A DNA stretch of 64,000 nt from Planctomycetota bacterium (GTDB taxonomy: Bacteria > Planctomycetota > MHYJ01 > JACQXL01 > JACRIJ01), in the NCBI GenBank assembly GCA_016220095.1, contig JACRIJ010000102.1, positions 233 through 64,232 of the forward strand. The letters run 5' to 3'. The translations under genes were made by a program, and so were the position numbers. Each line of letters begins with the position of its first letter. The stretch's first letter is position 1. This document shows positions 1-64,000 of the stretch, one piece after another. The notes beneath the pieces were generated by a model. It searched no databases. It was not told the DNA's origin and was given only the letters and a program-made list of their open reading frames with translations.

Positions 1-7
1 TTGTGTC

Positions 8-1210
8 ATGAAATCCCAGAAATTTATTGACGTTACTGAAAAGTATGGCGCGCAGAATTACAAGCCGATTCCCGTGGTCATCTCACACGCCAAAGGCGTA
101 TGGGTATGGGATGCTGACGGTAAGAAATACATTGACATGTTAAGTTCATATTCCGCGCTTAACCAGGGGCATTTGCATCCCGCTATTATAAAGGCCGTCA
201 AACAGCAATTAGGCCGCGTTACGCTCACTTCGCGCGCGTTTTATAACGACCGCATCGGCGAATTCTTCAAAGCCGTGACCGGCGCCTGCAAAATGGACAA
301 GGTTCTTCCCATGAATTCCGGCGCCGAGGCCGTAGAAACCGCCATAAAACTCGCCCGCAAATGGGGCCATACGGTCAAGGGCATTCCTGAAAATTCCGCG
401 GAAATCATCTGTTGTAAGGACAATTTCCACGGCAGGACCACTACGGTCATCAGTTTTTCCACGGAACCGCAGTACCGCGCGGGTTTCGGGCCTTTTACCC
501 CGGGTTTCAAAATTATTGAATACGGCAATGCCGAAGACCTTGAGAAGGCCATAACGCCCAATACGGCGGCATTCCTTGTGGAACCTATACAAGGCGAGGC
601 CGGCATCGTCATGCCGCCCGCAGGATACCTTAGAAAAACCCGTGAAATATGCTCTGCTCATAACGTACTGTTTATCGCCGATGAAATCCAGACCGGTTTC
701 GGCAGAACGGGCAAATTGTTCTGCTGTGAACACGAAGGCGTAAAACCGGACGTTCTGATAATCGGCAAGGCATTAGGCGGCGGAATAATGCCGGTTTCCG
801 GCGTATTGAGCTCGGCTGAAATAATGAGCGTATTCAAACCCGGCGACCACGGAAGCACTTTCGGCGGCAACCCGCTCGCCTGCGCAGTAGGCATCGCGGC
901 AATCAACGTCCTTATCAAGGAAAAACTTGTGCAAAATTCCGCGAAAATGGGAGCGTATTTTATCAACGAATTGAAAAAACTTCAGAGCCCCATAGTAAAG
1001 GACATAAGGGGCAAAGGATTATTTATAGGCGTGGAAATCAAAAAAGAATGCGGTACCGCGCGCAAGTATTGCGAACAATTGATGCATCTCGGCGTGCTTT
1101 CCAAAGAGACGCACGACCAGGTCATCCGTTTCGCGCCGCCGCTGAACATAAAAAAACAGGAAATAGACTGGGCGCTTGAAAGAATAAAATCTATATTAAT
1201 TAACAACTAA
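8..1210 (+). CDS. rocD: ornithine aminotransferase (class III PLP-dependent aminotransferase)
   Basis: Complete 400-aa ORF. The N-terminus YGAQNYKPIPVVISHAKGVWVWDADGKKYIDMLSSYSALNQGH and the FIADEIQTGFGRTGK / GKALGGG PLP region match the RocD/OAT family from memory. No alignment was run. Confidence 0.85.
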   Translation: MKSQKFIDVTEKYGAQNYKPIPVVISHAKGVWVWDADGKKYIDMLSSYSALNQGHLHPAIIKAVKQQLGRVTLTSRAFYNDRIGEFFKAVTGACKMDKVLPMNSGAEAVETAIKLARKWGHTVKGIPENSAEIICCKDNFHGRTTTVISFSTEPQYRAGFGPFTPGFKIIEYGNAEDLEKAITPNTAAFLVEPIQGEAGIVMPPAGYLRKTREICSAHNVLFIADEIQTGFGRTGKLFCCEHEGVKPDVLIIGKALGGGIMPVSGVLSSAEIMSVFKPGDHGSTFGGNPLACAVGIAAINVLIKEKLVQNSAKMGAYFINELKKLQSPIVKDIRGKGLFIGVEIKKECGTARKYCEQLMHLGVLSKETHDQVIRFAPPLNIKKQEIDWALERIKSILINN

Positions 1211-1492
1211 GACTGATTGCACAGATTGAAGCTCCCTGCTGCAAGTCTTCGGCGAGCTTAGCCGAGCCGTAGCAGGGAATTCGCAGGCGGGTGACGATTA
1301 ACAAGATGCGGCATAGACAGACAAAAACGCTTGCCCCATCCCATCAAGGAGGGGGGAATTACTTCAAATGGCCTAAATATTACTTTGCATCGGATGTACA
1401 AGATGCAAAGTGAGCTTGCCGAAGTGCCGCTGATAGTTACTCACTGCTAAACAATATCGTAAATCGCAAATCGTATTCGTAAATCGTAAATC

Positions 1493-4400
1493 TTAAATCT
1501 TAATTCTTAAATCGTTCCTGTCCAGTACTTCCCGCACCTTTGTCAAAAACGACGCGGGCGTAAACGGCTTCTGAATAAACATCAATCCTTCATCCAGCAC
1601 TCCGTGGTGCACTATATCATCATCCGTATAACCGGACATGAAAAGCACTTTCAAATCGGGCATAATCCTGCCTATATGTTTAGCGAGTTCGCCGCCGCTC
1701 ATCTGCGGCATCACGACATCGGTTATAAGCAATTGAATCGGCTTGCCCGTATAGGCTTGTATGAATTTCAACGCCTCTGCCCCGTTATTCGCGCCATGCA
1801 CGTCATAACCGTTATCCTGCAGTACGGCGGTAATAAGCGAATATACCCCCTTATCGTCTTCAACGAGCAATATTGATTCCGAACCGTGTTTAAGCGCCGG
1901 CTGTTCATTTTTTTGCGCGGCATTATCTTCGCGAACCGCTTCTTCGGGTATGCCGGGAAGGTATATCTTAAATGTCGTGCCTATCCCGGGTTCGCTGTAA
2001 ACCACGACGTGTCCGCCGCTCTGTTTGACAATGCCGTACACCGTGGAAAGCCCGAGTCCCGTGCCCTTGCCCTGCTCCTTGGTTGTAAAGAACGGTTCAA
2101 ATATATGCGACTTGACTTCATCACTCATCCCTGTACCCGTATCGCTTACTGTAAGCATGATATAATCTCCGGCCGCCATATCGGAATGCCTGTCTGCTTC
2201 ATCAATCCTAACGCTGTCAGTTCCTATGGTCAATACACCGCCGTTAGGCATAGCGTCACGGGCATTTACAGAAAGGTTCATAATAACCTGTTCAATCTGG
2301 CCGGGATCCGCTTTTATCCTCCCTGTCTGCGGCTTCAGAACGGTTTTCAGCTCAATGTTTTCCAAGATAATGCGCCTCAGCATCTTTTCTATGTTGACAA
2401 TAACGGCATTAATGTCAAGCACCTGCGGCGAAAGTATCTGCTTGCGGCTGAATGCCAAAAGCTGGCGCGTCAGTGCAGACGCGCGTTCCGCGGCATTCTG
2501 CATCTGTTCTACATACCCGAAACGCGGGTCATTCCTGTCAACGGTATTCATAAGCATCGAATTGTATCCGCTGATTATCGTCAAAAGATTATTGAAATCA
2601 TGGGCAATGCCTCCCGCGAGACGGCCTATAGCCTCTATCTTCTGCGATTGGCGCAACTGGTCTTCTATCTTCTTACGCTCCGTATTGTCAAAAACATACC
2701 CCTTGATTCCGGCAAGGCCTCCATGGCTGTCAAAATCGCCGACGACATTCGCTATTATGAACACCTCCCTGCCGTCAGTACGCTTCAATTCCACCTCGCA
2801 GTTCTCAAGCTTTTTCTCAAGCCCCAAGCGCGCAAGAAATTCCTCTTTTGCCGCGGCATCGGCAAAAAGCGAAAAAAAATCAAAATCCGCCGCGCACTTA
2901 TCCGATTCAAAACCGAATATGCGCGCGAATGCCGGGTTGCACGATATAATCCTGCCGTCTGAAGACAATATGAAATCACCCGCAAGGTCTTCTTCAAAAA
3001 ACCTCCTGTACCGCTCCTCGCTTTTGCGCAGGGATTCGCTTATCTTCTTGAATTCCGTAATATCCAGCAGGGATGCAACGCTCTTCCCTGTTTCCGGAAT
3101 TACCGATGTGGACATGTAAATGTCCCTGATTTCGCCTTTTTTATTGGCCAGCCTGAATTCGTAATGCCTCGGAACCCCTTTTGACACAATCCTGCGCGTG
3201 ACATGATAATCGTATATCTTTTTCCAGTCGTCTTCCACTACAAATTTCTTAAAAGTCATGCTATTCTCAATCTCTTCCCTGGCATATCCCGACAGCTTTA
3301 CGAATTCCCTGTTGGCAAGAAGTATCCTGTCTTTTTCATCCACTATTACGGTCGCGTTGCCCGTGGTTTCAAATATCGCCCTATACCTGTCCTCGGATAC
3401 CTTCAGGGCCTTCTCGGTCTTCTTGCGCTGAAGCACCGTGCCTAACTGGGTCGATACGGTAACTACCATATCCATAATGTGCTCGTCTTCGTCCCTGGAT
3501 TCAAACGAACAAAATACCATAACAGCGACAACTTCGTTGTCCGCGACAACCGGTATGGCCATGCATGTCATGAACCCGACATCCTTCGCGCCATCAACCT
3601 GAACAAAATCCTTTGCCAGGGAAATATCCCTTACCCAGCGGGGCTGTTTTAACAGGAATACCGCGCCGGGAATGCCGATGCCGGAAGGAAACGAAAACTC
3701 TCCCGACCCCTGAAACCTGAACTTTTCCAATTCCTTATAAGAACCGTGCCATGTCTGCGAATACAAAAGGAATTTATTGCCCTCATCCGGCACCCATATC
3801 TCGCCGTACGCCCACCCTATGGCACTGCATACCGCGCGAAGCGTTATCCTGTAGGCATCGTCAAGGGTCGTGGAATCGTTTACAAGCAGGGTTATGGACT
3901 GGAGCATCCGCATCTCCTCCTCCGCTTTCTTGCGCTCGGTTATGTCCTGCACCGTGCCGATCATCCTTGCCGCCGTGCCGTCATCATTGAAAAGCACCTT
4001 TGCCTGTTCATATATGTACCTCTCTGTTTTATCCGGCATAAGAATGCGGTGGTCTATGCGGTAATCCGATTCTTTCTTGAGCGCCGCCTGTACGGAACCC
4101 TTTACGAAATCCCTGTCTTCAGGATACACCCTTTCAAGAAATGACTCAAAAGTTAATTCGAATTCGTGCGGCTTTAAGCCAAAAATACGATATACTTCAT
4201 CAGACCACAACAGTTCATTTTTAGCAATGTCCCAGTCCCAGTTTCCGATATGCGCGATACGCTGGGCCTCGACAAGCGATGATTCGCTCTTCCTCAACTC
4301 TTCCTCCGACATCTTACGCTTGATTACCTGCCCTAACTGGGCCGCCACAGACGTAACCATGCTAATCAACCGTTCATCTTCCTGCCGTTCCTTAAATGCG

Positions 4401-6727
4401 AAGAAAATCATTACGGCAACAATTTCTTTGCCGACAAAAACAGGTATGGCCATTGCGGTTTTAAGCCCTGCCTCTTGTGCCAAATTGCCCCTTATGAAAT
4501 CCGGATTCTTCGTGACGTCCTTAATCCATAAAGGGTTTCCATCCTGAAAAACTTTACCGGGAATCCCGATGCCAACGGGAAAAACAGTATCTTTGCTCTT
4601 GACATTAAAATCATCCAGAACATCGTCAGCCTTATATATGGCAACATTGTCTTCAAGCCATTTCCCGCCGGCTTTAGGCATCCATATTTCCCCGTAAACC
4701 CACCCCGTAGCAATACTGACCTTGCGCAATATTATTTCCATCGCTAAACCGAGGCTCCCGGCATCATTAAGTTCTGTTGTAATTGATTGCAGTAATTGCA
4801 CGGATTCTTCCGCGTTCCTGCGCTCGGTGATATCCTGTATGGTTCCGGACATCCTGACCGGGTTGCCGGATTCGCCACAAATAAATACGGCCTGCATATA
4901 AATGACTTTTGTGCGGCCGTCCGGAACGACGATACGGAATTCCTCCTTGAACGGTTTTTTTTCGGACATTGCAATATCAATCATCCGTTTGATTCTTTCA
5001 GCGTCTGCCGCATGAATTATCTTCACCAATGCATTATAGGATGACTCATAGGTATAAGTCATTCCCTCCTCGCGGGAAAATCCGAGAATATGGTAAAGTT
5101 CTTCCGACCAGTGCACCTTGTCATTTACCATATCCCAATCCCAATTCCCTATCGCAGCCATTTTCTGAGCCTCTGCAAGGGATGATTCGCTTTTCCTGAG
5201 AGCCTCCTCCATTTTCTTCCTCTCGGTAATATCCGTGGAAATGCCGCATACCGCGTAAGGAATGCCTTCGGCATCAAACAATGGGAATTTAACTGAAATG
5301 TACGTACGCAATTTGCCATCCATTAAAACGGTTTCTTCAACTTCAAGCGGAGTACGAAGAGACAATACCTTGCGGTCATTCGCGACAAGGGCATCAGCTA
5401 TTTCCTCAGGAAATATATCGTGGTCGCTTTTGCCCGCTATCTGACCTGCGTTTATATGGCAACTTTCTTCAAATTGGCGGTTGACCATGATAAATTTTTC
5501 TTTAATGTCTTTTACATAAATAACCGCGGAAGAATTATTTATTATAGACCTCAAACGCTCTTCAGTCTCCGCAAGCGACGTACCAAGCTGTCTTCGGAGC
5601 TGGTCCCGTTCCATCGCCTCTACCGCGAAAGCAATATGCTCGGTGAGGGAACTCAGTATTTTAATTTCTCCTTCCCCGAAAAAATCCGCATCTACCGCAT
5701 AAAGGCAGATTATCCCGAACACGTATTCCTTTGCCATAAGCGGGAAAACGCCTACGGAATGATAGCCGCGCTTAAGCGCCTCTTCATGCCACAAGAGCGC
5801 GCCATGGTTGTTTTGTATATCATTGTATACAAAAGGCCTTTTTTCGCGGTATGCCATGCCGCCCGGGCCCCTGCCTTCAGGAATGTCGTCCATGGAAACG
5901 CGGATTTCCCCGAGATAACCGTCTTCAAATCCGCTGTACGCAACGGGTTTCAACAGACGTTCCTTATAATCCGGCACTCCTATCCATGCCATTTTTAATA
6001 AACCGCTTTCAACTATATGCCTGCAGGTCTCCTCAAACAACTTGTTCTTATCCTGTATGAACGTCAAAGACCTGTGTATGTGATTGACATGGGTTATCAT
6101 CTCGTACAACCTGTTCAACTGCCTTATTTTCAACGCGGATTGTTTTTCTTCTGAAATGTCCTTTTGTATCGCGAAAAGTCCGATGACCTCCCCGCTATCG
6201 TCCAAAATCGGATTGGCAGACTCCTCCACTATTACAAGCCGGCCGTCTTTCGCCGCATTAATCATCTCTGCCTGCGCAACCTGCTTGGACAATACCGCTT
6301 CCCAAAAAGCCTTGTATTTGCCCGAATCCATCTTACTGCTTTTCAGTATCTTCGGAGTAACCTTGCCTATTACTTCTTCAGGCGCATATCCGTAAAGGCG
6401 CGTGAATTCCGGATTGACATACGTAAATACGCCCTTAAGATCGGTCATAAACATCACTTCGCCGGATGTTTCAACCGCCTTGCGCAGTTTGTTCAACTCA
6501 CTGCTTCTGCTTCGCTCATGCTTCTGTATCGGCCTTACAACGAACAGGTAAATGAACGGCACAACGAACATACTAAGCGTTAAAGTGTCCAACACTGCCA
6601 GCGTAAAATGCGGAACTATATTTCCCAATCCCGTCACTTCTATGACTGTCATTATAGCAAATTCCATAGCGGCAGTGTAAAGCACGACTATAAACGCTAT
6701 TTTTACAATATTGGGTATACGTTTCAT
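1493..6727 (-). CDS. hybrid sensor histidine kinase/response regulator with multiple PAS and GAF domains
   Basis: 1744-aa ORF with two N-terminal TM helices and alternating PAS-like and GAF-like segments. These include a duplicated PAS-GAF unit (LRKSESSL.EAQ..A.IGNWDWD ... GIGIPG ...). It also has the HisKA H-box GIAHDFNNLL, HATPase motifs (DTGTGM, GTGLGLS) and a C-terminal receiver (ILLVEDD ... TDVVMPQMSG ... K). It starts 6 nt after the stop of the upstream response regulator. Confidence 0.9.
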   Translation of the reverse strand: MKRIPNIVKIAFIVVLYTAAMEFAIMTVIEVTGLGNIVPHFTLAVLDTLTLSMFVVPFIYLFVVRPIQKHERSRSSELNKLRKAVETSGEVMFMTDLKGVFTYVNPEFTRLYGYAPEEVIGKVTPKILKSSKMDSGKYKAFWEAVLSKQVAQAEMINAAKDGRLVIVEESANPILDDSGEVIGLFAIQKDISEEKQSALKIRQLNRLYEMITHVNHIHRSLTFIQDKNKLFEETCRHIVESGLLKMAWIGVPDYKERLLKPVAYSGFEDGYLGEIRVSMDDIPEGRGPGGMAYREKRPFVYNDIQNNHGALLWHEEALKRGYHSVGVFPLMAKEYVFGIICLYAVDADFFGEGEIKILSSLTEHIAFAVEAMERDQLRRQLGTSLAETEERLRSIINNSSAVIYVKDIKEKFIMVNRQFEESCHINAGQIAGKSDHDIFPEEIADALVANDRKVLSLRTPLEVEETVLMDGKLRTYISVKFPLFDAEGIPYAVCGISTDITERKKMEEALRKSESSLAEAQKMAAIGNWDWDMVNDKVHWSEELYHILGFSREEGMTYTYESSYNALVKIIHAADAERIKRMIDIAMSEKKPFKEEFRIVVPDGRTKVIYMQAVFICGESGNPVRMSGTIQDITERRNAEESVQLLQSITTELNDAGSLGLAMEIILRKVSIATGWVYGEIWMPKAGGKWLEDNVAIYKADDVLDDFNVKSKDTVFPVGIGIPGKVFQDGNPLWIKDVTKNPDFIRGNLAQEAGLKTAMAIPVFVGKEIVAVMIFFAFKERQEDERLISMVTSVAAQLGQVIKRKMSEEELRKSESSLVEAQRIAHIGNWDWDIAKNELLWSDEVYRIFGLKPHEFELTFESFLERVYPEDRDFVKGSVQAALKKESDYRIDHRILMPDKTERYIYEQAKVLFNDDGTAARMIGTVQDITERKKAEEEMRMLQSITLLVNDSTTLDDAYRITLRAVCSAIGWAYGEIWVPDEGNKFLLYSQTWHGSYKELEKFRFQGSGEFSFPSGIGIPGAVFLLKQPRWVRDISLAKDFVQVDGAKDVGFMTCMAIPVVADNEVVAVMVFCSFESRDEDEHIMDMVVTVSTQLGTVLQRKKTEKALKVSEDRYRAIFETTGNATVIVDEKDRILLANREFVKLSGYAREEIENSMTFKKFVVEDDWKKIYDYHVTRRIVSKGVPRHYEFRLANKKGEIRDIYMSTSVIPETGKSVASLLDITEFKKISESLRKSEERYRRFFEEDLAGDFILSSDGRIISCNPAFARIFGFESDKCAADFDFFSLFADAAAKEEFLARLGLEKKLENCEVELKRTDGREVFIIANVVGDFDSHGGLAGIKGYVFDNTERKKIEDQLRQSQKIEAIGRLAGGIAHDFNNLLTIISGYNSMLMNTVDRNDPRFGYVEQMQNAAERASALTRQLLAFSRKQILSPQVLDINAVIVNIEKMLRRIILENIELKTVLKPQTGRIKADPGQIEQVIMNLSVNARDAMPNGGVLTIGTDSVRIDEADRHSDMAAGDYIMLTVSDTGTGMSDEVKSHIFEPFFTTKEQGKGTGLGLSTVYGIVKQSGGHVVVYSEPGIGTTFKIYLPGIPEEAVREDNAAQKNEQPALKHGSESILLVEDDKGVYSLITAVLQDNGYDVHGANNGAEALKFIQAYTGKPIQLLITDVVMPQMSGGELAKHIGRIMPDLKVLFMSGYTDDDIVHHGVLDEGLMFIQKPFTPASFLTKVREVLDRNDLRIKI

Positions 6728-6733
6728 AAAAAT

Positions 6734-7807
6734 TCAGACTTGTTCCTGGTCCGGTATGTCCGTGCGCAATTTCAGGAAATGGTCTATGTTTCCAAGAAAC
6801 AAGTCAAGCAATTCCGGCTCAAAATGCCTGCCGCGCATGTTTTTCATGATACTCAGCGTCTCTTCAAGAGGGAACGCTGATTTGTACACGCGTTTTGAAC
6901 TGAGCGCGTCAAAGACGTCCGCTATGGCTACAATGCGTCCATATATATGTATATTATCGCCCTTCAACGCGTTGGGATATCCCGTACCATCCCATTTTTC
7001 ATGATGCTCCATGGCTATTATCTGGCCGGCTCTTATGGTGTCGTATTTGTCCGATTTATCAAGTATCTTGCCGCCTATGGTAGTATGGGTCTTCATTACC
7101 TCAAACTCCTCCTCGGTCAGCTTGCCGGGTTTGAGCAGTATCCTGTCGGGTATGCCTATCTTGCCGACGTCATGGAGCGGCGAGGCATAAAGGAGCAATT
7201 CACATTCCGGATGCGACAGCCCGTATAATTCGGCAAGTTTCTGCGAATAATAGCTCATCCTTACAATATGCGCGCCGGTCTCCATATCCCTGAATTCCGC
7301 CGTCTTGCCGAGCCGCAGGCATATCTCGTATTCGGTCTCTTTGGCGGACTTCAAGGCGTTCTGTAACTGCAACGTCCGTTCCTTCACCTTTTCTTCAAGG
7401 GTCTGGTTCATTGTCTTGAGAATATCGTTGTATTTCTTTACCCTGATGTAAGTCAACGCGCGCAATTTAAGCTCGGTTATGTTGTACGGTTTGTCAAGAA
7501 AATCGTTCGCCCCAAGCTGTAATGCCTTAATCCTCTCCTCGCTGTCGCCGGTTATGACAATGACGGGGATTAACTTGAAATTCTCATCGTGTTTTATCAG
7601 TTCAAGGGTCTTGAACCCGTCCATTATAGGCATGTTGAGGTCGAGAAGCACTATGTCCGTGTCAGGATAAAGCTTGAGTAAATCTATGGCTTCCCTGCCG
7701 TTGCCGGCCTTGATAACGTCAGCCTTGTGTTCAATATTGAACGCGCGTTCAATCAATGTAAGATTATCCGGTTCATCGTCAACAGCCAGTATTCTTATTT
7801 TTTCCAT
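6734..7807 (-). CDS. response regulator with HD-GYP phosphodiesterase domain (RpfG-like)
   Basis: 357-aa ORF with a receiver domain (ILAVDDEPDN, LLDLNMPIMDG) followed by HD-GYP motifs (HDVGKIGIPD, HHEKWDGTGYP). Confidence 0.9.
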   Translation of the reverse strand: MEKIRILAVDDEPDNLTLIERAFNIEHKADVIKAGNGREAIDLLKLYPDTDIVLLDLNMPIMDGFKTLELIKHDENFKLIPVIVITGDSEERIKALQLGANDFLDKPYNITELKLRALTYIRVKKYNDILKTMNQTLEEKVKERTLQLQNALKSAKETEYEICLRLGKTAEFRDMETGAHIVRMSYYSQKLAELYGLSHPECELLLYASPLHDVGKIGIPDRILLKPGKLTEEEFEVMKTHTTIGGKILDKSDKYDTIRAGQIIAMEHHEKWDGTGYPNALKGDNIHIYGRIVAIADVFDALSSKRVYKSAFPLEETLSIMKNMRGRHFEPELLDLFLGNIDHFLKLRTDIPDQEQV

Positions 7808-7887
7808 GCGTGCAAAACTTCCTTAACAACGGATTAACTGAGACTGTTTAAACAACAGATTTAACAGATTAAACGTATTACTACGGA

Positions 7888-8016
7888 GAGCACAATATAC
7901 TTGACATTTGAAGGTAGCCGCAGGCTTTAGCCTGCGCTTAGAATCAAGTATTACAGCGCAACCTAAAGGTTGCGGCTACCTTAGCGCTGGCTATGAATGC
8001 CAAGTATATTATGCTC
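7888..8016 (-). repeat. 129-nt nested inverted repeat (multi-branch hairpin) between two minus-strand operons
   Basis: The outer arms are gagcacaatatacttg (7888-7903) and caagtatattatgctc (8001-8016), 15/16 complementary. The single mismatch becomes a G-U pair only on the minus-strand transcript. The inner arms aaggtagccgca (7911-7922) and tgcggctacctt (7971-7982) are 12/12 complementary. They enclose three short hairpins: ggc-ttta-gcc, tgcgc..gcgca and acc-taaa-ggt. Confidence 0.8.
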
Positions 8017-8109
8017 CGAGTGATAACTATTGCAAACCGAAGGAACACTGCTACGTTAAACTCCAGCCTCCAGACTCTGAACTTCGTCCCGTCCTTCATT
8101 ATTCATTCT

Positions 8110-10008
8110 TTATCTTGAGAACGGCAGCATCCTCAGATACACTTCCAGCGACAACGTCGCCATCGCCGTGGTATATACGCGGCTCTTCGCCCATTTCTCG
8201 TCCGCGGGGCTCCAACTGCCGTCCTCACAGCCCTGCGTGTCCATTATCGTGGTAAGAAATCCCGTCATCTGTTCATTCCAAAGGTCCCAGTATCCGCCGC
8301 CTAACTGGAACATCGCAAGGCTCGTCTGGTAAATATGATAAAAATTGACCTCTTCGCTCTTCCATTTGTCGTCTTTCAACACTATCTCAGCGCCGTTAAG
8401 CAGTACGGGTGAATCATTCCTCCAACCCATCAGTATCCTCGCAATTATTCCAACTGATGTTATCGTGGTTGAGCCCTGGCCGAAATCCCTGTATCCGACC
8501 TTGCCGGTAGAATTGTCTGTCATCCGGTCCAGCCATTCCGACGCGCCTTCAAAACCCTGTGCAGGCACGTCAAGGCCCGCAAGCCTGCCCGATTTAAGGG
8601 CGAATACCTGCCAACCGACTAACGACGTATCGTTGTCGTTGCAATTCGGCTTATAACGCCAGCCTAACCCAGGCGTCTGGGCCGATATGATAAAATCTAT
8701 GCCTTTCTGGGCCGGTTTTTTCAGCGTGGCATCTCTCGTCATACCGTATAATTCCGACAACGCGAGCGTTGCCATCGCCTGTTCAAACATGCTTATGTCG
8801 TTCGTATTCGGATTCACAAATGCGCCGTTCTTGTCCTGCACGTCCAATAACCACTTCACCGCCTTGTCTATCACGGACCTGAATTTTTCCCTCTGCTCTT
8901 TATCATCGTCCTTGTTCTTTTTATCCTCGTCCTTATCCTTGCCAACTTTTACCTTGTGCGTGTATCCGGCACCCAAGAAGCATAACAAAGAGAGGGATGT
9001 CGCGGTAACGTCATATTCCCCCTGTATGGAAGATTCATCATCTCTCGCGGGTCCCTGGCATTTGCCCATATAACCGTTAAAATCCCAATGGCCGTCTTTT
9101 TCCTGGTGCCTCATGAGCCAATTCAAAGATTTTTCAACTGCCTGCCTGCCGCGGGCATTGCCGTTGAACGCGCCCGCGGAACTCTCCTGGCCTTCTCCCG
9201 AACGCATTCCGTAATAACCAGAGGATTCGTCAAGATCCGTATCAAGTATCATAGCGGTTATGTTTTCCTCCGCCGTTTTCTGCACCTCGGTTTTGTCCTT
9301 CGCCTTTTTCGCGTTTTCCATCACGGATGCTATAGGCGGCCTTGAAAGGTATCCTTCAAATTCAGGCTTGTTTCCCTGCCACCAGGCCTGCATCTTCGCG
9401 AGGTCATAACCGAAATCCTGGCCCGTCATCTGCCACATTACGTATTGGATTTTCCATTTATAGAACTGGTCGGTCTGCACGGCGTATATGCCGACAAGCT
9501 TTTCCATTGTTTCTTCGTCCTTGAAACCGTCAAGCGTAAAAAGCGTGCCGATATTTTCCACGGCGCGCATTACCGTTGTCTGTTCTTTCGCGTCAAGCGC
9601 CTTGATAAGCTCCTGCCTGAGCGGTTCGCGCGACCCGAGCGCCACAAGCGCTCTGACCGCATAATACCTCAATGACGGCAATGAATACCTGCAGGCATGC
9701 TTCATGAGCGCCGGCGCCGCGGATTCGTCACCGATATTCTCAATCGCCCTGATGACCTCTACGGCCACATCAATGTCTTCATCATCAAGCAATTTAATGA
9801 GCTTCGGCACCGCTTCTTTGCATTTTATCCTGCCAAGCACCCTCGCGCATTCGGCCCTGATGCAACCGTCCTTTACGGACAATTTATCCATCAGCATCTG
9901 CGGGGTGATCTTTGACGGCTTTTTGCCTGCCGGCTCAGTGCGCGCGGATTGAAATGCAATTGCCAACATGAATACCACTGCCACAAAAATAAGAATTGCT
10001 TTTCTCAT
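8110..10008 (-). CDS. secreted HEAT-repeat protein fused to a prenyltransferase/squalene-cyclase-like alpha/alpha-toroid repeat domain
   Basis: 632-aa ORF with a signal peptide (MRKAILIFVAVVFMLAIAFQSA). N-terminal HEAT-like repeats include RAECARVLGRIKCKEAVPKLIKLLDDEDIDVAVEVIRAIENIG. The C-terminal repeats are of the type WLMRHQEKDGHW, WLLDVQDKNGAF, FIISAQTPGLGWRY with EQAMATLALSELYGMT, typical of the terpenoid-cyclase/prenyltransferase-like fold. RBS GGAGG lies upstream of the ATG. Confidence 0.7.
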   Translation of the reverse strand: MRKAILIFVAVVFMLAIAFQSARTEPAGKKPSKITPQMLMDKLSVKDGCIRAECARVLGRIKCKEAVPKLIKLLDDEDIDVAVEVIRAIENIGDESAAPALMKHACRYSLPSLRYYAVRALVALGSREPLRQELIKALDAKEQTTVMRAVENIGTLFTLDGFKDEETMEKLVGIYAVQTDQFYKWKIQYVMWQMTGQDFGYDLAKMQAWWQGNKPEFEGYLSRPPIASVMENAKKAKDKTEVQKTAEENITAMILDTDLDESSGYYGMRSGEGQESSAGAFNGNARGRQAVEKSLNWLMRHQEKDGHWDFNGYMGKCQGPARDDESSIQGEYDVTATSLSLLCFLGAGYTHKVKVGKDKDEDKKNKDDDKEQREKFRSVIDKAVKWLLDVQDKNGAFVNPNTNDISMFEQAMATLALSELYGMTRDATLKKPAQKGIDFIISAQTPGLGWRYKPNCNDNDTSLVGWQVFALKSGRLAGLDVPAQGFEGASEWLDRMTDNSTGKVGYRDFGQGSTTITSVGIIARILMGWRNDSPVLLNGAEIVLKDDKWKSEEVNFYHIYQTSLAMFQLGGGYWDLWNEQMTGFLTTIMDTQGCEDGSWSPADEKWAKSRVYTTAMATLSLEVYLRMLPFSR

Positions 10009-10104
10009 ACAACCAACCTCCTAAAAAAATTTTCCAACAGAAAAATTTTTTTATACACTTAACACAGCTATTGTAAAACATTCCATTATTCTTATTGTTA
10101 ATTC

Positions 10105-13100
10105 TTAATTTTTAATTCTCAGTTTATAAACTATCATTACAAACGCCAGGCACAGCGCAATCAATATAAACATACTGCCCCTGTTTTCCACAAGCCTGCT
10201 GACAATGCATTTTCCCGCGCCGCTTGAATTTGAACCCGTTGACTGCACAATAACCTCGCCGCCTTCAATCTCAACGCCCTCAAGCACCGTATCGGTCAAG
10301 GTCATCTTATTGCCGTACACGGGCGCGCCTGTAACCTGTATTGATGCTCCCGAAGAAGCGCCTACGGCATACAAGTTGCTGTTAATTGCCAGCGAGGCGC
10401 TGAAATTCGCATTATCCGCCGCTATGCCCGCGAAACTGTACGTCAACAGCCAGTAAGACGTCGTGCCCTTGGCAAGCGTCTTATTCAAATCCGCGAAAAT
10501 AACCGAACCGTTATCCGACTGGAATGTCTGCCGCGTGCCTATTTGAAGCTCGCCTTCATCCGCAACTCCGTCGCCGTCAGTGTCTTCAATAAGCCGCACG
10601 CCGAGCGTTTTGATGTCGTCATTCTCAATGCCGGTTCCCGACGATGTAAATGCTATCCAGCTGACATTAACGTCTTCCACGTCGCCGGCAATTATCGCCA
10701 GATGAAGCATGCCGGCATCGGGTTCGTTTTTGGCCAGCGATACCGCTGAAGGCATGTGCGGGCCTGAAGCCACGGCTATAGTGCCTTCATTGCTGACCGT
10801 CTTGGTGGCGCCCGCGACGGGATACTCGCCTACAATATACGCGGAAGACGAATCAGAAACTATCGTAACATTCAAACCCGATGAAGGTATAAGTTCAAGG
10901 GAAAATTGTTTGTCCAATTGCGCGTTGCCCGAAAACGCATAGCCTATCAGAAACGCCTTGGTTTCGCCGTCATTCAGGGTTTCATTTATCTGGTCAAAAA
11001 TTATTGCCCCGTTGTCAGCCGCAAATGTCTTGCTTTCGCCTATCTGGATATCTTCGGCATCAATAATGCCGTTATCATTGACGTCCTTGTAAAGACTGAC
11101 GGCGCTTATGTCAACAGATTCATCGCCCGTGCCGCTTGCGGCAAAGGCCATGGAATTTACCTGCAAAATATCGTCAGGGCATACGGCGGATATCTCCACC
11201 TGGAGCATTTCAACGTCTGTTGAGGCATTTGTAATATTGGATTCGTAAGGAGTATACTGCCCGGTCGCGACTGTAATGTAATTCGCGTTAAGCGGCAGGA
11301 CATTCAAGGTTACAGGAATAGTATACGGAGAATTTGACGCGGCGGCATCAACGACTATTATGCTCGCGGAATAAGGCGAATTTGCCGTTGAAAGCGACGA
11401 AGTATCAAACGAAATCGCTACGGTGTCTTTTTCCGTTGAAGCGCTTCCTTTATAGGTATCAAGCGAAATCCATGAGGCCGTATCCGAGGCAACCCAATTA
11501 AGCATTTTTCCGCCGGTATTGAAAATCTTGATTGATGCCGCGGTATCGTTTCCGTACAAAACCGAAATATCAAGGGCCTTCGGTTCCGTGGAAATTTCCG
11601 GCGGCGCCTGGCTTACAACATTAACTGTAACCGCAACGGTCTGCGGACTGTTTGACGCGTTGGACGCGGCTATGGAAAGCACAGCGGAATACGGAGAACC
11701 GGCCGCGGTAAATCCGGAAATACCAGGTGTAACGGTTATAGTGTCTATATCCGAACTGTTGTCGGAAGCGCCGCTTAGAGCGCCTAATTTGAGCCACGGC
11801 GGCGCGCCTGTAATATTCCAGTTAAGAGGCAGGCTTCCGCCCGAGGAATTCCATATCTGAAAGGATTGCGGAGAAGGGTCAGTGCTGTATTCCACTGCCG
11901 TGAACGTGAGCAGATTGGAGCCAAGCCCTATGACAGGCGGTTTGGCTGAAATATTGAACACGACGGTTACGGCCTTTGGCGTGCCGTAAGTAACGCCATC
12001 AGCGGTTATTGTAACGGACGTGGAATAATCGCCCGGCGTAAGCGAACCCACGGACGCGGTAAAGGATACCGTATCGGTCTCTATGGAAGTGCTTCCGCCT
12101 GACGGATTAACGGCAAGCCATGTCGCGGAATCTTCTTTTGCAACGGTCCAATTGAATGAGCCGGTGCTGGAATTCCAGATGCTTATGGTCTGAGTTGCCG
12201 GGTCAGCGCCGCCTTCGGTAGCGGTAAACTGCAGAAGACCGGGGTCAACGGTAAGTGAAGGAATTGTCTGCCCTGTTGCTTCGGTATAAGCGCTCGTCTC
12301 AACGTCTTCGGCATTTACGGCATATACGTAATACGTATGAGTACCGGTGACAGTATCGCTGGCAGTCGTAGGCGTAGAGTTATAAATAAGCGTACCGGAA
12401 CCCGAGATGCCGTCCCTGTAAACCTTATAATGGTGCTGTGCCCCGCCGCTCTGCCATGTAATAACTATATGGTCGCTATATGAAATACTGGCATCGGCGG
12501 AAATCGGGGTATTCGCAAACATGCATTTTGTAGAACTCGAACCTGACGCGTAATTATTGAAATTATCATAGGCCTTGACGCGGTAGTGGTATTGGGTATT
12601 TGCCTGCGGAGGAAATGCCGGGTTGTTAGTGGAATAGTCGGCCCATGAATTTGTCACTGAAGTGCCCACCTGAATATAAGTACCTGCGAAACCGCCGGAA
12701 TCCGGCGCGCGTTCAATAACATACTGATAAAGGCCCGACTCGGCATCCGTTGACGCCGCCCAAGCCAGGTCAACCCTATTTGGAGTAACCAGCGTCAATA
12801 CAGGGTCATTGGGCACCGGCGCGGGAGACGTGATATCAGAAGAACTCGTGCCTACGGTATCATTTCCAAAATTATCAACGGCCGTGACGCGGTAGTGATA
12901 TTTCGTATTAGCCTGCATGGGATCGGACGGGTTATTAACCGCGCTGTCCGTATAAGTATTGGTTACAGGCGAAGCAAGCTGTATCCAGATACCCGGGATA
13001 CCGCCGGAATCCGGCGCGCGTTCCAGAACATAAGGCGCAAGGCCTGACTGGGTATCAATTGCGGCGGTCCAGGTAACGGTAATCTGGCTTGCAGAACCGC

Positions 13101-16100
13101 CGGACAACACCGGCGAATTCGGCGTAGGCGAAGGCGCGGTAGTATCAACGGTATAAACCAGAGTCCAATCGCTGAGGGTGGGAGTAAATACATTTATCGT
13201 AGTAGAAAAATTCGCGCGAAGTTTAATCGCAGTTTCTGCCTGAACCGCAGGAATAGTATTGAGAACTGTACCTGAAACAACATTTGCCGACAATGTAGAA
13301 TCATCAGACGCCTTGAGCACATCAACGGTTATGGAAGTACCTGCAGGCCCGCCGTTTGAGGCGTCGGATTTTGTAAAAGTCAAAGCGCCCCACTGATAAA
13401 GTTTTACCGGCGCTATGGAAGGACCAACCATACTCCCGAAGGTAAGATATTCTGTTGGAATAATACTGGTGCTCGTTACAGTCGCTGTAGGATCTGCTAT
13501 TGCATATTTACGCCTATTGTAATGCGCGACAATTTCATTTGCCAAAAGCGCCCTGTTATATATACGGAATTCATCCATCCGCCCGGCAAATTTATAATTA
13601 GCATCGGTGGTCCAACCGCTTATCCTGGCCGTGGCCGAGACATTCCTGCTTAACGGCGCACCTTGTTTTTGCGATAGCGTCTGTGCCACGCCGTCTATGT
13701 ATAATGAATTACTTGTAACAGCGCCGTTATTAAATATCGCTACAACGTGCACCCACCTGTTCGCTAACCCGGTAGTGTTTATGCCGTACACATCGCTATT
13801 TGCGGTATTATATCCAAAAAAACCGGCTGACACCAACTGTAAATCATACGAAGACCATCCAAAAGGCATCCTGCCGCTGGCGCCATAAGTGCCGTCCCAG
13901 TACATCCAGAATTCAACGCTTGTCTTGGCATTGGCCGTAGCAGTATCAACGCCGGCGCAGTTAACGCTGACCGTATCATCGGTACCGTCAAAAGACATTG
14001 AATACCCCGATGGAAATCTTACATCACTTCTGCTGGCCCACTGGCCGCCGTCAGTGCCCTGCCAACCATAAGGCGAGGCAAAACTGCTCATCGTACCTAA
14101 ATTACCTTTTGTTGAGCCATCATAAACAGAAGTTCCCGCACCTTCGTCCATATGCCATAAGGCCACAAGCCCGGATTCGTCGTAATCTTTAGCGAAGGTT
14201 TTTCCAAAACTGCCTGTTGCCGCGGACGCGGGATTATTGTAGAACATGCAGATATATTTATCAACACTCGCGGGCAATGAATCCACCTTTATCCATATTT
14301 TGGTCGAAGCCGTATTTATGCCGGATTCTATCCAATGCGGATATACGATAGTCCATTTGGATCCGTCATAGTCATAAGTAAATGTAAACCTGATGTCAGA
14401 GCAGTCGGCATTCATATACCCCGACGAAATCAGGGTAGCCGTATTAATAGTAAAAGACACATGCTGATTTGTCAATATAGACGCGTTTGGATTTGTGATT
14501 CTTATTGTCGCGCCTCTGCTCCATACGCCAACCTTACCGGTGGCCCACGCAGTTTCTGTTCCGACGCCGGACACTATCGGCACCGTGGAAGCGAATTTTC
14601 TCACGCGAACCCAATCCCAATATGCGTCATAAGCCTGCCCGCCGTTCAAGTTATCATAACGGTACCCTAACGTTACAGGTTCAGAGTCTATTGAATTCGT
14701 ATAATCCTTCTGATACGCATTTGCCGTACCTTCCTGCTCCACTCTTTCATGGGCCGCATCGTTTCCTTCTTCCCATACCTTATAAAGACACCATGTATTT
14801 GAAACTGCAACAGGTGCAGGATTATAACTTGTCCAGGTTGAATCCACACGCGAATATAAAGTCGTAATATTTGTCGGTAAAAAACCGCCAAAGGCATTGG
14901 ATGTGGATACCCATGTGCCAAGCACCTCATAGCCATTCACAGGAAATGCCACGACTTTATGCCGTGATTCAGTAATAAAAGGCCCCGAATTAGTCTTGAT
15001 ACTGCGAAGCCTTCCCGTAGTGTTTGTGCCTCTCAGTATACCATCAGAAACGGTAAATCCTGTTGAATCATCTATCGTCCACTTGCCGGCATCAATGCCA
15101 GCGCCATTAAAATCATCATAGAAATCAAAAACCGCTCCGGCATTTCCAGCGTTAACAGCGGAAGAATTTCCATAGAAAATGTAAATTGTTGAAGTGCCCG
15201 CTGGAATGGATGGTATCCTTACCCAGAATGTCGCTTTATCGGCCGTTGTAAGGGTTTCCAGATAATAAGGATAAGTTTTTCCCGTAACATCGCCAAAACG
15301 CACATCACCAAAATCCTGCCTTGACCTGCTTTCCAAATTAACGTCTACGCCGACAGCGGAATTGTAACCGGTCTTAATCTGCATCTGAAAATTTGTCTGA
15401 GCACTGCCGGTATTGCTTATGGTTATGGATTTGTAGTACCCGAAACTAAGATTTTCCTGTTCGGCATATACGGTTGTTACGGGCTCAATAGCGGCGTACT
15501 GGCGTACGCGAACGTTGTCATAGCGCGTAGCCGCATTATAAGCGCCTATCATTAACCTGTCCGGCGTGCCGGATATAACCGCATCGGATTTTACGAGCAT
15601 GGGGCCTTCGTAGTAATCCGTGGCCGTGGCTGACTTATAAACTATCCTTAAGGTATTCCATTTGTTTATAGAAGGGGCGAGGCCACTGGACACCCACGCG
15701 GCTGAAGACCAGTATTGCCATACCGCAGTATTAATATCCATAGCCGCCACATAGTTAGTCGCAGAAGTTTCATTTCCCCAGACAACCGAGTCTCCGGTAT
15801 TGGATGTAAAATACACGTCACTTTCTATTATATAGGGCACTGCAGGCGTAAAAGATGCGGACATCCTGCCGCCCGCGGTACTGTATCCGTAACTGTAATT
15901 GCCCGCGGTCTTGTCGGTTTTCATCGCGAACGCTGTGCCGGAATTCAACGACCATCCTGTAGAATCGCCGTCCTCAAAATCATCAAAGAAATCAAATGTG
16001 CCTGAACCACTGCTTGCGTTTGTTGCAGAAGTATTGCCATAATACATATAGATCCGCGAAAGCCCAACAGGAACACTATCGGTGCCGGCTATCTTTACCC

Positions 16101-17616
16101 ATACAGAACCGTCCTTTTCCACCCAATGCGAAAGTACCGTACCATCGGACTTGGTAAAACGAAGGTCCGCGTAATTAGGCCTTGCCTTACTTTCATACAG
16201 CGCCTTGATTTCATCAGGAGAAAGCGCGCGGTTGTAAACGCGCACCTCGTCAAGTGAACCGTTATAATTACCATACACGGATGTTGCTACAGTCAAACCA
16301 TATTTCGTAGCAAGATAGGTTTCTACCCACTGCCTTTCAGAAGCAGTAAGAACTTTGTTATAAAGAACTACTTCTGCTATATCACCATTGGAATATTCAT
16401 TTCCATTAGGAATATAACCGCTCATAGAAAAACCATTTGGACCTGTTACGCCGTTCTGGTTTGCTATAATAGAAGTGCCATTTTCATAAAAATTTGAATT
16501 AGTTCCCGCACCTTGTATCGTAGCGCTATAAAGATAAAAAGACGTATCAGCGGCAATTGCGCTGTCATAAACCCATCCTTCAAAATATGCGTCTCTCCTT
16601 GTACCGCCGTGAACACCCAAAAGCCAATTATTAAACCTGCCGTTCAACATCCTGCTATTATTGCCGCCTGTCAAACGTTCAATGCAGAATACCGTTACCG
16701 GTGCCGGGAAATTTGTTGAAACCACCATTGTCTGGCTTGAAGCGGCCGTAAATCTTAATACTGGTTGTCCGTTAATCGCACCTGTCGTAAAAACAGGCTG
16801 CTGACTCGCGGTTGCCTGCACGGCATTATTTCCATTTCCGCTCTTATCATTCCACTGGGAAACCTTATAGGAACCGTCCATTGCAATACCATAGCTTGGG
16901 TCAAGCCATAACTTCAGATTGGCTGATAACGTACTGGTATTGGGCGGCAGAGGCGCTCTGCCGATATTCAGCGTTGTGCCGGAACGGAAGAAATACTTAT
17001 TGTTATAAGTCTGCTGTACTCCATTCACGTACTGCACGCCGTTGGATTCCGCATAATGATTCCAATTACCCGCGGGATCCTTTGCCCAAAAAGCGATGGA
17101 AAAAGAATCCGGACTCTGCGGCAATGTAATGGGAATATAGTCATCCGTACCGTCAAAAGTTACTGCGCCATTGTATTTGCCTGTGGTCCATGCCATGCCA
17201 GCACCATTGACGTTAGATGCGGAACCGTTACTGTTATTGCCTGAAGAATCGTATAAACCCGTCGTCGTGCCATTGGCAATATTACCGGTAGTCGCGTAAT
17301 CAAAATGCCAGCTCCCTATAAGGCCGGTTTCATCCAGTGTGGGATTGGTTATTTTTACCTGATAATTTGAAAGCGGGGATGCGTTTTTGTTGTCTATCGT
17401 TATAGCCTTGCGGTACGGCCAGTTTGCTTCCGTCCAGCTGGCTGTAACCGGAACGTCCGGCAATATTACCACGTCACTCGCGGTTTCCACGTTGGTTAAT
17501 GTGTTGCCGGAAAATTCCGTGCTCAAGGTCTGTGTCCACGTATCGGCAAAGAGGAGTGTGGCGAGGAGCGCCATCAGCAGGAAAACCGGAACTAAAGTGA
17601 TAATTCTTTTCATCAT
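10105..17616 (-). CDS. giant cell-surface protein (DUF2341-like x3, LamG/concanavalin-like x3, FN3-like x3, BACON/Ig-like x4, conserved C-terminal module, C-terminal TM anchor)
   Basis: The listed ORF is 2519 aa. The likely start is the ATGATG at 17616/17613, giving the signal peptide MMKRIITLVPVFLLMALLATLLFA. DUF2341-type segments: DLRFTKSDGTVLSHWVEKDGSVWVKI..IYMYYGN, DVRFGDVTGKTYPYYLE..FWVRIPSIPAGTSTIYIFYGN and DIRFTF..HWIESG..IWIKVDSLP..ICMFYNN. LamG-like segments end in DEVRVYNRALSPDEI and DEFRIYNRALLANEI. FN3-like units: YHYRVTAVDNFGN and YHYRVKAYDNFNN. The tail is ..GSNSSGAGKCIVSRLVENRGSMFILIALCLAFVMIVYKLRIKN. Confidence 0.85.
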   Translation of the reverse strand: MMKRIITLVPVFLLMALLATLLFADTWTQTLSTEFSGNTLTNVETASDVVILPDVPVTASWTEANWPYRKAITIDNKNASPLSNYQVKITNPTLDETGLIGSWHFDYATTGNIANGTTTGLYDSSGNNSNGSASNVNGAGMAWTTGKYNGAVTFDGTDDYIPITLPQSPDSFSIAFWAKDPAGNWNHYAESNGVQYVNGVQQTYNNKYFFRSGTTLNIGRAPLPPNTSTLSANLKLWLDPSYGIAMDGSYKVSQWNDKSGNGNNAVQATASQQPVFTTGAINGQPVLRFTAASSQTMVVSTNFPAPVTVFCIERLTGGNNSRMLNGRFNNWLLGVHGGTRRDAYFEGWVYDSAIAADTSFYLYSATIQGAGTNSNFYENGTSIIANQNGVTGPNGFSMSGYIPNGNEYSNGDIAEVVLYNKVLTASERQWVETYLATKYGLTVATSVYGNYNGSLDEVRVYNRALSPDEIKALYESKARPNYADLRFTKSDGTVLSHWVEKDGSVWVKIAGTDSVPVGLSRIYMYYGNTSATNASSGSGTFDFFDDFEDGDSTGWSLNSGTAFAMKTDKTAGNYSYGYSTAGGRMSASFTPAVPYIIESDVYFTSNTGDSVVWGNETSATNYVAAMDINTAVWQYWSSAAWVSSGLAPSINKWNTLRIVYKSATATDYYEGPMLVKSDAVISGTPDRLMIGAYNAATRYDNVRVRQYAAIEPVTTVYAEQENLSFGYYKSITISNTGSAQTNFQMQIKTGYNSAVGVDVNLESRSRQDFGDVRFGDVTGKTYPYYLETLTTADKATFWVRIPSIPAGTSTIYIFYGNSSAVNAGNAGAVFDFYDDFNGAGIDAGKWTIDDSTGFTVSDGILRGTNTTGRLRSIKTNSGPFITESRHKVVAFPVNGYEVLGTWVSTSNAFGGFLPTNITTLYSRVDSTWTSYNPAPVAVSNTWCLYKVWEEGNDAAHERVEQEGTANAYQKDYTNSIDSEPVTLGYRYDNLNGGQAYDAYWDWVRVRKFASTVPIVSGVGTETAWATGKVGVWSRGATIRITNPNASILTNQHVSFTINTATLISSGYMNADCSDIRFTFTYDYDGSKWTIVYPHWIESGINTASTKIWIKVDSLPASVDKYICMFYNNPASAATGSFGKTFAKDYDESGLVALWHMDEGAGTSVYDGSTKGNLGTMSSFASPYGWQGTDGGQWASRSDVRFPSGYSMSFDGTDDTVSVNCAGVDTATANAKTSVEFWMYWDGTYGASGRMPFGWSSYDLQLVSAGFFGYNTANSDVYGINTTGLANRWVHVVAIFNNGAVTSNSLYIDGVAQTLSQKQGAPLSRNVSATARISGWTTDANYKFAGRMDEFRIYNRALLANEIVAHYNRRKYAIADPTATVTSTSIIPTEYLTFGSMVGPSIAPVKLYQWGALTFTKSDASNGGPAGTSITVDVLKASDDSTLSANVVSGTVLNTIPAVQAETAIKLRANFSTTINVFTPTLSDWTLVYTVDTTAPSPTPNSPVLSGGSASQITVTWTAAIDTQSGLAPYVLERAPDSGGIPGIWIQLASPVTNTYTDSAVNNPSDPMQANTKYHYRVTAVDNFGNDTVGTSSSDITSPAPVPNDPVLTLVTPNRVDLAWAASTDAESGLYQYVIERAPDSGGFAGTYIQVGTSVTNSWADYSTNNPAFPPQANTQYHYRVKAYDNFNNYASGSSSTKCMFANTPISADASISYSDHIVITWQSGGAQHHYKVYRDGISGSGTLIYNSTPTTASDTVTGTHTYYVYAVNAEDVETSAYTEATGQTIPSLTVDPGLLQFTATEGGADPATQTISIWNSSTGSFNWTVAKEDSATWLAVNPSGGSTSIETDTVSFTASVGSLTPGDYSTSVTITADGVTYGTPKAVTVVFNISAKPPVIGLGSNLLTFTAVEYSTDPSPQSFQIWNSSGGSLPLNWNITGAPPWLKLGALSGASDNSSDIDTITVTPGISGFTAAGSPYSAVLSIAASNASNSPQTVAVTVNVVSQAPPEISTEPKALDISVLYGNDTAASIKIFNTGGKMLNWVASDTASWISLDTYKGSASTEKDTVAISFDTSSLSTANSPYSASIIVVDAAASNSPYTIPVTLNVLPLNANYITVATGQYTPYESNITNASTDVEMLQVEISAVCPDDILQVNSMAFAASGTGDESVDISAVSLYKDVNDNGIIDAEDIQIGESKTFAADNGAIIFDQINETLNDGETKAFLIGYAFSGNAQLDKQFSLELIPSSGLNVTIVSDSSSAYIVGEYPVAGATKTVSNEGTIAVASGPHMPSAVSLAKNEPDAGMLHLAIIAGDVEDVNVSWIAFTSSGTGIENDDIKTLGVRLIEDTDGDGVADEGELQIGTRQTFQSDNGSVIFADLNKTLAKGTTSYWLLTYSFAGIAADNANFSASLAINSNLYAVGASSGASIQVTGAPVYGNKMTLTDTVLEGVEIEGGEVIVQSTGSNSSGAGKCIVSRLVENRGSMFILIALCLAFVMIVYKLRIKN

Positions 17617-17783
17617 ACACTTCTCACCCTGTGTAAAAAGTTTTAGCACAAGAATGTCCATCAAAATCTTCTGTGCCAGGAAAACGCCGTTGGTTCTGTG
17701 TTAATCTGTATTTTTTTGCGCAAAAGCCAACCTGGTAGCATCTAAGTATCCAGCATTGACCGTCTAAGTTTCTTCTATATATA

Positions 17784-17813
17784 ATTATACCATACCGGAC
17801 GCCAAAAAGTCAA
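17784..17813 (-). promoter_or_regulatory. sigma70-type promoter for the giant gene (TTGACT - 18 nt - TATAAT on the minus strand)
   Basis: The minus strand reads ttgact (17813-17808), an 18-nt spacer, then tataat (17789-17784), about 160 nt upstream of the 17616 start. Sequence match only. Confidence 0.5.
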
Positions 17814-18014
17814 GTTATTTGAACGACGAATTAACCATAGATTTCACACATTCGCTCTGGCTCAATGCAGGCAAAATTTTCACAAGATTATCTTCCTTCC
17901 TGTTTTCGGTCGTATCTTGTGCGAATCTGTGCCTGCGCACCGAAGTGCCTGCCTTCGCCGAAACGAAGCATCGGCTTCGTGCAGGCAGGCTTCGGCACAT
18001 AGGTGTGTAATTTT

Positions 18015-18083
18015 TTAATCTGCAATCTTCTAATCTTGCAATCTTCTAATCTTGTAATCTTCTAATCTTGTAATCGTGTAATC
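18015..18083. repeat. period-10 tandem tract (aatcttNtaatcttNNaatc)n
   Basis: Read directly: taatctgcaatcttctaatcttgcaatcttctaatcttgtaatcttctaatcttgtaatcgtgtaatc. The same motif family recurs at 1456-1514, 10085-10125, 25031-25096, 35331-35362, 36991-37030 and 47318-47352, and inverted at 22551-22580. Confidence 0.9.
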
Positions 18084-18099
18084 TACATGTGTTTTTTGT

Positions 18100-18128
18100 T
18101 TGACAATTCGCCCGCATGCATATATAAT
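18100..18128 (+). promoter_or_regulatory. perfect-consensus sigma70 promoter (TTGACA - 17 nt - TATAAT)
   Basis: ttgaca at 18100-18105, the 17-nt spacer attcgcccgcatgcata, then tataat at 18123-18128. It points toward the Ser/Thr kinase gene, whose ATG is ~340 nt downstream. Confidence 0.55.
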
Positions 18129-18469
18129 TAGGACGAATAAACTGCAAAGGATGCAAAGCGACGCGAAAACGTAGCATAGTTGCGACTCGAAGTATCGCCA
18201 TGGCTCGCAGGATCGCTAACGCTCGCACGAACTACAAGATAACGACGACGTATCCTGGGTATCCTGTCACAACCCCGAGTAAAACGAAGGGTACATCCGA
18301 TGCAAACAACGGCGCGTTTACAAACGGCTATTTGCATGGATAGACAGTTTTGTGGTAACAAATTATCGTATTTGTGTTTATTCGTGTTCATTAACAGTGT
18401 GAATATATGGATTCCCCCCCTACACCGTTATTTCGTAACTCCATAACTCCTAAACCCCGTAACCCAGTT

Positions 18470-19462
18470 ATGACTGACATAGGCAATTACACAATATTAG
18501 AAGAACTAAGCAAGAACAACCTTGGCATAACCTACAAGGCGTATGACAAGGATGTTCAAAAAGACATCACTCTCAAAACCTTCAACATGGAAGGCCTCGG
18601 CTCAAACCTGAAAAGATTTGAAAATGAGGTACAGACGCTGTATAGATTATGCCATCCCGGCATCATCTCCCTGCTCGGCCACGGCAAAATAGACAACCTG
18701 TATTGTATATGCATGGAATACCTGCCGGGTTTGAACCTCAGGGAAATATTCACGTATTACTCATCAGCAACGAAAACATGCCCGTCAAGGCGGCATGATA
18801 CATCAAAAATAATCGCCACGCCGTTCGGGTTCCTGCGGTCTGAATTGTACATCGCTAAAACAATCTGCATTATAAAAAACCTCTGCCTTGCCGTGGATTA
18901 CGCCAACAGGCAGGGTATCATACACAAAGACCTCAAACCTGAGAATTTCATCGTTGAACTGCCGGAAAAACTCATATCCGAAAAAGACCCTGAATTCAGC
19001 GCCAGATATGAAAAACCGTTTCCGAACAGGTTCCTGAATTACATTGTCTCGCAACCCGAAATAACAGCCAAAATCACTGATTTCGCCCTGACTTCACAGC
19101 TTGGCACGGGTAAATTTTTTGACGATACCGTGCCTATCTTCGGCACGCCAGAATACATGTCTCCTGAACAGGCTCTCGGCGAAAGCAAACTTGATACCCG
19201 CACGGACATCTTCGCCCTCGGCGTCGTGCTGTACGAACTCCTGACCGGCCATTCGCCATTCGCCTCAAGCAACATTGAAGAAACACTGGATAAGGTCATA
19301 AACTGCGACCCCGTGGCCCCAAGCAAACGAAACTATAAGCTCGCTCCTCAATTGGACGCCGTTATAATGAAAGCGCTTGAAAAAGAAAAAGAAGCCCGCT
19401 ACCAGACGGCAAAGGAATTTGCCGACGGATTGGGCGAAGTCTATGGGGCTATGAGTCTGTGA
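18470..19462 (+). CDS. Ser/Thr protein kinase (Hanks-type)
   Basis: The catalytic loop HKDLKPENF, DFA (DFG-like) and GTPEYMSPE are present. I prefer the ATG at 18470 (MTDIGNYTILEEL) over the listed 18407, because 18407-18469 is a taactcc/taacccc motif tract of the kind seen in other intergenic regions. Confidence 0.85.
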   Translation: MTDIGNYTILEELSKNNLGITYKAYDKDVQKDITLKTFNMEGLGSNLKRFENEVQTLYRLCHPGIISLLGHGKIDNLYCICMEYLPGLNLREIFTYYSSATKTCPSRRHDTSKIIATPFGFLRSELYIAKTICIIKNLCLAVDYANRQGIIHKDLKPENFIVELPEKLISEKDPEFSARYEKPFPNRFLNYIVSQPEITAKITDFALTSQLGTGKFFDDTVPIFGTPEYMSPEQALGESKLDTRTDIFALGVVLYELLTGHSPFASSNIEETLDKVINCDPVAPSKRNYKLAPQLDAVIMKALEKEKEARYQTAKEFADGLGEVYGAMSL

Positions 19463-19712
19463 ATCTGTGTGGGTCTACGTCCGTCCTTCCTGCTTCATTT
19501 TTCCTTTTTCGTATGGGGCTGGAGTCTTTTCCGTAGTCAGTTTTCCGTGGCCCGTGGCCCGTTTAAACGGAAACCGGGTCACGGGAAACGGACAACGTCC
19601 TTTATGCTCATTACTCCGTAACCCCTTATTAACAGGACGAATACATAGATTCGCCCCTACATCGTAACTCCTAAACCCCTTAACTCCGTAACCCTTAATC
19701 ACTCAATAACTA

Positions 19713-19740
19713 TTGACATTCCTGTTGCCGCTTGTATAAT
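19713..19740 (+). promoter_or_regulatory. sigma70-type promoter (TTGACA - 16 nt - TATAAT) upstream of the DegT-family gene
   Basis: ttgaca at 19713-19718 and tataat at 19735-19740. The ATG at 19796 follows. Confidence 0.5.
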
Positions 19741-19795
19741 AAAAATGAAATCGGTTTAATCCGTATTCGTAATCTTTTAATTTTGGAATCTGCTT

Positions 19796-20962
19796 ATGAG
19801 AACTCCTATTCTTGACTTAAAGACCCAGTTGAACGGCATACGCGGGCAGATTGATTCCGCGATAAATGAAGTTTTGTCGTCAACGTCGTTCATCATGGGG
19901 CCTTCGGTTGAAATTTTTGAAAAAGCAATGGCCCGGTACCTCGGAGTCAAGCACGCCATCTCCTGCGCGTCCGGTTCGGACGCCCTTCTGCTATGCAATA
20001 TGGCTCTTAAAGCGGGGGCCGGCAGTGAAATCATCACGACGCCTTACACGTTTTTCGCCACGGCCGGTTCCATAGCGCGGCTGGGAGCAGTGCCGGTGTT
20101 TGTGGACATTGACATGAAAACCTATAACATCTCCGTAAAGGAATTAGAAGCCTTTCTCGCAAAGAACGTCAAACGCGACAGGCAGAAAAATGTCGCGGTA
20201 AACAAAAAAACAGGGCGCACCATCAAGGCGATACAGCCCGTGCATCTTTACGGGCAGGCATCGGACATGGATGCCATAATGCAGTTGGCTTCGGATTACG
20301 ACATATCCGTCATAGAAGACGCGGCCCAATCCATCGGCTCGCTTTACAACGGCAAATACACCGGCGCCATGGGGCTGGCGGGATGTTTTTCCTTTTATCC
20401 CACGAAAAATCTCGGCGCGTACGGCGACGGCGGCGCTGTGGCCACGGATAACGACGATTTCGCAATCCTGATAAAAACGTTAAGGGCCCACGGCGGAAAA
20501 ACAAAGTACTACCACCAGCTTGTGGGCATAAACAGCCGGCTGGATTCCCTGCAGGCGGCCGTATTGAACGTTAAACTCCCACGGCTGGATGAATGGATAC
20601 AGAAAAGAATTGCCGCGGCCGACATCTATGACGAACTCTTCAAGAAACTCGCCATTCGTAAAGTCACAATCCCATTCCGCGCGCGGAACCGCAATCATAC
20701 ATTCCACCAATACGTAATCAGAACCCCGAAAAGGAACGAACTAAGAGAATTCCTGAAACAGAACGAGATCGGCTCCGAGATATACTACCCGCTATGCCTT
20801 CATCAGCAGGAGTGTTTTGCCTATCTGGGCTATAAGAACGGCGATTTTCCGAACGCCGAAAAGGCCGCAAACGAAACGCTCGCGCTTCCCATATATCCGG
20901 AAATAGCCCCTGAACAGCAGGAATACATTGCCGGGAAGATCGGCGAATTTTTCAAGGAGTAA
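19796..20962 (+). CDS. DegT/DnrJ/EryC1/StrS-family sugar aminotransferase
   Basis: 388-aa ORF. FIMGPSVEIFEKAMARYLGVKHAISCASGSDALLL, VIEDAAQSIGS and FSFYPTKNLGAYGDGG are typical of the PLP-dependent sugar aminotransferase family. Confidence 0.9.
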   Translation: MRTPILDLKTQLNGIRGQIDSAINEVLSSTSFIMGPSVEIFEKAMARYLGVKHAISCASGSDALLLCNMALKAGAGSEIITTPYTFFATAGSIARLGAVPVFVDIDMKTYNISVKELEAFLAKNVKRDRQKNVAVNKKTGRTIKAIQPVHLYGQASDMDAIMQLASDYDISVIEDAAQSIGSLYNGKYTGAMGLAGCFSFYPTKNLGAYGDGGAVATDNDDFAILIKTLRAHGGKTKYYHQLVGINSRLDSLQAAVLNVKLPRLDEWIQKRIAAADIYDELFKKLAIRKVTIPFRARNRNHTFHQYVIRTPKRNELREFLKQNEIGSEIYYPLCLHQQECFAYLGYKNGDFPNAEKAANETLALPIYPEIAPEQQEYIAGKIGEFFKE

Positions 20963-20964
20963 CC

Positions 20965-21477
20965 ATGAAAATATCTTTTGAAATCTTCAGCATACCCGAA
21001 GAAAATCTTGACGAACTGAAAAGAGAAATCAGCGCCGGATGCGGAAAATACCTATACAACATCAAGGCCGGCCAGATTACGGCTTCGCTCAGGATACAGG
21101 AAGGCACGTGCCCGTTGACCGGAAAACGCTACCTGAGCGTTATTGTTGACGGATTGCCGTCGCTGGAATTGGCGAGGCTGAACGAATTTTTTGAATATGT
21201 CTATTCGTTCCACCCGCTGAAAAACGAACCGCTGGTGCATGACAACAAGAATCTCGAAATACAGGACGCCTTCGCGAACAGCCACGGAAACGGCCAATCG
21301 GAAGATGAGCTTGAATGCTGGGTTTGCGGAAGGATGAACGGAGAAGAAAGGTTTGATTACGATTCAAACGAATACATAACCGTTGAAGTAAGTTTCTACG
21401 ACGGCGGACCGGAAGTGCCGCTGTGTTCAACCTGCATGAACCTGTTTACGAACCACGATATCTGGAAAGAACCCTAA
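20965..21477 (+). CDS. hypothetical protein with C-terminal CxxC...CxxC zinc-ribbon
   Basis: 170-aa ORF starting 2 nt after the DegT stop, which suggests translational coupling. CWVCG and CSTC pairs lie near the C-terminus. I recognise no family. Confidence 0.55.
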   Translation: MKISFEIFSIPEENLDELKREISAGCGKYLYNIKAGQITASLRIQEGTCPLTGKRYLSVIVDGLPSLELARLNEFFEYVYSFHPLKNEPLVHDNKNLEIQDAFANSHGNGQSEDELECWVCGRMNGEERFDYDSNEYITVEVSFYDGGPEVPLCSTCMNLFTNHDIWKEP

Positions 21478-21626
21478 ATCAAATATAAAGAATGTAAAAT
21501 GAAAAATGAAGGACGGGACGTAAAAATGTGAGGGATAACAGAATACCGGGTGCCGTTGCGCTGACATCCTGTCATTCTTTCCCCCTGTCACCTTCGTAAC
21601 AGGCCGCTGGCCACTCGTACAAACAG

Positions 21627-22313
21627 ATGAACATTTACCGAACGTTAATATTCCTTTTAATTCTTTCAGGCCTGAATGCCGGATGCCTTAGCAGGATATA
21701 CCGGCACCAACTGCCGCGCGGCGAATTCTATGACATGCCGAAAAGCGACATCTCCGTATCAACAGAACCCGCAAACGCAAAGATATTCATAGACGGCCGT
21801 GAAATTGACGGCAAAACCCCGCTGAAAATAGCATTGAGCAAGGCAAAAGAATATTATGACATAGACGTTGAAAAAGACGGATACATGAGGGAATCGGTCA
21901 GGATATACAGGTTGCGCATGGGATTTGCAAATTCCATAGCTCATTACGGTTGCGACCCGGACGTAGGTTGCCTTTACCTGCCGTTCCTGCCGTGCCAATT
22001 TTTTGATTCCGAAAAGCAATATGTTTTAGAACCTTACGAAGTGCATTTCGTTCTCAGGCCGAAGGGCCAGGGGCTGGAGATTTTTTTTGACAAAGGCGAT
22101 TTGCTTAAAGAAGCCGAGATATGGATTGACGGGGAAATGAAAGGGTTTACGGACCAGGCAGGCGTCTTTTTCGGGCTTGCCGAAGGTAAATATAAATTAG
22201 CCTTAAAACTGTATGACGGGACGAAATGGGCCGGGGAATTTAACGTGCAAAGGGATGCGCATACAAAATTGCGTTTCATGGTAAAAAATCACGTAATTAC
22301 ACTGGATGAATAA
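21627..22313 (+). CDS. PEGA-domain lipoprotein
   Basis: Signal peptide with the lipobox LNAGC. The PEGA-like segment is ISVSTEPANAKIFIDGREIDGKTPLKIAL...VEKDGY, with a second similar segment near the C-terminus (IWIDGEMKGFT..GKYKLAL). Confidence 0.7.
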   Translation: MNIYRTLIFLLILSGLNAGCLSRIYRHQLPRGEFYDMPKSDISVSTEPANAKIFIDGREIDGKTPLKIALSKAKEYYDIDVEKDGYMRESVRIYRLRMGFANSIAHYGCDPDVGCLYLPFLPCQFFDSEKQYVLEPYEVHFVLRPKGQGLEIFFDKGDLLKEAEIWIDGEMKGFTDQAGVFFGLAEGKYKLALKLYDGTKWAGEFNVQRDAHTKLRFMVKNHVITLDE

Positions 22314-22585
22314 AACAGCATAACTGCAACCAAATCCGAGATCCGTAACGAAATATGAAGCATGTAAAATGAAGGACGGACGTAGTAGCGAGTAACCAGT
22401 AGCGGGTAACGAGGGACGACGGGCAAAGGATGACGAAGAACGGAATGGCGCCCCGAAGGAGTAAAATATCTCAGCCCTGGGTTAATGAAAGGTAAATTCA
22501 TTAAGAGCCCTGTCCTTGCGCAGGATCCTGTAAGGAAAAGGGCGGTATATAGCAGAAGATTAGAAGATTGCAGATTCTACCCCTA

Positions 22586-22644
22586 TCTCAGATCCCACAT
22601 CACACATCTCAGATCTCAAATCTCAAATCTCAGATCTCAAATCG
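22586..22644. repeat. quasi-periodic tract (agatctcaaatctca / cacatc family) abutting the stop of a minus-strand gene
   Basis: Read directly: tctcagatcccacatcacacatctcagatctcaaatctcaaatctcagatctcaaatcg. The same family occurs at 41985-42045 and 57848-57893, and in reverse complement at 29855-29934, 35262-35312 and 36921-36972. Confidence 0.9.
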
Positions 22645-22661
22645 TTACCGCCCCCTGTCTG

Positions 22662-23321
22662 CTAACTGCCAATCCAGTAATTTAAAATCCATATCTCCTG
22701 TTGCGCGGGGAGGCTGTCTTTAGTGATAGTGACTTCGTCAACGCCCTTACGAACTGTTTTTCTGTTGGCTATGAATTTATCAACCGGCGCGATAGGAAAA
22801 TCAAGCACCGGCGTCTTGTAATGCATAGGTATGGCTATTTTGGCGCCCAGATCTTCGCAGACCTTCGCGGCCTGCTCGGCGTCAATGGTATAAAAACCGC
22901 CCACGGGCGCGAGCACTACATCAACGCGGCCTATTTGAACAATCATATCCTTGGACAGGACATGCCCCAGGTCGCCGAGATGCGCTACGCAGAGCCCATC
23001 GGCCTTAAAAAGAAATATGATATTAGAGCCGCGGTCTTTCCCCTGGTTTGTGTCGTGGAAACAAGGTATGCCTTTGATATTAAAGGAACCTATTGTAAAT
23101 TCACCGGGTTTGACGATCGCGGCGGGATTACCTTTAACTGATTTGACGCTGTTATGGTCCGGATGCTGGTGGCTTGCGGTAACGGCATTTGCGGCAAAAT
23201 CAATCTCTGCATACCCCAAAGCACCGTCATAGGCCTTGTATTCGTAGGGATCCGTCGCCACAGCGGTGCCGTCAGACGCGGTCAAAAGAAAACACGAATG
23301 CCCGATCCATTTGATTTTCAT
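22662..23321 (-). CDS. metallo-beta-lactamase-fold hydrolase
   Basis: 219-aa ORF. WIGHSCFLL, the HxHxDH-like motif SHQHPDH, and HLGDLGH / PMHYKT are typical of the MBL fold. Confidence 0.8.
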   Translation of the reverse strand: MKIKWIGHSCFLLTASDGTAVATDPYEYKAYDGALGYAEIDFAANAVTASHQHPDHNSVKSVKGNPAAIVKPGEFTIGSFNIKGIPCFHDTNQGKDRGSNIIFLFKADGLCVAHLGDLGHVLSKDMIVQIGRVDVVLAPVGGFYTIDAEQAAKVCEDLGAKIAIPMHYKTPVLDFPIAPVDKFIANRKTVRKGVDEVTITKDSLPAQQEIWILNYWIGS

Positions 23322-23351
23322 ACGTCAACCCCCCAAATACTAAGGATAAAT

Positions 23352-23467
23352 AATGAAAAATGAAGCATGAAGGACGAACGAAGTCATGAGTCTTAAGCCA
23401 GGAGTCTGGTGTCACGACCCCGGACTCCGTCCCGTCCTTCATTCTTCATTTTACATTTTTCATTCTT
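23352..23467. repeat. long imperfect hairpin built from aatgaaaaatgaaggacgg / ccgtccttcatttttcatt arms
   Basis: The left arm is aatgaaaaatgaagcatgaaggacgaacg (23352-23380). The right arm is cgtcccgtccttcattcttcattttacatttttcatt (23428-23464). The loop contains gagtctgg / ccggactc. It lies between folE and the MBL hydrolase gene. Confidence 0.8.
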
Positions 23468-24017
23468 TTATGAGTGCCATCGCCTCGGCGCGGGTCGCGT
23501 TATTCCTTCTGAACAATCCGCGCACTACGGACGTTACGATCTTAGAACCGGGTTTTTTCACGCCCCTCATGGTCATGCACAAGTGTTCGGCCTCAACGAC
23601 GACCATAACGCCCTTGGGTTTAAGAGATTCCATAAGCGCTTCGGCTATCTGGGTGCTCAACCTTTCCTGCACCTGGGGCCTTCGCGATATTATTTCAACG
23701 ACACGGGCAAGCTTGCTTATACCCGTAACCCGGCTGGAATGCGGAATATATGCCACGTGCGCCCTTCCGATAAAAGGCAGTAAATGATGCTCGCAAATGG
23801 AAAAAAACGGAATGTCTTTTACCAGAACTATTTCATCATGGTCCTGCGATTTAAGGACTTTCACGACGCTTTTGGGATCTTTATTTATGCCAAGGTAAAT
23901 TTCTTCGCACATGCGGGCTACCCTTTGAGGTGTCTCTTTCAGGCCTGCCCTGTTCGGGTCTTCTCCGATTCCTTCAAGAAGCAATTTTATCGCCTTTTCA
24001 ATTTTTTGCTGGTCCAT
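23460..24017 (-). CDS. folE: GTP cyclohydrolase I
   Basis: 185-aa ORF. The [11 protein letters not shown] motif and QVQERLT region are characteristic of FolE. Confidence 0.9.
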
Positions 24018-24031
24018 GGCAATCTCCTTTA

Positions 24032-24895
24032 TTATTTTATAAAACCATCAAGCACGGCCCTTAATTTTGCCGCGTTTTCAGCCTGCATTTCGCACAGAGG
24101 CAGGCGCACTTCGCCATTGAGCATTCCCATCATCTTCATCGCGGTCTTAACCGGGATGGGATTGGTTTCTATAAACATGGCTTTGCATACGGGAAAAAGT
24201 TTTGAATGCATATCAAGGGCCTTTTTCATTTCTCCGTCAAAGAAGCATTTTACCAGAAGCGCGGCCTGTTTCGGAAATATGTTTGCGGCCACGGATATCA
24301 CGCCGGAACCGCCGAGGGACAATATCGGCAGTGTCAGAGAATCCTCGCCGGACAATACGCAGATATCGCACAGGTTTTTTATCTGCGTTATCGCCTCCAT
24401 ACTGCCGCTGGCTTCTTTTATGGCAACGATATTTTTTATTTTTGACAGCCTTGCGACTGTTTCAGGCGCTATGCTGACGCCGGTCCTGCCCGGCACGTTA
24501 TAGATGACTATAGGCAATTTTGTATTCTTCGCAGCGGCCTCATAATGCAGGAACATTCCCTGTTGGGTAGGCTTATTGTAATAAGGCGTGACAATCAGCG
24601 CGGCATCGGCGCCGAGCTCTTCGGCCATTTTCGTATATTCAATTGTGGTTTTTGTATTATTAGTGCCCGTGCCTGCTATTACGGGAATCCTGTTGTTTAC
24701 AGCCTTGATTATCGTGGAAATCACCTTTTTGCGTTCCGGAACGTCCAGAGTAGCGGCTTCACCTGTAGTGCCGCACGGCACAATGCCGCTGGTCTGGCTG
24801 TCAAGGTGGAACTTGGCAAATTCCTTCAACTTCTCAACATCCACATGGCCGTTATTAAACGGCGTAACAAGCGCGACTATTGAACCGGAAAACAT
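24032..24895 (-). CDS. dapA: 4-hydroxy-tetrahydrodipicolinate synthase
   Basis: 287-aa [33 protein letters not shown] and IVAIKEASG (active-site Lys context) fit DapA. Confidence 0.9.
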
Positions 24896-25030
24896 ATTTT
24901 ACTCCCAAAAAACAGGTTACGACCGTGGAACCGAGCTCCGAGAGCCGTTTAAACAAACGAGTAGAAAGAATGAAAACTGAGAGACGTCACGGCGAAACAA
25001 ACGCATCCTCATCCGTCAATCCGTCCTTAT

Positions 25031-25096
25031 CTGCAATCTTCCAATCTTTTAATCTTCTAATCCTTTAATCTTTTAATCTTATAATCTTATAATCCA
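25031..25096. repeat. period ~10 aatctt tract abutting the pdxJ stop
   Basis: Read directly: ctgcaatcttccaatcttttaatcttctaatcctttaatcttttaatcttataatcttataatcc. Confidence 0.9.
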
Positions 25097-25828
25097 TCAA
25101 TAGTTCTTCCGATTAATTGCCTCTTTCATCTCCCTTACAGCCCTTTCAAGGCCGGTTAAAACGGCCCTTGAAATTATGCTATGGCCTATATTAAGTTCTT
25201 CTATTTCCATTATTTTTGTAACCGGACCTACATTGCGGTAATTCAGGCCGTGACCTGCGGCCACGCCGAGGCGCACATTACGCGCCATCATCGCGGCTTC
25301 GGCAAGTTTATGCAATTCAACGCGGACATCTTCCGCGTTTTTCGCATTGGCATACCTGCCCGTATGAATTTCCACCATATCGGCCCTGACGAGTTTTGCC
25401 GCCTGTATTTGGTCCCTTTCAGGGTCAACGAAAATACTGACGACAATGCCGTTTTGGTGGAATACAGGCACAATCTTCTGCAATTTTTCCTTGAACTGTA
25501 CCGCATCCAGGCCGCCTTCGGTGGTAAGTTCTTCGCGCTTCTCAGGAACAAGGGTGACCTGATGGGGCTTTGATTTCAATGCTATGTCTATTATCTCATC
25601 CGCCAGGCCCATTTCAAGGTTCAGCCGTGTGGAAACGGTTTCCTTAAGGACGTAGACGTCGCGGTCCTGTATATGCCTGCGGTCTTCCCTCAAGTGGCAG
25701 ACTATGCTGTCCGCGCCGGCAAGTTCTACAATGACTGCCGCGGCTGCAGGATCGGGTTCAAAACCCTTGCGCGCCTGCCTGACTGTGGCTATATGGTCTA
25801 TGTTTACACCCAATTTAATAATCGTCAT
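25097..25828 (-). CDS. pdxJ: pyridoxine 5'-phosphate synthase
   Basis: [25 protein letters not shown] and the HTG / GHGL motifs fit PdxJ. The start is moved to the ATG at 25828 (MTIIKLGVN). The 31 codons upstream in the listed ORF lack PdxJ-like sequence. Confidence 0.9.
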
Positions 25829-26134
25829 AAGAACAGGAATATTAGCCGAAAACCCGATATTAGTCAAGAAAAAACGGGTAATTACTGCCTCAGTGAAGGT
25901 GGGGCTATATGCTAAAGACAACCGAAACTTTGACTGTTTGTTTTTTTTAATCTTTCACCCCTTCGGGGTATGAAATTTTTATTTCTTGTTTAGCATAAAT
26001 GAGGAATGTCAACCCTGAAAGGATGGCAGATTTGAATCGTCACTGCCTGCCGCAGTCCTGATTAAATGTTATATTGAGTGAAAAATTGAGAATGCAAAAC
26101 TATCAGTTTAATCTGTTGTTAAAAACGAATTTAT

Positions 26135-26163
26135 TTGACTTTTTTGGTAAAACCATATATATT
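26135..26163 (+). promoter_or_regulatory. sigma70-type promoter (TTGACT - 17 nt - TATATT) upstream of the acsD-like gene
   Basis: ttgact at 26135-26140 and tatatt at 26158-26163. RBS AGGAG and the ATG at 26224 follow. Confidence 0.45.
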
Positions 26164-26223
26164 TTTCATCTTACCGTGCCTTATCAAGAAAAACGAAATA
26201 TTTCACAAAAAAGGAGCCAAGCT

Positions 26224-27189
26224 ATGCCAGTACAAAAAGTTTTAGAAAAATGGTCTATACCGGTAAATGAAGTAACCATAGGCGCTACCAAAGAACAAGG
26301 CGGTACGCGTTCAAGGGCAATCAAGATAGGCGGCGAGGACTGCCTGCCTTTCATGTCCGATGAAGGCAAAATACCCAATCCGCCGGTTATCGCCATGGAA
26401 GTCACTGACATGAAACCCGAGAACTGGCCCGCGCCGCTTGAGGCAATCTACAAAGATGTCTGGAACGACCCAGTCAAATGGGCGCAGAGATGCGAAAAGG
26501 AATTCGGCGCGGACATCATATTGCTTAAATTGTCGTCATGCCATCCGGACAATAAAAACACTTCGCCCGCGGATGCCGCGGCTATCGTAAAGGCCATCAA
26601 GCAGAGCGTCTCCCTGCCGCTCATCGTATGGGGCAGTGAGGTTCCTGAAAAAGATAACCTCGTAATGCCGGAAGTCAGCCAGGTATTGAAAGGCGAAAAA
26701 GCAATCCTCGGCATAGCCGAACAGGACAACTATAAAACACTCACCGGCACCTGCATCGCGGACGGCCATAACATACTCACAATGGCGCCGCTTGACGTAA
26801 ACATCGGCAAACAGGTAAATATACTCGTCACCGATATGGGCATGTCAGCTGAAAATATCGTACAGTGGCAGACCACAGGCGCGCTGGGATACGGTTTTGA
26901 ATACTGCTATTCCGCGCAGGAACGCATAAGACTGGCAGGCCTCGGCGGCGATAAGCTCCTCGCCATTCCCCTGCTGGCAACCTGCGGCTGGGAATCGTGG
27001 AAGGCCAAAGAAGCCAAATCCCCTGAAGCGGAATTCCCCCACTGGGGCCCTGCTAAGGAAAGAGGCATTGCGTGGGAATTCTCCACAGCAACAGGCATGC
27101 TCTTGTCCGGCGCGAACATCGTCTCACTCCTGCATCCCGAATCGGTAAAGCTCGTCAGAAGATTCATTAATACCATGCTGGCGAAATAG
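26224..27189 (+). CDS. acsD: CO dehydrogenase/acetyl-CoA synthase delta subunit-like protein (corrinoid Fe-S protein small subunit, AcsD/CdhD family)
   Basis: From MPVQKVLEKW (RBS aaaggag upstream), the sequence GATKEQGGTRSRAIKIGGE..LPF, PVIAMEV.D, WAQRCEKEFGADIILLKL, AEQDNYKTLTG, PLDVNIGKQVNIL, GYGFEY and ERIRLAGL runs closely parallel to Moorella AcsD as I recall it. The listed upstream extension from 26074 is AT-rich and contains the promoter-like motif. Confidence 0.75.
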   Translation: MPVQKVLEKWSIPVNEVTIGATKEQGGTRSRAIKIGGEDCLPFMSDEGKIPNPPVIAMEVTDMKPENWPAPLEAIYKDVWNDPVKWAQRCEKEFGADIILLKLSSCHPDNKNTSPADAAAIVKAIKQSVSLPLIVWGSEVPEKDNLVMPEVSQVLKGEKAILGIAEQDNYKTLTGTCIADGHNILTMAPLDVNIGKQVNILVTDMGMSAENIVQWQTTGALGYGFEYCYSAQERIRLAGLGGDKLLAIPLLATCGWESWKAKEAKSPEAEFPHWGPAKERGIAWEFSTATGMLLSGANIVSLLHPESVKLVRRFINTMLAK

Positions 27190-27365
27190 CTTGCTCGCTA
27201 CGCTCGCAGGATCACTGAGGCTCGTAGTATCGCTGACGTTCGCCGGACGAATCCCGCTACGAAGCGCAATTAGGCTGAATGAATGACAGGGTGTTTGCCT
27301 GAAACATTTCTATCATCCTAACATTCTTGCGTCCCGTGCTTCATTTTTCCTTCTTCATACTTCGT

Positions 27366-27884
27366 ATGTTGTGTAAAAAATGCGCATGTGAGAATTTTCC
27401 CTACGAACAAACCTGCTGGTTCTGCGACAATACCATGCAATCCCCGGCAGAGTCCGCCTCACACCAGGAGGAATGGAACAAACTCACCGCGGAACTCCGC
27501 AATGAAATAGAAGCCCGCATAACACAGCAACAGGTCAAATATCAGGAATACGTTACAAATCTCGGAAAAAAACGCGTACTACACATCTTGACCGGCGCCG
27601 GTATCATTCTATTTACCGATATTATAACGCTGACAGGCAGTTTCGGCATATTTGCATTTTTTATTGATACCTTTCTCGGAAGCGTTGCGGGAAGATTGCT
27701 TAACGCCAATAAAGGCGGCACGTACTACGGCCTGTTTCTTTTCGTCACCGCATACACGGCATCTGCCGTCATAAGAGGCACAATGTCATCCATATTGGAA
27801 TTCGGCATGGGAGCTTTCATTGCCGGCATCGCCGGTTACCTCTTCGGAAATTCGCTGGAAATAAAACGCATTGATTCATGGTAA
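27366..27884 (+). CDS. membrane protein with N-terminal zinc-ribbon (CxxC...CxxC)
   Basis: It starts at MLCKKCACENFPYEQTCWFCDN, followed by a coiled segment and 3-4 predicted TM helices. The listed upstream extension from 27327 (RPVLHFSFFIL) is a translated repeat motif. Confidence 0.55.
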   Translation: MLCKKCACENFPYEQTCWFCDNTMQSPAESASHQEEWNKLTAELRNEIEARITQQQVKYQEYVTNLGKKRVLHILTGAGIILFTDIITLTGSFGIFAFFIDTFLGSVAGRLLNANKGGTYYGLFLFVTAYTASAVIRGTMSSILEFGMGAFIAGIAGYLFGNSLEIKRIDSW

Positions 27885-27890
27885 TTAACG

Positions 27891-27972
27891 AAAAATGAAA
27901 AATGAAGGATGGATGAAGTCTGAGGTCAGGGGTCTGCGTACGTCCTTCCTTCCTTCTTCATTTTTCCTCCTT
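27891..27972. repeat. imperfect hairpin of the aatgaaaaatgaagga family downstream of a plus-strand gene
   Basis: The arms are gaaaaatgaaaaatgaaggatggatgaag and acgtccttccttccttcttcatttttcctcc. The loop is tctgaggtcaggggtctgcgt. Confidence 0.8.
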
Positions 27973-28045
27973 CGTATGAGTCTATATCGTACAAAGTAAT
28001 TCAACAATTGTTAGCATTTCCATGCTTTTTTTGTAATATACCGTC

Positions 28046-29854
28046 ATGGATGACCGTTTTGACATAATCGTTATCGGCGCCGGGCACGCTGGTTGCGAAG
28101 CCGCGCTCGTCTGCGCGCGCATGGACTGTAAAACCCTGCTCCTTACGATGTCCATTGACACCGTGGCGCAGATGTCATGCAATCCTGCTATCGGCGGCCT
28201 TGCCAAGGGCCAACTCGTACGCGAAATTGATGCCCTCGGCGGCGAAATGGCCAAGGCAACCGATTCTACAGGCATCCAATTCCGCGTCCTAAACACAAAA
28301 AAAGGCCTTGCCGTGCAATCCCCCCGCGCCCAATGCGATAAACGCGCGTATCATTTATATATGAAGGCCATAGTGCTTTCCCAACCGGGCCTCACTGTGA
28401 TTGAAGATGTCGCGGATGAACTGCTCATTGAAAACGGCGCCGCTTGCGGACTGATAACTTCTTCAGGAAAGAAATATGCCGCAGGCGCGATAATACTGGC
28501 CCCGGGAACATTCATGAAAGGCCTCATGCATACCGGCGAAAAACAGACCGCCGGAGGCCGGATAAGCGAACCTTCAGCCGAAAGAATTTCGGATTCTTTG
28601 CGCAACCTCGGCTTTAAGATAGGCCGTTTGAAAACCGGCACCCCGCCGCGCCTGCATAAGGATTCGCTGGATTATTCAAAACTGACGCCCCAATACGGCG
28701 ATGAACCGCCGAAACCGTTTTCGTTTTCCGTTGAAAAAATCACACGAAGCCAGATTCCCTGCTACATAACTTACACCAATCCCTCTGCGCACGAAATCCT
28801 GCGCGCTAACCTCCACAGGGCTCCCATGTATTCCGGCCAGATCAAATCCCGCGGCCCGCGCTACTGCCCTTCCATTGAAGACAAGATAGTCAGGTTTGCG
28901 GATAAAGATAAACACCAGATATTCCTGGAACCCGAAGGCCTTGATACGCCGGAAATATACTGCAACGGGATCTCCACAAGCACTCCGGCTGACGTGCAGG
29001 AAGCATTGGTACATTCCATCGCGGGACTGGAAACAGCGCAGTTCATCAGATACGGCTACGCCGTGGAATACGATTACGCGCCGCCCGAACAATTGAACCT
29101 CACTCTTGAAACCAAACTTGTCAAAAGCCTGTATTTCGCCGGACAGCTCAACGGCACTTCCGGGTACGAAGAGGCCGCGGCGCAGGGATTGATAGCCGGC
29201 ATAAACGCCGCGCTTAAACTCCGGGGAAAAACGCCTTTCATATTAAAACGCTCCGAAGCATACATAGGGGTAATGATTGATGATATCGTAACTCTCGGCA
29301 TTACGGAACCTTACAGGATGTTCACATCCCGGGCGGAGTACCGGCTCCTCCTGAGAAGCGATAACGCGGACAGGCGGCTGATGCGATACGGATATGAATT
29401 GGGACTGGTTGGCGAAGAGCTGAAGAAGCGCCTTGATGAAAAAGAATCGCTGATAAAACAAACGATTGGTTTCCTGAACGGCAAATTCTCCGGAGGCAAA
29501 CCGTTCACGCAGATATTGAAAAGGCCTGATATGGACTACAATAAGCTGACTGAAAAAACCGGCGCTATTGACGGCCTGCCCGCATTGCCCGCTGAAGTCC
29601 GAGAGCAGGTGGAGATTGAAGTAAAATACGAAGGATATATTGAAAGACAGGCCAGGCAGGTGGAGAAATTCGCGGTACTTGAAAACAAGCTTATACCTGA
29701 GGGCATTGACTACGAAAAGATAAAGCACATAAGATTTGAGGCAAAAGAAAAATTGTCCAAAATCCGTCCGATTTCATTAGGCCAGGCCAGCCGGATATCG
29801 GGCATCACGCCGGCGGATATAACCACCCTGATGGTGTATCTGAGGATAAGATGA
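28046..29854 (+). CDS. mnmG: tRNA uridine 5-carboxymethylaminomethyl modification enzyme
   Basis: 602-aa ORF. FDIIVIGAGHAGCEAAL, CNPAIGG.AKG.LVREIDALGG, GPRYCPSIEDK and the YAIEYD-like YAVEYDY are hallmark MnmG/GidA motifs. Confidence 0.95.
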   Translation: MDDRFDIIVIGAGHAGCEAALVCARMDCKTLLLTMSIDTVAQMSCNPAIGGLAKGQLVREIDALGGEMAKATDSTGIQFRVLNTKKGLAVQSPRAQCDKRAYHLYMKAIVLSQPGLTVIEDVADELLIENGAACGLITSSGKKYAAGAIILAPGTFMKGLMHTGEKQTAGGRISEPSAERISDSLRNLGFKIGRLKTGTPPRLHKDSLDYSKLTPQYGDEPPKPFSFSVEKITRSQIPCYITYTNPSAHEILRANLHRAPMYSGQIKSRGPRYCPSIEDKIVRFADKDKHQIFLEPEGLDTPEIYCNGISTSTPADVQEALVHSIAGLETAQFIRYGYAVEYDYAPPEQLNLTLETKLVKSLYFAGQLNGTSGYEEAAAQGLIAGINAALKLRGKTPFILKRSEAYIGVMIDDIVTLGITEPYRMFTSRAEYRLLLRSDNADRRLMRYGYELGLVGEELKKRLDEKESLIKQTIGFLNGKFSGGKPFTQILKRPDMDYNKLTEKTGAIDGLPALPAEVREQVEIEVKYEGYIERQARQVEKFAVLENKLIPEGIDYEKIKHIRFEAKEKLSKIRPISLGQASRISGITPADITTLMVYLRIR

Positions 29855-29934
29855 TTTACGATTTAAGATTTGAGATTTATGATCTACGATTTGCGATTTG
29901 CGATCTGGGATCTGCGATTTGAGGTCTGAGATAC
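29855..29934. repeat. quasi-periodic gatttgcgat / gatctg tract (reverse complement of the agatctcaaatc family) just after the mnmG stop
   Basis: Read directly: tttacgatttaagatttgagatttatgatctacgatttgcgatttgcgatctgggatctgcgatttgaggtctgagatacg. Confidence 0.9.
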
Positions 29935-30052
29935 GAAACGAATTAGCCGCGGAAGTGATGGAATGTTAGGGTGATAGTCTAATTACACGTAAGAACGGTT
30001 TTACCTGTCATTCTTCCGTCCCGTCCGTCCTTCGTTTTTCATTCTTCCTTCT

Positions 30053-31855
30053 TCATTTTGACGGCAGAACGGTATCTATCACAAACAAATCATCCTTGTA
30101 ATAAATTATCCCCGCAAAAGGCCGCAGATATTCATAGAAAACGCCTCCGTCCGGTATCGCGTTCCCGATCTTTTCCAGACGCGGCGCGTCTTTGCCCTGG
30201 GCCGCTCCGGATACCGCGGTCTTGAAAACGGCCGCGTAAAAATCCAGGAATTCCGGCGTATTCAGATAACAATAAACGCATTTCTTACTGGAAGACAACA
30301 TTGAATTGATTTTCTTGACCTCAGGGTCCTGGGCCATAGAACCGGACGGCTCAGCCAACGTATCCACGATTTTTTTCAGCAATTCGCCTGTTGCCATAAT
30401 AAAATACCCGTTCTTTACGCAATGGCCGAACTCTAACGGCACAGGATACCATACTATCTTCGCGTTCCGGTATTGTTCTTCGGTAAAAATACTGTTCTTA
30501 GAACTGTCCGCGCCGGAAAGTTTTTCGAGTTTGCTTATCAGACTGCCCATCATGGACTTGAATTTCGCTTCATTCCTCAGTTTTACGGCAATGCCGAATT
30601 GAATCGCGTTTAACGCCTGTTTGCCCGCAAACGCGGCCTTCAGTTTCGCGGGATTCAAATCAACCATCTGAATAATCTCATCACCCATCGTATCAAGCAT
30701 TTCCTGAAAATCTATGCCGAGTTCGTTTTCCTGGTCATCCAGTTCCTTTAGCCGCTTATCCACTTCGGCATTATATATTTTCTGCAGTATTCCGACGTAA
30801 TTTTCGTAAACATCCGGCAGGGAAGCTGAAATCGTCACCACGGCCATAGTGTCTTTGGGAACGCATTTCAGGGCTTCAAATTCGCCCTTCTGCGCCTTGG
30901 GAAACAGGCTGGCAAAACCCGTAGGCGTAGGTATGCGTATAAAACCCTTGCCGACGAGGTTTCCGCCCGCGATGCCGGCCCCGTACACGGTTTCCTTGAG
31001 GCTCCCTACCCCGAAGAGCTCAAGGAATTCATAGAATCTTTTTTCGTTTTCTTTCATTATTGCCGGGATATATTTTACGTCCCTTCTTACCAGCGCGTCG
31101 GGATTGCATACCCTCTTTTCCAGGTTTTTCACGGCCTTTTCGCCGTTGAAATAAGACAGGCAGACGGGATTTTTCAATTCGTTTTTCAGCCGCCTGTAAA
31201 CGAAATTTTTCGCGAGCGGATTCTGCGCCGGCCCCATGTAAGAATCTATCAAAGACTTGACGGCGCTTTCGTTTTCGGAAAACATCACGGTATTGTCAAT
31301 AAACCCGTAATACCCTGCCTTTTTCCTGCCTGAAGAAACCGTCTTATATTCAACCTTTCTGTACGTATTCTTTTCCACGTCCAGGTTATATTCCATAATC
31401 CAATTCTTAACGACATATGCGTCAAACACGCTTTTATCGGAAACATCAAAGAACAAAACCGTCCTTTCAACCGCGTCCGCAGGGTCTTTTTCCTTTTCAA
31501 AAGGGTCAAACGATACGAGCGCGCATTGCCCCTGAATCTGTTCTTGGAGGAACCCGAGCATTTCATCCCATGATACGGGCGAATCCTTTTCCCTCATCTG
31601 AGCATTCAGGAATTTCATAATTGTATTGCCGATTTTGGCCATGTCATCGGTTTCCAGCAATTTCCCAAGGGAGGTCTCTTTCAGAGCGGCGAGCGAGCCG
31701 GCTATATCCGGCACATAGACAAAGGCCATCACGTCTTCGCTGATGAACGAGTCGTATTGTTTTTTCTGCTGGGAAAAAGAAACGCCCTGAAAAACGAACA
31801 GCGTAAGAAATGCGGCGGCAAATAGTTTTAAACAGCTTTTTTTCATAAATTTCAC
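30053..31855 (-). CDS. secreted protein of unknown function
   Basis: 600-aa ORF with a signal peptide (KKSCLKLFAAAFLTLFVFQGVSFS). The GTG start at 31855 overlaps the upstream stop as GTGA. The ATG at 31846 is an alternative start. I cannot assign a family with confidence. Confidence 0.7.
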   Translation of the reverse strand: MKFMKKSCLKLFAAAFLTLFVFQGVSFSQQKKQYDSFISEDVMAFVYVPDIAGSLAALKETSLGKLLETDDMAKIGNTIMKFLNAQMREKDSPVSWDEMLGFLQEQIQGQCALVSFDPFEKEKDPADAVERTVLFFDVSDKSVFDAYVVKNWIMEYNLDVEKNTYRKVEYKTVSSGRKKAGYYGFIDNTVMFSENESAVKSLIDSYMGPAQNPLAKNFVYRRLKNELKNPVCLSYFNGEKAVKNLEKRVCNPDALVRRDVKYIPAIMKENEKRFYEFLELFGVGSLKETVYGAGIAGGNLVGKGFIRIPTPTGFASLFPKAQKGEFEALKCVPKDTMAVVTISASLPDVYENYVGILQKIYNAEVDKRLKELDDQENELGIDFQEMLDTMGDEIIQMVDLNPAKLKAAFAGKQALNAIQFGIAVKLRNEAKFKSMMGSLISKLEKLSGADSSKNSIFTEEQYRNAKIVWYPVPLEFGHCVKNGYFIMATGELLKKIVDTLAEPSGSMAQDPEVKKINSMLSSSKKCVYCYLNTPEFLDFYAAVFKTAVSGAAQGKDAPRLEKIGNAIPDGGVFYEYLRPFAGIIYYKDDLFVIDTVLPSK

Positions 31856-32370
31856 CTGTCAAAATAAATGCTTTTACCGGTGGCGGAAATGGGGATTGCG
31901 AGAACGAAATCCGCGTCAATCAATTTAAGTTTTCTCGCCGACACGCCCGCGCGGTACATAACGCGGTTATCGGCGTTAAGCAGGCCGGCTGTCTTAGCCG
32001 CGGAGCCGAGCGCGATACCGAGGTCAATGAGGCGGTAGGCGCAATACGGGCCTTTGAATTCCGGCCCTTCCTTTTGCGCGAACAGTTGTCCGCATTCGGG
32101 ACAGCCGCAGGCGCCGCAATTCAGACCGAGTTTATCGGCATCTTTAATCCCTATAAGGACGACGGCCGCGGAATTCCTGACGTTATTCGCGTCGCGGTCA
32201 AAGTTTTTCTTACCGGTTTTTACGCCGTAGGCGGCCATTTCATCGGCAAGTTTATTCAAGGCATTGCCGTCAATTATTTCAATTTTGATGAAATTCCTGC
32301 CGAGAGCCTTAGGCGCGGTCTGCGCGGCAACGGCCATCATTTCGGCTATTGTTTTAAGGTAGTTTTTCAT
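31852..32370 (-). CDS. DUF2148-type ferredoxin-domain protein
   Basis: From MKNYLKTIAEMMAVAAQTAPKA. The Cys cluster LNCGACGCPECG and the overall layout resemble the DUF2148 family. The start is placed at the ATG at 32370. Confidence 0.7.
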   Translation of the reverse strand: MKNYLKTIAEMMAVAAQTAPKALGRNFIKIEIIDGNALNKLADEMAAYGVKTGKKNFDRDANNVRNSAAVVLIGIKDADKLGLNCGACGCPECGQLFAQKEGPEFKGPYCAYRLIDLGIALGSAAKTAGLLNADNRVMYRAGVSARKLKLIDADFVLAIPISATGKSIYFDR

Positions 32371-32421
32371 TAGAAACATCCTGCCATTCCTTCGTCCCGA
32401 TCTTCGTACGCCGTTCAACTG

Positions 32422-32463
32422 TCACCTGCTCACCTATCACCTTTCATCGTCGTCCCCCGCTAC
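32422..32463. repeat. 42-nt dispersed repeat, copy 1 (tcacctgctcacctatcacctttcatcg...cgctac)
   Basis: 40/42 identical to 33493-33534 in direct orientation. A degenerate third copy lies at about 33141-33185. Confidence 0.9.
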
Positions 32464-32643
32464 TCTTACTGTCTGTTTGAGCAGAGCGAATTACAGACAG
32501 TTAGACCCTGTCGCAATCCTACGACCGAGCAGTGCGAGGAAGTCCTGCGACCGAGCGGAGCGAAGGAAGTGTAACGAAGGTAGCTTGCCGAAGAGTCGCT
32601 ACTCGCTACTAATAAAACACCAAAATAAGCCGTTTGTGTCAAC

Positions 32644-32677
32644 AAAAAAACCCTTTCTTCCCATAAGAAAGGGTTTT
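32644..32677 (-). terminator. intrinsic terminator (9-bp GC/AT stem, U7 tail on the minus strand; weaker U4 tail on the plus strand)
   Basis: ccctttctt (32651-32659) pairs with aagaaaggg (32665-32673). An A7 run flanks it on the left (U7 on the minus transcript) and T4 on the right. Confidence 0.7.
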
Positions 32678-32957
32678 GGATGAGGCGGGGTATATTTGTC
32701 TTACGTCTCAACTTCTGCGTATTTTACCTGCCTGCGCGGCTTGTCCTCCGAAGCCATAGCAAAGGAGGAAGCCGCTTCGGTCGCCTACGCTCCAAAGCTT
32801 CAGCGACGGAGCGCAAAGGCAGGCACAAAACATTATTAACCACGAAGCACACGAAGTGTACGAAGTGTACGAAGAACGGTTCTAATGCAAAGATTGGCAT
32901 TCAGCGTTTTTCCCAGGAATCTTCGTGTTCTTCGTGAACTTCTCCCTTTTCCTTAAT

Positions 32958-33023
32958 ATAACATTTAATGTAAGAGATCCCGCGCAGGGAGTGGTAAAAA
33001 TTGCGTCGTTTTGGTTGCGGCTT
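32958..33023. repeat. 66-nt dispersed repeat, copy 1 (second copy at the cusA 3' end)
   Basis: ataacatttaatgtaagagatcccgcgcagggagtggtaaaaattgcgtcgttttggttgcggctt aligned by eye with 55707-55773 shows 4 substitutions and 1 indel. Confidence 0.9.
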
Positions 33024-33253
33024 TGCTGCTTTATTTTCTAACCGATAGACTTCCGCGGAAAAAATACACTTCTTGATAAGCGGGGTTTTTTACACCTCTG
33101 CTTTACAATTTGATATTTACAGTTTTCAATTTACAATATCACTCATCGTCTCACCTGCTCCCTTGCTCATCTGTTCGTCGTCCCTATCTACTATCTAATA
33201 ACTACTATCTACTTATCCCTATTTCTTCACTTTTCCTTCTTCCTCCTCGTCCG

Positions 33254-33391
33254 TCAATGCCCGTGATGGCCGCTATTGCCGCTGTTTCTGCCATCGTCAT
33301 GCTCATAACCACTGCAACCACTGATGAGGAAACCGCCTAAAAGTACCAGTGCAATCATAAACCCAATTGCAATTCTACGCCTGTTTTTCAT
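33254..33391 (-). CDS. 45-aa lipoprotein with His-rich tail (not in the ORF track)
   Basis: The minus strand reads aaaaaaggagataaa ATG and encodes MKNRRRIAIGFMIALVLLGGFLISGCSGYEHDDGRNSGNSGHHGH*. It has a strong RBS, a basic n-region, a hydrophobic core, the lipobox ISGC and an HHGH C-terminus. It lies next to the metal-binding genes. Confidence 0.45.
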   Translation of the reverse strand: MKNRRRIAIGFMIALVLLGGFLISGCSGYEHDDGRNSGNSGHHGH

Positions 33392-33492
33392 TTTATCTCC
33401 TTTTTTCCTAACAACCTGCTTCTAAACATGAAAAAGTATTCAACCCACTTCAGGGCTTCGTCCCGTCCGTCCATCCGTCTATCGTTCACCTA

Positions 33493-33534
33493 TCACCTGC
33501 TCACCTATCACCTTTCATCGCCGTCCCTCGCTAC
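33493..33534. repeat. 42-nt dispersed repeat, copy 2
   Basis: tcacctgctcacctatcacctttcatcgccgtccctcgctac, 40/42 identical to 32422-32463. Confidence 0.9.
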
Positions 33535-33561
33535 CCGCTACTCGCTTCTCGCTACTCGTTT

Positions 33562-34176
33562 TTATATCCCGCCGGTAAACATTACTGCCATCATAATAAC
33601 CATTCCGATGCCGCCAATTACTATCCACGCAGACGTGTTAGACTGCCCGTCCGAATGTCCTGCTCCGTCCGGAGAAGGCGAAACATTTTTAACAACGGTC
33701 ATTGTTACCGAATCGTCATTTTCAAGCAATACCCTGACCGTTATTTCATAAGAGCCGGCGGATTCAAATATATGTTTCAATTCGTAAATGCCGGCTTCAG
33801 GAGACGTTACTGCCTGGAGTTCAACCTCCTGGCCATGCCCGGCATGTTCTGAAAAAACCTGGTTTTGCGGTTTTATTTGAAAGAATACTTTTGCGCCGGA
33901 AATGCGCGCCCCGGTCTGCTTGTTTTTTAATTCAACAGACAACGCCGTTTCCGCTCCAGCCGCAAGCCCTGATGTTTTCAAAGATACTGACGCATCATTC
34001 GCGGTCATTTCGTCCACTGACACAGAAGGCGCACTGCTTTCATGGCCGCCGTGTCCGGAGTCATGCGGCGGCATACCGCACATGCCGCCGTCTCCGTGGC
34101 CCATCCCCATCATTGAACAGCCGGCTAATGCCGCAATAACGAATCCTGACAAAACCAATTTCTCTGCTGATTGCAT
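33562..34176 (-). CDS. Met/His-rich lipoprotein with FixH/YtkA-like beta-sandwich and C-terminal TM helix (putative periplasmic metal-binding protein)
   Basis: Lipobox LAGC, then MMGMGHGDGGMCGMPPHDSGHGGHE. The central segment (LSVELKNKQTGARISGAKVFFQI ... GIYELKHIFESAGSYEITVRV) resembles YtkA/FixH-type domains. The C-terminal helix is WIVIGGIGMVIMMAVMF. Confidence 0.6.
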   Translation of the reverse strand: MQSAEKLVLSGFVIAALAGCSMMGMGHGDGGMCGMPPHDSGHGGHESSAPSVSVDEMTANDASVSLKTSGLAAGAETALSVELKNKQTGARISGAKVFFQIKPQNQVFSEHAGHGQEVELQAVTSPEAGIYELKHIFESAGSYEITVRVLLENDDSVTMTVVKNVSPSPDGAGHSDGQSNTSAWIVIGGIGMVIMMAVMFTGGI

Positions 34177-34198
34177 AGCGCCATAATCCTTTCAATAA

Positions 34199-35110
34199 TT
34201 ATTTACAGCAATCGCATCCGGCCTCTTGGCCCGGCTCCATTTTCATGCCGCCGTCGTGTTTATGGCCGCCGCCATCCTTATGTTCTCCAGGCTTATTGTC
34301 CTTATGGCCGTCATGGCCGTCATGGCCGTCTTTCTTTTCTGCCGGCGCATCCCACTTCTGCAATTCGCCGCACTTAATCATTGAAGAGCCGAAATAGGGA
34401 TTTGCGGGCTCCTTAGAGTCCTGGATCCAGCTTCCGGGCGCCATATCGCAATGAAACATGGAATATTTATCCTTATCGGAAACAAAGTTTTTTGTAAATT
34501 CTATGACCGCGTCGCTCAGGCCCTTGAATGATTCGCGGACTGTTTTTATATCAAGCTGTTTCTTGACGAGGTCCATGCCGCATATCGGGCATTTACCGGC
34601 CGCGTCCTTTTTCACCTGGGGGTGCATTGAACACGTATATTCGGTTTTGACCATGCTATCGGCCGAGGATTTGATTTTAGCGGAATTTTTCACAAAATTG
34701 TCCAGTTTATCCTTATCCAGGGAAGACGGCGCAAGCTTGGCAAGCACGTCTGCGTTTGCGCTGATTTTTGCGGCATTTGCCTGGACGTCGGCAACGGAAT
34801 CCTTCGCAAGGGCCTTCTGGATTCCGAGGTAACCGGCAAGCGCCTTGTTAAAGTAGAACGCGTAATCATCCGACATGGCCTTGAAATACTTTTCAGGGTC
34901 TTTCTGGAAATCAGCCTGGCATTCCTTCATGCAGAAATAAAACGTAATGTCTTTGTAAACCTCGGATGCGGCTATTTGTTCCTTACCGAATTCGCCTTCA
35001 TCGGAACATAAATAGCATTTATAGGTTTCCCCGCCGGCAAAAGCCGTATTGCCCGAGAAAGCAAGCCAGAGCGTCAAAAAACACGCAACACCAATAATGA
35101 ACCTGTTCAT
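34199..35110 (-). CDS. periplasmic heavy-metal-binding protein (YHS/TRASH-like Cys motif + HMBD CxMHP..CPxCGM + DUF3347-like region + His-rich, CDCC tail)
   Basis: The start is at MNRFIIGVACFL (RBS AGGAGG). It contains CYLCSDEG...FYFCMKEC, CSMHPQVKKDAAGKCPICGMDL (the motif also present in the CusB-like protein here) and FHCDMAPGSWIQ..NPYFGSSMIKCGE (DUF3347-like). The tail is HDGHDGHKDNKPGEHKDGGGHKHDGG...GCDCCK. Confidence 0.75.
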   Translation of the reverse strand: MNRFIIGVACFLTLWLAFSGNTAFAGGETYKCYLCSDEGEFGKEQIAASEVYKDITFYFCMKECQADFQKDPEKYFKAMSDDYAFYFNKALAGYLGIQKALAKDSVADVQANAAKISANADVLAKLAPSSLDKDKLDNFVKNSAKIKSSADSMVKTEYTCSMHPQVKKDAAGKCPICGMDLVKKQLDIKTVRESFKGLSDAVIEFTKNFVSDKDKYSMFHCDMAPGSWIQDSKEPANPYFGSSMIKCGELQKWDAPAEKKDGHDGHDGHKDNKPGEHKDGGGHKHDGGMKMEPGQEAGCDCCK

Positions 35111-35210
35111 ACGATAAACCTCCTGAAAAAATCCCATTGCAAATCAACTGCGCTGATTCGCTGTCATTATTAAAACGTACAAGGCGGCGAATTTATTCAT
35201 GCCAATGGGC

Positions 35211-35343
35211 AATGACGAATTAATAGTTTGAAATTAAGGATTAAGAATAACGGACGGGAGGCGCGATACGAGATGTGTGATGTGAGATCTGCGATGAGAG
35301 ATGCGGGTAAAATCTGTGATCGTTTACCCGTAATCTTTAAATC
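35211..35343 (+). repeat. 133-bp direct repeat, left copy, flanking the TA-TPR cassette
   Basis: Base-by-base comparison with 36870-37002 shows 131/133 identical (G/A at 35226 vs 36885; G/A at 35318 vs 36977). Confidence 0.95.
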
Positions 35344-35374
35344 CTGCAATCTTTTAATCTGTTATAAAAAACAA

Positions 35375-35403
35375 TTGACTTTCCTATTTCAATATTGTAT
35401 AAT
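35375..35403 (+). promoter_or_regulatory. sigma70-type promoter (TTGACT - 17 nt - TATAAT) for the toxin-antitoxin operon
   Basis: ttgact at 35375-35380 and tataat at 35398-35403. RBS GGAG and the ATG at 35472 follow. Confidence 0.5.
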
Positions 35404-35471
35404 TCCAACAGCAGGAAAACAAAATGTGTTTCCCAAAACTATTATAATGACCTTAATAATGGAGAAAATAT

Positions 35472-35699
35472 ATGAAAGATTTTTCTGCAGTTAATGACAT
35501 ATTGCAAGCAGCTAAAAACCTTGACGTATCGGAAGAAATAATGCTTTTGAATAAATTATCTAAAGACGTATTACGCAAGACCCGAAAAGCCAACTCCGGT
35601 ATAAACAAAGAATACTGGCTTTCTTTATGCAAGAAAACGTTTACAGACGTGTGGGACAATCCTGAGGATAACATTTACAATGAATTGCTTAAAAGGTGA
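35472..35699 (+). CDS. putative antitoxin (addiction-module component-like)
   Basis: 75-aa ORF that overlaps the downstream MazF-like gene by 20 nt. The N-terminal helix has the pattern LDVSEEIMLLNKL, typical of small antitoxin components. It is paralogous in pattern to the decayed ORF at 57484-57714. Confidence 0.6.
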   Translation: MKDFSAVNDILQAAKNLDVSEEIMLLNKLSKDVLRKTRKANSGINKEYWLSLCKKTFTDVWDNPEDNIYNELLKR

Positions 35700-36018
35700 T
35701 GTCGTGTTATTTCCATACCCATTTAGCAATTTGACCGGACGCAAAGTCCGGCCTGCTGTTATTGTGGGAAAAACAAGTTCTAATTCATCAGATGTTTTTA
35801 TTGTTCCGCTTACAAGCAGAACAAACAATTTAGCGGAAGGAGAATTTGTCCTGTTTGACACAAAACAAGCCGGGTTAAATGTAATATCAGCTGTAAAACG
35901 CGGATGTTTTCTCGTGGACAGGCAGTTAACAATTTCAAAAATCGGCAAATTATCTTCGCGGGATTTACTACTGCTTGAGAACTCGCTCCGAAATTGGTTA
36001 GATCTGCAAAAAGCATAG
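35680..36018 (+). CDS. PemK/MazF-family toxin (mRNA interferase)
   Basis: 112-aa ORF. KGDVVLFPYPFSNLTGRKVRPAVIVG ... FIVPLTSR is the canonical PemK/MazF N-terminal signature. Confidence 0.8.
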   Translation: MNCLKGDVVLFPYPFSNLTGRKVRPAVIVGKTSSNSSDVFIVPLTSRTNNLAEGEFVLFDTKQAGLNVISAVKRGCFLVDRQLTISKIGKLSSRDLLLLENSLRNWLDLQKA

Positions 36019-36062
36019 AAGATTCCGGCTATAAAGGGGCTTTTTTGAGAGGAGCAATTATT

Positions 36063-36874
36063 ATGTTAAGCACTTGGACCCGGTTTATAGCACCATTGAC
36101 TATCATTACCCTGTGCCTTGCCGGATGCGCAGGCAACGGGGAAACCATAGAGCATAATACCGCAGGCACAACCGGTAATTCCAAGGTATCCATGTCCGTA
36201 TTAGATAAGATAATTGAACTCAAACCTGACGATGCAGAGGCCTATTTTAATCGTGCTGTCGCAAAAGACGAGCTTGCTGATTATAAAGGAGCAATGGCAG
36301 ACTACGACAAGGCGATTGAAATTGATCCTAATTGTGCAGACGCATATAGCAATCGTAGTGCTATAAAATATACCCGTGGTGATTATAAAGGGGCCATATC
36401 TGATTACGGCAAGGCAATTGAACTAAACCCTGACTATGCAAAAGCATATAGCGAACGCGGGGTTGCAAAACGTATCTTGGGGATCCCAAAGGAGCCATAT
36501 CCGATTACGATAAAGCAATTGAATTAGATCCTAAAGATGAAAAAACATTTCACAATCGTGGTTTTGCAAAATATACCCTCGGTGATTATACTGAAGCCAT
36601 ATACGACTATAATAAAGCGATTGAACTAAATCCTAATTATTCCAAAGCATTTTGCAATCGTGGTAGTGCAAAAGACGCCACTGGTGATTCTAAGGGCGCT
36701 CTATCCGACTACACTAAGGCGATTGAACTTGACCCATCCCTTAAAAGCACCCTTCAGCCGAAAATTGACAAACTGACGCTTTCTGATTTAAACAAGCCGA
36801 CTGAAGAACCTAAGCCATCGCATAAAAGTATTTCCAAGTCGATATTTGACGAATTGAAAATGCCGGGAAAATGA
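36063..36874 (+). pseudogene. TPR-repeat lipoprotein interrupted by a 1-nt frameshift in a G-run
   Basis: It starts at MLSTWTRFIAPLTIITLCLAGC (RBS AGGAG). Five TPR-like 34-aa units share the consensus A..NRG.AK...GDYKGAI.DY.KAIEL.P. The frame is lost at ttggggat (36477-36484) and the same repeat consensus continues in the -1 frame (DPKGAISDYDKAIELDPKDEKTFHNRGFAKY...) to the stop at 36872-36874. One extra G would restore a single ORF. Confidence 0.75.
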
Positions 36875-37002
36875 CGAATTAATAATTTGAAATTAAGGAT
36901 TAAGAATAACGGACGGGAGGCGCGATACGAGATGTGTGATGTGAGATCTGCGATGAGAGATGCGGGTAAAATCTGTAATCGTTTACCCGTAATCTTTAAA
37001 TC
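36870..37002 (+). repeat. 133-bp direct repeat, right copy
   Basis: See 35211-35343. The repeat begins inside the last codons of the TPR gene. Confidence 0.95.
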
Positions 37003-37060
37003 TTTTAATCTTTCAATCTTTTAATCCATAATCGTCTAACGTCCCGTCCTTCATTTTTCG

Positions 37061-38785
37061 TCACGGCCAGATGTGTCTCCTCTGTATCGTTATCTCCATT
37101 ATCCTGCGCAATGCCGCCTTGGGGTTTTTGAATTTTCTGAACCTTTCCTGATAGGCGTAAAAAAACCTCAGCCTGTCCGCCCTGGATATCATTCCGGGAA
37201 TGCTCGCGTTAAGCTGGGCAAGATTTTTTATAACCTGCCCTTCAGACAGCTCGCGGCAGAAATCCACCCTGTCAAGATCAAGCCAATGCATCTTCGCGTT
37301 TCCTATATCCTCGGCCTTTTGCACAAGGATATTATTGGCTTTCATGTCATAATGAAATACGCCCTTGCTGTGGATATCCCTGACAAATTCCATCAAATGC
37401 ATGACAAATTGTTTCTTCGCGATGTAGAAGTCCCGGCCGGCAAAATGCCTTGAATAGTTCTCCACTATGAACTGGCTCAAAGGCAATGCGTTAGGAACCT
37501 CGTATGATATAAGGCATCCTGTCGTGATAAAAGGCATGAATTTTTTTTCAACCAGGCCGATGCACAGCGGAGTCGGAAGGTTCCTAAGCCGGAATCCCTC
37601 GGCCGCAACCCACGCGGATTTTGCCCTGTGCATCCTTAGGAAATTTTTAACAAGCACCTGCGAAAAAGTGTAAATGTATTCTTTCACATAAATCCTGCCT
37701 TTTTCCGGGAAATCCTCCAGGTTTATCCTGGAAAGCGCTCTTTTAAAGGTGTTTTTTTCAAGTTTCATCGGGGCATTGTCTTTTATATGGTCATGTTTTT
37801 CAACGTGCCGGAGTACCGCGCGCGGATCGGTGCCCCGGCGCGTATATATATTGTACCCGATGCTTTTTATCACGGTAAAACCCGTAGAATTCTTAAGAAC
37901 CCTGTTCATACGGCTTATAAGGTGTTCATGCCTTATTTCTTTTGCCTTTTTTATGACTTGACGGCTGAAATCCCTGATTTTTTTCGCGTCCAAACCGTCC
38001 TGCCCGTCCGCCTTAAAATCAGGATTCAAGGCGCAGAATTTTTTCATGAAATGCCAGCACAGCGTAAACGGCGCCACTGTGTTCAACGAATATACAAGAT
38101 GCGCTATATTATAAACGGCCATTCCCCTGTTCAATTTTTCAATCTTTTGCGCCCTGTGCAGGTCCGAAATGAAGAGCTCACAGCGCCCTTCCGCGGATTC
38201 TTTTATAAGTATGTTGCCGATATGGAAATCCCTGTGGTAAAACCCTTTTGAAATAAAAAGATTCACAAACGCCGCCGCGTCATCAATTATCTTTACTGCC
38301 GTTTTCCAGCCGGGTTTTATTTCGGTGAAAAAGTCCTTAAGGCTCATGGCGCCGGGAATGTTTTTCAAGAACAGACGCGCTGTTTCGGTGTACAATCCGT
38401 TGCCTTTTTCAATCACGCCGACGGGCTCCGGAGCGGAAACGCCGTCCGCGGCAAGCAGGAGCAGGTTATGGAATTCCTGCACGGCCTTGGATTTTTCAAA
38501 AACAAACCTTACCTGCTGGAAAAAATCAGGCTGTTTAAAATGCTTCACGAAAAAAGAACCCGTACCGGGCACGTTAAGGAAAAAAAGGCTCCTCGCGGAA
38601 TTTTCCCGGAGACCTTTCTGTTCCCACGCGGAAGGCATTTTGGCTTCACCGGCGAGTTCTTTCAGATAATCGCAAAAGAACTTCTCATGCGCAAGCGTCG
38701 TATAAACGGCGTAATCGCCGTCTTTTATCCTGACGGCGTCAATAAAGCCAGCGCCATTCTTAATTTTATATGTTTGTTTTTGCAT
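37061..38785 (-). CDS. tandem two-domain lipopolysaccharide kinase (Kdo/WaaP/InaA family)
   Basis: 574-aa ORF with two kinase-like halves, each carrying the family catalytic motif (HRDFHIGNILIK and HYDMKANNILVQ, followed by DLH / DLDRV). It lies at the end of the LPS-core glycosyltransferase cluster. Confidence 0.7.
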   Translation of the reverse strand: MQKQTYKIKNGAGFIDAVRIKDGDYAVYTTLAHEKFFCDYLKELAGEAKMPSAWEQKGLRENSARSLFFLNVPGTGSFFVKHFKQPDFFQQVRFVFEKSKAVQEFHNLLLLAADGVSAPEPVGVIEKGNGLYTETARLFLKNIPGAMSLKDFFTEIKPGWKTAVKIIDDAAAFVNLFISKGFYHRDFHIGNILIKESAEGRCELFISDLHRAQKIEKLNRGMAVYNIAHLVYSLNTVAPFTLCWHFMKKFCALNPDFKADGQDGLDAKKIRDFSRQVIKKAKEIRHEHLISRMNRVLKNSTGFTVIKSIGYNIYTRRGTDPRAVLRHVEKHDHIKDNAPMKLEKNTFKRALSRINLEDFPEKGRIYVKEYIYTFSQVLVKNFLRMHRAKSAWVAAEGFRLRNLPTPLCIGLVEKKFMPFITTGCLISYEVPNALPLSQFIVENYSRHFAGRDFYIAKKQFVMHLMEFVRDIHSKGVFHYDMKANNILVQKAEDIGNAKMHWLDLDRVDFCRELSEGQVIKNLAQLNASIPGMISRADRLRFFYAYQERFRKFKNPKAALRRIMEITIQRRHIWP

Positions 38786-38843
38786 GTAGTCTCTAAATTC
38801 TCAACTCCCTATAACTCCGTAACTCCTTAACCCCTTAAACTCT

Positions 38844-39998
38844 TTACCCCTGTTTCATTTTAACAATTTGCTCATAAAGCGCAACTACTTTCTGCAGATT
38901 GGTTTCCGCAGAATATTCAAGCGCGGTTTTGCGGGCGTTTTCGGACATTTGAGCACGGGTCTTTTCGTCAAAAAGCGTCTTCAATTTATTCGCGGCGCCC
39001 TCCGTATCAGCGGGGTTGTTTATAACATAGCCGTTAACGCCTTCACGGATGATTTCTGAAGCCCCGTTTGAGGTCGTCGTCACCACCGGCAGGCCGGCTG
39101 ACATGGCCTCAAGGCAGGCATTGGCAAACGAATCCGAAAGCGTGGGCAGAAAAAACGCGTCCGAACTCGCGTAAACCGCCTGTATATCATCGCGCCAACC
39201 GAGGAAATACACTGTTTCAGGCATTTTCATTTTTTTCAGTTCAGACCTGTACGGGCCGGCGCTGTCCTTGCCGGTAACGAGAAGTTTCACGGGATACTGA
39301 TGCCTGAGAAGCGCCGCCGTATCTATCGCGTGCTTCAGGCCCTTCCTCTCAAAACCGGTGCCGGCAAAAAGCACGGCAAGGTCGTTTTCCTTTATGCCGT
39401 ACGTGCGCCGAATCTTATCGCGGAACCTCCCCCTGTCCCTGGGATGGAATTTTTCCGTATCCACGCCGTTGTAAATGACTTCAATATCCTCTTCCGGCAC
39501 ATTATAATACTGACGGACTTCGTTTTTACTCAGCTGTGAATTGCAGATTATTTTCCTGTAATTGCCTTTTCTAAATGTCCTTTTTTCAACGGAAACAATC
39601 GCGGCATTGCGCGGATTATTCATGATAAAAAACCGCCAGAACGGATTTGCCATGCCCGGATGCGTCCGTTTGAGGTACTCTATATGACAGCCGCCGCCGA
39701 CGCGGTAAACGTCCTGGTAATACGTCCTGCCAAAACCGTTTATGACGTCATAATGCTCATTCTTCAGCATTTCGGCGGAATTTTTTGCGAAACTGAGCAC
39801 CTTAAAAGCGGTATAGAATCCCATAGCGGGCACTTTATGAAAAAAAAACGGCAATGACGGTTCGGAGATGCGCCACTTATGGGCGTATATGTGTACCTCT
39901 ATGCCTTTGGACAAAAGCCCCTTCGCAAGGCCGTACGTATAGCGCTCCACGCCGCCTTTAACATCAGTAAAGAAATATATTACCAGTGCAACTTTCAT
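38844..39998 (-). CDS. glycosyltransferase family 4 (LPS core, RfaG-like)
   Basis: 384-aa ORF. The GT-B C-terminal EX7E-type region FFLPTLSDSFANACLEAMSAGLPVVTT is typical of GT4. Confidence 0.85.
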   Translation of the reverse strand: MKVALVIYFFTDVKGGVERYTYGLAKGLLSKGIEVHIYAHKWRISEPSLPFFFHKVPAMGFYTAFKVLSFAKNSAEMLKNEHYDVINGFGRTYYQDVYRVGGGCHIEYLKRTHPGMANPFWRFFIMNNPRNAAIVSVEKRTFRKGNYRKIICNSQLSKNEVRQYYNVPEEDIEVIYNGVDTEKFHPRDRGRFRDKIRRTYGIKENDLAVLFAGTGFERKGLKHAIDTAALLRHQYPVKLLVTGKDSAGPYRSELKKMKMPETVYFLGWRDDIQAVYASSDAFFLPTLSDSFANACLEAMSAGLPVVTTTSNGASEIIREGVNGYVINNPADTEGAANKLKTLFDEKTRAQMSENARKTALEYSAETNLQKVVALYEQIVKMKQG

Positions 39999-40143
39999 AA
40001 CGAATCAGAAACAACGATATATGCCGCGAAAATTCGCAGTATCGCTAAAAGCTCGCAGTATCCTGCATCCGCAGGATCGCTACTGCTCGTTGGAAACGCC
40101 GATATTCGTGCCTTCGTGGCAAAAAAAGTTGAGAACTTTAATA

Positions 40144-40905
40144 TTAAAACGATTTAATATTAGTTTTCTCCCACAATTTGGCGTATTTCAGGAATACATA
40201 ATAAGAAGTCAAGACTGAAATAATCAATCCCGCCATTCCGTCCATGAATCCGAGCTTGTAAACATAAGTCTCAAGGAATTTCAGCGGCGGCTTGACAATC
40301 ATCGGGATAAGCGCTGATTTTCTGCCCTGTTTCATGAGTTGTTCCGCGCTTATATTGGAAAAGCTGTCAATCGTGCGCAATTGATGGGCTATGTCCCTGT
40401 AGGTATAATGTATCATATCGCCATTCAGGCGCACTGCCGCACCGTTAATAAAATACCTGTCGTGCGGATTTACGCCGGCGATGTAGCCTTTGGATTTTTT
40501 GAACAGGCGCAATTTATAATCCGGATACCAGCCGCCGTGGTTTATCCAGCGGTTCAAATAAAATGTATGGCGCTTTACGCAATAGCCGTCAACTTTACCG
40601 GCGTCCTGTTCAAGGCGCCTGAACATTTCGTCCTTCAGGCTGTCCGTGACAACCTCATCGGCATCCAGACAGAGCACCCATTCGTTTTTCGCCAGGGACA
40701 ACGCGTAGGTCTTCTGCTCGATATGCCCCGGCCAGGCGCGCTGTGTGACACGGGCGTTAAATTGCCCTGCTATCTCAACGGTCTTATCAGTGCTGAAGGA
40801 ATCAACGACTATAATTTCCTCTGCCCATTTGACCGATTCAAGGCACCGGCCGATATTGGCCTCCTCGTTAAATGTTACTATACATACTGAAACTGATGGA
40901 CGCAT
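40144..40905 (-). CDS. glycosyltransferase family 2
   Basis: 253-aa ORF. VSVCIVTFNEE, VVDSFSTD and LCLDADE (DxD) fit GT2. Confidence 0.85.
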   Translation of the reverse strand: MRPSVSVCIVTFNEEANIGRCLESVKWAEEIIVVDSFSTDKTVEIAGQFNARVTQRAWPGHIEQKTYALSLAKNEWVLCLDADEVVTDSLKDEMFRRLEQDAGKVDGYCVKRHTFYLNRWINHGGWYPDYKLRLFKKSKGYIAGVNPHDRYFINGAAVRLNGDMIHYTYRDIAHQLRTIDSFSNISAEQLMKQGRKSALIPMIVKPPLKFLETYVYKLGFMDGMAGLIISVLTSYYVFLKYAKLWEKTNIKSF

Positions 40906-40915
40906 ATCTCTAATC

Positions 40916-41980
40916 TCATATCCCAGATCGCGTTAAAATCCTTTGGACTGCATCATAGACTTCATCTACTGTGACGGCCTCCATGCATTCATGCGCCGCA
41001 GGGCATTCGCGTTTCAGGCATGGCGCGCACGGAAGGTTCCTGCTTATAACAATATGGCCGTTTCCGTAAGGCGAAGTCGTCACGGGGTCCGTAGGACCGA
41101 ATACCGCGGCTACAGGCACGCCGACCGCGGCAGCAATATGCATAGCGCCCGTATCATTCGTCACGAACGCCCTGCATAAAGAAATCATCGCCGCAAGTTC
41201 TCCTATGCCGGTCGTGCCGGCGAGATTAAAAATACTCCCGGGCATGCCTGCCGCGCCCGCGAGTTCATCGCCAATCTGTTTTTCGGCAGTATTGCCGAAA
41301 ATCAGGATTTTTGCATTATAAACTGTTATTATTTTTTTAGCAAGTTCCGCGTATCTTTCAGGAAGCCATCTTTTCGCGTTGCCGTACACGGCCCCGGGGC
41401 AAAAGCCTATAAACATGCCATTTGCGCCCGTGCCGAGCGCCTGCAACCGCGCCCTTGCGCCGGCAACCGCTTCGGATGAAACCGCTATTTGAGGTATGGC
41501 TGGCGCGGCATCCGCGCCAAGCAGGGACAGCAGTCCTGTATAATATTCCACCCGGTGCCTCGTCAAAAACCTGCCACGCGGCATTGAACCGGTCAACAGA
41601 AGTTCACGAAGCGAATTTTTATAACCTATGCGGACCGGCGAAAGTGAAAGATACGCTATAACGGCGCTCCGCCATGACCGCGGCAGGACCACGCACGCCT
41701 TGAAATTGTATTTACGCATGCTAACGCCGGTTTTTAACGTTGAAATGAATTTCCCGCCCGTGCTGAAAGGCAACGTATCCGTTACAGCGGAAGAATTCCG
41801 GTAAACTTCCTTAAGGGAATCCCTGCACAGCACATAAATGTCGCCATCAGGGAAGAATTCATGCAGGCGTTGAATAGCCGGCAGGCTCATCACGGCATCG
41901 CCGAGCCAGTTAAGGCCGATTATAAGGATATTTTGTTTGTCTTTGTCGTTTGGCATCGTTGCAGGAATACTGGAAACCAA
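40916..41980 (-). CDS. glycosyltransferase family 9 (LPS heptosyltransferase)
   Basis: 354-aa ORF. ILIIGLNWLGDAVMSLPA, the NDTGAMHIAAAVGVP motif and FGPTDP are GT9 hallmarks. The listed start is TTG at 41980, with an alternative ATG at 41956. I cannot tell whether this is WaaC, WaaF or WaaQ. Confidence 0.85.
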   Translation of the reverse strand: MVSSIPATMPNDKDKQNILIIGLNWLGDAVMSLPAIQRLHEFFPDGDIYVLCRDSLKEVYRNSSAVTDTLPFSTGGKFISTLKTGVSMRKYNFKACVVLPRSWRSAVIAYLSLSPVRIGYKNSLRELLLTGSMPRGRFLTRHRVEYYTGLLSLLGADAAPAIPQIAVSSEAVAGARARLQALGTGANGMFIGFCPGAVYGNAKRWLPERYAELAKKIITVYNAKILIFGNTAEKQIGDELAGAAGMPGSIFNLAGTTGIGELAAMISLCRAFVTNDTGAMHIAAAVGVPVAAVFGPTDPVTTSPYGNGHIVISRNLPCAPCLKRECPAAHECMEAVTVDEVYDAVQRILTRSGI

Positions 41981-42101
41981 AACACGAATCTCAAATTACA
42001 CATCGCAAATCGCATATCACAAATCCCATATCGCATGTCCCTGTTATCAGTCTACCATTCTATAGCTATTTTTCAACAAAAACAATAAAAACACAAATTT
42101 C

Positions 42102-42130
42102 TTGAATAAAAACCGCAAAAAGTTTATTAT
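42102..42130 (+). promoter_or_regulatory. possible promoter (TTGAAT - 17 nt - TATTAT) upstream of resB
   Basis: ttgaat at 42102-42107 and tattat at 42125-42130. The region is AT-rich, so a chance match is plausible. Confidence 0.3.
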
Positions 42131-42204
42131 ATAATATTGAGATTCAATATTTAGAGGGGGGTTGATTACATCCAATCCCTGCATTTATTTAATAAGGATT
42201 TCTT

Positions 42205-43404
42205 ATGTTAAAAACCCTGCGTTCATTTGAAATGGCAACGATTGCTTTCGGCTTGCTTTTCGTGCTTTTCATCGTAGCCACATTCGTACCGTATGCGTCA
42301 GCACTTGTCCAAATCTACGGCACTGATTGGTTTCACCTGATAATGTTTGCCTTTATAGGCATTACCATGATTTGTTGTCTGAGAAAATCCTATCTTAAGG
42401 GGCCTAAATTAGGCGTATTTCTGACGCACATAAGCATAATTCTTATAGCCGCAGGCGCCATTGTAACGGGATTTGCCGGCACATACGGACAAAGAGGCGA
42501 CATGGTAATTCTCGAAAAGGAAGGCGCGGATTCATTTGAAATCAGCTATAAGAACAAAGTATTCAAGCCGACCGCCGAAAAATACGAGGTTGAATACCGG
42601 CAGAACGGGCAGTTAGTGGAAAAGAAGGAAGAACGGATAAAGCCGGAGGTTGACCATCAAGGCAATATCCAGCCGCAAATACTTCCTACGGCAATAGAAA
42701 AATTTGACCTCGGGTTCAAGGTATTCCTGAAAAAATTCCGCGTTGAACGCTACGGGGCTCCGGAGACACTGTTTCTTTATACGGGAAACAGCATAAAACG
42801 CTATGCAATTGAATTTGACAAGGAATATGAAATAGAAGGTTCGGACGTAAAATTCAAACTGACCGGCTTTTATCCTGACTTTATGATGGGCGATGACAAT
42901 GAATTTGACATGTCTTACTCGGAAGGCCAGACACAATTCAAAAACCCCGCCCTGCGCGTAGAGCTTAACGGCCCCAAAGGCGAAGAGAGAAGATACCTGT
43001 TCGCGAATTACCAGGAACGCGACCTTGAGAACGGGATGCACTCGCACGGAAGTAAAGAAAAATTGTATTCCGAATTCGGTTTTAAGTATGTCCTTGGAGA
43101 CGAGGGCTCGGCCATATCGCAATACGTCAGCGAGGTTGAGATACAGGATGGCGGACAAACCATACAGGCACACGTGGGCGTAAACGAACCTTTGGTTTAT
43201 AAAGGTTTCAGGTTTTACCAGAACGCCTACTCATGGGTCGGCCCCACGAGATGGCAGACAGTCCTTATGGTAAAAAAAGACCACGGATACCAGCTTATAT
43301 ACCTGTCGTTCGCGCTGTTCCTTATCGGAAATTTACTGATTTTCGTGTATAATCCTTTCAAGAAATCAAAACCGCAGAAAGAAACCGCGAATGCGCACGA
43401 ATAA
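42205..43404 (+). CDS. resB: cytochrome c biogenesis protein ResB/Ccs1 (system II)
   Basis: 399-aa ORF with N-terminal TM helices, a large soluble loop, the C-terminal VNEPLVYKGFRFYQ motif and a final TM helix. It sits immediately upstream of ccsA. Confidence 0.75.
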   Translation: MLKTLRSFEMATIAFGLLFVLFIVATFVPYASALVQIYGTDWFHLIMFAFIGITMICCLRKSYLKGPKLGVFLTHISIILIAAGAIVTGFAGTYGQRGDMVILEKEGADSFEISYKNKVFKPTAEKYEVEYRQNGQLVEKKEERIKPEVDHQGNIQPQILPTAIEKFDLGFKVFLKKFRVERYGAPETLFLYTGNSIKRYAIEFDKEYEIEGSDVKFKLTGFYPDFMMGDDNEFDMSYSEGQTQFKNPALRVELNGPKGEERRYLFANYQERDLENGMHSHGSKEKLYSEFGFKYVLGDEGSAISQYVSEVEIQDGGQTIQAHVGVNEPLVYKGFRFYQNAYSWVGPTRWQTVLMVKKDHGYQLIYLSFALFLIGNLLIFVYNPFKKSKPQKETANAHE

Positions 43405-43450
43405 ACACGAAGACGGTTTAACAGGCAATTAAAATACATACATTTATTTA

Positions 43451-44365
43451 TTGGAGATAAAAAAGATGCCGACTGATATGATGCCAACCGACATGATGCA
43501 TATGCAGGCTCAACAGCCGCAACTGCCGGAGTTTTACAATTACCAGATGTTTTTCATCATAGCGGCGCTGATATTATACGCCTTAACGGCGTTCTTATAC
43601 AGCGCATCCTCTTCCGGAAACACGAAAGGCGTTGTAAAGCAGATAGCGCACGCATTCCTGTCGCTGGGATTAATAGCAAACCTTATGGTGCTTGTAATCC
43701 GCTGGATACACGGCGAACGGCTCCCGCTGAATAATATCTTTGAAACACTGTCGTTTTTTACGCTGATATCGGGTATAATTCTTTTCATTCTGGATTTATG
43801 GTATAAGATTTCAGATTACGCGATATACGTAATGATACTGATAATCATCGCGCTTTGCGCCGTGGCATTCGGACCCGGATTTGAACATGAACGCACGTCC
43901 ATACCTCCAAGCATGCCTGCATTGAACAGTTATTGGTTGCCCATACACGTCATAATAACCTTCATAGCATACGCCGGATTTGCCGTGGCCGCATGCGCGG
44001 GAGTGCGATATCTGATAATCAAGTCATTCCACGCAGATACAACTCCGTATGAAGCAACCATGAATACGCTTGACGCAATAATGTATAAATTAATAAGTAT
44101 CAGCTACGTATTACTCGGCGCGGGGATAATATCCGGTTCAATATGGGCCAATGAGGCCTGGGGTGGATATTGGATGTGGGACCCTAAAGAAGTATGGTCA
44201 TTGATAACATGGGTATTCTACACTATGTACCTGCATACGAGATACAAAACCTCGTGGGGCAAGGCCACGTACGCCGGATTGTCCGTCGTAGGATTCATCT
44301 GCGTGGTATTCACGTATATATGCGTATCATACCTGAGAGTGTTCTCGGGCGAACACAGTTTCTAA
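43451..44365 (+). CDS. ccsA: cytochrome c-type biogenesis protein CcsA/ResC (system II heme handling)
   Basis: Polytopic membrane protein carrying the WWD-type motif WGGYWMWDPKEVWSLITW. The listed start is TTG at 43451, with an alternative ATG at 43466. Confidence 0.85.
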   Translation: MEIKKMPTDMMPTDMMHMQAQQPQLPEFYNYQMFFIIAALILYALTAFLYSASSSGNTKGVVKQIAHAFLSLGLIANLMVLVIRWIHGERLPLNNIFETLSFFTLISGIILFILDLWYKISDYAIYVMILIIIALCAVAFGPGFEHERTSIPPSMPALNSYWLPIHVIITFIAYAGFAVAACAGVRYLIIKSFHADTTPYEATMNTLDAIMYKLISISYVLLGAGIISGSIWANEAWGGYWMWDPKEVWSLITWVFYTMYLHTRYKTSWGKATYAGLSVVGFICVVFTYICVSYLRVFSGEHSF

Positions 44366-44401
44366 ATCACGATTATTTAACCGCTAAGCTCGCAAAGCAC
44401 G

Positions 44402-45379
44402 CTAAGATAATATTTTCAGCAATCCGGGCGCATTCGCTTCCACGGAATACAAATCCAGGACTGTCTTGCGCCCTGACAGACCTATTTCACGGCGCTTAAT
44501 GCTGTCATTGATAAGAATTGATATCTTTTCCATCCACTCCTGCGGAGAGCCTGCCATATAGCCGTTTACGCCGTCTTTTATCATATCAGGATGCACGCCG
44601 GCATTGGAAGAAACCGTCGGTATGCCCGCGGCCATGCACTGGAGCAATTTTGTGGCGCATTTTCCTTTTGACCAGGGGTCATCCGGCAGTGGCGAAAGCC
44701 CTATGTCAAACGTCAATATATCCGCGGCCTCTTCTTCCTCCTTCCATTGCTTCTTTATGATTTCCAAACGGCCCGATTCGGTAAAGGTATTGCAGACGAT
44801 TTTCAAGCGAATATCAAACCTGCCGGCAAGGTCCTCAAGCACGGGCATGATTTCATTCAGGAAGACTATTGACTTGCCGCCGCCTATCCAGCCGATGGTG
44901 CACGCACCGGTTCCTGTTGATTCATAATCCTTTGCCGGGTATTTTTTCATGTCAATGGTTGTCGGCATAACGGCGCAATTCTTATTGTGCGGCTCCACGA
45001 GCGACCTCAGATATTTGTTGCCGGCGATGACGAAATCGCTTGCCCTGACCATCTTGACAAACCGTTTCATGCGCCCGGGCGAATCCGGCGAGGAATGCCT
45101 GGAGGAATTAAACATCACCGCATCGTCAATATCATAGATTATTTTACAGCCCCGCCTTCTGAAAAGCCACAGCCAGAAATTGCCTATCCTTTTTTTCTGG
45201 ATGAATACCGCATTGTAATTCCCTGCCAACCTTACCAGCCTGAGCCAGCCGAAAAACCCGGCGGGAAAAAATTCCAACGCGTATTCAATGCCGTTCTGTT
45301 TCAGGTAATCCAGGTACTGTGTTATCCTATAGCGCGTAGCGGGATGATTGCCGCCTCTTCCGAGAAATAATATCTTCAT
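44402..45379 (-). CDS. glycosyltransferase (GT-B fold, GT1/GT4-like)
   Basis: 325-aa ORF. The C-terminal KLLQCMAAGIPTVSS...G region is typical of GT-B enzymes. It overlaps the queA stop by 4 nt. Confidence 0.75.
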   Translation of the reverse strand: MKILFLGRGGNHPATRYRITQYLDYLKQNGIEYALEFFPAGFFGWLRLVRLAGNYNAVFIQKKRIGNFWLWLFRRRGCKIIYDIDDAVMFNSSRHSSPDSPGRMKRFVKMVRASDFVIAGNKYLRSLVEPHNKNCAVMPTTIDMKKYPAKDYESTGTGACTIGWIGGGKSIVFLNEIMPVLEDLAGRFDIRLKIVCNTFTESGRLEIIKKQWKEEEEAADILTFDIGLSPLPDDPWSKGKCATKLLQCMAAGIPTVSSNAGVHPDMIKDGVNGYMAGSPQEWMEKISILINDSIKRREIGLSGRKTVLDLYSVEANAPGLLKILS

Positions 45380-46449
45380 ATTATAAGCATTGCGTCTCCA
45401 TAACTGAAGAACCTGTATTTTTCCTTTATAGCCGTTTTATAGGCGTCCAAAATCCTTTCACGGCCCGCCAACGCGCTCGCGAGCATCAAAGGCGTGCCTT
45501 TCGGAAGGTGAAAATTCGTAATAAGGCAGTCAACTGCCCTGAATTCGTATCCGGGGCAGATGAAGAGATTCGTCCAACCTTCAATTCTGCCGGCGGAATT
45601 CCCATATTCCACGAGCCCCTCTTTCCACATCCATTCAAGCGTCCTGCAACAGGTCGTGCCGACGGCAAATACGCGCCGGCCTTTTGCCTTTGCGGTCAGG
45701 ACATTCATCAAAGCGGACCTTTCAACGGAAAAAAATTCCTGGTCCAGAGAATGGCTTTCAATTTCCTCAGTTTCAACCGGTTTAAAAGTGCCTTTGCCGA
45801 CATGCAGGGTTATATGGCATACGATAACGCCTTTTTTTCGTATTTGTTCAAGAAGCCCGTCCGTGAAATGAAGGCCCGCGGTAGGTGCCGCTATGGAGCC
45901 GGCCTTTTGGGCGTAAACGGTCTGATACCTGACAAGGTCCTCTTTTACAAAAGGGTCTTCGGATTTGGCCCGCTTGATATAAGGCGGCAGAGGCGCCCTG
46001 CCGGCCATATAGATAGCCGCTTCAGCAGAAGCCCTGTCGTCAAAAACGAATTCCCATTTGCCGCGCTCTATCCTTTTCAAGGTGCCGCTGACGGACTTTC
46101 CGCCCGGTGACTGAGCGCAATCAAGAAATATCTGTTCTCCATCAAGGTCTTTTCCGCGGGTCTGCACCATGATTTCCCATACGCCGCATGAAAGTTCCCT
46201 TGTCAAAAGCATATTCACAAGGCCGCCTGTTATGCGCCTGCCTATGATGCGCGCGGGAATTACTTTCGTATCGTTGATGACAAGAACGTCGCCCGCTGAA
46301 AAATAATCCGTGATTTGCGAAAAAGATTTGTGTTCGCACCCATCCTTTGCGCGGTCAAGCACGAAGAGGCGCGACGTGTCCCTGTTTTCCAGGGGATGCT
46401 GTGCTATGAGTTCACCAGGTAACTCATAATCAAATAAAGATAATTTCAT
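45376..46449 (-). CDS. queA: S-adenosylmethionine:tRNA ribosyltransferase-isomerase
   Basis: 357-aa ORF. FDYELP.ELIAQHP...RDTSRL, PLPPYIKR, GSIAAPTAGLHFT and GTT..RTLE are QueA signatures. Confidence 0.95.
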   Translation of the reverse strand: MKLSLFDYELPGELIAQHPLENRDTSRLFVLDRAKDGCEHKSFSQITDYFSAGDVLVINDTKVIPARIIGRRITGGLVNMLLTRELSCGVWEIMVQTRGKDLDGEQIFLDCAQSPGGKSVSGTLKRIERGKWEFVFDDRASAEAAIYMAGRAPLPPYIKRAKSEDPFVKEDLVRYQTVYAQKAGSIAAPTAGLHFTDGLLEQIRKKGVIVCHITLHVGKGTFKPVETEEIESHSLDQEFFSVERSALMNVLTAKAKGRRVFAVGTTCCRTLEWMWKEGLVEYGNSAGRIEGWTNLFICPGYEFRAVDCLITNFHLPKGTPLMLASALAGRERILDAYKTAIKEKYRFFSYGDAMLII

Positions 46450-46450
46450 G

Positions 46451-47299
46451 CTAAAACCTTACGCTGACGGCCGCAAAAGGCCCGGACAAGGAGAAATCGA
46501 ATTCGTCCTGCTCATTATCCGTAACGTCAATAACGCTGGAAATGGACATAACCTTATATCCAAGGCTTACGGTAAAGGTGTCCGTAACGTTCCATCCGGC
46601 GTTTGCGTAACCCGTAAAATATGTGAAATCTATTATGGACACATCCAAAGCCATCCCGTACAATCCCATGCCGGCAAAAAAAGTATTCTTATAATTATAT
46701 TCCCCGAAAAAACCGACCGCGGGCAAGGGAAGTTTTATGGATTCGTTGACTTTATTGGTAGCCGCCGAATCCAGCATAGCGTCGGCCTGCATATACACGC
46801 CGCCGCCGAAGACGCCGAAATCCACATAGCTTCTTTCGGCAACCGTCCTGCTGAGCCATACGCCCTTGTAAATTATTTCAAAAGAATCCATTGACAGCGT
46901 TGATTTTACCTGTTCGCCCGGGTAAAAAACCCTGTTCTCAAAGCGCACCGCGGAATCGATGGTTTCTCTGGAACTGTAATCAGTATTCCAATACGAAATA
47001 ATCATTCCGTCAATTTCATTAAACCTGAATTCAGCCGCGAACGACAAAATATTGGAATTGCCGTCCATGCCGAGGTCTCCGGCAAAATCCACGTTGGTGC
47101 CGGCAAATTCCGAGCCGTCAACCGTCAGGTCGCTTTTCATGGCGGAAAACCAGCTCTGTGCGCCGATTGACATGTAATAATCAACGGGAGAAAATTGGTC
47201 GGAGTACTGCGCGCAAGCCGGCCTTATTGAAAAAAGACAGACAGCGGCGCAAACAAGGAAAAATATGGATATTTTACAAACAGCCATTCTAAAAGACAT
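46451..47299 (-). CDS. outer-membrane beta-barrel protein (unknown family)
   Basis: 282-aa ORF with a signal peptide, alternating hydrophobic beta-strand pattern and a C-terminal ...AAVSVRF (terminal Phe), typical of OMPs. Confidence 0.6.
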   Translation of the reverse strand: MSFRMAVCKISIFFLVCAAVCLFSIRPACAQYSDQFSPVDYYMSIGAQSWFSAMKSDLTVDGSEFAGTNVDFAGDLGMDGNSNILSFAAEFRFNEIDGMIISYWNTDYSSRETIDSAVRFENRVFYPGEQVKSTLSMDSFEIIYKGVWLSRTVAERSYVDFGVFGGGVYMQADAMLDSAATNKVNESIKLPLPAVGFFGEYNYKNTFFAGMGLYGMALDVSIIDFTYFTGYANAGWNVTDTFTVSLGYKVMSISSVIDVTDNEQDEFDFSLSGPFAAVSVRF

Positions 47300-47352
47300 A
47301 AATTATCCTGATTCTTAAACCTGTAATATTCTAATCTTGTAATCTTCTAATC

Positions 47353-47775
47353 CTATTGTTCTTCAGCCGCGACTTCATCGAGCACGGAATCTTCCACGAA
47401 GATAGGCGCGTTCATCTGGACTGCGAGCGCCACCGCATCGCTCGGGCGGGAATCTATTTCTATTGTTTTATCGTCAGTCTTAAGGACAAGCCTGGCGTAA
47501 AAAGTCTTATCCACAAGGTCATTTACGACTATATGGTCAAGGCTCGCGTTCAGGCCCTTGAGTATATTTTCCACAAGGTCATGTGTCATCGGCCTGGGGG
47601 TTTTGTAGTTTTTAACCTTCCTGTCTATGGCAACGGCCTCAAAGATACCTATGAGTATAGGAAAACTCCTATTGCCGTCGCGCTCTTTCAGAACGATTAT
47701 CTGTTCGTCACTGCGCTCGGAAATAATAATCCTTGCTAAATCCATCCTTTTAGGCGCCATAACAATCCTTGTCAT
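47353..47775 (-). CDS. bifunctional nuclease family protein (DUF151/BFN)
   Basis: 140-aa ORF. FPILIGIFEAVAI, PRPMTHDL and IDSRPSDAVALAV..NAPIFV match the BFN domain. Confidence 0.8.
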   Translation of the reverse strand: MTRIVMAPKRMDLARIIISERSDEQIIVLKERDGNRSFPILIGIFEAVAIDRKVKNYKTPRPMTHDLVENILKGLNASLDHIVVNDLVDKTFYARLVLKTDDKTIEIDSRPSDAVALAVQMNAPIFVEDSVLDEVAAEEQ

Positions 47776-47776
47776 T

Positions 47777-48178
47777 TTAAGAAGGCATCTGGGCTTTTAT
47801 CACGAACTTGAATATTTTATCCCTGTCTTCCGCGGTAATTTCCTTGAATTTCAATCCTATGGCGCACCGCTGAGTCTGGTCGTCCATGGATTCAAGCCAG
47901 GACACCCTTGTAAGCGCCTTAATGGGTTTTTCTTCGTTAGGAAGCAGGATGTTTATGCCAACGACCATCTTCTGCATGAGAAGATCGGGTATCCAGCTGA
48001 GATTCGGTATCTTGCCGTTAAGCAGTATGCCGCCGCCGCTGACGTTGGTTGAAGTGCCCTCGTAGATATTGTCCAGCGCCGGGTCTTGGCGCGACTTGGT
48101 CAAAAACTTATACCGCACAGGCACTTCGCATTTGACGCGTATAAATTCCCTTCGTTCCTGTTCAAAACTGTCGCCCAT
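47777..48178 (-). CDS. PilZ-domain protein (c-di-GMP receptor)
   Basis: 133-aa ORF with RREFIRV (RxxxR) and TNVSGGGILL (D/NxSxxG) motifs. Confidence 0.8.
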   Translation of the reverse strand: MGDSFEQERREFIRVKCEVPVRYKFLTKSRQDPALDNIYEGTSTNVSGGGILLNGKIPNLSWIPDLLMQKMVVGINILLPNEEKPIKALTRVSWLESMDDQTQRCAIGLKFKEITAEDRDKIFKFVIKAQMPS

Positions 48179-48319
48179 AATTTTTCCTCATATAAATGTA
48201 AAGGGTCCCGCAGGGAACGGTAAAAAACGTTCATTTTATCTTATGGTTTTCGTTTAACCATAACGCTTCTATCATTATAACGATTGTAAAACAAAAAGCA
48301 AGAATTTTTCCTGTATCTA

Positions 48320-48348
48320 TTGACCTTTTAAGGATTTATTGCTATAGT
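48320..48348 (+). promoter_or_regulatory. sigma70-type promoter (TTGACC - 17 nt - TATAGT) upstream of the HEAT lipoprotein / cus genes
   Basis: ttgacc at 48320-48325 and tatagt at 48343-48348. The first ATG (48357) is only 8 nt after the -10 element, so the ATG at 48390 is the more likely start. Confidence 0.45.
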
Positions 48349-48356
48349 TAACCATA

Positions 48357-49625
48357 ATGAATCAAAAGATACGAATTGACAGGCAGGTTATGTTAAGGAA
48401 AACAGTTGTCTTAATTCTAATTCTTGCTATTGTGCCGGCCGCAGGTTGCCTGGAAAGAAGCATTGAACGGCCCAAACAGCCGGATGAAATTGACACAAAA
48501 ATCGCATACCAGCTCACCCATTACAAAAACACAAGGAGCTATGAGGCCTTTAGCGAAATACTGCGATTCGGCTCAAGGGCGATACCGGCGCTTGACGGCG
48601 CGCTCAATGACGGCGATGCCGGCGTGCGGCTGTTATCAGTCAGGCTGTTATATATAATAGACCCGTCAAACCCCAAACTGCCGTATATGCTAAATGATCC
48701 CATGCCGAAAATAACTGTGGAAACGGCCTTTTTCGCCGGGGCCTGCCGCACAGACAACGCAGTTCCGCTCCTTATATCCGTCATGCGCAAAAACGGCCAG
48801 GATGTTTTATCAATAGGAAAATACAGGGATATTATTTTTAAGAACAAAGAAACGGCAAGTGAATACATCTCGTTTAGCAATATATCTGATGACAATAAAA
48901 TACGGCTCGCCTGCGCATGGGCGCTCCTGCAATATGACGCCCCCTGGATTACGGAAATGCTGTTTGAAAACGCAACCGAAGATGCCGATTTCAAATGGCT
49001 TGCGGCCGCAATATCCGGAAAGTGCGCCTCTTTCCTTGACGAACCGGTATTGCTGAAATTAGCCGCGCTTGCAACGGATGAAATGCCTTATATCCAGGCA
49101 CAGGCCGCCGGAGCGCTCGGAGAAACGCGCAATCCTGAAATCTTAACCCCGTTGTTTTTATTGCTGGATTCGCCGGACAAGGAAACAGCGGATTCATCGG
49201 CCATAGCAATACATAAAATTCTTGCCTCAATGAACGTGAGAGATGTAAAATCAAAGCCATTTCCAGAAGATATGGACGAATTGCGCATTCAATTGAAAGC
49301 ATGGTGGGATGAAAACCATGAGCCATACGAAAAGGATTTTTCGGCATTCGTAAAAAGAGCGTCATGCGGCCTTGTGATTGAAGGACGAATAACCGGTATA
49401 AAAAAAGCGGAACCGCCGGCAACCCCGGCCTCATGGGAAATTGAAATTGAAGTCCTTGCTGTTAGGCGCGGAAGTTTTAATGAGAAAAAATTCAAACTCC
49501 GATTGCAGGCCGATGAAGAACCGCTCGTGCTTAAAGGCGGGCACGGGGAATTCGTATTTGTCTTTTACCTCAAATCACAGCCGGACGGACAGTTTTCGCT
49601 TGACTGGATAGAAAATAAAAATTAA
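48357..49625 (+). CDS. HEAT-repeat lipoprotein
   Basis: 422-aa ORF. From the ATG at 48390 it reads MLRKTVVLILILAIVPAAGC (lipobox). HEAT-like repeats include AIPALDGALNDGDAGVRLLSVRLL and MPYIQAQAAGALGETRNPEILTPLFLLLDSPD. Confidence 0.7.
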   Translation: MNQKIRIDRQVMLRKTVVLILILAIVPAAGCLERSIERPKQPDEIDTKIAYQLTHYKNTRSYEAFSEILRFGSRAIPALDGALNDGDAGVRLLSVRLLYIIDPSNPKLPYMLNDPMPKITVETAFFAGACRTDNAVPLLISVMRKNGQDVLSIGKYRDIIFKNKETASEYISFSNISDDNKIRLACAWALLQYDAPWITEMLFENATEDADFKWLAAAISGKCASFLDEPVLLKLAALATDEMPYIQAQAAGALGETRNPEILTPLFLLLDSPDKETADSSAIAIHKILASMNVRDVKSKPFPEDMDELRIQLKAWWDENHEPYEKDFSAFVKRASCGLVIEGRITGIKKAEPPATPASWEIEIEVLAVRRGSFNEKKFKLRLQADEEPLVLKGGHGEFVFVFYLKSQPDGQFSLDWIENKN

Positions 49626-49745
49626 GCTTATATGATTTCTAAAACGTTCATTTAAGAAAATTGTTCGGAAGAACAAAAATTGAATAATCAGCCCCTCCTA
49701 TACGTTAAAGATAGCAGAAAAAGACTCTCTATATAAAAAGGCAAT

Positions 49746-51077
49746 ATGATGAAGATATTTTTTGTTTTAATCGCGGCATTCTGCTTTGCGCTGTTAATGC
49801 TTAACGGCTGTTCCTCTCCGCCGTCACGCGAAGCCATTGAATCCGTTGAGGCGAACTACCGTCCGAACGAAGACAAACCTGTCCTGCCGCTCCTGACGCC
49901 GGACAGCCCTTTTTCAGATTTCATTACCTATGCCATGCTTAACAATCCCAACGTAGAAGCCGCGTTCTATGACTGGAAGATGTCCGTGGAAGAAGCCGTA
50001 GCTGCCGGCTCTCTGCCGAACCCGCAGCTGACATTGAACGCTGAAATCACGTCAATCGTTGAAAGTTTTATAATCGGGCTGGCGCAGGAACTGCCCGGAC
50101 CGGGGAAATTAGAACTGCAGGCAGAAGCAGTATCTGCCATAGCGCGAAAAAAACGATTTATTTTTGAAAACGAACTCCTAAATGCCGCCTTCAAAGTCAA
50201 CGAAACATTTTCTCAAAACGGACTGCTTAACGAAAAAATATCGCTTACGCGCCAGATGCTGGAATTGGCTGATACCGGCGAATCATCCGTCAGGGCCGGC
50301 CTTGAAACAGGACTTGAAAGCCCCCGCAATCTTACTCTGATACAATCCGAACAGGCGCGCCTGCGCAATGAACTTGCAAACCTTGAAGACTCGCGTAAAG
50401 TTATTTTTGCGCAGTGGCGCGAGGCGTTAGGCATAGGCATATCCGAACCACTGCCGCCATTTCCGCGCTCAATGCCGCCTAAACACGTGCTCCCTGATGA
50501 AGACGCCCTGTTAAATGCGGCTCTGACATCCAACGCGCAATTAAAGGCCCTGTCTGAAGAAATCAAACTGGCGGAAACGCTTGTAAAACTGGCGTACAAG
50601 GAAAACGTGCCCGATTTTGACGCCGGATTGGGGACAAACACGAGACAAAAGCCCTGGTCGCTTATGCCGGAAATAGGACTGACACTGCCGGTGTGGCGGG
50701 ACAAAATCGGCGCGCAGATTGCCTCTGCCCGCGCCGGTGAAAAGGAATCGCGTTCAATGCTGTCGGCCGCGAAACTTGAACTCGTAATTACACTGGCTGA
50801 AAAGTCATTCATGTGGCGCGAACTCCGCAGGCAATCAAAATTGATTGAAACCCAGCTCATGCCTTTGGCCACGGTGAAATTGCAGAGCAGTGAATCCTCT
50901 TACACGACCGGCGGAAGCGGCATTATGGAATGGATAGAATCCGCCAATGAAATACTGGAATTAAAAACCCTGCTATCTGAATCAACCGCACGCGAAGAGA
51001 TAGCCTTGTCGGAAATTATGCTCCTGATACTCAGCCGCCAGCCGGAAGAAACAAACAGGATACTTAATTCCAAATAA
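49746..51077 (+). CDS. cusC: TolC-family outer-membrane efflux lipoprotein (CusC-like)
   Basis: 443-aa ORF with a lipoprotein signal (LMLNGCSS) and two-repeat coiled alpha-helical OEP organisation. It is the first gene of the three-gene RND operon. Confidence 0.75.
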   Translation: MMKIFFVLIAAFCFALLMLNGCSSPPSREAIESVEANYRPNEDKPVLPLLTPDSPFSDFITYAMLNNPNVEAAFYDWKMSVEEAVAAGSLPNPQLTLNAEITSIVESFIIGLAQELPGPGKLELQAEAVSAIARKKRFIFENELLNAAFKVNETFSQNGLLNEKISLTRQMLELADTGESSVRAGLETGLESPRNLTLIQSEQARLRNELANLEDSRKVIFAQWREALGIGISEPLPPFPRSMPPKHVLPDEDALLNAALTSNAQLKALSEEIKLAETLVKLAYKENVPDFDAGLGTNTRQKPWSLMPEIGLTLPVWRDKIGAQIASARAGEKESRSMLSAAKLELVITLAEKSFMWRELRRQSKLIETQLMPLATVKLQSSESSYTTGGSGIMEWIESANEILELKTLLSESTAREEIALSEIMLLILSRQPEETNRILNSK

Positions 51078-51097
51078 AAACATACAAGGAGTTTGAT

Positions 51098-52381
51098 ATG
51101 AAATATATAGTTTATGCAATGATAATCATCATAGTGATTACAGCTTTGGTAATCGGCGGAAAAGCATTCTTAAAAGAACACAATGCTTCACCGGAATCGC
51201 AAGCCAAACCGATGTATCACTGCCCGATGCATCCGACTTATACTTCGGACAAACCAGGCGACTGCCCCATCTGCGGAATGAATTTGGTGCTGATAAAACC
51301 GGATAAAAACACATCTCCTCAGGCAGACGTATCCGAATACGCAACGGTGGAAATCAGCCCTGACAGACAACAACTAATAGGAATCAAAAAAGAGCAGGTC
51401 ATGGCCCGCCCTTTGACAAATACCATCCGCGCGGTCGGAACCACGGGTTATAATGAACGAAAAGTCTACGACGTCAACACCAAATTTGCCGGATGGGTAG
51501 ACACCGCTGATTGTTGCGCGTTTGCAGGCAAATTCATCAAATCAGGAACGAAGTTATTCAGCATCTACAGCCCTGAATTGGTTACGGCACAGCAGGAATA
51601 TCTCACTGCATTAAAAACCCTGAAAACAGCCGAGGAAAACAAATCCGAGGATATGATAAAAAATGCCGGACAATTGGTAAACGCAACCAGGCAAAAACTG
51701 CTCTTCTGGGACATCACGGAAGGCCAGTTAGCCGAAATAGCCGAAGAAGGAAAACCCTCAAAAACCTTATGGATAACCGCGAAGGCCGAGGGTTTTATTA
51801 TCGGAGACGAACTGACCAACGGCAAATATATAGAACCCGGGGAATTGCTTTTCAGGATTGCGGACCTGTCAACCGTCTGGATTGAAACCGAAATTTACGA
51901 ATATGAGCTGACCTTTCTCGGCGTCGGCGACAAGGCCGTAATTGAATTCCCTGCTTACCCCGGAGAAAAGTTCGAAGGCAATGTAAAATACGTCTATCCT
52001 TACGTCAATCCCGCGACCCGCACCATCAAGGCAAGGATTGAAATGCCCAATCCTGATTATAAGTTGAAGATATCCATGTATGCCGACGTAATAATAGAAA
52101 AAGAACTGGGTGAAAAAACCGCCATTCCCGTTGAAGCCGTCCTGGACACGGGCAAACGCCGTCTCGTTTTCGTAGATAAGGGAGACGGTTTCTTTGAGCC
52201 TCGTGAAGTAAAATTAGGCGCCAAGACCGGCGCGTATTATGAAATTATTGAAGGCGTATCCGAAGGAGAGACTGTAGTTACTTCGGGCAATTTCTTTATT
52301 GATTCGGAATCAAAAATAAAATCAGCCGTATCAGGAACGGGTACGGGGCATAAGCACGGCGATAACAACGAAAAAAAATAA
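51098..52381 (+). CDS. cusB: RND efflux periplasmic adaptor with N-terminal heavy-metal-binding domain (CusB-like)
   Basis: 427-aa ORF. HCPMHPTYTSDKPGDCPICGMNL (HMBD) is followed by HlyD/MFP-type barrel-sandwich regions (VWIETEIYEYEL, GEKFEGNVKYVYPYVNPATRTIKARIE). Confidence 0.85.
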   Translation: MKYIVYAMIIIIVITALVIGGKAFLKEHNASPESQAKPMYHCPMHPTYTSDKPGDCPICGMNLVLIKPDKNTSPQADVSEYATVEISPDRQQLIGIKKEQVMARPLTNTIRAVGTTGYNERKVYDVNTKFAGWVDTADCCAFAGKFIKSGTKLFSIYSPELVTAQQEYLTALKTLKTAEENKSEDMIKNAGQLVNATRQKLLFWDITEGQLAEIAEEGKPSKTLWITAKAEGFIIGDELTNGKYIEPGELLFRIADLSTVWIETEIYEYELTFLGVGDKAVIEFPAYPGEKFEGNVKYVYPYVNPATRTIKARIEMPNPDYKLKISMYADVIIEKELGEKTAIPVEAVLDTGKRRLVFVDKGDGFFEPREVKLGAKTGAYYEIIEGVSEGETVVTSGNFFIDSESKIKSAVSGTGTGHKHGDNNEKK

Positions 52382-52393
52382 ATAAGGACATTT

Positions 52394-55300
52394 ATGCTGA
52401 AAAATATAGTTGCTTTCTCTGCTAACAACAAATTTCTGGTGCTGATATTCATGGCTATTGCCGTAGTCGCGGCGGTTTACGCCGTACAGAACATCCCGCT
52501 GGACGCCATACCCGACCTGTCAGACACTCAGGTAATTGTTTATTCGCGCTGGGACAGGAGCCCGGACATCATTGAAGACCAGATTACGTACCCGATTATA
52601 ACCGCGATGCTCGGCGCGCCAAAAGTCAAGGCCATCAGGGGATTCTCGGATTTCGGATTCTCTTATGTTTACATTATTTTTCAGGACGGCACCGACATCT
52701 ACTGGGCGCGAAGCCGCACCATAGAATACCTTTCAAAGATACTGCCCAGGCTTCCTGAAGACGTCAAGACCGAAATCGGCCCGGACGCTACAGGCGTAGG
52801 CTGGGTCTATCAGTATGCGTTAGTGGATAAAACCGGGCAAAACGACCTCGCCCAACTGCGCAGTTACCAGGATTGGTACTTGAAATATTACATTCAAAGC
52901 GTACCCGGCGTCGCCGAGGTGGCTTCAATAGGCGGATTCCAGAAACAATACCAGGTGAACATCAACCCCAACACGCTGGTCTCTTACAACATACCGCTGA
53001 TGAAAGTAGTAGAGGCCATCCGTGACGGCAATAATGACGTAGGCGGCAGGCTTGTGGAGTTCAGCGGCGCCGAATACATGGTGCGCGGGCGCGGTTACAT
53101 AAAAACCGTTGAAGACATTGAAAACATCTCGGTTGGCAACGACATGAACGGCACGCCTATACTTATAAAAAATATCGCCAAGGTAAACCTGGGGCCGGAT
53201 ATCAGGCGCGGCGTGGCGGATCTTGACGGCATCGGCGATACGGTTGGCGGCATTGTGGTCGTACGGCACGGCGAGAACGCGCTTAATGTCATCAGCAGGG
53301 TCAAGGCAAAGATAAAAGAAATCACGCCGGGCCTGCCTAAAGGCGTGGAAATAGTCACGACCTATGACCGCTCCGAACTCATACTGCGGGCGATTGACAC
53401 GCTCAAATCCCAGTTGATTGAGGAAATGATTGTAGTCAGCCTGATAATACTCATATTCCTCTGGCATATACCTTCGGCATTAGTGCCGATTCTCACCATA
53501 CCGATTTCGTGCTTTCTCGCATTCATCCCGATGTTCGGCATGAGTTTGACTTCCAATATCATGTCGCTTTCCGGCATCGCAATATCCATCGGGGTACTGG
53601 TTGACGGCGCAATAGTTGAGGTGGAAAATGCGTACAAAAAATTAGAGCTCTGGATAGAAGGCGGCCGGGTAGGCGACCCGCATAAAATAAGGATACAGGC
53701 ATTGCAGGAAGTAGCGCCATCAATATTCTTTTCGCTTCTCGTCATCGCGGTCGCCTTTATGCCCATATTCACGCTTACGGAACAGGAAGGCAGGCTCTTC
53801 AAACCCCTGGCTTACACCAAGAACCTGACGATGGCCATAGCGGCGCTCCTCGCAATCACGCTTGACCCGGCCATACGAATGCTTTTCATGCGGATGGATT
53901 ATTTTACATTCAAGCCGAAATGGCTGGCCTGGCCTTTGAACCAGGTATTGGTAGGGAAATATTACCGCGAGGAAAACCATCCGGTCAGTAAAACTCTTTT
54001 CAGGTTTTATGAACCGGTCTGCAGGCTTGTACTGAAACATCCCTGGACCGTCATCACCATTGCATTAATACTGATAACAACCACCATACCGGTTTATTTC
54101 ATGTTAGGTTCGGAATTCATGCCGCCCCTGAACGAAGGCAGTATTCTTTACATGCCTACCACCCTGCCGGGCATTTCCGTTACCGAGGCGCAGAAGATTC
54201 TGCAGGTGCAGGACAAGATTATAAAGAGCGTACCCGAAGTACAGAGCGTATTCGGCAAGGCTGGCCGCGCCGAAACCGCCACAGACCCGGCGCCGTTCTC
54301 AATGATGGAAACAACAATCGTATTAAAACCCGAAAGCGAATGGCGGAAGGTCCGGCGCTGGTACTCGGATCTGCCGGAACTGCTTCAAAAACCGTTCCGC
54401 CCCATCTGGCGCGACCGGATTTCATGGCAGGACATTATCGCTGAATTAGACGGCAAGATGCAGATTCCCGGCGTAAGCAACGCGTGGACCATGCCCATCA
54501 AGGCCCGTATTGACATGCTTACCACCGGAATACGCACGCCCATCGGCATAAAAATCTACGGCGCCGACCTTAAAGAGATAGAGAAAATCGGGATGCACAT
54601 AGAAATGATAATGCGCGACATCCCCGGCACGCGCACAGTATTTGCCGAGCGCGTGACAGGTGGGTATTTCCTGGATTTTGACATCAAACGCGAAAAATTG
54701 GCGCGTTACGGATTGACCATCAAAGAAGCCGAGATGGTTATAATGTCCGCCATCGGAGGCGAAGGCGTCACCACTACCGTTGAAGGCAGGGAGCGTTATT
54801 CCGTCAATGTGCGCTATGCAAGGGAATTGAGGGAAGACATAGAGGAATTGCGGCGCGTACTGGTGCCGGTGACCGCAGGGCCTGCCGGCGGGACCATGTC
54901 AGGCGGCGCACAGATACCTTTGGGCGAATTGGCCGACATCAAATTCTCCACCGGCCCGGCAATGATCCGCGACGAAGACGGTTTCCTTGCCGGCTACGTC
55001 TTTGTGGACATTAAAGACCGCGATATCGGCAGTTACGTAACCGAGGCAAAAAAGAAAGTGGAGCAAAACCTGACCATACCAGCCGGCTATACGCTCCTAT
55101 GGAGCGGCCAATACGAAAACATGACGCGCATGTGGAAACGGCTTTACGTCGTTATTCCGCTTACGATATTTATCATCTGCGTCCTTCTTTATATTAATAC
55201 AAAATCAGCGGTGAAAACGGGGATTGTCCTGATGGCGGTGCCATTTTCGCTTATCGGCGCTGTATGGTTCATGTATCTCCTTGATTACAACATGTCAACT

Positions 55301-55717
55301 GCCGTCTGGGTGGGAATGATAGCCCTGATGGGGCTGGACGCGGAAACAGGCGTATTCATGCTTTTATTCCTTGACCTGTCGTATTATGACGCGGTGCGAA
55401 GAGGAAAAATGAAGACGTACACCGATTTGCACGAAGCGGTCATCCACGGCGCGGTTAAGAGAATCAGGCCCAAGATGATGACGGTCGGCACAACGTTCAT
55501 AGGATTAGTGCCCATCATGTGGGCCATGGGCACTGGATCAGACATGATGAAACGCATCGCCGCCCCCATGATAGGCGGGTTATTCACAAGTTTCCTCCTG
55601 GAATTGCTGGTCTATCCGCCCGTCTATGCCATCTGGAAATGGAATTTTGAAATGAAACGCGGCACGGTAGATGCATCCAAATTGCCTATACCCGAATTAA
55701 GTGAACATAACATTTAA
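52394..55717 (+). CDS. cusA: heavy-metal RND efflux pump, CusA/SilA type
   Basis: The 1107-aa ORF is collinear with E. coli CusA as I recall it (DAIPDLSDTQVIVYS, YWARSRTIEYL, GPDATGVGWVYQYALVD). The three methionines of the CusA Cu(I)/Ag(I) site sit in equivalent contexts (LYMPT, SMMETT, IDMLTTG). Confidence 0.93.
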   Translation: MLKNIVAFSANNKFLVLIFMAIAVVAAVYAVQNIPLDAIPDLSDTQVIVYSRWDRSPDIIEDQITYPIITAMLGAPKVKAIRGFSDFGFSYVYIIFQDGTDIYWARSRTIEYLSKILPRLPEDVKTEIGPDATGVGWVYQYALVDKTGQNDLAQLRSYQDWYLKYYIQSVPGVAEVASIGGFQKQYQVNINPNTLVSYNIPLMKVVEAIRDGNNDVGGRLVEFSGAEYMVRGRGYIKTVEDIENISVGNDMNGTPILIKNIAKVNLGPDIRRGVADLDGIGDTVGGIVVVRHGENALNVISRVKAKIKEITPGLPKGVEIVTTYDRSELILRAIDTLKSQLIEEMIVVSLIILIFLWHIPSALVPILTIPISCFLAFIPMFGMSLTSNIMSLSGIAISIGVLVDGAIVEVENAYKKLELWIEGGRVGDPHKIRIQALQEVAPSIFFSLLVIAVAFMPIFTLTEQEGRLFKPLAYTKNLTMAIAALLAITLDPAIRMLFMRMDYFTFKPKWLAWPLNQVLVGKYYREENHPVSKTLFRFYEPVCRLVLKHPWTVITIALILITTTIPVYFMLGSEFMPPLNEGSILYMPTTLPGISVTEAQKILQVQDKIIKSVPEVQSVFGKAGRAETATDPAPFSMMETTIVLKPESEWRKVRRWYSDLPELLQKPFRPIWRDRISWQDIIAELDGKMQIPGVSNAWTMPIKARIDMLTTGIRTPIGIKIYGADLKEIEKIGMHIEMIMRDIPGTRTVFAERVTGGYFLDFDIKREKLARYGLTIKEAEMVIMSAIGGEGVTTTVEGRERYSVNVRYARELREDIEELRRVLVPVTAGPAGGTMSGGAQIPLGELADIKFSTGPAMIRDEDGFLAGYVFVDIKDRDIGSYVTEAKKKVEQNLTIPAGYTLLWSGQYENMTRMWKRLYVVIPLTIFIICVLLYINTKSAVKTGIVLMAVPFSLIGAVWFMYLLDYNMSTAVWVGMIALMGLDAETGVFMLLFLDLSYYDAVRRGKMKTYTDLHEAVIHGAVKRIRPKMMTVGTTFIGLVPIMWAMGTGSDMMKRIAAPMIGGLFTSFLLELLVYPPVYAIWKWNFEMKRGTVDASKLPIPELSEHNI

Positions 55718-55773
55718 TGTAAGGGATCCTGCACAGGGAGTGATAAAAATTGCCGTCGTTTTGGTTGCGGCTT
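55707..55773. repeat. 66/67-nt dispersed repeat, copy 2, starting in the last codons of cusA
   Basis: ataacatttaatgtaagggatcctgcacagggagtgataaaaattgccgtcgttttggttgcggctt. It is followed by the hairpin ccctgtaccaa-agcgaagcgc-ttggtacaggg. Confidence 0.9.
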
Positions 55774-55934
55774 AGCCCTGTACCAAAGCGAAGCGCTTGG
55801 TACAGGGTGTGTTACTTTATAGTCCATGTTTCATTCTTCATTTTGCCTTCTTCCTCCTCGCGTCATGCATGTCCGATTTGTTTTGACATATTTCCGAGGA
55901 TTCTTATAATCAGGGTTTATTTTAAAGGACATTT

Positions 55935-57182
55935 ATGAACGACAAAATGAAGCATACTTTATGGATGCTGTTTGCGCTCGGCTTGGCCGTGCAATTTTCC
56001 GCCATCAGAATATTCCATCTGGATCTCGGACCTGGATGGGCCGCGTTATGGCCCGGCTTGGCGGTATTCGGCGCGGCATTCTTGTTGTCCTGGGCCGCGG
56101 AACTTGCACAGCTTGAAATACCGCAGACGCTCGCCATAGCTTTCCTCGCGCTCATAGCAGTAGTGCCGGAATATGCCGTGGATGTGCTTTTGGCATGGAA
56201 GGCTGGCACTGACCCCTCGTACCTGCCGAGGGCCGCGGCAAATATGACGGGTTCCAACCGGCTCCTTATCGGGGTTGGCTGGCCTATAATACTCTTCGCC
56301 TACTGGTGGAAAACCCGCAAAACGGCAATTGAACTGCCCAGTGAACACGGATTGGAAATAAAAGTCCTTCTCATTGCAACCGTCTACTCGTTCATTTTTG
56401 CGATAAAACAGTCTTTTACCATAATTGACACTTTCATTTTGCTGGGTATTTTTATATATTACATGGTATGCGCGGCTAAAATGAAACATGAGGAACCGGA
56501 ACTTGAAGGCCCTGCAAAAATGCTCGCGGTCGTATCAAGACCGTGCAGGATACTAATCACGATAGGATTATTTATCCTGGCGGGCTTTGTAATTTTCAAC
56601 GCGGCGGAACCTTTTGTTGAAGGCCTTATTCATACGGGCAAGGTATGGGGAATAAGCGATTTCCTGCTCATACAATGGCTTGCCCCGCTTGCATCGGAAT
56701 CGCCGGAATTCATCGTAGCAATCATTTTCGCACTCAGGGCAAACCCGGTATCCAGCCTGGGCACGCTGATATCATCCAAAATCAACCAATGGACTTTGCT
56801 GATAGCCACCCTACCGATGGCGTACGGAATCTCAACCTTTGTCGCGTATGGAAGCTTTAAAGGAATGGCCCTGGACCATCAGCAGGTGCAGGAGGTGTTC
56901 CTGACTTCGGCGCAATCGTTCTTCGCGCTGGTACTGCTGGCAAATTTCAGGTTTGCCATGGTAGAAGCGCTCGCGTTAATTGTCCTGTTCAGCGGACAAC
57001 TGATATGGCAGATAGCGCATACAAGCGACATACACGCGGGCGGCACGCATCCGGAATACGACAAGGTCAGGATGGGATTCGCGTTCGCGTATGTGGTATT
57101 CGGGCTGGCAGTAATAATGTTCCACAAGGGCCGCAGGTGCGCGGTAAAAAAAATGCTGTTCAGGAAACACGCAAACACATGA
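55935..57182 (+). CDS. polytopic membrane protein, cation/Ca2+ exchanger (CaCA)-like
   Basis: 415-aa ORF with ~11 TM helices. Two alpha-repeat-like segments (AVVPEYAVDV and ASESPEFIVAI) recall the GxSxPE motifs of Na+/Ca2+ exchanger family proteins. The assignment is tentative. Confidence 0.5.
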   Translation: MNDKMKHTLWMLFALGLAVQFSAIRIFHLDLGPGWAALWPGLAVFGAAFLLSWAAELAQLEIPQTLAIAFLALIAVVPEYAVDVLLAWKAGTDPSYLPRAAANMTGSNRLLIGVGWPIILFAYWWKTRKTAIELPSEHGLEIKVLLIATVYSFIFAIKQSFTIIDTFILLGIFIYYMVCAAKMKHEEPELEGPAKMLAVVSRPCRILITIGLFILAGFVIFNAAEPFVEGLIHTGKVWGISDFLLIQWLAPLASESPEFIVAIIFALRANPVSSLGTLISSKINQWTLLIATLPMAYGISTFVAYGSFKGMALDHQQVQEVFLTSAQSFFALVLLANFRFAMVEALALIVLFSGQLIWQIAHTSDIHAGGTHPEYDKVRMGFAFAYVVFGLAVIMFHKGRRCAVKKMLFRKHANT

Positions 57183-57337
57183 ATTTATGAATCTTGTTGA
57201 TTTTTCGATTACGCGATCGTACGTCAATCATTAAATCTTATCGGTACTTCATTATTTTAAAGAAATATGTGGCATTTCCCACGACAAATGAAAACTTAGC
57301 AGTTAAAGTCAGTACTCATATGGAATGTAAAACTGGT

Positions 57338-57493
57338 CTACATCGCGAATGGGAATGCATTTAACCCTTTTATCCATTTCGTCAATTCATTTGATATTTT
57401 ACCAAAAGTTTTATGTTCTTCAATAAAATAGACTATCGGGGCAGTGTCAAGCATTATTCTTTTATGATTTTTTATTGCATTTCCTATTCCCAT
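57338..57493 (-). pseudogene. truncated PIN-domain (VapC-like) toxin remnant
   Basis: The minus strand encodes MGIGNAIKNHKRIMLDTAPIVYFIEEHKTFGKISNELTKWIKGLNAFPFAM*. The MLDT.P.VYF start is PIN-like, but the frame stops after 51 aa. PIN-like fragments (e.g. LTYDRVIEK) continue in other frames down to ~57190. Confidence 0.45.
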
Positions 57494-57714
57494 ACGGCTC
57501 TTTCCTTATCAACGTATTCCTGGGCATCAATACCGTTCCAGACTTCCTTTCCAACTCCCTTTAAGGCATAGATATTAAGTTTCTTATCCGTCTCAACAAT
57601 CGTATAAATTTCGGATATAAGTTTATGAAGAAGAAGCATTTTTTCGTTTTGTGGAAGTTGTGAAATTTTCCTGTAAATTGTCTCGGTAATTGCATTAGTC
57701 CTAACAATATCTCC
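57484..57714 (-). pseudogene. antitoxin-like ORF lacking a canonical start codon at its 5' end
   Basis: The open frame reads ..TNAITETIYRKISQLPQNEKMLLLHKLISEIYTIVETDKKLNIYALKGVGKEVWNGIDAQEYVDKERAVWE*. It overlaps the PIN remnant by 10 nt. An AAGGAG lies just upstream, but the first in-frame ATG is at 57639. The NEKMLLLHKL helix parallels SEEIMLLNKL of the 35472 antitoxin. Confidence 0.4.
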
Positions 57715-57893
57715 TTAACATAAAACAATCATGTACTCTTGTTATTATAGCATGTATCAACATGGAAATCAATTGTTTTATTCGTACCACTGGCCGCAAC
57801 CAGCGATTACAACGAACCGCAAATGCCATCTGTGTCTGCCGCCCGTCCCACATCCCACATCACACATCCCATATCTCATATCGCATATCCCGC

Positions 57894-59216
57894 CTACTTT
57901 TTCTTTTTCGGATCTGCCGCGGCCACATTTGCCTTGAACACTTCAATGAATTCCGATGTAACGCTTTCCCATTCCTTACCGAAAATCATCTGAAGTATCT
58001 GATTTATAACCAGCGAAGGGTCGTCAAGATTCACGTAAGTGCCGCCGCCCGCGGTTGCTATCCTGGAAAAGACCCCTTGCACAACCGCCCTCTCATTCTG
58101 GGAAAAAGTCTGGATTGTGCTTGTGATAACCTCTTTAAGCTGAACTGGTTTTTTCTCTTTTTCGCCGGTGGCAACTTTTTTCTTGGGATTTTTTCTATCC
58201 TGCGGAGGAGGCGGAGGCGGTACTAACGTTCCTTTATAAGCGTCCTCGGCATTCTTTACCGTCCTGTCAACGTCGCCCGTATGCGGCGGCGCGTCTCCCA
58301 TTATGACGATTAATTTCCATGTCTCTTCGCGCCACTCAAGCAAGGGGTCAAAAAGCGCCGTCTCGTATGCCTTATCCACCCCCTCTTCCCAGTCGCCGCC
58401 GCCCGTGGCGCCAAGCTGTTTATTCACGGCCTCCTGTATGACTTTCAAATCCGAATTGAACGGCAAAGCCACCCAGGAAGCGTCATTGTAACAGACAAAT
58501 CCTATTTTGGAAGAAGGGGATATTGAAATAATGATATTTACCAGGAATGAAACCTGTTCCTGCACCGCGGCGACGCACGGCCCCATACTACCGGTTATAT
58601 CCACACACAACACGAGGTCAAGCCCGTTCTTATTCAATTTTTCAAGGCGCGCGACAGTAGTCCCGCCCCTGATACCGCCGCTCTCAACACCGCCATTGGC
58701 AGGGTCTTCGGCAGCCTGTCCCTTGGCCACCATTTTATAAACTGTCGCATGGTCAGGCAGGGAGGCCTTATTCTTAGTAAACCAATCCTCCCATTTTTTC
58801 TTTTTGCCCCCGAGTTTTTTTGCGCCTGTAAGCAATTCAAGCGCTTCGGAGGCCTTATCGGACAAAAATGGCTGTTTCCTGTCGTCCAGAAAAGTTATAA
58901 GCGCTTCAACAACCTGCGCACTTTTTATCTTATCCACGCCTGCAGAATCTAATTTTAACACGGATGCCACTGCGTATATCCTGAGATTCTCATTAGTGCT
59001 CTTAATGGAATCCAGAAGAGCCGCTTCATAAATATCATACGACTTCTGATTGCGCAATTCCATCATGGCAAAAACCTTGATGACCCAGTTGCTGTTCGTT
59101 AAATACGCAGTAACAAGCTGGTCGGTTTTTTCGTCGGCATGAACGCTCGATAATTGGCCGAAAATTGCCGCCCATAAAAAAACAATGCATACTGTTACCA
59201 TGTGTTTTTTAGCCAT
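57894..59216 (-). CDS. secreted HEAT-repeat protein fused to a von Willebrand factor A (vWA) domain
   Basis: 440-aa ORF with a signal peptide (VTVCIVFLWAAIFGQLSSVHA). HEAT-like N-terminal repeats include NENLRIYAVASVLKLD and VVEALITFLDD. The vWA domain has the MIDAS-type motif LVLCVDITGSMGP and later IVIMGDAPPH. A PPPPPQ linker and a C-terminal helical region follow. Confidence 0.8.
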   Translation of the reverse strand: MAKKHMVTVCIVFLWAAIFGQLSSVHADEKTDQLVTAYLTNSNWVIKVFAMMELRNQKSYDIYEAALLDSIKSTNENLRIYAVASVLKLDSAGVDKIKSAQVVEALITFLDDRKQPFLSDKASEALELLTGAKKLGGKKKKWEDWFTKNKASLPDHATVYKMVAKGQAAEDPANGGVESGGIRGGTTVARLEKLNKNGLDLVLCVDITGSMGPCVAAVQEQVSFLVNIIISISPSSKIGFVCYNDASWVALPFNSDLKVIQEAVNKQLGATGGGDWEEGVDKAYETALFDPLLEWREETWKLIVIMGDAPPHTGDVDRTVKNAEDAYKGTLVPPPPPPQDRKNPKKKVATGEKEKKPVQLKEVITSTIQTFSQNERAVVQGVFSRIATAGGGTYVNLDDPSLVINQILQMIFGKEWESVTSEFIEVFKANVAAADPKKKK

Positions 59217-59331
59217 AAAATTACTCCCCCAAAATACGAAATAAAAGTTCTGAACTTAACACCAGACCTGCAGTATAACACTACAACTTTAACTGAAATG
59301 TTTCAAGTTTAATTTATTATAAAAGGTAAGA

Positions 59332-59458
59332 CCTCAGTGAAGGCGGGTTTTCAAGTTCCCACGCGGTATTTTGTAGGGACAGAATAATATTCTGTCCTTA
59401 CCGTAATCATTGGGCATTTTGATGTTTATGTTGTTTTCTCAACCCACCTTCACTGAGG
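59332..59458 (-). repeat. inverted-repeat element A (18-nt stems enclosing 91 nt), candidate structured RNA or recombination/processing site
   Basis: cctcagtgaaggcgggtt (59332-59349) pairs with aacccaccttcactgagg (59441-59458), 17/18 complementary. The one mismatch is a G-U pair only on the minus-strand transcript. The interior holds the palindrome ggacagaat-aat-attctgtcc. The element is preceded and followed by the motif tataaaaggta. Confidence 0.8.
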
Positions 59459-59478
59459 CCGTACTATAAAAGGTACCG

Positions 59479-59627
59479 CCTCAGTCGAGGTGGGTTTTTG
59501 CTGGTTTTTCGATAACGCTGAACACGGACGATACACCCCTGGTTCCCCTCTTTTTAGAGGGGACATATACGAATTTCCCCTCTATTAAGAGGGGGTAGGG
59601 GTGTGTTAAGCGTAACCTCGACTGAGG
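59479..59627 (-). repeat. inverted-repeat element B (13-nt stems enclosing ~123 nt with an internal 8-bp stem and two cccctc/gagggg hairpins)
   Basis: cctcagtcgaggt (59479-59491) pairs with acctcgactgagg (59615-59627). Internally, acacccct pairs with aggggtgt around the hairpins cccctc-ttttta-gagggg and cccctc-tattaa-gagggg. Confidence 0.8.
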
Positions 59628-59693
59628 CCTTACTATAAAAGGTAAGTCATCAGATGTGAGAATGGGTATTACGAAATAAGTGCAAAACATCAA

Positions 59694-59918
59694 CTACCGT
59701 ATGCCGCTGTCCATCCAACCTACAAGGCGGTTGTTATGAAAAAAATAACTCTCTTTGCCCGCTGTGCCCGCGCTGACATATTCCCACCTTTCTACCGTAC
59801 CGGCAAAACTGCCACTTTTCTTTACCTCCTTCGCCGCAGGCTTCCCGCGCAAAGCAAGTATATCGTCCGGACTAAAAGGCGGACATGCGAGTTTTTTAGT
59901 TTTTTCTTTTAGCATCAC
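59694..59918 (-). CDS. small hypothetical protein (74 aa), possibly SmpA/OmlA (BamE)-like fold
   Basis: The ORF lies directly downstream of the giant gene. The pattern SPDDILALRGKP....W.Y......FFHNNRLVGW resembles BamE-like small proteins, but no signal peptide is evident. Confidence 0.4.
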   Translation of the reverse strand: MMLKEKTKKLACPPFSPDDILALRGKPAAKEVKKSGSFAGTVERWEYVSAGTAGKESYFFHNNRLVGWMDSGIR

Positions 59919-60031
59919 AATTGAACCTTACAAAAATTACAATAAATACATAACTCTAAACAAACCATAAACTCAAAATACAAATTTCCAAACCCGTCGT
60001 GCGTCGTGTTTTGAAATTTAGAGTTTCGTAT

Positions 60032-63000
60032 TTAGTATTTGTTTAGAGTTTCGGATTTCGAATTTAGAGTTTTCAATAGCATTCCTATAAGAATAACTGT
60101 TGCTAACATAGTATATATATAGTTTGCGTTGGAATTGCCTGTCTTTGTTATAAAGCATCCGCCGCCGCCTTTGCCGCCCCCTCCGCTCTCTACCGCGCCC
60201 GCGCCTCCGGATAACGTTGGATCTCCTATTACTGCTTCTTCCCCTGTCAACGGCACCCCCGATACCTGCAGTATCTTTCCGGAATCCCTGCCTCTGACCG
60301 TTATGTCTATGTTCGTGTCAACCGCCACCCAGAATGTGTCCCCGTCTTTAGCATTGCCTGAAAAATTGTACACCAATATCCAATCCGTGCTCCCGCTCGC
60401 CGCTATAGTTTCTAACGGCGTATTGAACGTTATCACGCCATTGTCTTCCGAATAATGGTAATTGTACAGACCTACCGCCTCTTCTCCATAATCGTACGCG
60501 CCATTCTTGTTGACGTCTCTTATCATCTTCACGCCACCCGGTAATATCGCACTCTTCTCGTTGCCCGTACCCCCGCTGTGTACGTATACCTTCTCTATCT
60601 CAAGGGCCTCTACACTGCTTGCCTCTAAATTCATGCTCAACATCGCTACATTGCCCTGATTGTTCAATACGGTCTTTTTCAATTTGTCCTTATTTGCTCC
60701 TAATACCGTAAGAGTGCCTACACTGCTTATCACCTTGGCCTTGCCTTGTATCGGAAATTCGCCCGTAACCACTATCGGCTGATGCGTGGCTTCGTCCGTG
60801 CCCGTTATGTCGTACTTCGTACTTACCTCGGCGCCGAATGTGCTCCCGTCAAACGCGTTGCCATTCATATTGTACACTACTATAAGATTTATATCTGAAT
60901 TTGCCGGCAACATGTATTCCAACCCGTCAAATTCCACGTTTCCATTGTCCGCGTTATAATTTTCACCTCCTGCTAATTCGCTATCCGGCCCACCAATCTT
61001 TCCGTTTTCGTCAGCATCTATATATAACCTGATTCCATTGTCTTCTAAATCCGCGGCTTCATTGCCGTATCCCGTACCGGTTATCTTCAGGGAATTCATG
61101 TTTATATCTACTGAACTCGTAGTCAGATTCAATTGCAGCATTACGATTCCTTTACCACTGCGGCTCTCGGTCGTAGACATGGGATTACGCTCACCTTCGG
61201 ATACGGTTATTACGCCCGGCACGACTTTTACGTCCTGCTGTGCATCTATCCAGCTATTGTCAGGGCTCTCATATACCGTTACGGTAGAAACACCAAACTG
61301 CGCATCCGTATAATAGAACGACAACCGGCTCGTATTAGCCTGCATAACTATAATATTCACCATCCACGGACCGTCCTGCTTAACGGCGAATTTGCCGTCC
61401 GGCGAACTGCTCGCCAACATCAGCATCGTGCTTGCCGTAAGTACGGATTCGTTTTGATACGCGTCCTGCGACATTACGGTCATCGTGTCAGTAACCGTGC
61501 CTACGCCTATTGCCTGCTCCTGCGAAATGAATTTCAATTGCGCCACGGGCCCCGGGACGATCGTCACGAACTGTGTAATATCTGTCCAGCCCTTGTCAGG
61601 CGCCTCCGCAAAGCTCATTGTATATTGACCAGTCTTTGTATCGGAATAGTAAAAACTTATAGAATCGTTTCCTGCAGGTATTGTAATCGCAGTCATATTG
61701 AACGGCCCCGCGGTTGTCTCTGCAAAACCGCCTGCTATAGAGGTCGTTGTTACTGAAATAGACGTATTTTCTGGGACTGCGAGCGCAAAGCCCTTCTTAT
61801 GCCGGGTCTGCAGAATTATCGCATCCGATACACTGCCTGCGGCTATCTGCTGTTGTGTTGTAGTAACTGCGAGCGTGCTTATTATCCACGGATAGACTGT
61901 TACAGTTTGAGAGGCATCGGTCCAGTTGCGGGACGGGCTTTCACTTACTGCTATCGTCCAACTGCCGATTTCTTCATCATAGTAATAAAAGCTTATGAAA
62001 CTCGTATTAGCCGACATTGTTACGTACGCAGAGTCAAACGGCGCTATATTGTCAGTGCCAAATGAACCGGTTGTTGACGTAGTTGACAGATTAAGCTGAG
62101 TATCTTCTGTAGTATTGGATACGTTATTGAATTCGTCATAGGTCTGGATTGTCATAACGGCTGAGGGCAGGTATTCGCCCATGTTCTGCGCAGACGTTAC
62201 GAATGCCATTTTCGCAACAGGCGCGGGATTGACGATTTCGTCCTGAAAGGCGTCCAGCCAGCCTGCCTCAGGCGCTTCACGCGCCGAGATTGTAACAAGG
62301 CCTGCGAGCGTATCGCTATAGTAGAAATCAGCCGAAGAATTTCCGGCAGTCAGGGTGACCAGAGTGGCAGACCACGGCCCTTCGGAACTCAGGCCGAATG
62401 CGCCTGCCGATGATGTGCTAATGAATTCGATGCTCGTATCAACCTCTGCCGGGCTGGGATTCTCAAACTGGTCTCTTGTCTGTATGGTAATTACATCCGA
62501 GGCAACACCTGCAATAAGAGTTTGCGGGCTGGTAATGAATACTATCTGCGAGCTAACTGCCGGATTGATGGTGATATCCTGGGCGCCGTCCTGCCAATTA
62601 AGACCTGTGATTTCGTGCATAGTAAGCGTATGGGTACCCATCAGGGTATCGCGATAGAAGAAGGTGGTATTATTGGTGCCGGTGTAAACTATAATGCTCG
62701 ATAGGTCCCACGGGCCGGCATCGGCCAAACCAAACGTGCCTGCTGACGACGTAGAGCTCAAAGTAACTTCCACGTACTGGGAGGCGTTGGAAATATTGCC
62801 ATAGGCATCGGTAGTCTGGGCAATCATAGCTGATGAAGATTCGCCGGCTATAATTGTTTGCGCGACAGAGGTGAAAGAGACCTTAGCGACAGGGCCTGCG
62901 AGCACGGTTTGCGCCTGGACTGCGTCCGACCAGTTAAGGTTTGGGAATTCAGAGCAGGTGATTTGCGGCGCACCGGCAAGGGTATCCTGATAATAGAACG

Positions 63001-64000
63001 TAAACGTATTCGTATTTGCCTGCATAAGAATAGAAGTCAAAGACCACGGTCCGGCAGAAGTAGAAGCAAATTTGCCGGCTGTGGAAGTTGAAGCGATATT
63101 TATAGAGAGGACTGCCTGGACATTGGAAGGATTACTAAATTTGTCCTGGGTCTGTACGGAATAGACTGCCGAAGGCGTACCTGCTGTGAGCGTTTGGGCT
63201 GAAGAGGTAAATACCATCCTGGAAATAACGTCAGGAAGTATAGTTACGTTTTGCTGAGCGTCCGACCAGTCTTCGGAAGGGTCTTCGTAAACTGAAAGAG
63301 ACGTACTGCCGGGGTAGGTCGCTTTGGTATCCGCGTAGTAGAACGAGGCGCCATTGTTGCCGGCGTATACGACAGCATAAGTAACAGGCGATATAAAAGA
63401 TGTTGCGTCGTCAAAGAGACCTGTAGGCGCGGCAGAGACAAGACGCAGGTTTGTATCATAGAGATACGACACGGGGATACTATTAGAATCCTGAATCTGG
63501 ACGGACATTATGTTGGACGCCTTGCCGGCGGGCAGGGTTTGGGCCGGGGTAGTGAATACGAGTTTAACGGCGAGGATAGTTTGAATTTGCAGGGCGTCGG
63601 TCCAGCCTTCGTCGGGCGATTCCGCGCAGGTGATGGTCGGAGTACCCGGGGCGGTAGTATCACGATAATAGAAACTGCCGCTGTTTTGTGATGCGAAAAT
63701 AGTTATAGACGTAATCGGGTTTAGCGGCCAGGTATTTATACTGCTGAAGACGCCGCCGGAGGAATCCGAAGACAGGTTTATGATATTGTCATACGGGTAA
63801 GAAACAGGCGAACTATTAGAATCCTGAATCTGTACAGACATAACACTGGAGACAACACCATCGGCAAGGGTTTTAGCCGAGGTAGTAAAGACGAGTTTAA
63901 CGGCAAGGATAGTCTGCGCCTGAGTTGCATCGGTCCAACTCTGGCTGGGATTTTCCGAGCAGGTAATGGTCGGAGTACCCGGGGCGGTGGTATCGCGATA
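60032..64000 (-). CDS. giant Ig-like tandem-repeat surface protein, 5'-truncated by the window edge (at least 9 repeats of ~105-111 aa + conserved 393-aa C-terminal module + C-terminal anchor)
   Basis: The listed ORF starts at an internal Met (63841). The same frame stays open to 64000, where translation gives YRDTTAPGTPTITCSENPSQSWTDATQAQTILAVKLVFTTSAKTLADGVVSSV before MSVQIQDSNS, matching the repeat consensus. The repeat consensus is F.T..QT..AG..S....VQ..D.F.N.S.......L.S.S..G.F.........I.....S..FYY.DT..G...I...E.P...W.DA.Q. The tail is GGAGAVESGGGGKGGGGCFITKTGNSNANYIYTMLATVILIGMLLKTLNSK. Confidence 0.85.
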   Translation of the reverse strand, partial: YRDTTAPGTPTITCSENPSQSWTDATQAQTILAVKLVFTTSAKTLADGVVSSVMSVQIQDSNSSPVSYPYDNIINLSSDSSGGVFSSINTWPLNPITSITIFASQNSGSFYYRDTTAPGTPTITCAESPDEGWTDALQIQTILAVKLVFTTPAQTLPAGKASNIMSVQIQDSNSIPVSYLYDTNLRLVSAAPTGLFDDATSFISPVTYAVVYAGNNGASFYYADTKATYPGSTSLSVYEDPSEDWSDAQQNVTILPDVISRMVFTSSAQTLTAGTPSAVYSVQTQDKFSNPSNVQAVLSINIASTSTAGKFASTSAGPWSLTSILMQANTNTFTFYYQDTLAGAPQITCSEFPNLNWSDAVQAQTVLAGPVAKVSFTSVAQTIIAGESSSAMIAQTTDAYGNISNASQYVEVTLSSTSSAGTFGLADAGPWDLSSIIVYTGTNNTTFFYRDTLMGTHTLTMHEITGLNWQDGAQDITINPAVSSQIVFITSPQTLIAGVASDVITIQTRDQFENPSPAEVDTSIEFISTSSAGAFGLSSEGPWSATLVTLTAGNSSADFYYSDTLAGLVTISAREAPEAGWLDAFQDEIVNPAPVAKMAFVTSAQNMGEYLPSAVMTIQTYDEFNNVSNTTEDTQLNLSTTSTTGSFGTDNIAPFDSAYVTMSANTSFISFYYYDEEIGSWTIAVSESPSRNWTDASQTVTVYPWIISTLAVTTTQQQIAAGSVSDAIILQTRHKKGFALAVPENTSISVTTTSIAGGFAETTAGPFNMTAITIPAGNDSISFYYSDTKTGQYTMSFAEAPDKGWTDITQFVTIVPGPVAQLKFISQEQAIGVGTVTDTMTVMSQDAYQNESVLTASTMLMLASSSPDGKFAVKQDGPWMVNIIVMQANTSRLSFYYTDAQFGVSTVTVYESPDNSWIDAQQDVKVVPGVITVSEGERNPMSTTESRSGKGIVMLQLNLTTSSVDINMNSLKITGTGYGNEAADLEDNGIRLYIDADENGKIGGPDSELAGGENYNADNGNVEFDGLEYMLPANSDINLIVVYNMNGNAFDGSTFGAEVSTKYDITGTDEATHQPIVVTGEFPIQGKAKVISSVGTLTVLGANKDKLKKTVLNNQGNVAMLSMNLEASSVEALEIEKVYVHSGGTGNEKSAILPGGVKMIRDVNKNGAYDYGEEAVGLYNYHYSEDNGVITFNTPLETIAASGSTDWILVYNFSGNAKDGDTFWVAVDTNIDITVRGRDSGKILQVSGVPLTGEEAVIGDPTLSGGAGAVESGGGGKGGGGCFITKTGNSNANYIYTMLATVILIGMLLKTLNSKSETLNKY

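Follow-up and report, generated by a model that had tools for sequence, protein, structure and literature searches.

Two giant exported proteins of a Planctomycetota bacterium share a tandem beta-sandwich repeat and a Cys-containing C-terminal tail that resembles known sorting signals

Two giant proteins with a common C-terminal end

The window (the whole stretch of 64,000 nucleotides analysed here) carries on its minus strand the genes of two giant proteins, referred to below as W1 and W2. W1 begins with a typical signal peptide (MMKRIITLVPVFLLMALLATLLFA) and continues with three DUF2341, three Laminin_G_3 and two BACON_2 domains; W2, whose residues are numbered from nt 64000, contains at least 8 tandem repeats of ~111 aa that are not assigned to a family. 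Both proteins then end in two copies of a 164-aa repeat and a short tail. Neighbouring genes code for a HEAT/prenyltransferase-like protein, a Ser/Thr kinase and a VWA protein. Because LPS-core and TolC-type genes are encoded in the window, the cell should possess an outer membrane, and within the interpretation favoured below W1 and W2 are best read as giant surface proteins that a diderm bacterium exports by the Sec route. The features are listed here (TM, transmembrane):

10105..17616, minus strand: W1, a secreted giant protein of 2503 aa (ORF; an identical product is on record at NCBI)
10786..11280, minus strand: W1 repeat copy 1, aa 2113-2277 (iterated HMM, domain E 6e-43)
10288..10785, minus strand: W1 repeat copy 2, aa 2278-2443 (iterated HMM; AlphaFold2 pLDDT 98, all-beta)
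10210..10287, minus strand: W1 linker, turning Gly/Ser-rich, VLEGVEIEGGEVIVQSTGSNSSGAGK
10207..10209, minus strand: W1 signature Cys, aa 2470, followed by IVSR (C-LISR in the ortholog P0030)
10126..10173, minus strand: W1 TM helix, MFILIALCLAFVMIVY, 11 residues past the Cys
10108..10125, minus strand: W1 basic cytoplasmic end, KLRIKN (stop codon at 10105-10107)
60032..>64000, minus strand: W2, a giant protein open to the window edge (ORF; 5' end beyond the window)
60719..61216, minus strand: W2 repeat copy 1, aa 929-1094 (iterated HMM, domain E 6e-46)
60221..60718, minus strand: W2 repeat copy 2, aa 1095-1260 (iterated HMM, domain E 1e-43)
60158..60220, minus strand: W2 Gly-rich linker, PTLSGGAGAVESGGGGKGGGG
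60155..60157, minus strand: W2 signature Cys, in GKGGGG-C-FIT (NF041763 sort_motif_CFI, 13.0 bits, cutoff 15.9)
60074..60118, minus strand: W2 TM helix, IYTMLATVILIGMLL, 12 residues past the Cys
60035..60073, minus strand: W2 Lys-rich cytoplasmic end, KTLNSKSETLNKY (stop codon at 60032-60034)

Over their C-terminal ~430 aa the two proteins align by BLASTP with 27% identity across 379 aa (135 bits, E=5e-40), whereas no relationship is found between the upstream 2109 aa of W1 and the upstream 929 aa of W2 (best E=1.1). This bears out the original prediction, in which the last ~390 aa of both proteins had the same layout behind unrelated upstream regions. The extreme ends are also as it described them, with a Gly/Ser-rich stretch, a single Cys, a TM helix and a basic tail in each: W1 terminates in ...SNSSGAGK-C-IVSRLVENRGS-MFILIALCLAFVMIVY-KLRIKN and W2 in ...GGGGKGGGG-C-FITKTGNSNANY-IYTMLATVILIGMLL-KTLNSKSETLNKY, each directly followed by the stop codon.

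A widespread beta-sandwich repeat

An iterated HMM resolves two tandem copies of one all-beta domain in each of W1 and W2 (domain E 1e-43 to 1e-46). Two domains per protein had been predicted; their length, put at ~155 aa, has to be corrected to a repeat unit of 164-166 aa. Pairwise identity among the four copies is 25-36%, and because the two W1 copies are closer to each other (36%) than any W1 copy is to a W2 copy (25-29%), there is no conserved two-domain module. The candidate of a conserved two-domain unit is thus ruled out, each protein simply carrying a common repeat twice in tandem. By profile search the domain is present in 1855 representative proteins at E<=1e-3 (330 at E<=1e-30), and a local HMM counts 976 copies across 152 proteins, with a maximum of 29 in a single protein. 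Most of the 1855 representatives have no Cys-TM-basic tail, and the idea of a lineage-specific stalk module of ~393 aa tied to the tag has to be given up accordingly, the supposed module being two copies of this repeat.

The conserved signature of the domain is GTG...LYxDxNxxGxxDxxD...DNGxxxF, and no Pfam or NCBIfam model exists for it. The AlphaFold2 model of the second W1 copy (pLDDT 98) is an all-beta sandwich with a DxDxDG-like loop (LIEDTDGDGVADEGE); the loop is of the DxDxDG type and probably binds Ca. In PDB the closest structures come from cohesins and from the N-terminal domain of Bacteroides sialidases, all of them weak matches (TM<=0.57). A beta-sandwich is common to the repeat, cohesins, the N-terminal domain of BNR-repeat sialidases (BNR_assoc_N, PF14873) and GEVED (PF20009), but TM-scores are just 0.35-0.57 and sequence identities 8-15%, and the repeat differs from all three in its own signature and in its long tandem arrays. 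BNR_assoc_N reaches a weak, sub-threshold 26.6 bits summed across the 20 copies of the relative P0004, GEVED matches are sub-threshold in 7 of 79 copies, and no single repeat copy is at Pfam threshold. The HMM and structure check that had been suggested for the domain thus leads to a widespread beta-sandwich with a weak likeness to cohesins and BNR_assoc_N. The two membrane-proximal copies most likely act as a spacer or stalk.

Other searches returned little. A PDB sequence search with the C-terminal ~393-aa region gave nothing meaningful; a word-indexed homolog search with the two-repeat region of W1 found P0001 alone, and one with the C-terminal 789 aa of W2 found relatives of the upstream ~111-aa repeat alone, none of them with the 164-aa domain or the tail. 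Scans with narrow back-translated patterns gave 6 loci on genome contigs and 5 on metagenome contigs, and no close relative of the window. The repeat family is a by-product of this analysis; given its 1855 representative clusters, its high copy numbers per protein and its confident fold, it merits a Pfam or NCBIfam model.

The Cys-TM-basic tail and known sorting signals

Among the best 150 relatives, about 40 finish in a Cys-TM-basic tail, with the protein end 42-62 aa past the last domain copy. Among 46 short tails with a TM helix and a basic end, drawn from different 50%-identity clusters, a Cys lies upstream of the helix core in all 46, at a distance of 4-19 aa in 44 of them (the spacing outliers are P0001, with a second Cys 10 aa further upstream, and P0141), and the residue before the Cys is Gly or Ser in 32. 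The background Cys frequency is 0.41%. The W1 ortholog P0030 is 81% identical to W1 overall and 77% identical in the tail, where the Cys is kept. This conservation, in P0030 and in 46/46 short tails against a background of 0.4%, supports the view that the tail Cys is not incidental.

The box recurs in relatives from the same lineage. P0115, a likely paralog from the window's own sample (SRR12113407) on a contig whose tetranucleotide composition correlates with that of the window at r=0.93, has the box C-FVNR; P0088, a likely paralog or ortholog from the sister sample SRR22387810, has C-VIKA; besides C-F-V-N, lineage relatives show C-F-I-K and C-F-V-K. The local dialect reads [G/S-rich]-C-[FILV]-[IV]-x-[KR], after which come ~10 polar residues, a TM helix and a short basic C-terminus. 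This C-terminus is weakly basic and owes its charge mainly to Lys (KTLNSK... in W2), unlike the Arg clusters of described families. An 'LVGSSG-x-C' tail subfamily of 13-16 relatives was tried as a home for W1 and W2 and rejected, as its HMM gives W2 8.3 bits and W1 nothing.

The tail is not always found in the same setting. The Cys box lies 132-137 aa past the last domain copy in four relatives, and P0090 has it behind an fn3 domain instead of the 164-aa domain. All other confirmed tail-bearing proteins of the lineage also bear the 164-aa domain, so that the independence of tag and domain in this genome rests on little. P0116 and P0090, both lineage relatives, have the Cys box and then end 8-13 residues on with no TM helix, which a simple tripartite model does not account for. 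In P0084, P0119 and P0133 the TM anchor lacks a Cys, and a long cytoplasmic tail comes after it.

The C-terminal ends that follow the 164-aa domain in its relatives are of several types: T9SS, MYXO-CTERM, CFI-box-CTERM or the short Cys-TM-basic tail. The T9SS type A C-terminal domain (CTD) scores above cutoff in 6 of 10 relatives tested, and MYXO-CTERM in the tail of P0008 (22.8 against 20 bits); at E up to 10 the MYXO-CTERM model matches 15 of 49 tails (best 5.4e-7), and CFI_box_CTERM matches two, those of P0035 and P0139 (best E 1.3e-22). As recognised sorting domains are placed by relatives at this very position, the tail can be argued to be a sorting or anchoring device as well.

Cys-containing tripartite C-terminal signals and their CPBP enzymes have already been described as a class (Haft 2023, doi 10.1101/2023.06.07.544157). 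W1 and W2 have the layout of this class, that is, an invariant-Cys motif, a hydrophobic TM segment and a basic cluster at the C-terminus of a secreted protein, and W2 falls just below the cutoff of the curated motif NF041763, the CFI-box putative sorting motif; the proposal of a new kind of CTERM tag is not supported. One of the closest known systems is MYXO-CTERM, reported just from Myxococcota and Bradymonadales (doi 10.1101/2023.06.07.544157), whose Cys-dependent cleavage by the CPBP protease MrtX and role in surface display have been demonstrated experimentally (Guo et al. 2025, PMC11980579). The myxosortases MrtX, MrtC and MrtP belong to the CPBP family (core model NF040914; doi 10.1101/2023.06.07.544157). 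W1 and W2 show the MYXO-type tripartite layout, in which the extreme C-terminus is made up of a Gly-preceded invariant Cys, a TM helix that has neither charged residues nor Pro, and a short basic stretch, and like MYXO-CTERM it is borne by large secreted surface proteins of diderm bacteria. MYXO-CTERM has GCGC, whereas W1 and W2 have a single Cys with hydrophobic, CaaX-like residues after it, a longer and polar spacer to the TM helix and a Lys-rich rather than Arg-rich end; the Ala/Gly/Arg-rich composition of MYXO-CTERM tails is also foreign to them. Proteins with MYXO-CTERM depend on T2SS for their export. The MYXO-CTERM model (TIGR03901, cutoff 20 bits) matches neither W1 nor W2 at E<=10, be it with full proteins, tails of 51-60 aa or tails trimmed to 40-45 aa, the P0008 tail serving as positive control.

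JDVT, Synerg and CGP signals, predicted substrates of CPBP-family intramembrane proteases (doi 10.1101/2023.06.07.544157), resemble W1 and W2 in having one invariant Cys, a TM helix and basic residues at the end. None of their models matches either protein, and their hallmarks are lacking: 1) neither tail contains the DP that is nearly invariant before the Leu-rich TM helix of JDVT-CTERM (NF033191), and a dedicated system of that type would have an adjacent CPBP gene (MrtJ), none of which adjoins W1 or W2 in the window; 2) neither TM helix contains Pro, which is invariant inside the Leu-rich helix of the short Synerg-CTERM signal (TIGR04564); 3) the Cys precedes IV or FI and not the invariant GP of CGP-CTERM (TIGR04288), a signal of Thermococcales to whose model P0088 gives 12 bits (cutoff 21) on another segment. 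GlyGly-CTERM (TIGR03501), the rhombosortase signal with Gly-Gly immediately ahead of the helix, gives no HMM match to W1 or W2, the poly-Gly of W2 preceding the Cys and lying at least 13 residues from the helix, and for PEP-CTERM, LPXTG and PGF-CTERM both the motifs and HMM matches are missing from the two tails.

W2 comes near the 14-position motif NF041763, where its poly-Gly and C-F-I-T align to model positions 2-11 (GKGGGGCFIT, E=0.065, below cutoff); P0032 reaches 15.1 bits, also below the cutoff of 15.9, and W1, P0030, P0115 and P0088 do not match. The longer CFI_box_CTERM model (NF041770, 69 positions, CFIATAAYGS...LRxFRD...YYxxSPP) matches neither W1 nor W2, while a synthetic consensus control gives 7e-36. 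Both proteins lack its 69-aa body (...LRxFRDxxL...YYxxSPPxAD...) and, unlike CFI-box-CTERM, run from the Cys box through ~11 residues and a TM helix to the protein end. A full-text literature search found no paper on the 'CFI-box', whose function is a database label.

No CPBP, rhomboid, exosortase or sortase gene was found among the scanned ORFs of the 64-kb window, nor did any of these families appear among the called genes neighbouring P0030, P0088, P0115, P0116, P0090, P0128 and P0060. The PDZ protein adjoining P0115 has PDZ-domain matches alone and no match to a protease domain in PDB. Housekeeping myxosortases are likewise not encoded beside their substrates (doi 10.1101/2023.06.07.544157).

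Possible nature of the tails

With moderate likelihood the W1 and W2 tails are no new kind of signal but a divergent, uncatalogued lineage variant of the Cys-type sorting or anchoring signals (the MYXO-CTERM class). What had been predicted as a lineage-specific sorting tag thus keeps its sorting-signal layout, with a conserved Cys and anchors that are swapped among relatives, and loses its lineage specificity save for the local dialect C-[FILV]-[IV]-x-[KR], which the curated HMMs miss. By analogy with MYXO-CTERM, the TM helix and basic end would retain the exported protein in the inner membrane; the Cys would then be modified, probably by lipidation; an intramembrane endopeptidase, most likely a myxosortase-like enzyme of the CPBP/Rce1 type, would cut just past the Cys; and the protein would be transferred to the cell surface and held there through the modified Cys.

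The proposed cleavage of the CPBP/Rce1 type would fit the CaaX-like residues after the Cys. CPBP proteases of the Rce1 type cut after a lipidated Cys in a CaaX pattern. As in the CaaX box of eukaryotes and archaea, the Cys of W1, W2 and their relatives stands before two residues that are aliphatic or aromatic and a third that varies (C-IVS, C-LIS, C-FIT, C-FVN, C-VIK, C-FIK), a likeness noted by eye across about 8 sequences. A CaaX box stands at the very end of cytosolic proteins, whereas the box considered here is found in exported proteins and has 33-40 residues after it, including the TM helix.

W1 and W2 could instead be uncleaved type I proteins of the inner membrane, held by a plain stop-transfer anchor whose Cys forms a disulfide, contacts a metal or does nothing. 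A signal peptide, a C-terminal TM helix and a basic end make up the layout of any type I membrane protein, no sorting HMM matches W1 or W2, no sorting enzyme gene lies nearby, and simple anchoring does exist in the domain family, in the Cys-less P0084, P0119 and P0133. Those Cys-less anchors are of another form, however, with their long cytoplasmic tails, and a Cys present in every short tail is hard to explain without a function. Relatives moreover have, where W1 and W2 have the tail, domains proven to sort proteins to the surface (T9SS CTD, MYXO-CTERM), and an adhesin-like protein of 2500 aa on the inner membrane of a diderm bacterium would be trapped beneath the outer membrane. We regard a plain anchor as unlikely.

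Alternatively, the signal could be real and belong to the CFI-box (NF041763/NF041770) or another system, its enzyme being not of the CPBP/Rce1 type but either unknown or like a rhombosortase or exosortase. The near-cutoff scores of W2 and P0032 point in this direction, as do the full CFI_box_CTERM of P0035 and P0139 and the end of L013 (AACLITRIL...RDRFL...LYY), a weak CFI_box_CTERM match of 21 bits whose C-L-I-T-R resembles C-I-V-S-R of W1 and C-F-I-T-K of W2; the TM-less ends of P0116 and P0090 suggest in addition that what is recognised is the Cys box itself rather than the TM helix. Against this stand the sub-cutoff nature of both scores, the failure of the other four tails to match, the lack of the CFI_box_CTERM body (YYxxSPPxAD) in W1 and W2 and a literature that offers no enzyme or mechanism for comparison, and such an assignment seems rather improbable to us. 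A chance or compositional likeness of unrelated low-complexity ends, suggested by the few identities shared by the two tails (the Cys plus G at positions -4 and -2) and by their misalignment by alignment tools, is effectively refuted by flanking domains that align at E=5e-40, the same element order and spacing (11 against 12 residues from Cys to TM helix), conservatively matched positions +1 to +4 (IVSR/FITK) and the same layout in 46 relatives.

More speculatively, this uncultured diderm lineage might possess a Cys-box system of its own, [G/S]n-C-[FILV]-[IV]-x-[K/R], a bacterial counterpart of CaaX for exported proteins in which the box rather than the TM helix is recognised. This reading draws on the occurrence of the box with a TM helix and basic end (W1, W2, P0115, P0088), with a bare end of 8-13 residues (P0090, P0116) and behind different preceding domains; we consider it quite doubtful. 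If true, it would mean a new sorting-signal family and a new pair of lipidation enzyme and protease, attached to the large uncatalogued family of 164-aa repeats.

Under the favoured reading, that of a divergent variant of the Cys-type signals, the gain is incremental, since the class of tag is known and a myxosortase was experimentally validated in 2025. Short C-terminal sorting tags nevertheless decide which proteins are displayed at the surface, and behind each new dialect there is usually an enzyme dedicated to its processing. Tails of the Cys type occur on many proteins that the curated models do not cover, a large share of the ~40 found among the best 150 relatives being missed by every NCBIfam CTERM model, and the CaaX-like motif of the lineage would be in keeping with cleavage by an enzyme of the proposed CPBP/Rce1 type.

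Architecture of the shared C-terminal region

The giant proteins W1 and W2 are related at their C-termini, as the original prediction held: their last ~430 aa align far beyond chance (BLASTP, 135 bits, E=5e-40, 27% identity over 379 residues), whereas the regions upstream are unrelated (best E=1.1).

10105..17616, minus strand: W1, ORF of 2503 aa; an identical product is recorded from a 65,160-nt NCBI genome contig
~14617-15216, minus strand: W1 aa 801-1000, locally hypervariable while the rest of the protein is conserved (identity to the W1 ortholog P0030)
60032..>64000, minus strand: W2, ORF still open at the window edge
W1 aa 2113-2277 and 2278-2443, minus strand: copies of a 164-aa domain (HMM, each E 1e-43 to 1e-46)
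W2 aa 929-1094 and 1095-1260, minus strand: copies of the same domain (HMM, each E 1e-43 to 1e-46)

The N-terminus of W1 is a typical Sec signal peptide, and three DUF2341, three Laminin_G_3 and two BACON_2 domains lie upstream of the shared region; along its length W1 is 72-95% identical to P0030, dropping to 29-38% at aa 801-1000. The upstream part of W2 has no match in Pfam or NCBIfam. It contains at least 8 tandem ~111-aa repeats (61217-64000, minus strand; consensus FYYxDTxAGxxTIxxxExPxxxWxDAxQxxTIxPxxxxKLVFTTxxQTLxAGxxSxxMxVQxQD...), likewise without a Pfam or NCBIfam match, and relatives of this repeat in NCBI, ENA and JGI data (P0164, P0165 and P0166) have neither the 164-aa domain nor the Cys tail. 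A 25-nt direct repeat (2.0 copies, 87% match, 60017-60065) spans the W2 stop codon; as the 'TLNSKSE / TLNKY' echo in the cytoplasmic end matches it, a small tandem duplication seems to have reshaped the gene at its 3' end.

The shared ~393-aa region had been taken for a single module. It resolves instead into two copies of a repeat that is very common yet has no name, described by a 164-position HMM built from the four W1 and W2 copies and iterated on relatives. These copies are 25-36% identical, and since the two in W1 are closer to each other (36%) than any W1/W2 pair (25-29%), nothing points to an ancestral two-domain unit common to both proteins. Nor is the domain a lineage-specific stalk tied to the tail: among 1.84 billion representative proteins, a profile search with this region picks out 1855 at E<=1e-3, of which 950 reach E<=1e-10 and 330 reach E<=1e-30. 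The best 150 relatives, W1 and W2 together hold 976 copies (up to 29 per protein, local HMM). No copy reaches threshold in Pfam or NCBIfam; weak matches are to GEVED (7/79 copies, best E 1.8e-4) and BNR_assoc_N (4/79; 26.6 bits summed over 20 copies of the relative P0004).

An AlphaFold2 model of W1 copy 2, made from a 79-sequence alignment, is all-beta and very confident (pLDDT 98, pTM 0.92). Foldseek against the PDB returns distant matches only (TM<=0.57, identity 8-15%), among them cohesins (6kgf, 4ums, 2zf9), the N-terminal domain of Bacteroides GH33 sialidases (9db6, 4fj6, 4bbw) and TTHA1873. The repeat is therefore a beta-sandwich, large and so far uncatalogued. Its long loop, LIEDTDGDGVADEGE in W1 copy 2, includes the D...G that is nearly invariant in the consensus LYxDxNxxGxxDxxD of the family; the loop weakly matches TSP3_bac, and may bind Ca. 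Long tandem arrays and a membrane-proximal position make a spacer or stalk role reasonable.

The Cys tail and its counterparts

After the last 164-aa copy, both proteins end in a Cys, a TM helix and a basic end:

W1 tail, minus strand (ORF translation): ...SNSSGAGK-C-IVSRLVENRGS-MFILIALCLAFVMIVY-KLRIKN*
W2 tail, minus strand (ORF translation): ...GGGGKGGGG-C-FITKTGNSNANY-IYTMLATVILIGMLL-KTLNSKSETLNKY*

This layout recurs in ~40 of the best 150 relatives, each representing a different 50%-identity cluster, with 42-62 residues from the last copy to the end; a few further relatives have 75-137. All 46 short TM+basic tails examined have a Cys ahead of the helix core, 4-19 residues before it in 44 cases (the exceptions being P0001, whose second Cys is 10 residues further upstream, and P0141). 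The Cys is preceded by G or S in 32/46, and its median distance to the protein end is 34.5 residues. Elsewhere in tail-bearing proteins Cys makes up 0.41% of residues, and W2 has 4 in 1322. P0030, 81% identical to W1 overall (91% in the two domains, 77% in the tail), keeps the residue as C-LISR. A few relatives (P0084, P0119, P0133) are of a different form: their TM anchors lack the Cys and run on into long cytoplasmic tails. Given a helix and basic end, but with a Cys in every short tail, a plain uncleaved type I anchor is an unlikely description of the W1 and W2 ends.

Other relatives carry recognised sorting devices at this position: the T9SS type A CTD (TIGR04183) is above cutoff in 6/10 tested ends, MYXO-CTERM (TIGR03901) matches 15/49 tails at E up to 10 (best 5.4e-7; P0008 scores 22.8 bits, cutoff 20), six tails give JDVT-CTERM-like matches, one matches Synerg-CTERM and two carry a full CFI-box-CTERM (best E 1.3e-22). 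A Planctomycetota MAG protein (L005) joins the 164-aa domain to '...GSGGCAMQTT...-TM-RSRRS'. Such a variety of sorting devices at one position within a single domain family is what one would expect were the W1/W2 tail also to serve in sorting or anchoring.

A further, distinct subfamily of tails, directly after the last 164-aa domain, reads '[LV]-x-G-S-S-G-[KR]-x(3-6)-C-x-x-S', ~10 aa, TM helix, RRR (P0001, P0025, P0027, P0043, P0057, P0060, P0068, P0070, P0081, P0089, P0098, P0107, P0128). All seed members come back at 1e-8 to 1e-21 with a local HMM, and the three scanned singly (P0128, P0060, P0001) match no NCBIfam CTERM model; this looks like another unmodelled Cys-type CTERM family.

Relation to known sorting signals

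Cys-containing tripartite signals are predicted to undergo Cys lipidation and cleavage by CPBP/Rce1-family intramembrane proteases (doi 10.1101/2023.06.07.544157). For MYXO-CTERM, experiments show Cys-dependent cleavage by MrtX, also in E. coli when MrtX is co-expressed, and mutants lacking MrtX lose TraA-mediated outer-membrane exchange (PMC11980579). W1 and W2 have the architecture that defines this class but lack the marks of its named families: the family HMMs match neither the whole proteins nor the tails, full or trimmed (the positive control scores), and the tails are without GCGC, DP, an intramembrane Pro or, following the Cys, a GP.

Of the curated models, NCBIfam NF041763 comes closest, under the name 'CFI-box putative sorting motif' (cutoff 15.9 bits over 14 positions); a full-text literature search found no papers on the CFI box. 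W2 'GKGGGGCFIT' scores 13.0 bits, the relative P0032 15.1 and W1 nothing. A JGI protein with one 164-aa domain (L013 8306-11455, Ga0156236_111) has the C-terminus 'AACLITRILQSQMARWAAACRTIRDRFLDSAPGRVFVSLYYEG', which matches CFI_box_CTERM weakly (21 bits, cutoff 40); the C-L-I-T-R at its start resembles W1 C-I-V-S-R and W2 C-F-I-T-K, hinting at kinship between the CFI box and these tails. That the tails belong to the CFI box, or to some other system whose enzyme is not a CPBP protease, has this likeness in its favour and subthreshold scores against it, and seems slightly less probable still than a plain anchor. Chance resemblance of the tails is highly implausible.

Within the lineage the Cys box has a dialect of its own. 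Logan sample SRR12113407, which holds contigs identical to parts of the window, yields P0115 (400 aa; two 164-aa copies and 'RQY-C-FVNRLSGPAEVLYG-TM-ATRT'), whose contig correlates with the window in tetranucleotides at r=0.93, above both contigs with window-identical genes. It also yields P0090 (2088 aa; PKD and fn3), ending 'GKG-C-FVKQLYSD*' after fn3, 676 aa past the last 164-aa copy. The sister sample SRR22387810, source of P0030, contributes P0088 (DUF2341, two 164-aa copies and 'ATY-C-VIKAMAPDKGPAA-TM-YSKNRK') and P0116, ending 'KA-C-FIKTILRKNEK*' at a real stop. P0116 (L017 953-4255) and P0090 (L018 288-6554) stop 8-13 residues after the Cys box (KA-C-FIKT, GKG-C-FVKQ), with a TM helix in no reading frame; genuine TM-less variants, decay of the tails and errors of assembly are all conceivable explanations. 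The local signature, C-[FILV]-[IV]-[STNK]-[RKAT] preceded by G, S or K, is CaaX-like: by eye, in about eight sequences, it resembles the box after which Rce1-type CPBP enzymes cut.

Possible processing and cellular context

We consider it fairly probable that the tail is a sorting signal, and are less confident of the enzyme. In the likeliest mechanism, W1 and W2 would be exported by Sec, and the TM helix and basic end would keep them in the inner membrane; the Cys would be modified, the chain cut within the membrane just after it, probably by a CPBP-family protease, and the protein transferred to the cell surface. Genes for CPBP proteases, rhomboids, exosortases or sortases were found neither among the window ORFs scanned nor adjoining seven relatives. 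This is uninformative, because myxosortases of the housekeeping kind do not lie beside their targets either (doi 10.1101/2023.06.07.544157).

Other genes noted in the window:

8110-10008, minus strand: HEAT-repeat protein (632 aa, secreted), downstream of W1 by 97 nt
26074-27189: CdhD-like gene (CO dehydrogenase/acetyl-CoA synthase delta)
33562-35137: YtkA/HMBD metal-binding proteins
37061-41980: LPS-core genes
42205-44365: ResB/CcsA, system II cytochrome c maturation
49746-55717: TolC/HlyD/RND efflux set, as read from ORF end sequences only

The HEAT-repeat protein weakly matches squalene-hopene-cyclase/prenyltransferase-like alpha-toroids, and the same gene follows P0030 on its contig (L014, SRR22387810); any connection with a lipid on the tail Cys would be wholly speculative. 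The LPS-core and TolC/RND genes lead us to expect an outer membrane and, together with the CdhD-like, ResB/CcsA and YtkA/HMBD genes, suggest an anaerobic diderm.

The idea of a new CTERM-type sorting tag stands as regards the tripartite layout and gives way as regards the class, which is already known: among Cys-type C-terminal sorting signals, the tail is best regarded as a variant that is new and not yet catalogued.

Follow-up and report, generated by a model that had tools for sequence, protein, structure and literature searches.

The locus studied here raises the question of what fills an unusually wide gap between two genes that are a close pair in a relative. In the 64-kb window (the whole stretch of 64,000 nucleotides that was analysed), 477 nt separate a gene for a 74-aa protein from a gene for a VWA-domain protein. 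A sequence-only reading of this gap had proposed a novel structured RNA or a recombination element and, as an alternative, a small non-autonomous mobile element with variable cargo. The last proposal turned out to describe the region. With a probability of about 93%, the two units in the gap, A and B, are non-autonomous elements (MITEs) derived from a single-transposase, ISBst12-like IS66 insertion sequence and inserted successively in one 8-bp target.

The gene downstream of the gap encodes a 440-aa VWA-domain protein (57894–59216, minus strand; Pfam VWA/VWA_4). Its closest named homologue is from a 'Planctomycetes bacterium' MAG, and orthologues are present at 91% (P0004) and 53% identity (P0005 and P0006). 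The upstream gene is located at 59694–59918 on the minus strand. Its 74-aa product has no Pfam or NCBIfam match and the protein itself is not on record elsewhere. A 74-aa ORF in contig L126, which encodes a VWA protein of 53% identity, is 51% identical to it (E 6e-26). Judged by this comparison, the ORF in the window is a real, conserved gene. In L126 only 31 nt, without any element, separate its 74-aa ORF (L126:93–317) from the VWA gene downstream of it. Thus, the tight gene pair is ancestral and the 477-nt gap of the window is an expansion. The two genes probably formed an ancestral two-gene operon.

The motif TATAAAAGGTA occurs three times in the gap, with exact copies at 59318, 59465 and 59634, and the two GC-rich inverted-repeat units lie between the copies, as had been described. 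The 64 kb contain no other copy, even at one mismatch. The count of this motif alone is not improbable, as 19 of 100 shuffled sequences give at least three matches at one mismatch. The arm core CCTCAGT(GA/CG)AGG is found at 59332 (+), 59447 (−), 59479 (+) and 59616 (−), with an extra solo copy at 25888 (+). A longer arm pattern of 16 nt, CCTCAGTNNAGGNGGG, has four matches in the window, a number reached by none of 100 shuffles. A repeat search extends the arms to 24 nt and pairs 59326–59349 with 59441–59464 at 88% complementarity. The same search also pairs the right arm of A (59441–59464) with the left arm of B (59473–59496); the right arm of B spans 59610–59633. All arms begin with GTA(A/C) and end with (G/T)TAC, and only the 8 bp TATAAAAG separate them. 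Since the repeat boundary lies at GTA, the supposed linker of the sequence-only reading is composed of the 8-bp TATAAAAG and the GTA tip of the terminal repeat.

This boundary defines a regular array. The first copy of the target-site duplication TATAAAAG (59318–59325) is an exact 8-mer directly outside the GTA tip of the left repeat of A. MITE A comprises 139 bp (59326–59464), with the left repeat GTAAGACCTCAGTGAAGGCGGGTT at 59326–59349, the right repeat at 59441–59464 and a palindrome at 59373–59401. The second copy of TATAAAAG (59465–59472) is common to A and B. MITE B comprises 161 bp (59473–59633), with the left repeat GTACCGCCTCAGTCGAGGTGGGTT at 59473–59496, the right repeat at 59610–59633 and nested hairpins at 59533–59604. 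It is followed by the third copy of TATAAAAG (59634–59641), which is again an exact 8-mer. The two ends of A are identical at 21 of 24 positions and those of B at 17 of 24, and both elements are flanked by perfect 8-bp repeats. The interior structures described earlier were found as well. The palindrome of A is formed by 59373–59386 and 59388–59401, and B contains the stem ACACCCCT/AGGGGTGT (59533/59597) and two CCCCTC/GAGGGG hairpins. The interiors of A and B are unrelated to each other. Both elements are short and non-coding; the sole overlapping ORF (59481–59693, 70 aa) has no Pfam match.

Directly after the third TATAAAAG, where a further repeat would start, a degenerate arm beginning with GTAAGTCATCAG matches the arm tip at 10 of 12 positions. 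Among the 128,000 12-mers of the window, 18 equal this match. The relic, GTAAGTCATCAGATGTGAGAATGGGTATTAC, is placed at 59642–59672, with its extent and right boundary inferred, and is probably the remnant of an older third element. Elsewhere in the window the family is represented only by the solo arm, a solo or degenerate repeat-like arm TTACTGCCTCAGTGAAGGTGGGGC at 25882–25905 (plus strand) that matches the arm motif. It has no partner arm in the window and no obvious duplication. This arm is located between pdxJ (25097–25921, minus strand) and a CdhD-like gene (26074–27189, plus strand).

Inspection of JGI metagenomes with the arm pattern GTAMNNCCTCAGTSRAGGYGGG yielded at least 120 loci, mostly from soil and peat samples. 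When these matches are aligned on the arm motif, the conserved part begins precisely at GTAA, and the sequences outside it bear no relation to each other. In most of the metagenome copies listed, an imperfect inverted arm that ends with TTAC or GTAC follows 70–250 nt downstream. Direct repeats of 8 bp are present outside both arms and are specific to each locus (ACCTCCGC, AAACTCCA, GCGCAAAA, AATTCCAG and TTCGGAAG; further AATTGAGA, ATCACCAT, TCGTCCGG, GGAAAACT and GTCGGAAT). In a strict test, an inverted arm had to be present and the flanking 8-mer had to recur directly after it with at most one mismatch. Among the matches listed, 43 of 99 non-redundant instances passed, three of them being the window's own elements, and 40 of the 43 are 108–243 bp long. 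A control compared the true flanking 8-mer, found again downstream in 46 of 96 loci, with 8-mers taken 9–30 nt further out, found again in 10–14 of 96. This layout of arms and variable 8-bp duplications is textbook MITE anatomy. The arms are therefore, in substance, members of a common MITE family, an outcome that had been named beforehand as speaking against a novel element.

Members of the family share only the terminal repeats, and their interiors are unrelated. The first 33 interior bases of A are 91% identical to one metagenomic locus (L021). Among the matches listed, the commonest metagenomic member is 133 bp long (within L004–L123; for example L010:140–273, L037 and L046). Between its ends lies a long, almost perfect hairpin headed by GTAG (GTAGGGCGCGTCACTCCGTGCGCGCC ... 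GGCGCGCACGGAGTGACGCGCCCTAC), which resembles REP/REPIN elements. Unrelated hairpins are found in other members; a single type of end thus encloses several kinds of cargo. In the GTDB species genomes, a representative set that does not include the window's own genome, a stricter pattern (GTANNNCCTCAGTNNAGGNGGGTT) matched just a pair of solo arms from a single Ca. Acidoferrum MAG. The CTGCC form of the solo arm at 25882–25905 is also present in these two arms (L002 and L003). Viral contigs gave no match to the arm motif and thus no link to phages.

In two metagenomic loci, L036 and L101, the same ends bound elements of 1843–1845 bp with perfect 8-bp duplications (TCGTCCTG and TCGGTTTA). The transposase of L101 is also present in a third locus, L078, where the two flanks show no match. 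The ends of these full-length elements are GTAATCCCTCAGTGAAGGCGGG and GTAA(C/T)(C/G)CCTCAGTGACGGCGG. They encode a DUF6788 ORF and a 443-aa protein, which is assigned to Pfam DDE_Tnp_IS66 (PF03050) at 1.8e-37, together with zf-IS66, and to NCBIfam NF033517 'IS66 family transposase' with 239.7 bits (cut-off 180). The DUF6788 ORF lies upstream of the transposase and contains a CxxC...CxxC-like motif (L078:429–785; likewise in L101 and L036). The TnpA and TnpB accessory genes of classical IS66 are absent from these elements. A tblastn search located the transposase in exactly L036, L101 and L078 among the fetched loci, and no copy was found in the 64-kb window. No full-length parent with the ends of the window's subfamily (GGGTT) is present among the fetched loci.

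The left repeat of A matches the left end of the full-length element in L078 at 20 of 24 positions. Together with the anatomy of the family and the transposase of the parent, this match identifies A and B as IS66-family (ISBst12-like) MITEs. Published features of IS66 elements agree. Their ends of 20–30 bp start with GTAAGCG and are flanked by 8-bp direct repeats (PMC11946415), IS66 elements of Paracoccus give 8-bp repeats (PMC3281130), and ISDge4 of the ISBst12 group has the ends GTAACTGCTCAGCA, an 8-bp repeat and a 449-aa transposase (PMC12898284). All four arms at the A/B locus start with GTAA or GTAC, as expected for IS66 terminal repeats (PMC11946415), and the 8-bp TATAAAAG duplications of A and B have the length reported for the family (PMC11946415, PMC3281130, PMC12898284). 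In the literature, no paper was found that names an IS66-derived MITE family of the A/B type.

In the proposed mechanism, an IS66-family DDE transposase would be supplied in trans from a full-length copy outside the window and would bind both ends of an element. It would insert the element at a staggered 8-bp cut, and repair would duplicate the target, here TATAAAAG. As different members of the family, A and B would have entered the same 8-bp target successively, so that three copies of the duplication now exist; the degenerate third arm points to a still earlier insertion at this site. The insertions would have expanded the ancestrally short spacer between the 74-aa and VWA genes. By analogy with the family, A and B themselves were presumably mobile at this locus.

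How one target came to be used repeatedly is less obvious. Among all fetched loci, a junction of repeat, 8 bp and repeat is found only in the window. Three identical copies of TATAAAAG around two unrelated interiors indicate that A and B were inserted independently into these 8 bp and did not arise by duplication. A possible cause is provided by the sequence context of the target. Of 95 loci, 49 have C at position −22 from the repeat tip (p 6e-8) and 51 have A at −15 (p 3e-8); A is also favoured at −21/−20 and at −14. The bias is mirrored on the opposite flank, i.e. it is dyad-symmetric across the approximately 95 non-redundant loci. To our knowledge, a target-context preference of this kind has not been described for IS66 elements. 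In the window, the flank bases at 59304–59312 fit the preferred context, with CAA at 59304–59306 (−22 to −20) and AA at 59311–59312 (−15/−14). The flank on the VWA side remains constant after each insertion and could steer the next element into the copy of the duplication that is nearest to this flank. This may explain the re-use of the same 8 bp. Before A and B were inserted, the site would have read ...TTTATTATAAAAGGTAAGTCATCAG....

The degenerate third arm and the logic of the constant flank suggest that the relic was inserted before B and B before A, which makes A, the element next to the flank, the youngest. The identity of the ends (21 of 24 in A, 17 of 24 in B) agrees with this order.

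A relative bears on the age of the insertions. Contig L125, which encodes the VWA protein of 91% identity, begins inside an orthologous arm (CTTGAAACCCACCCTTTACTGACCGGTTAC) that lies 97 nt before the start codon. An alignment of arm and spacer to the window gives 79% identity, and the arm shows about the same divergence as the spacer around it. Thus, at least the flank-proximal element is shared by descent. The exact VWA protein is present on one other contig, L001, which breaks inside arm A, and the contig with the AcrB neighbour (L124) stops short of the locus. That the short-read contigs L001 and L125 both break inside an arm is attributed to repeats and hairpins, which disrupt assemblies. 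An empty site in a close relative was not recovered from the three contigs L001, L124 and L125.

A separate observation concerns a 10-nt exact direct repeat, TACGAAATAA, which brackets the entire MITE block (59235–59244 and 59670–59679). In 50 of 5000 shuffles a word of equal length is shared. Without the MITE block and one copy of TACGAAATAA, the 74-aa and VWA genes would be about 42 nt apart, a distance close to the 31 nt of L126. No inverted ends are present at these boundaries.

The reading as RNA was founded on substitutions in the arms that appeared to be compensatory. Within each element the observation is correct, as A has GA at both ends and B has CG at both ends, so that both variable positions pair within each unit. 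Furthermore, the single mismatch in the arms of A, C/A on the plus strand, is indeed a G-U pair on the minus strand, which is the strand of the genes. The matching changes are, however, not a rule of the family. In a sample of 35 metagenomic copies, in which the left arms were fixed by the search pattern and only the right arms were free to vary, positions 14–15 differ between the ends in 15 copies, without compensation, and all eight copies with GG at the left have GA at the right. Positions 7, 8 and 16 show a systematic mismatch between left and right ends, and the overall identity of the two ends is 15–19 of 24. These mismatches argue against family-wide selection for pairing. The simplest reading of the sequences is that A and B would descend from two sub-lineages, each with its own variant at both ends. 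It is therefore very improbable that A and B are transcribed structured RNAs of the gene strand (3' UTR or processing elements, or sRNAs) with stems kept by compensatory changes. The region does fold far better than shuffled sequences, but it does so on both strands (z = −10.4 on the minus and −11.4 on the plus strand), as any DNA palindrome would. The whole window has no match in Rfam 15 at the gathering score, and a permissive search of 59100–60050 (E up to 10) returned only miRNA-type hairpins with 13–28 bits, compared to cut-offs of 37–211. Nor would an RNA be expected to have family members with nothing in common except terminal repeats, conservation that halts exactly at the repeat tip beside locus-specific 8-bp duplications, or an orthologous arm in L125 that has drifted with its neighbouring spacer. 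The proposal of a novel structured RNA is not supported. The proposal of a recombination element with a conserved linker is not supported either, because the same arms are flanked elsewhere by different 8-bp duplications. In its most specific form it would make A and B excisable cassettes of an integron-like or Xer/pdif-like array, joined at a recombinase site (arm-TATAAAAG-arm) whose crossover core is the 8 bp. The junction 59441–59496 is in fact an imperfect palindrome of 24-8-24, and the differences between the arms sort with the unit and not across the junction, as in integron cassettes. Such an array is nevertheless exceedingly improbable. At each of the other loci a different 8-mer flanks a single element on either side, a hallmark of transposition, and the junction itself is absent from all other fetched loci. 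In addition, the autonomous relatives encode a DDE transposase instead of a tyrosine or serine recombinase, and the integron core GTTRRRY/RYYYAAC is absent from the sequence of the region.

Two further readings accept the MITEs as real and ask whether they acquired a role. The stacked hairpins might have been co-opted, as a terminator or insulator, to separate expression of the VWA gene from that of the upstream 74-aa gene, or they might carry a promoter context. The operon-like ancestral layout with its 31-nt spacer and the age of the insertion, which is common to a relative at 91% protein identity, are compatible with co-option. On the gene strand, moreover, CUUUUAUA comes after each hairpin. 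Yet this U-run lies 6–7 nt from the stem and is not adjacent to it, a consensus scan for promoters and terminators finds no terminator and nothing else convincing on the gene strand of the region, and the arm in L125 is not better conserved than its flank. Co-option appears unlikely. It is equally doubtful that a dyad-symmetric flank signature of about 50 bp drives tandem stacks of MITEs at a resident end and that the hairpin stack is kept here as an insulator of the VWA gene from the 74-aa gene. Solo arms were also considered as a promoter or operator motif, as suggested by a CAAG roughly 20 nt beyond the arm that resembles a −35 element on the opposite strand. This idea was dropped because the variable 8-bp duplications and the enrichment mirrored on both flanks correspond to a target preference.

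The reading of A and B as MITEs has consequences for the annotation of the region, in which two IS66-family MITEs with an 8-bp target duplication should replace the candidate RNA or recombination site. At the ends of a transposon, the two arms of a palindromic repeat normally change in step, and a comparison of just two copies can make this look like RNA covariation. The MITE family is abundant in soil and peat metagenomes and has varied hairpin cargos. Its mirrored flank preference could inform the target choice of IS66-type transposases, the mechanism of which is poorly known.

Among known systems, REP/REPIN elements are mobilised by RAYT transposases, produce no target duplication and have no 24-bp terminal repeats of the GTAA type. 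A and B resemble them as short GC-rich palindromic intergenic repeats, and many metagenomic members of the MITE family have an interior hairpin with a GTAG head (GTAGGGCGCGTCACTCCGTGCGCGCC). In contrast, A and B themselves lack both the GTAG head and the GTAGGGCGCGTCACTCCGTGCGCGCC hairpin. REP/REPIN elements are ruled out for A and B by the 8-bp target duplications and the GTAA/GTAC tips.

Another comparison is with the ISBst12 group of IS66, which includes ISBst12 itself and ISDge4 of Deinococcus geothermalis. The ends of ISDge4 (GTAACTGCTCAGCA) and those found here (GTAA(T)GCCTCAGTGA) both start with GTAA, and the target duplication of 8 bp is the same. The full-length relatives of about 1.84 kb have a single transposase of about 443 aa with the IS66 zinc finger and DDE domains. 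They differ from the group by the additional small DUF6788 ORF upstream of the transposase, and the elements of the window differ by their size (139 and 161 bp) and lack of coding capacity. Compared to classical IS66, the repeat beyond the tip departs from GTAAGCG.

Bacterial MITEs in general, of which Correia and similar elements are further examples, share with A and B a length of 100–250 bp, terminal repeats that match a resident IS family, a target-site duplication, an intergenic location, a strong tendency to form hairpins and a presumed need for a transposase in trans. One such element, MITEPsy1, was shown to transpose in Pseudomonas syringae (PMC3189936). The parent here is an IS66 element rather than IS5, IS630 or Tn3, and the A/B family stands out by the diversity of its interiors, in which several unrelated hairpin cargos are framed by one type of end. 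Furthermore, two different members, A and B, share one target duplication in tandem. A and B are thus a known kind of element, with the tandem re-use of one target and the family-wide flank preference as modest curiosities.
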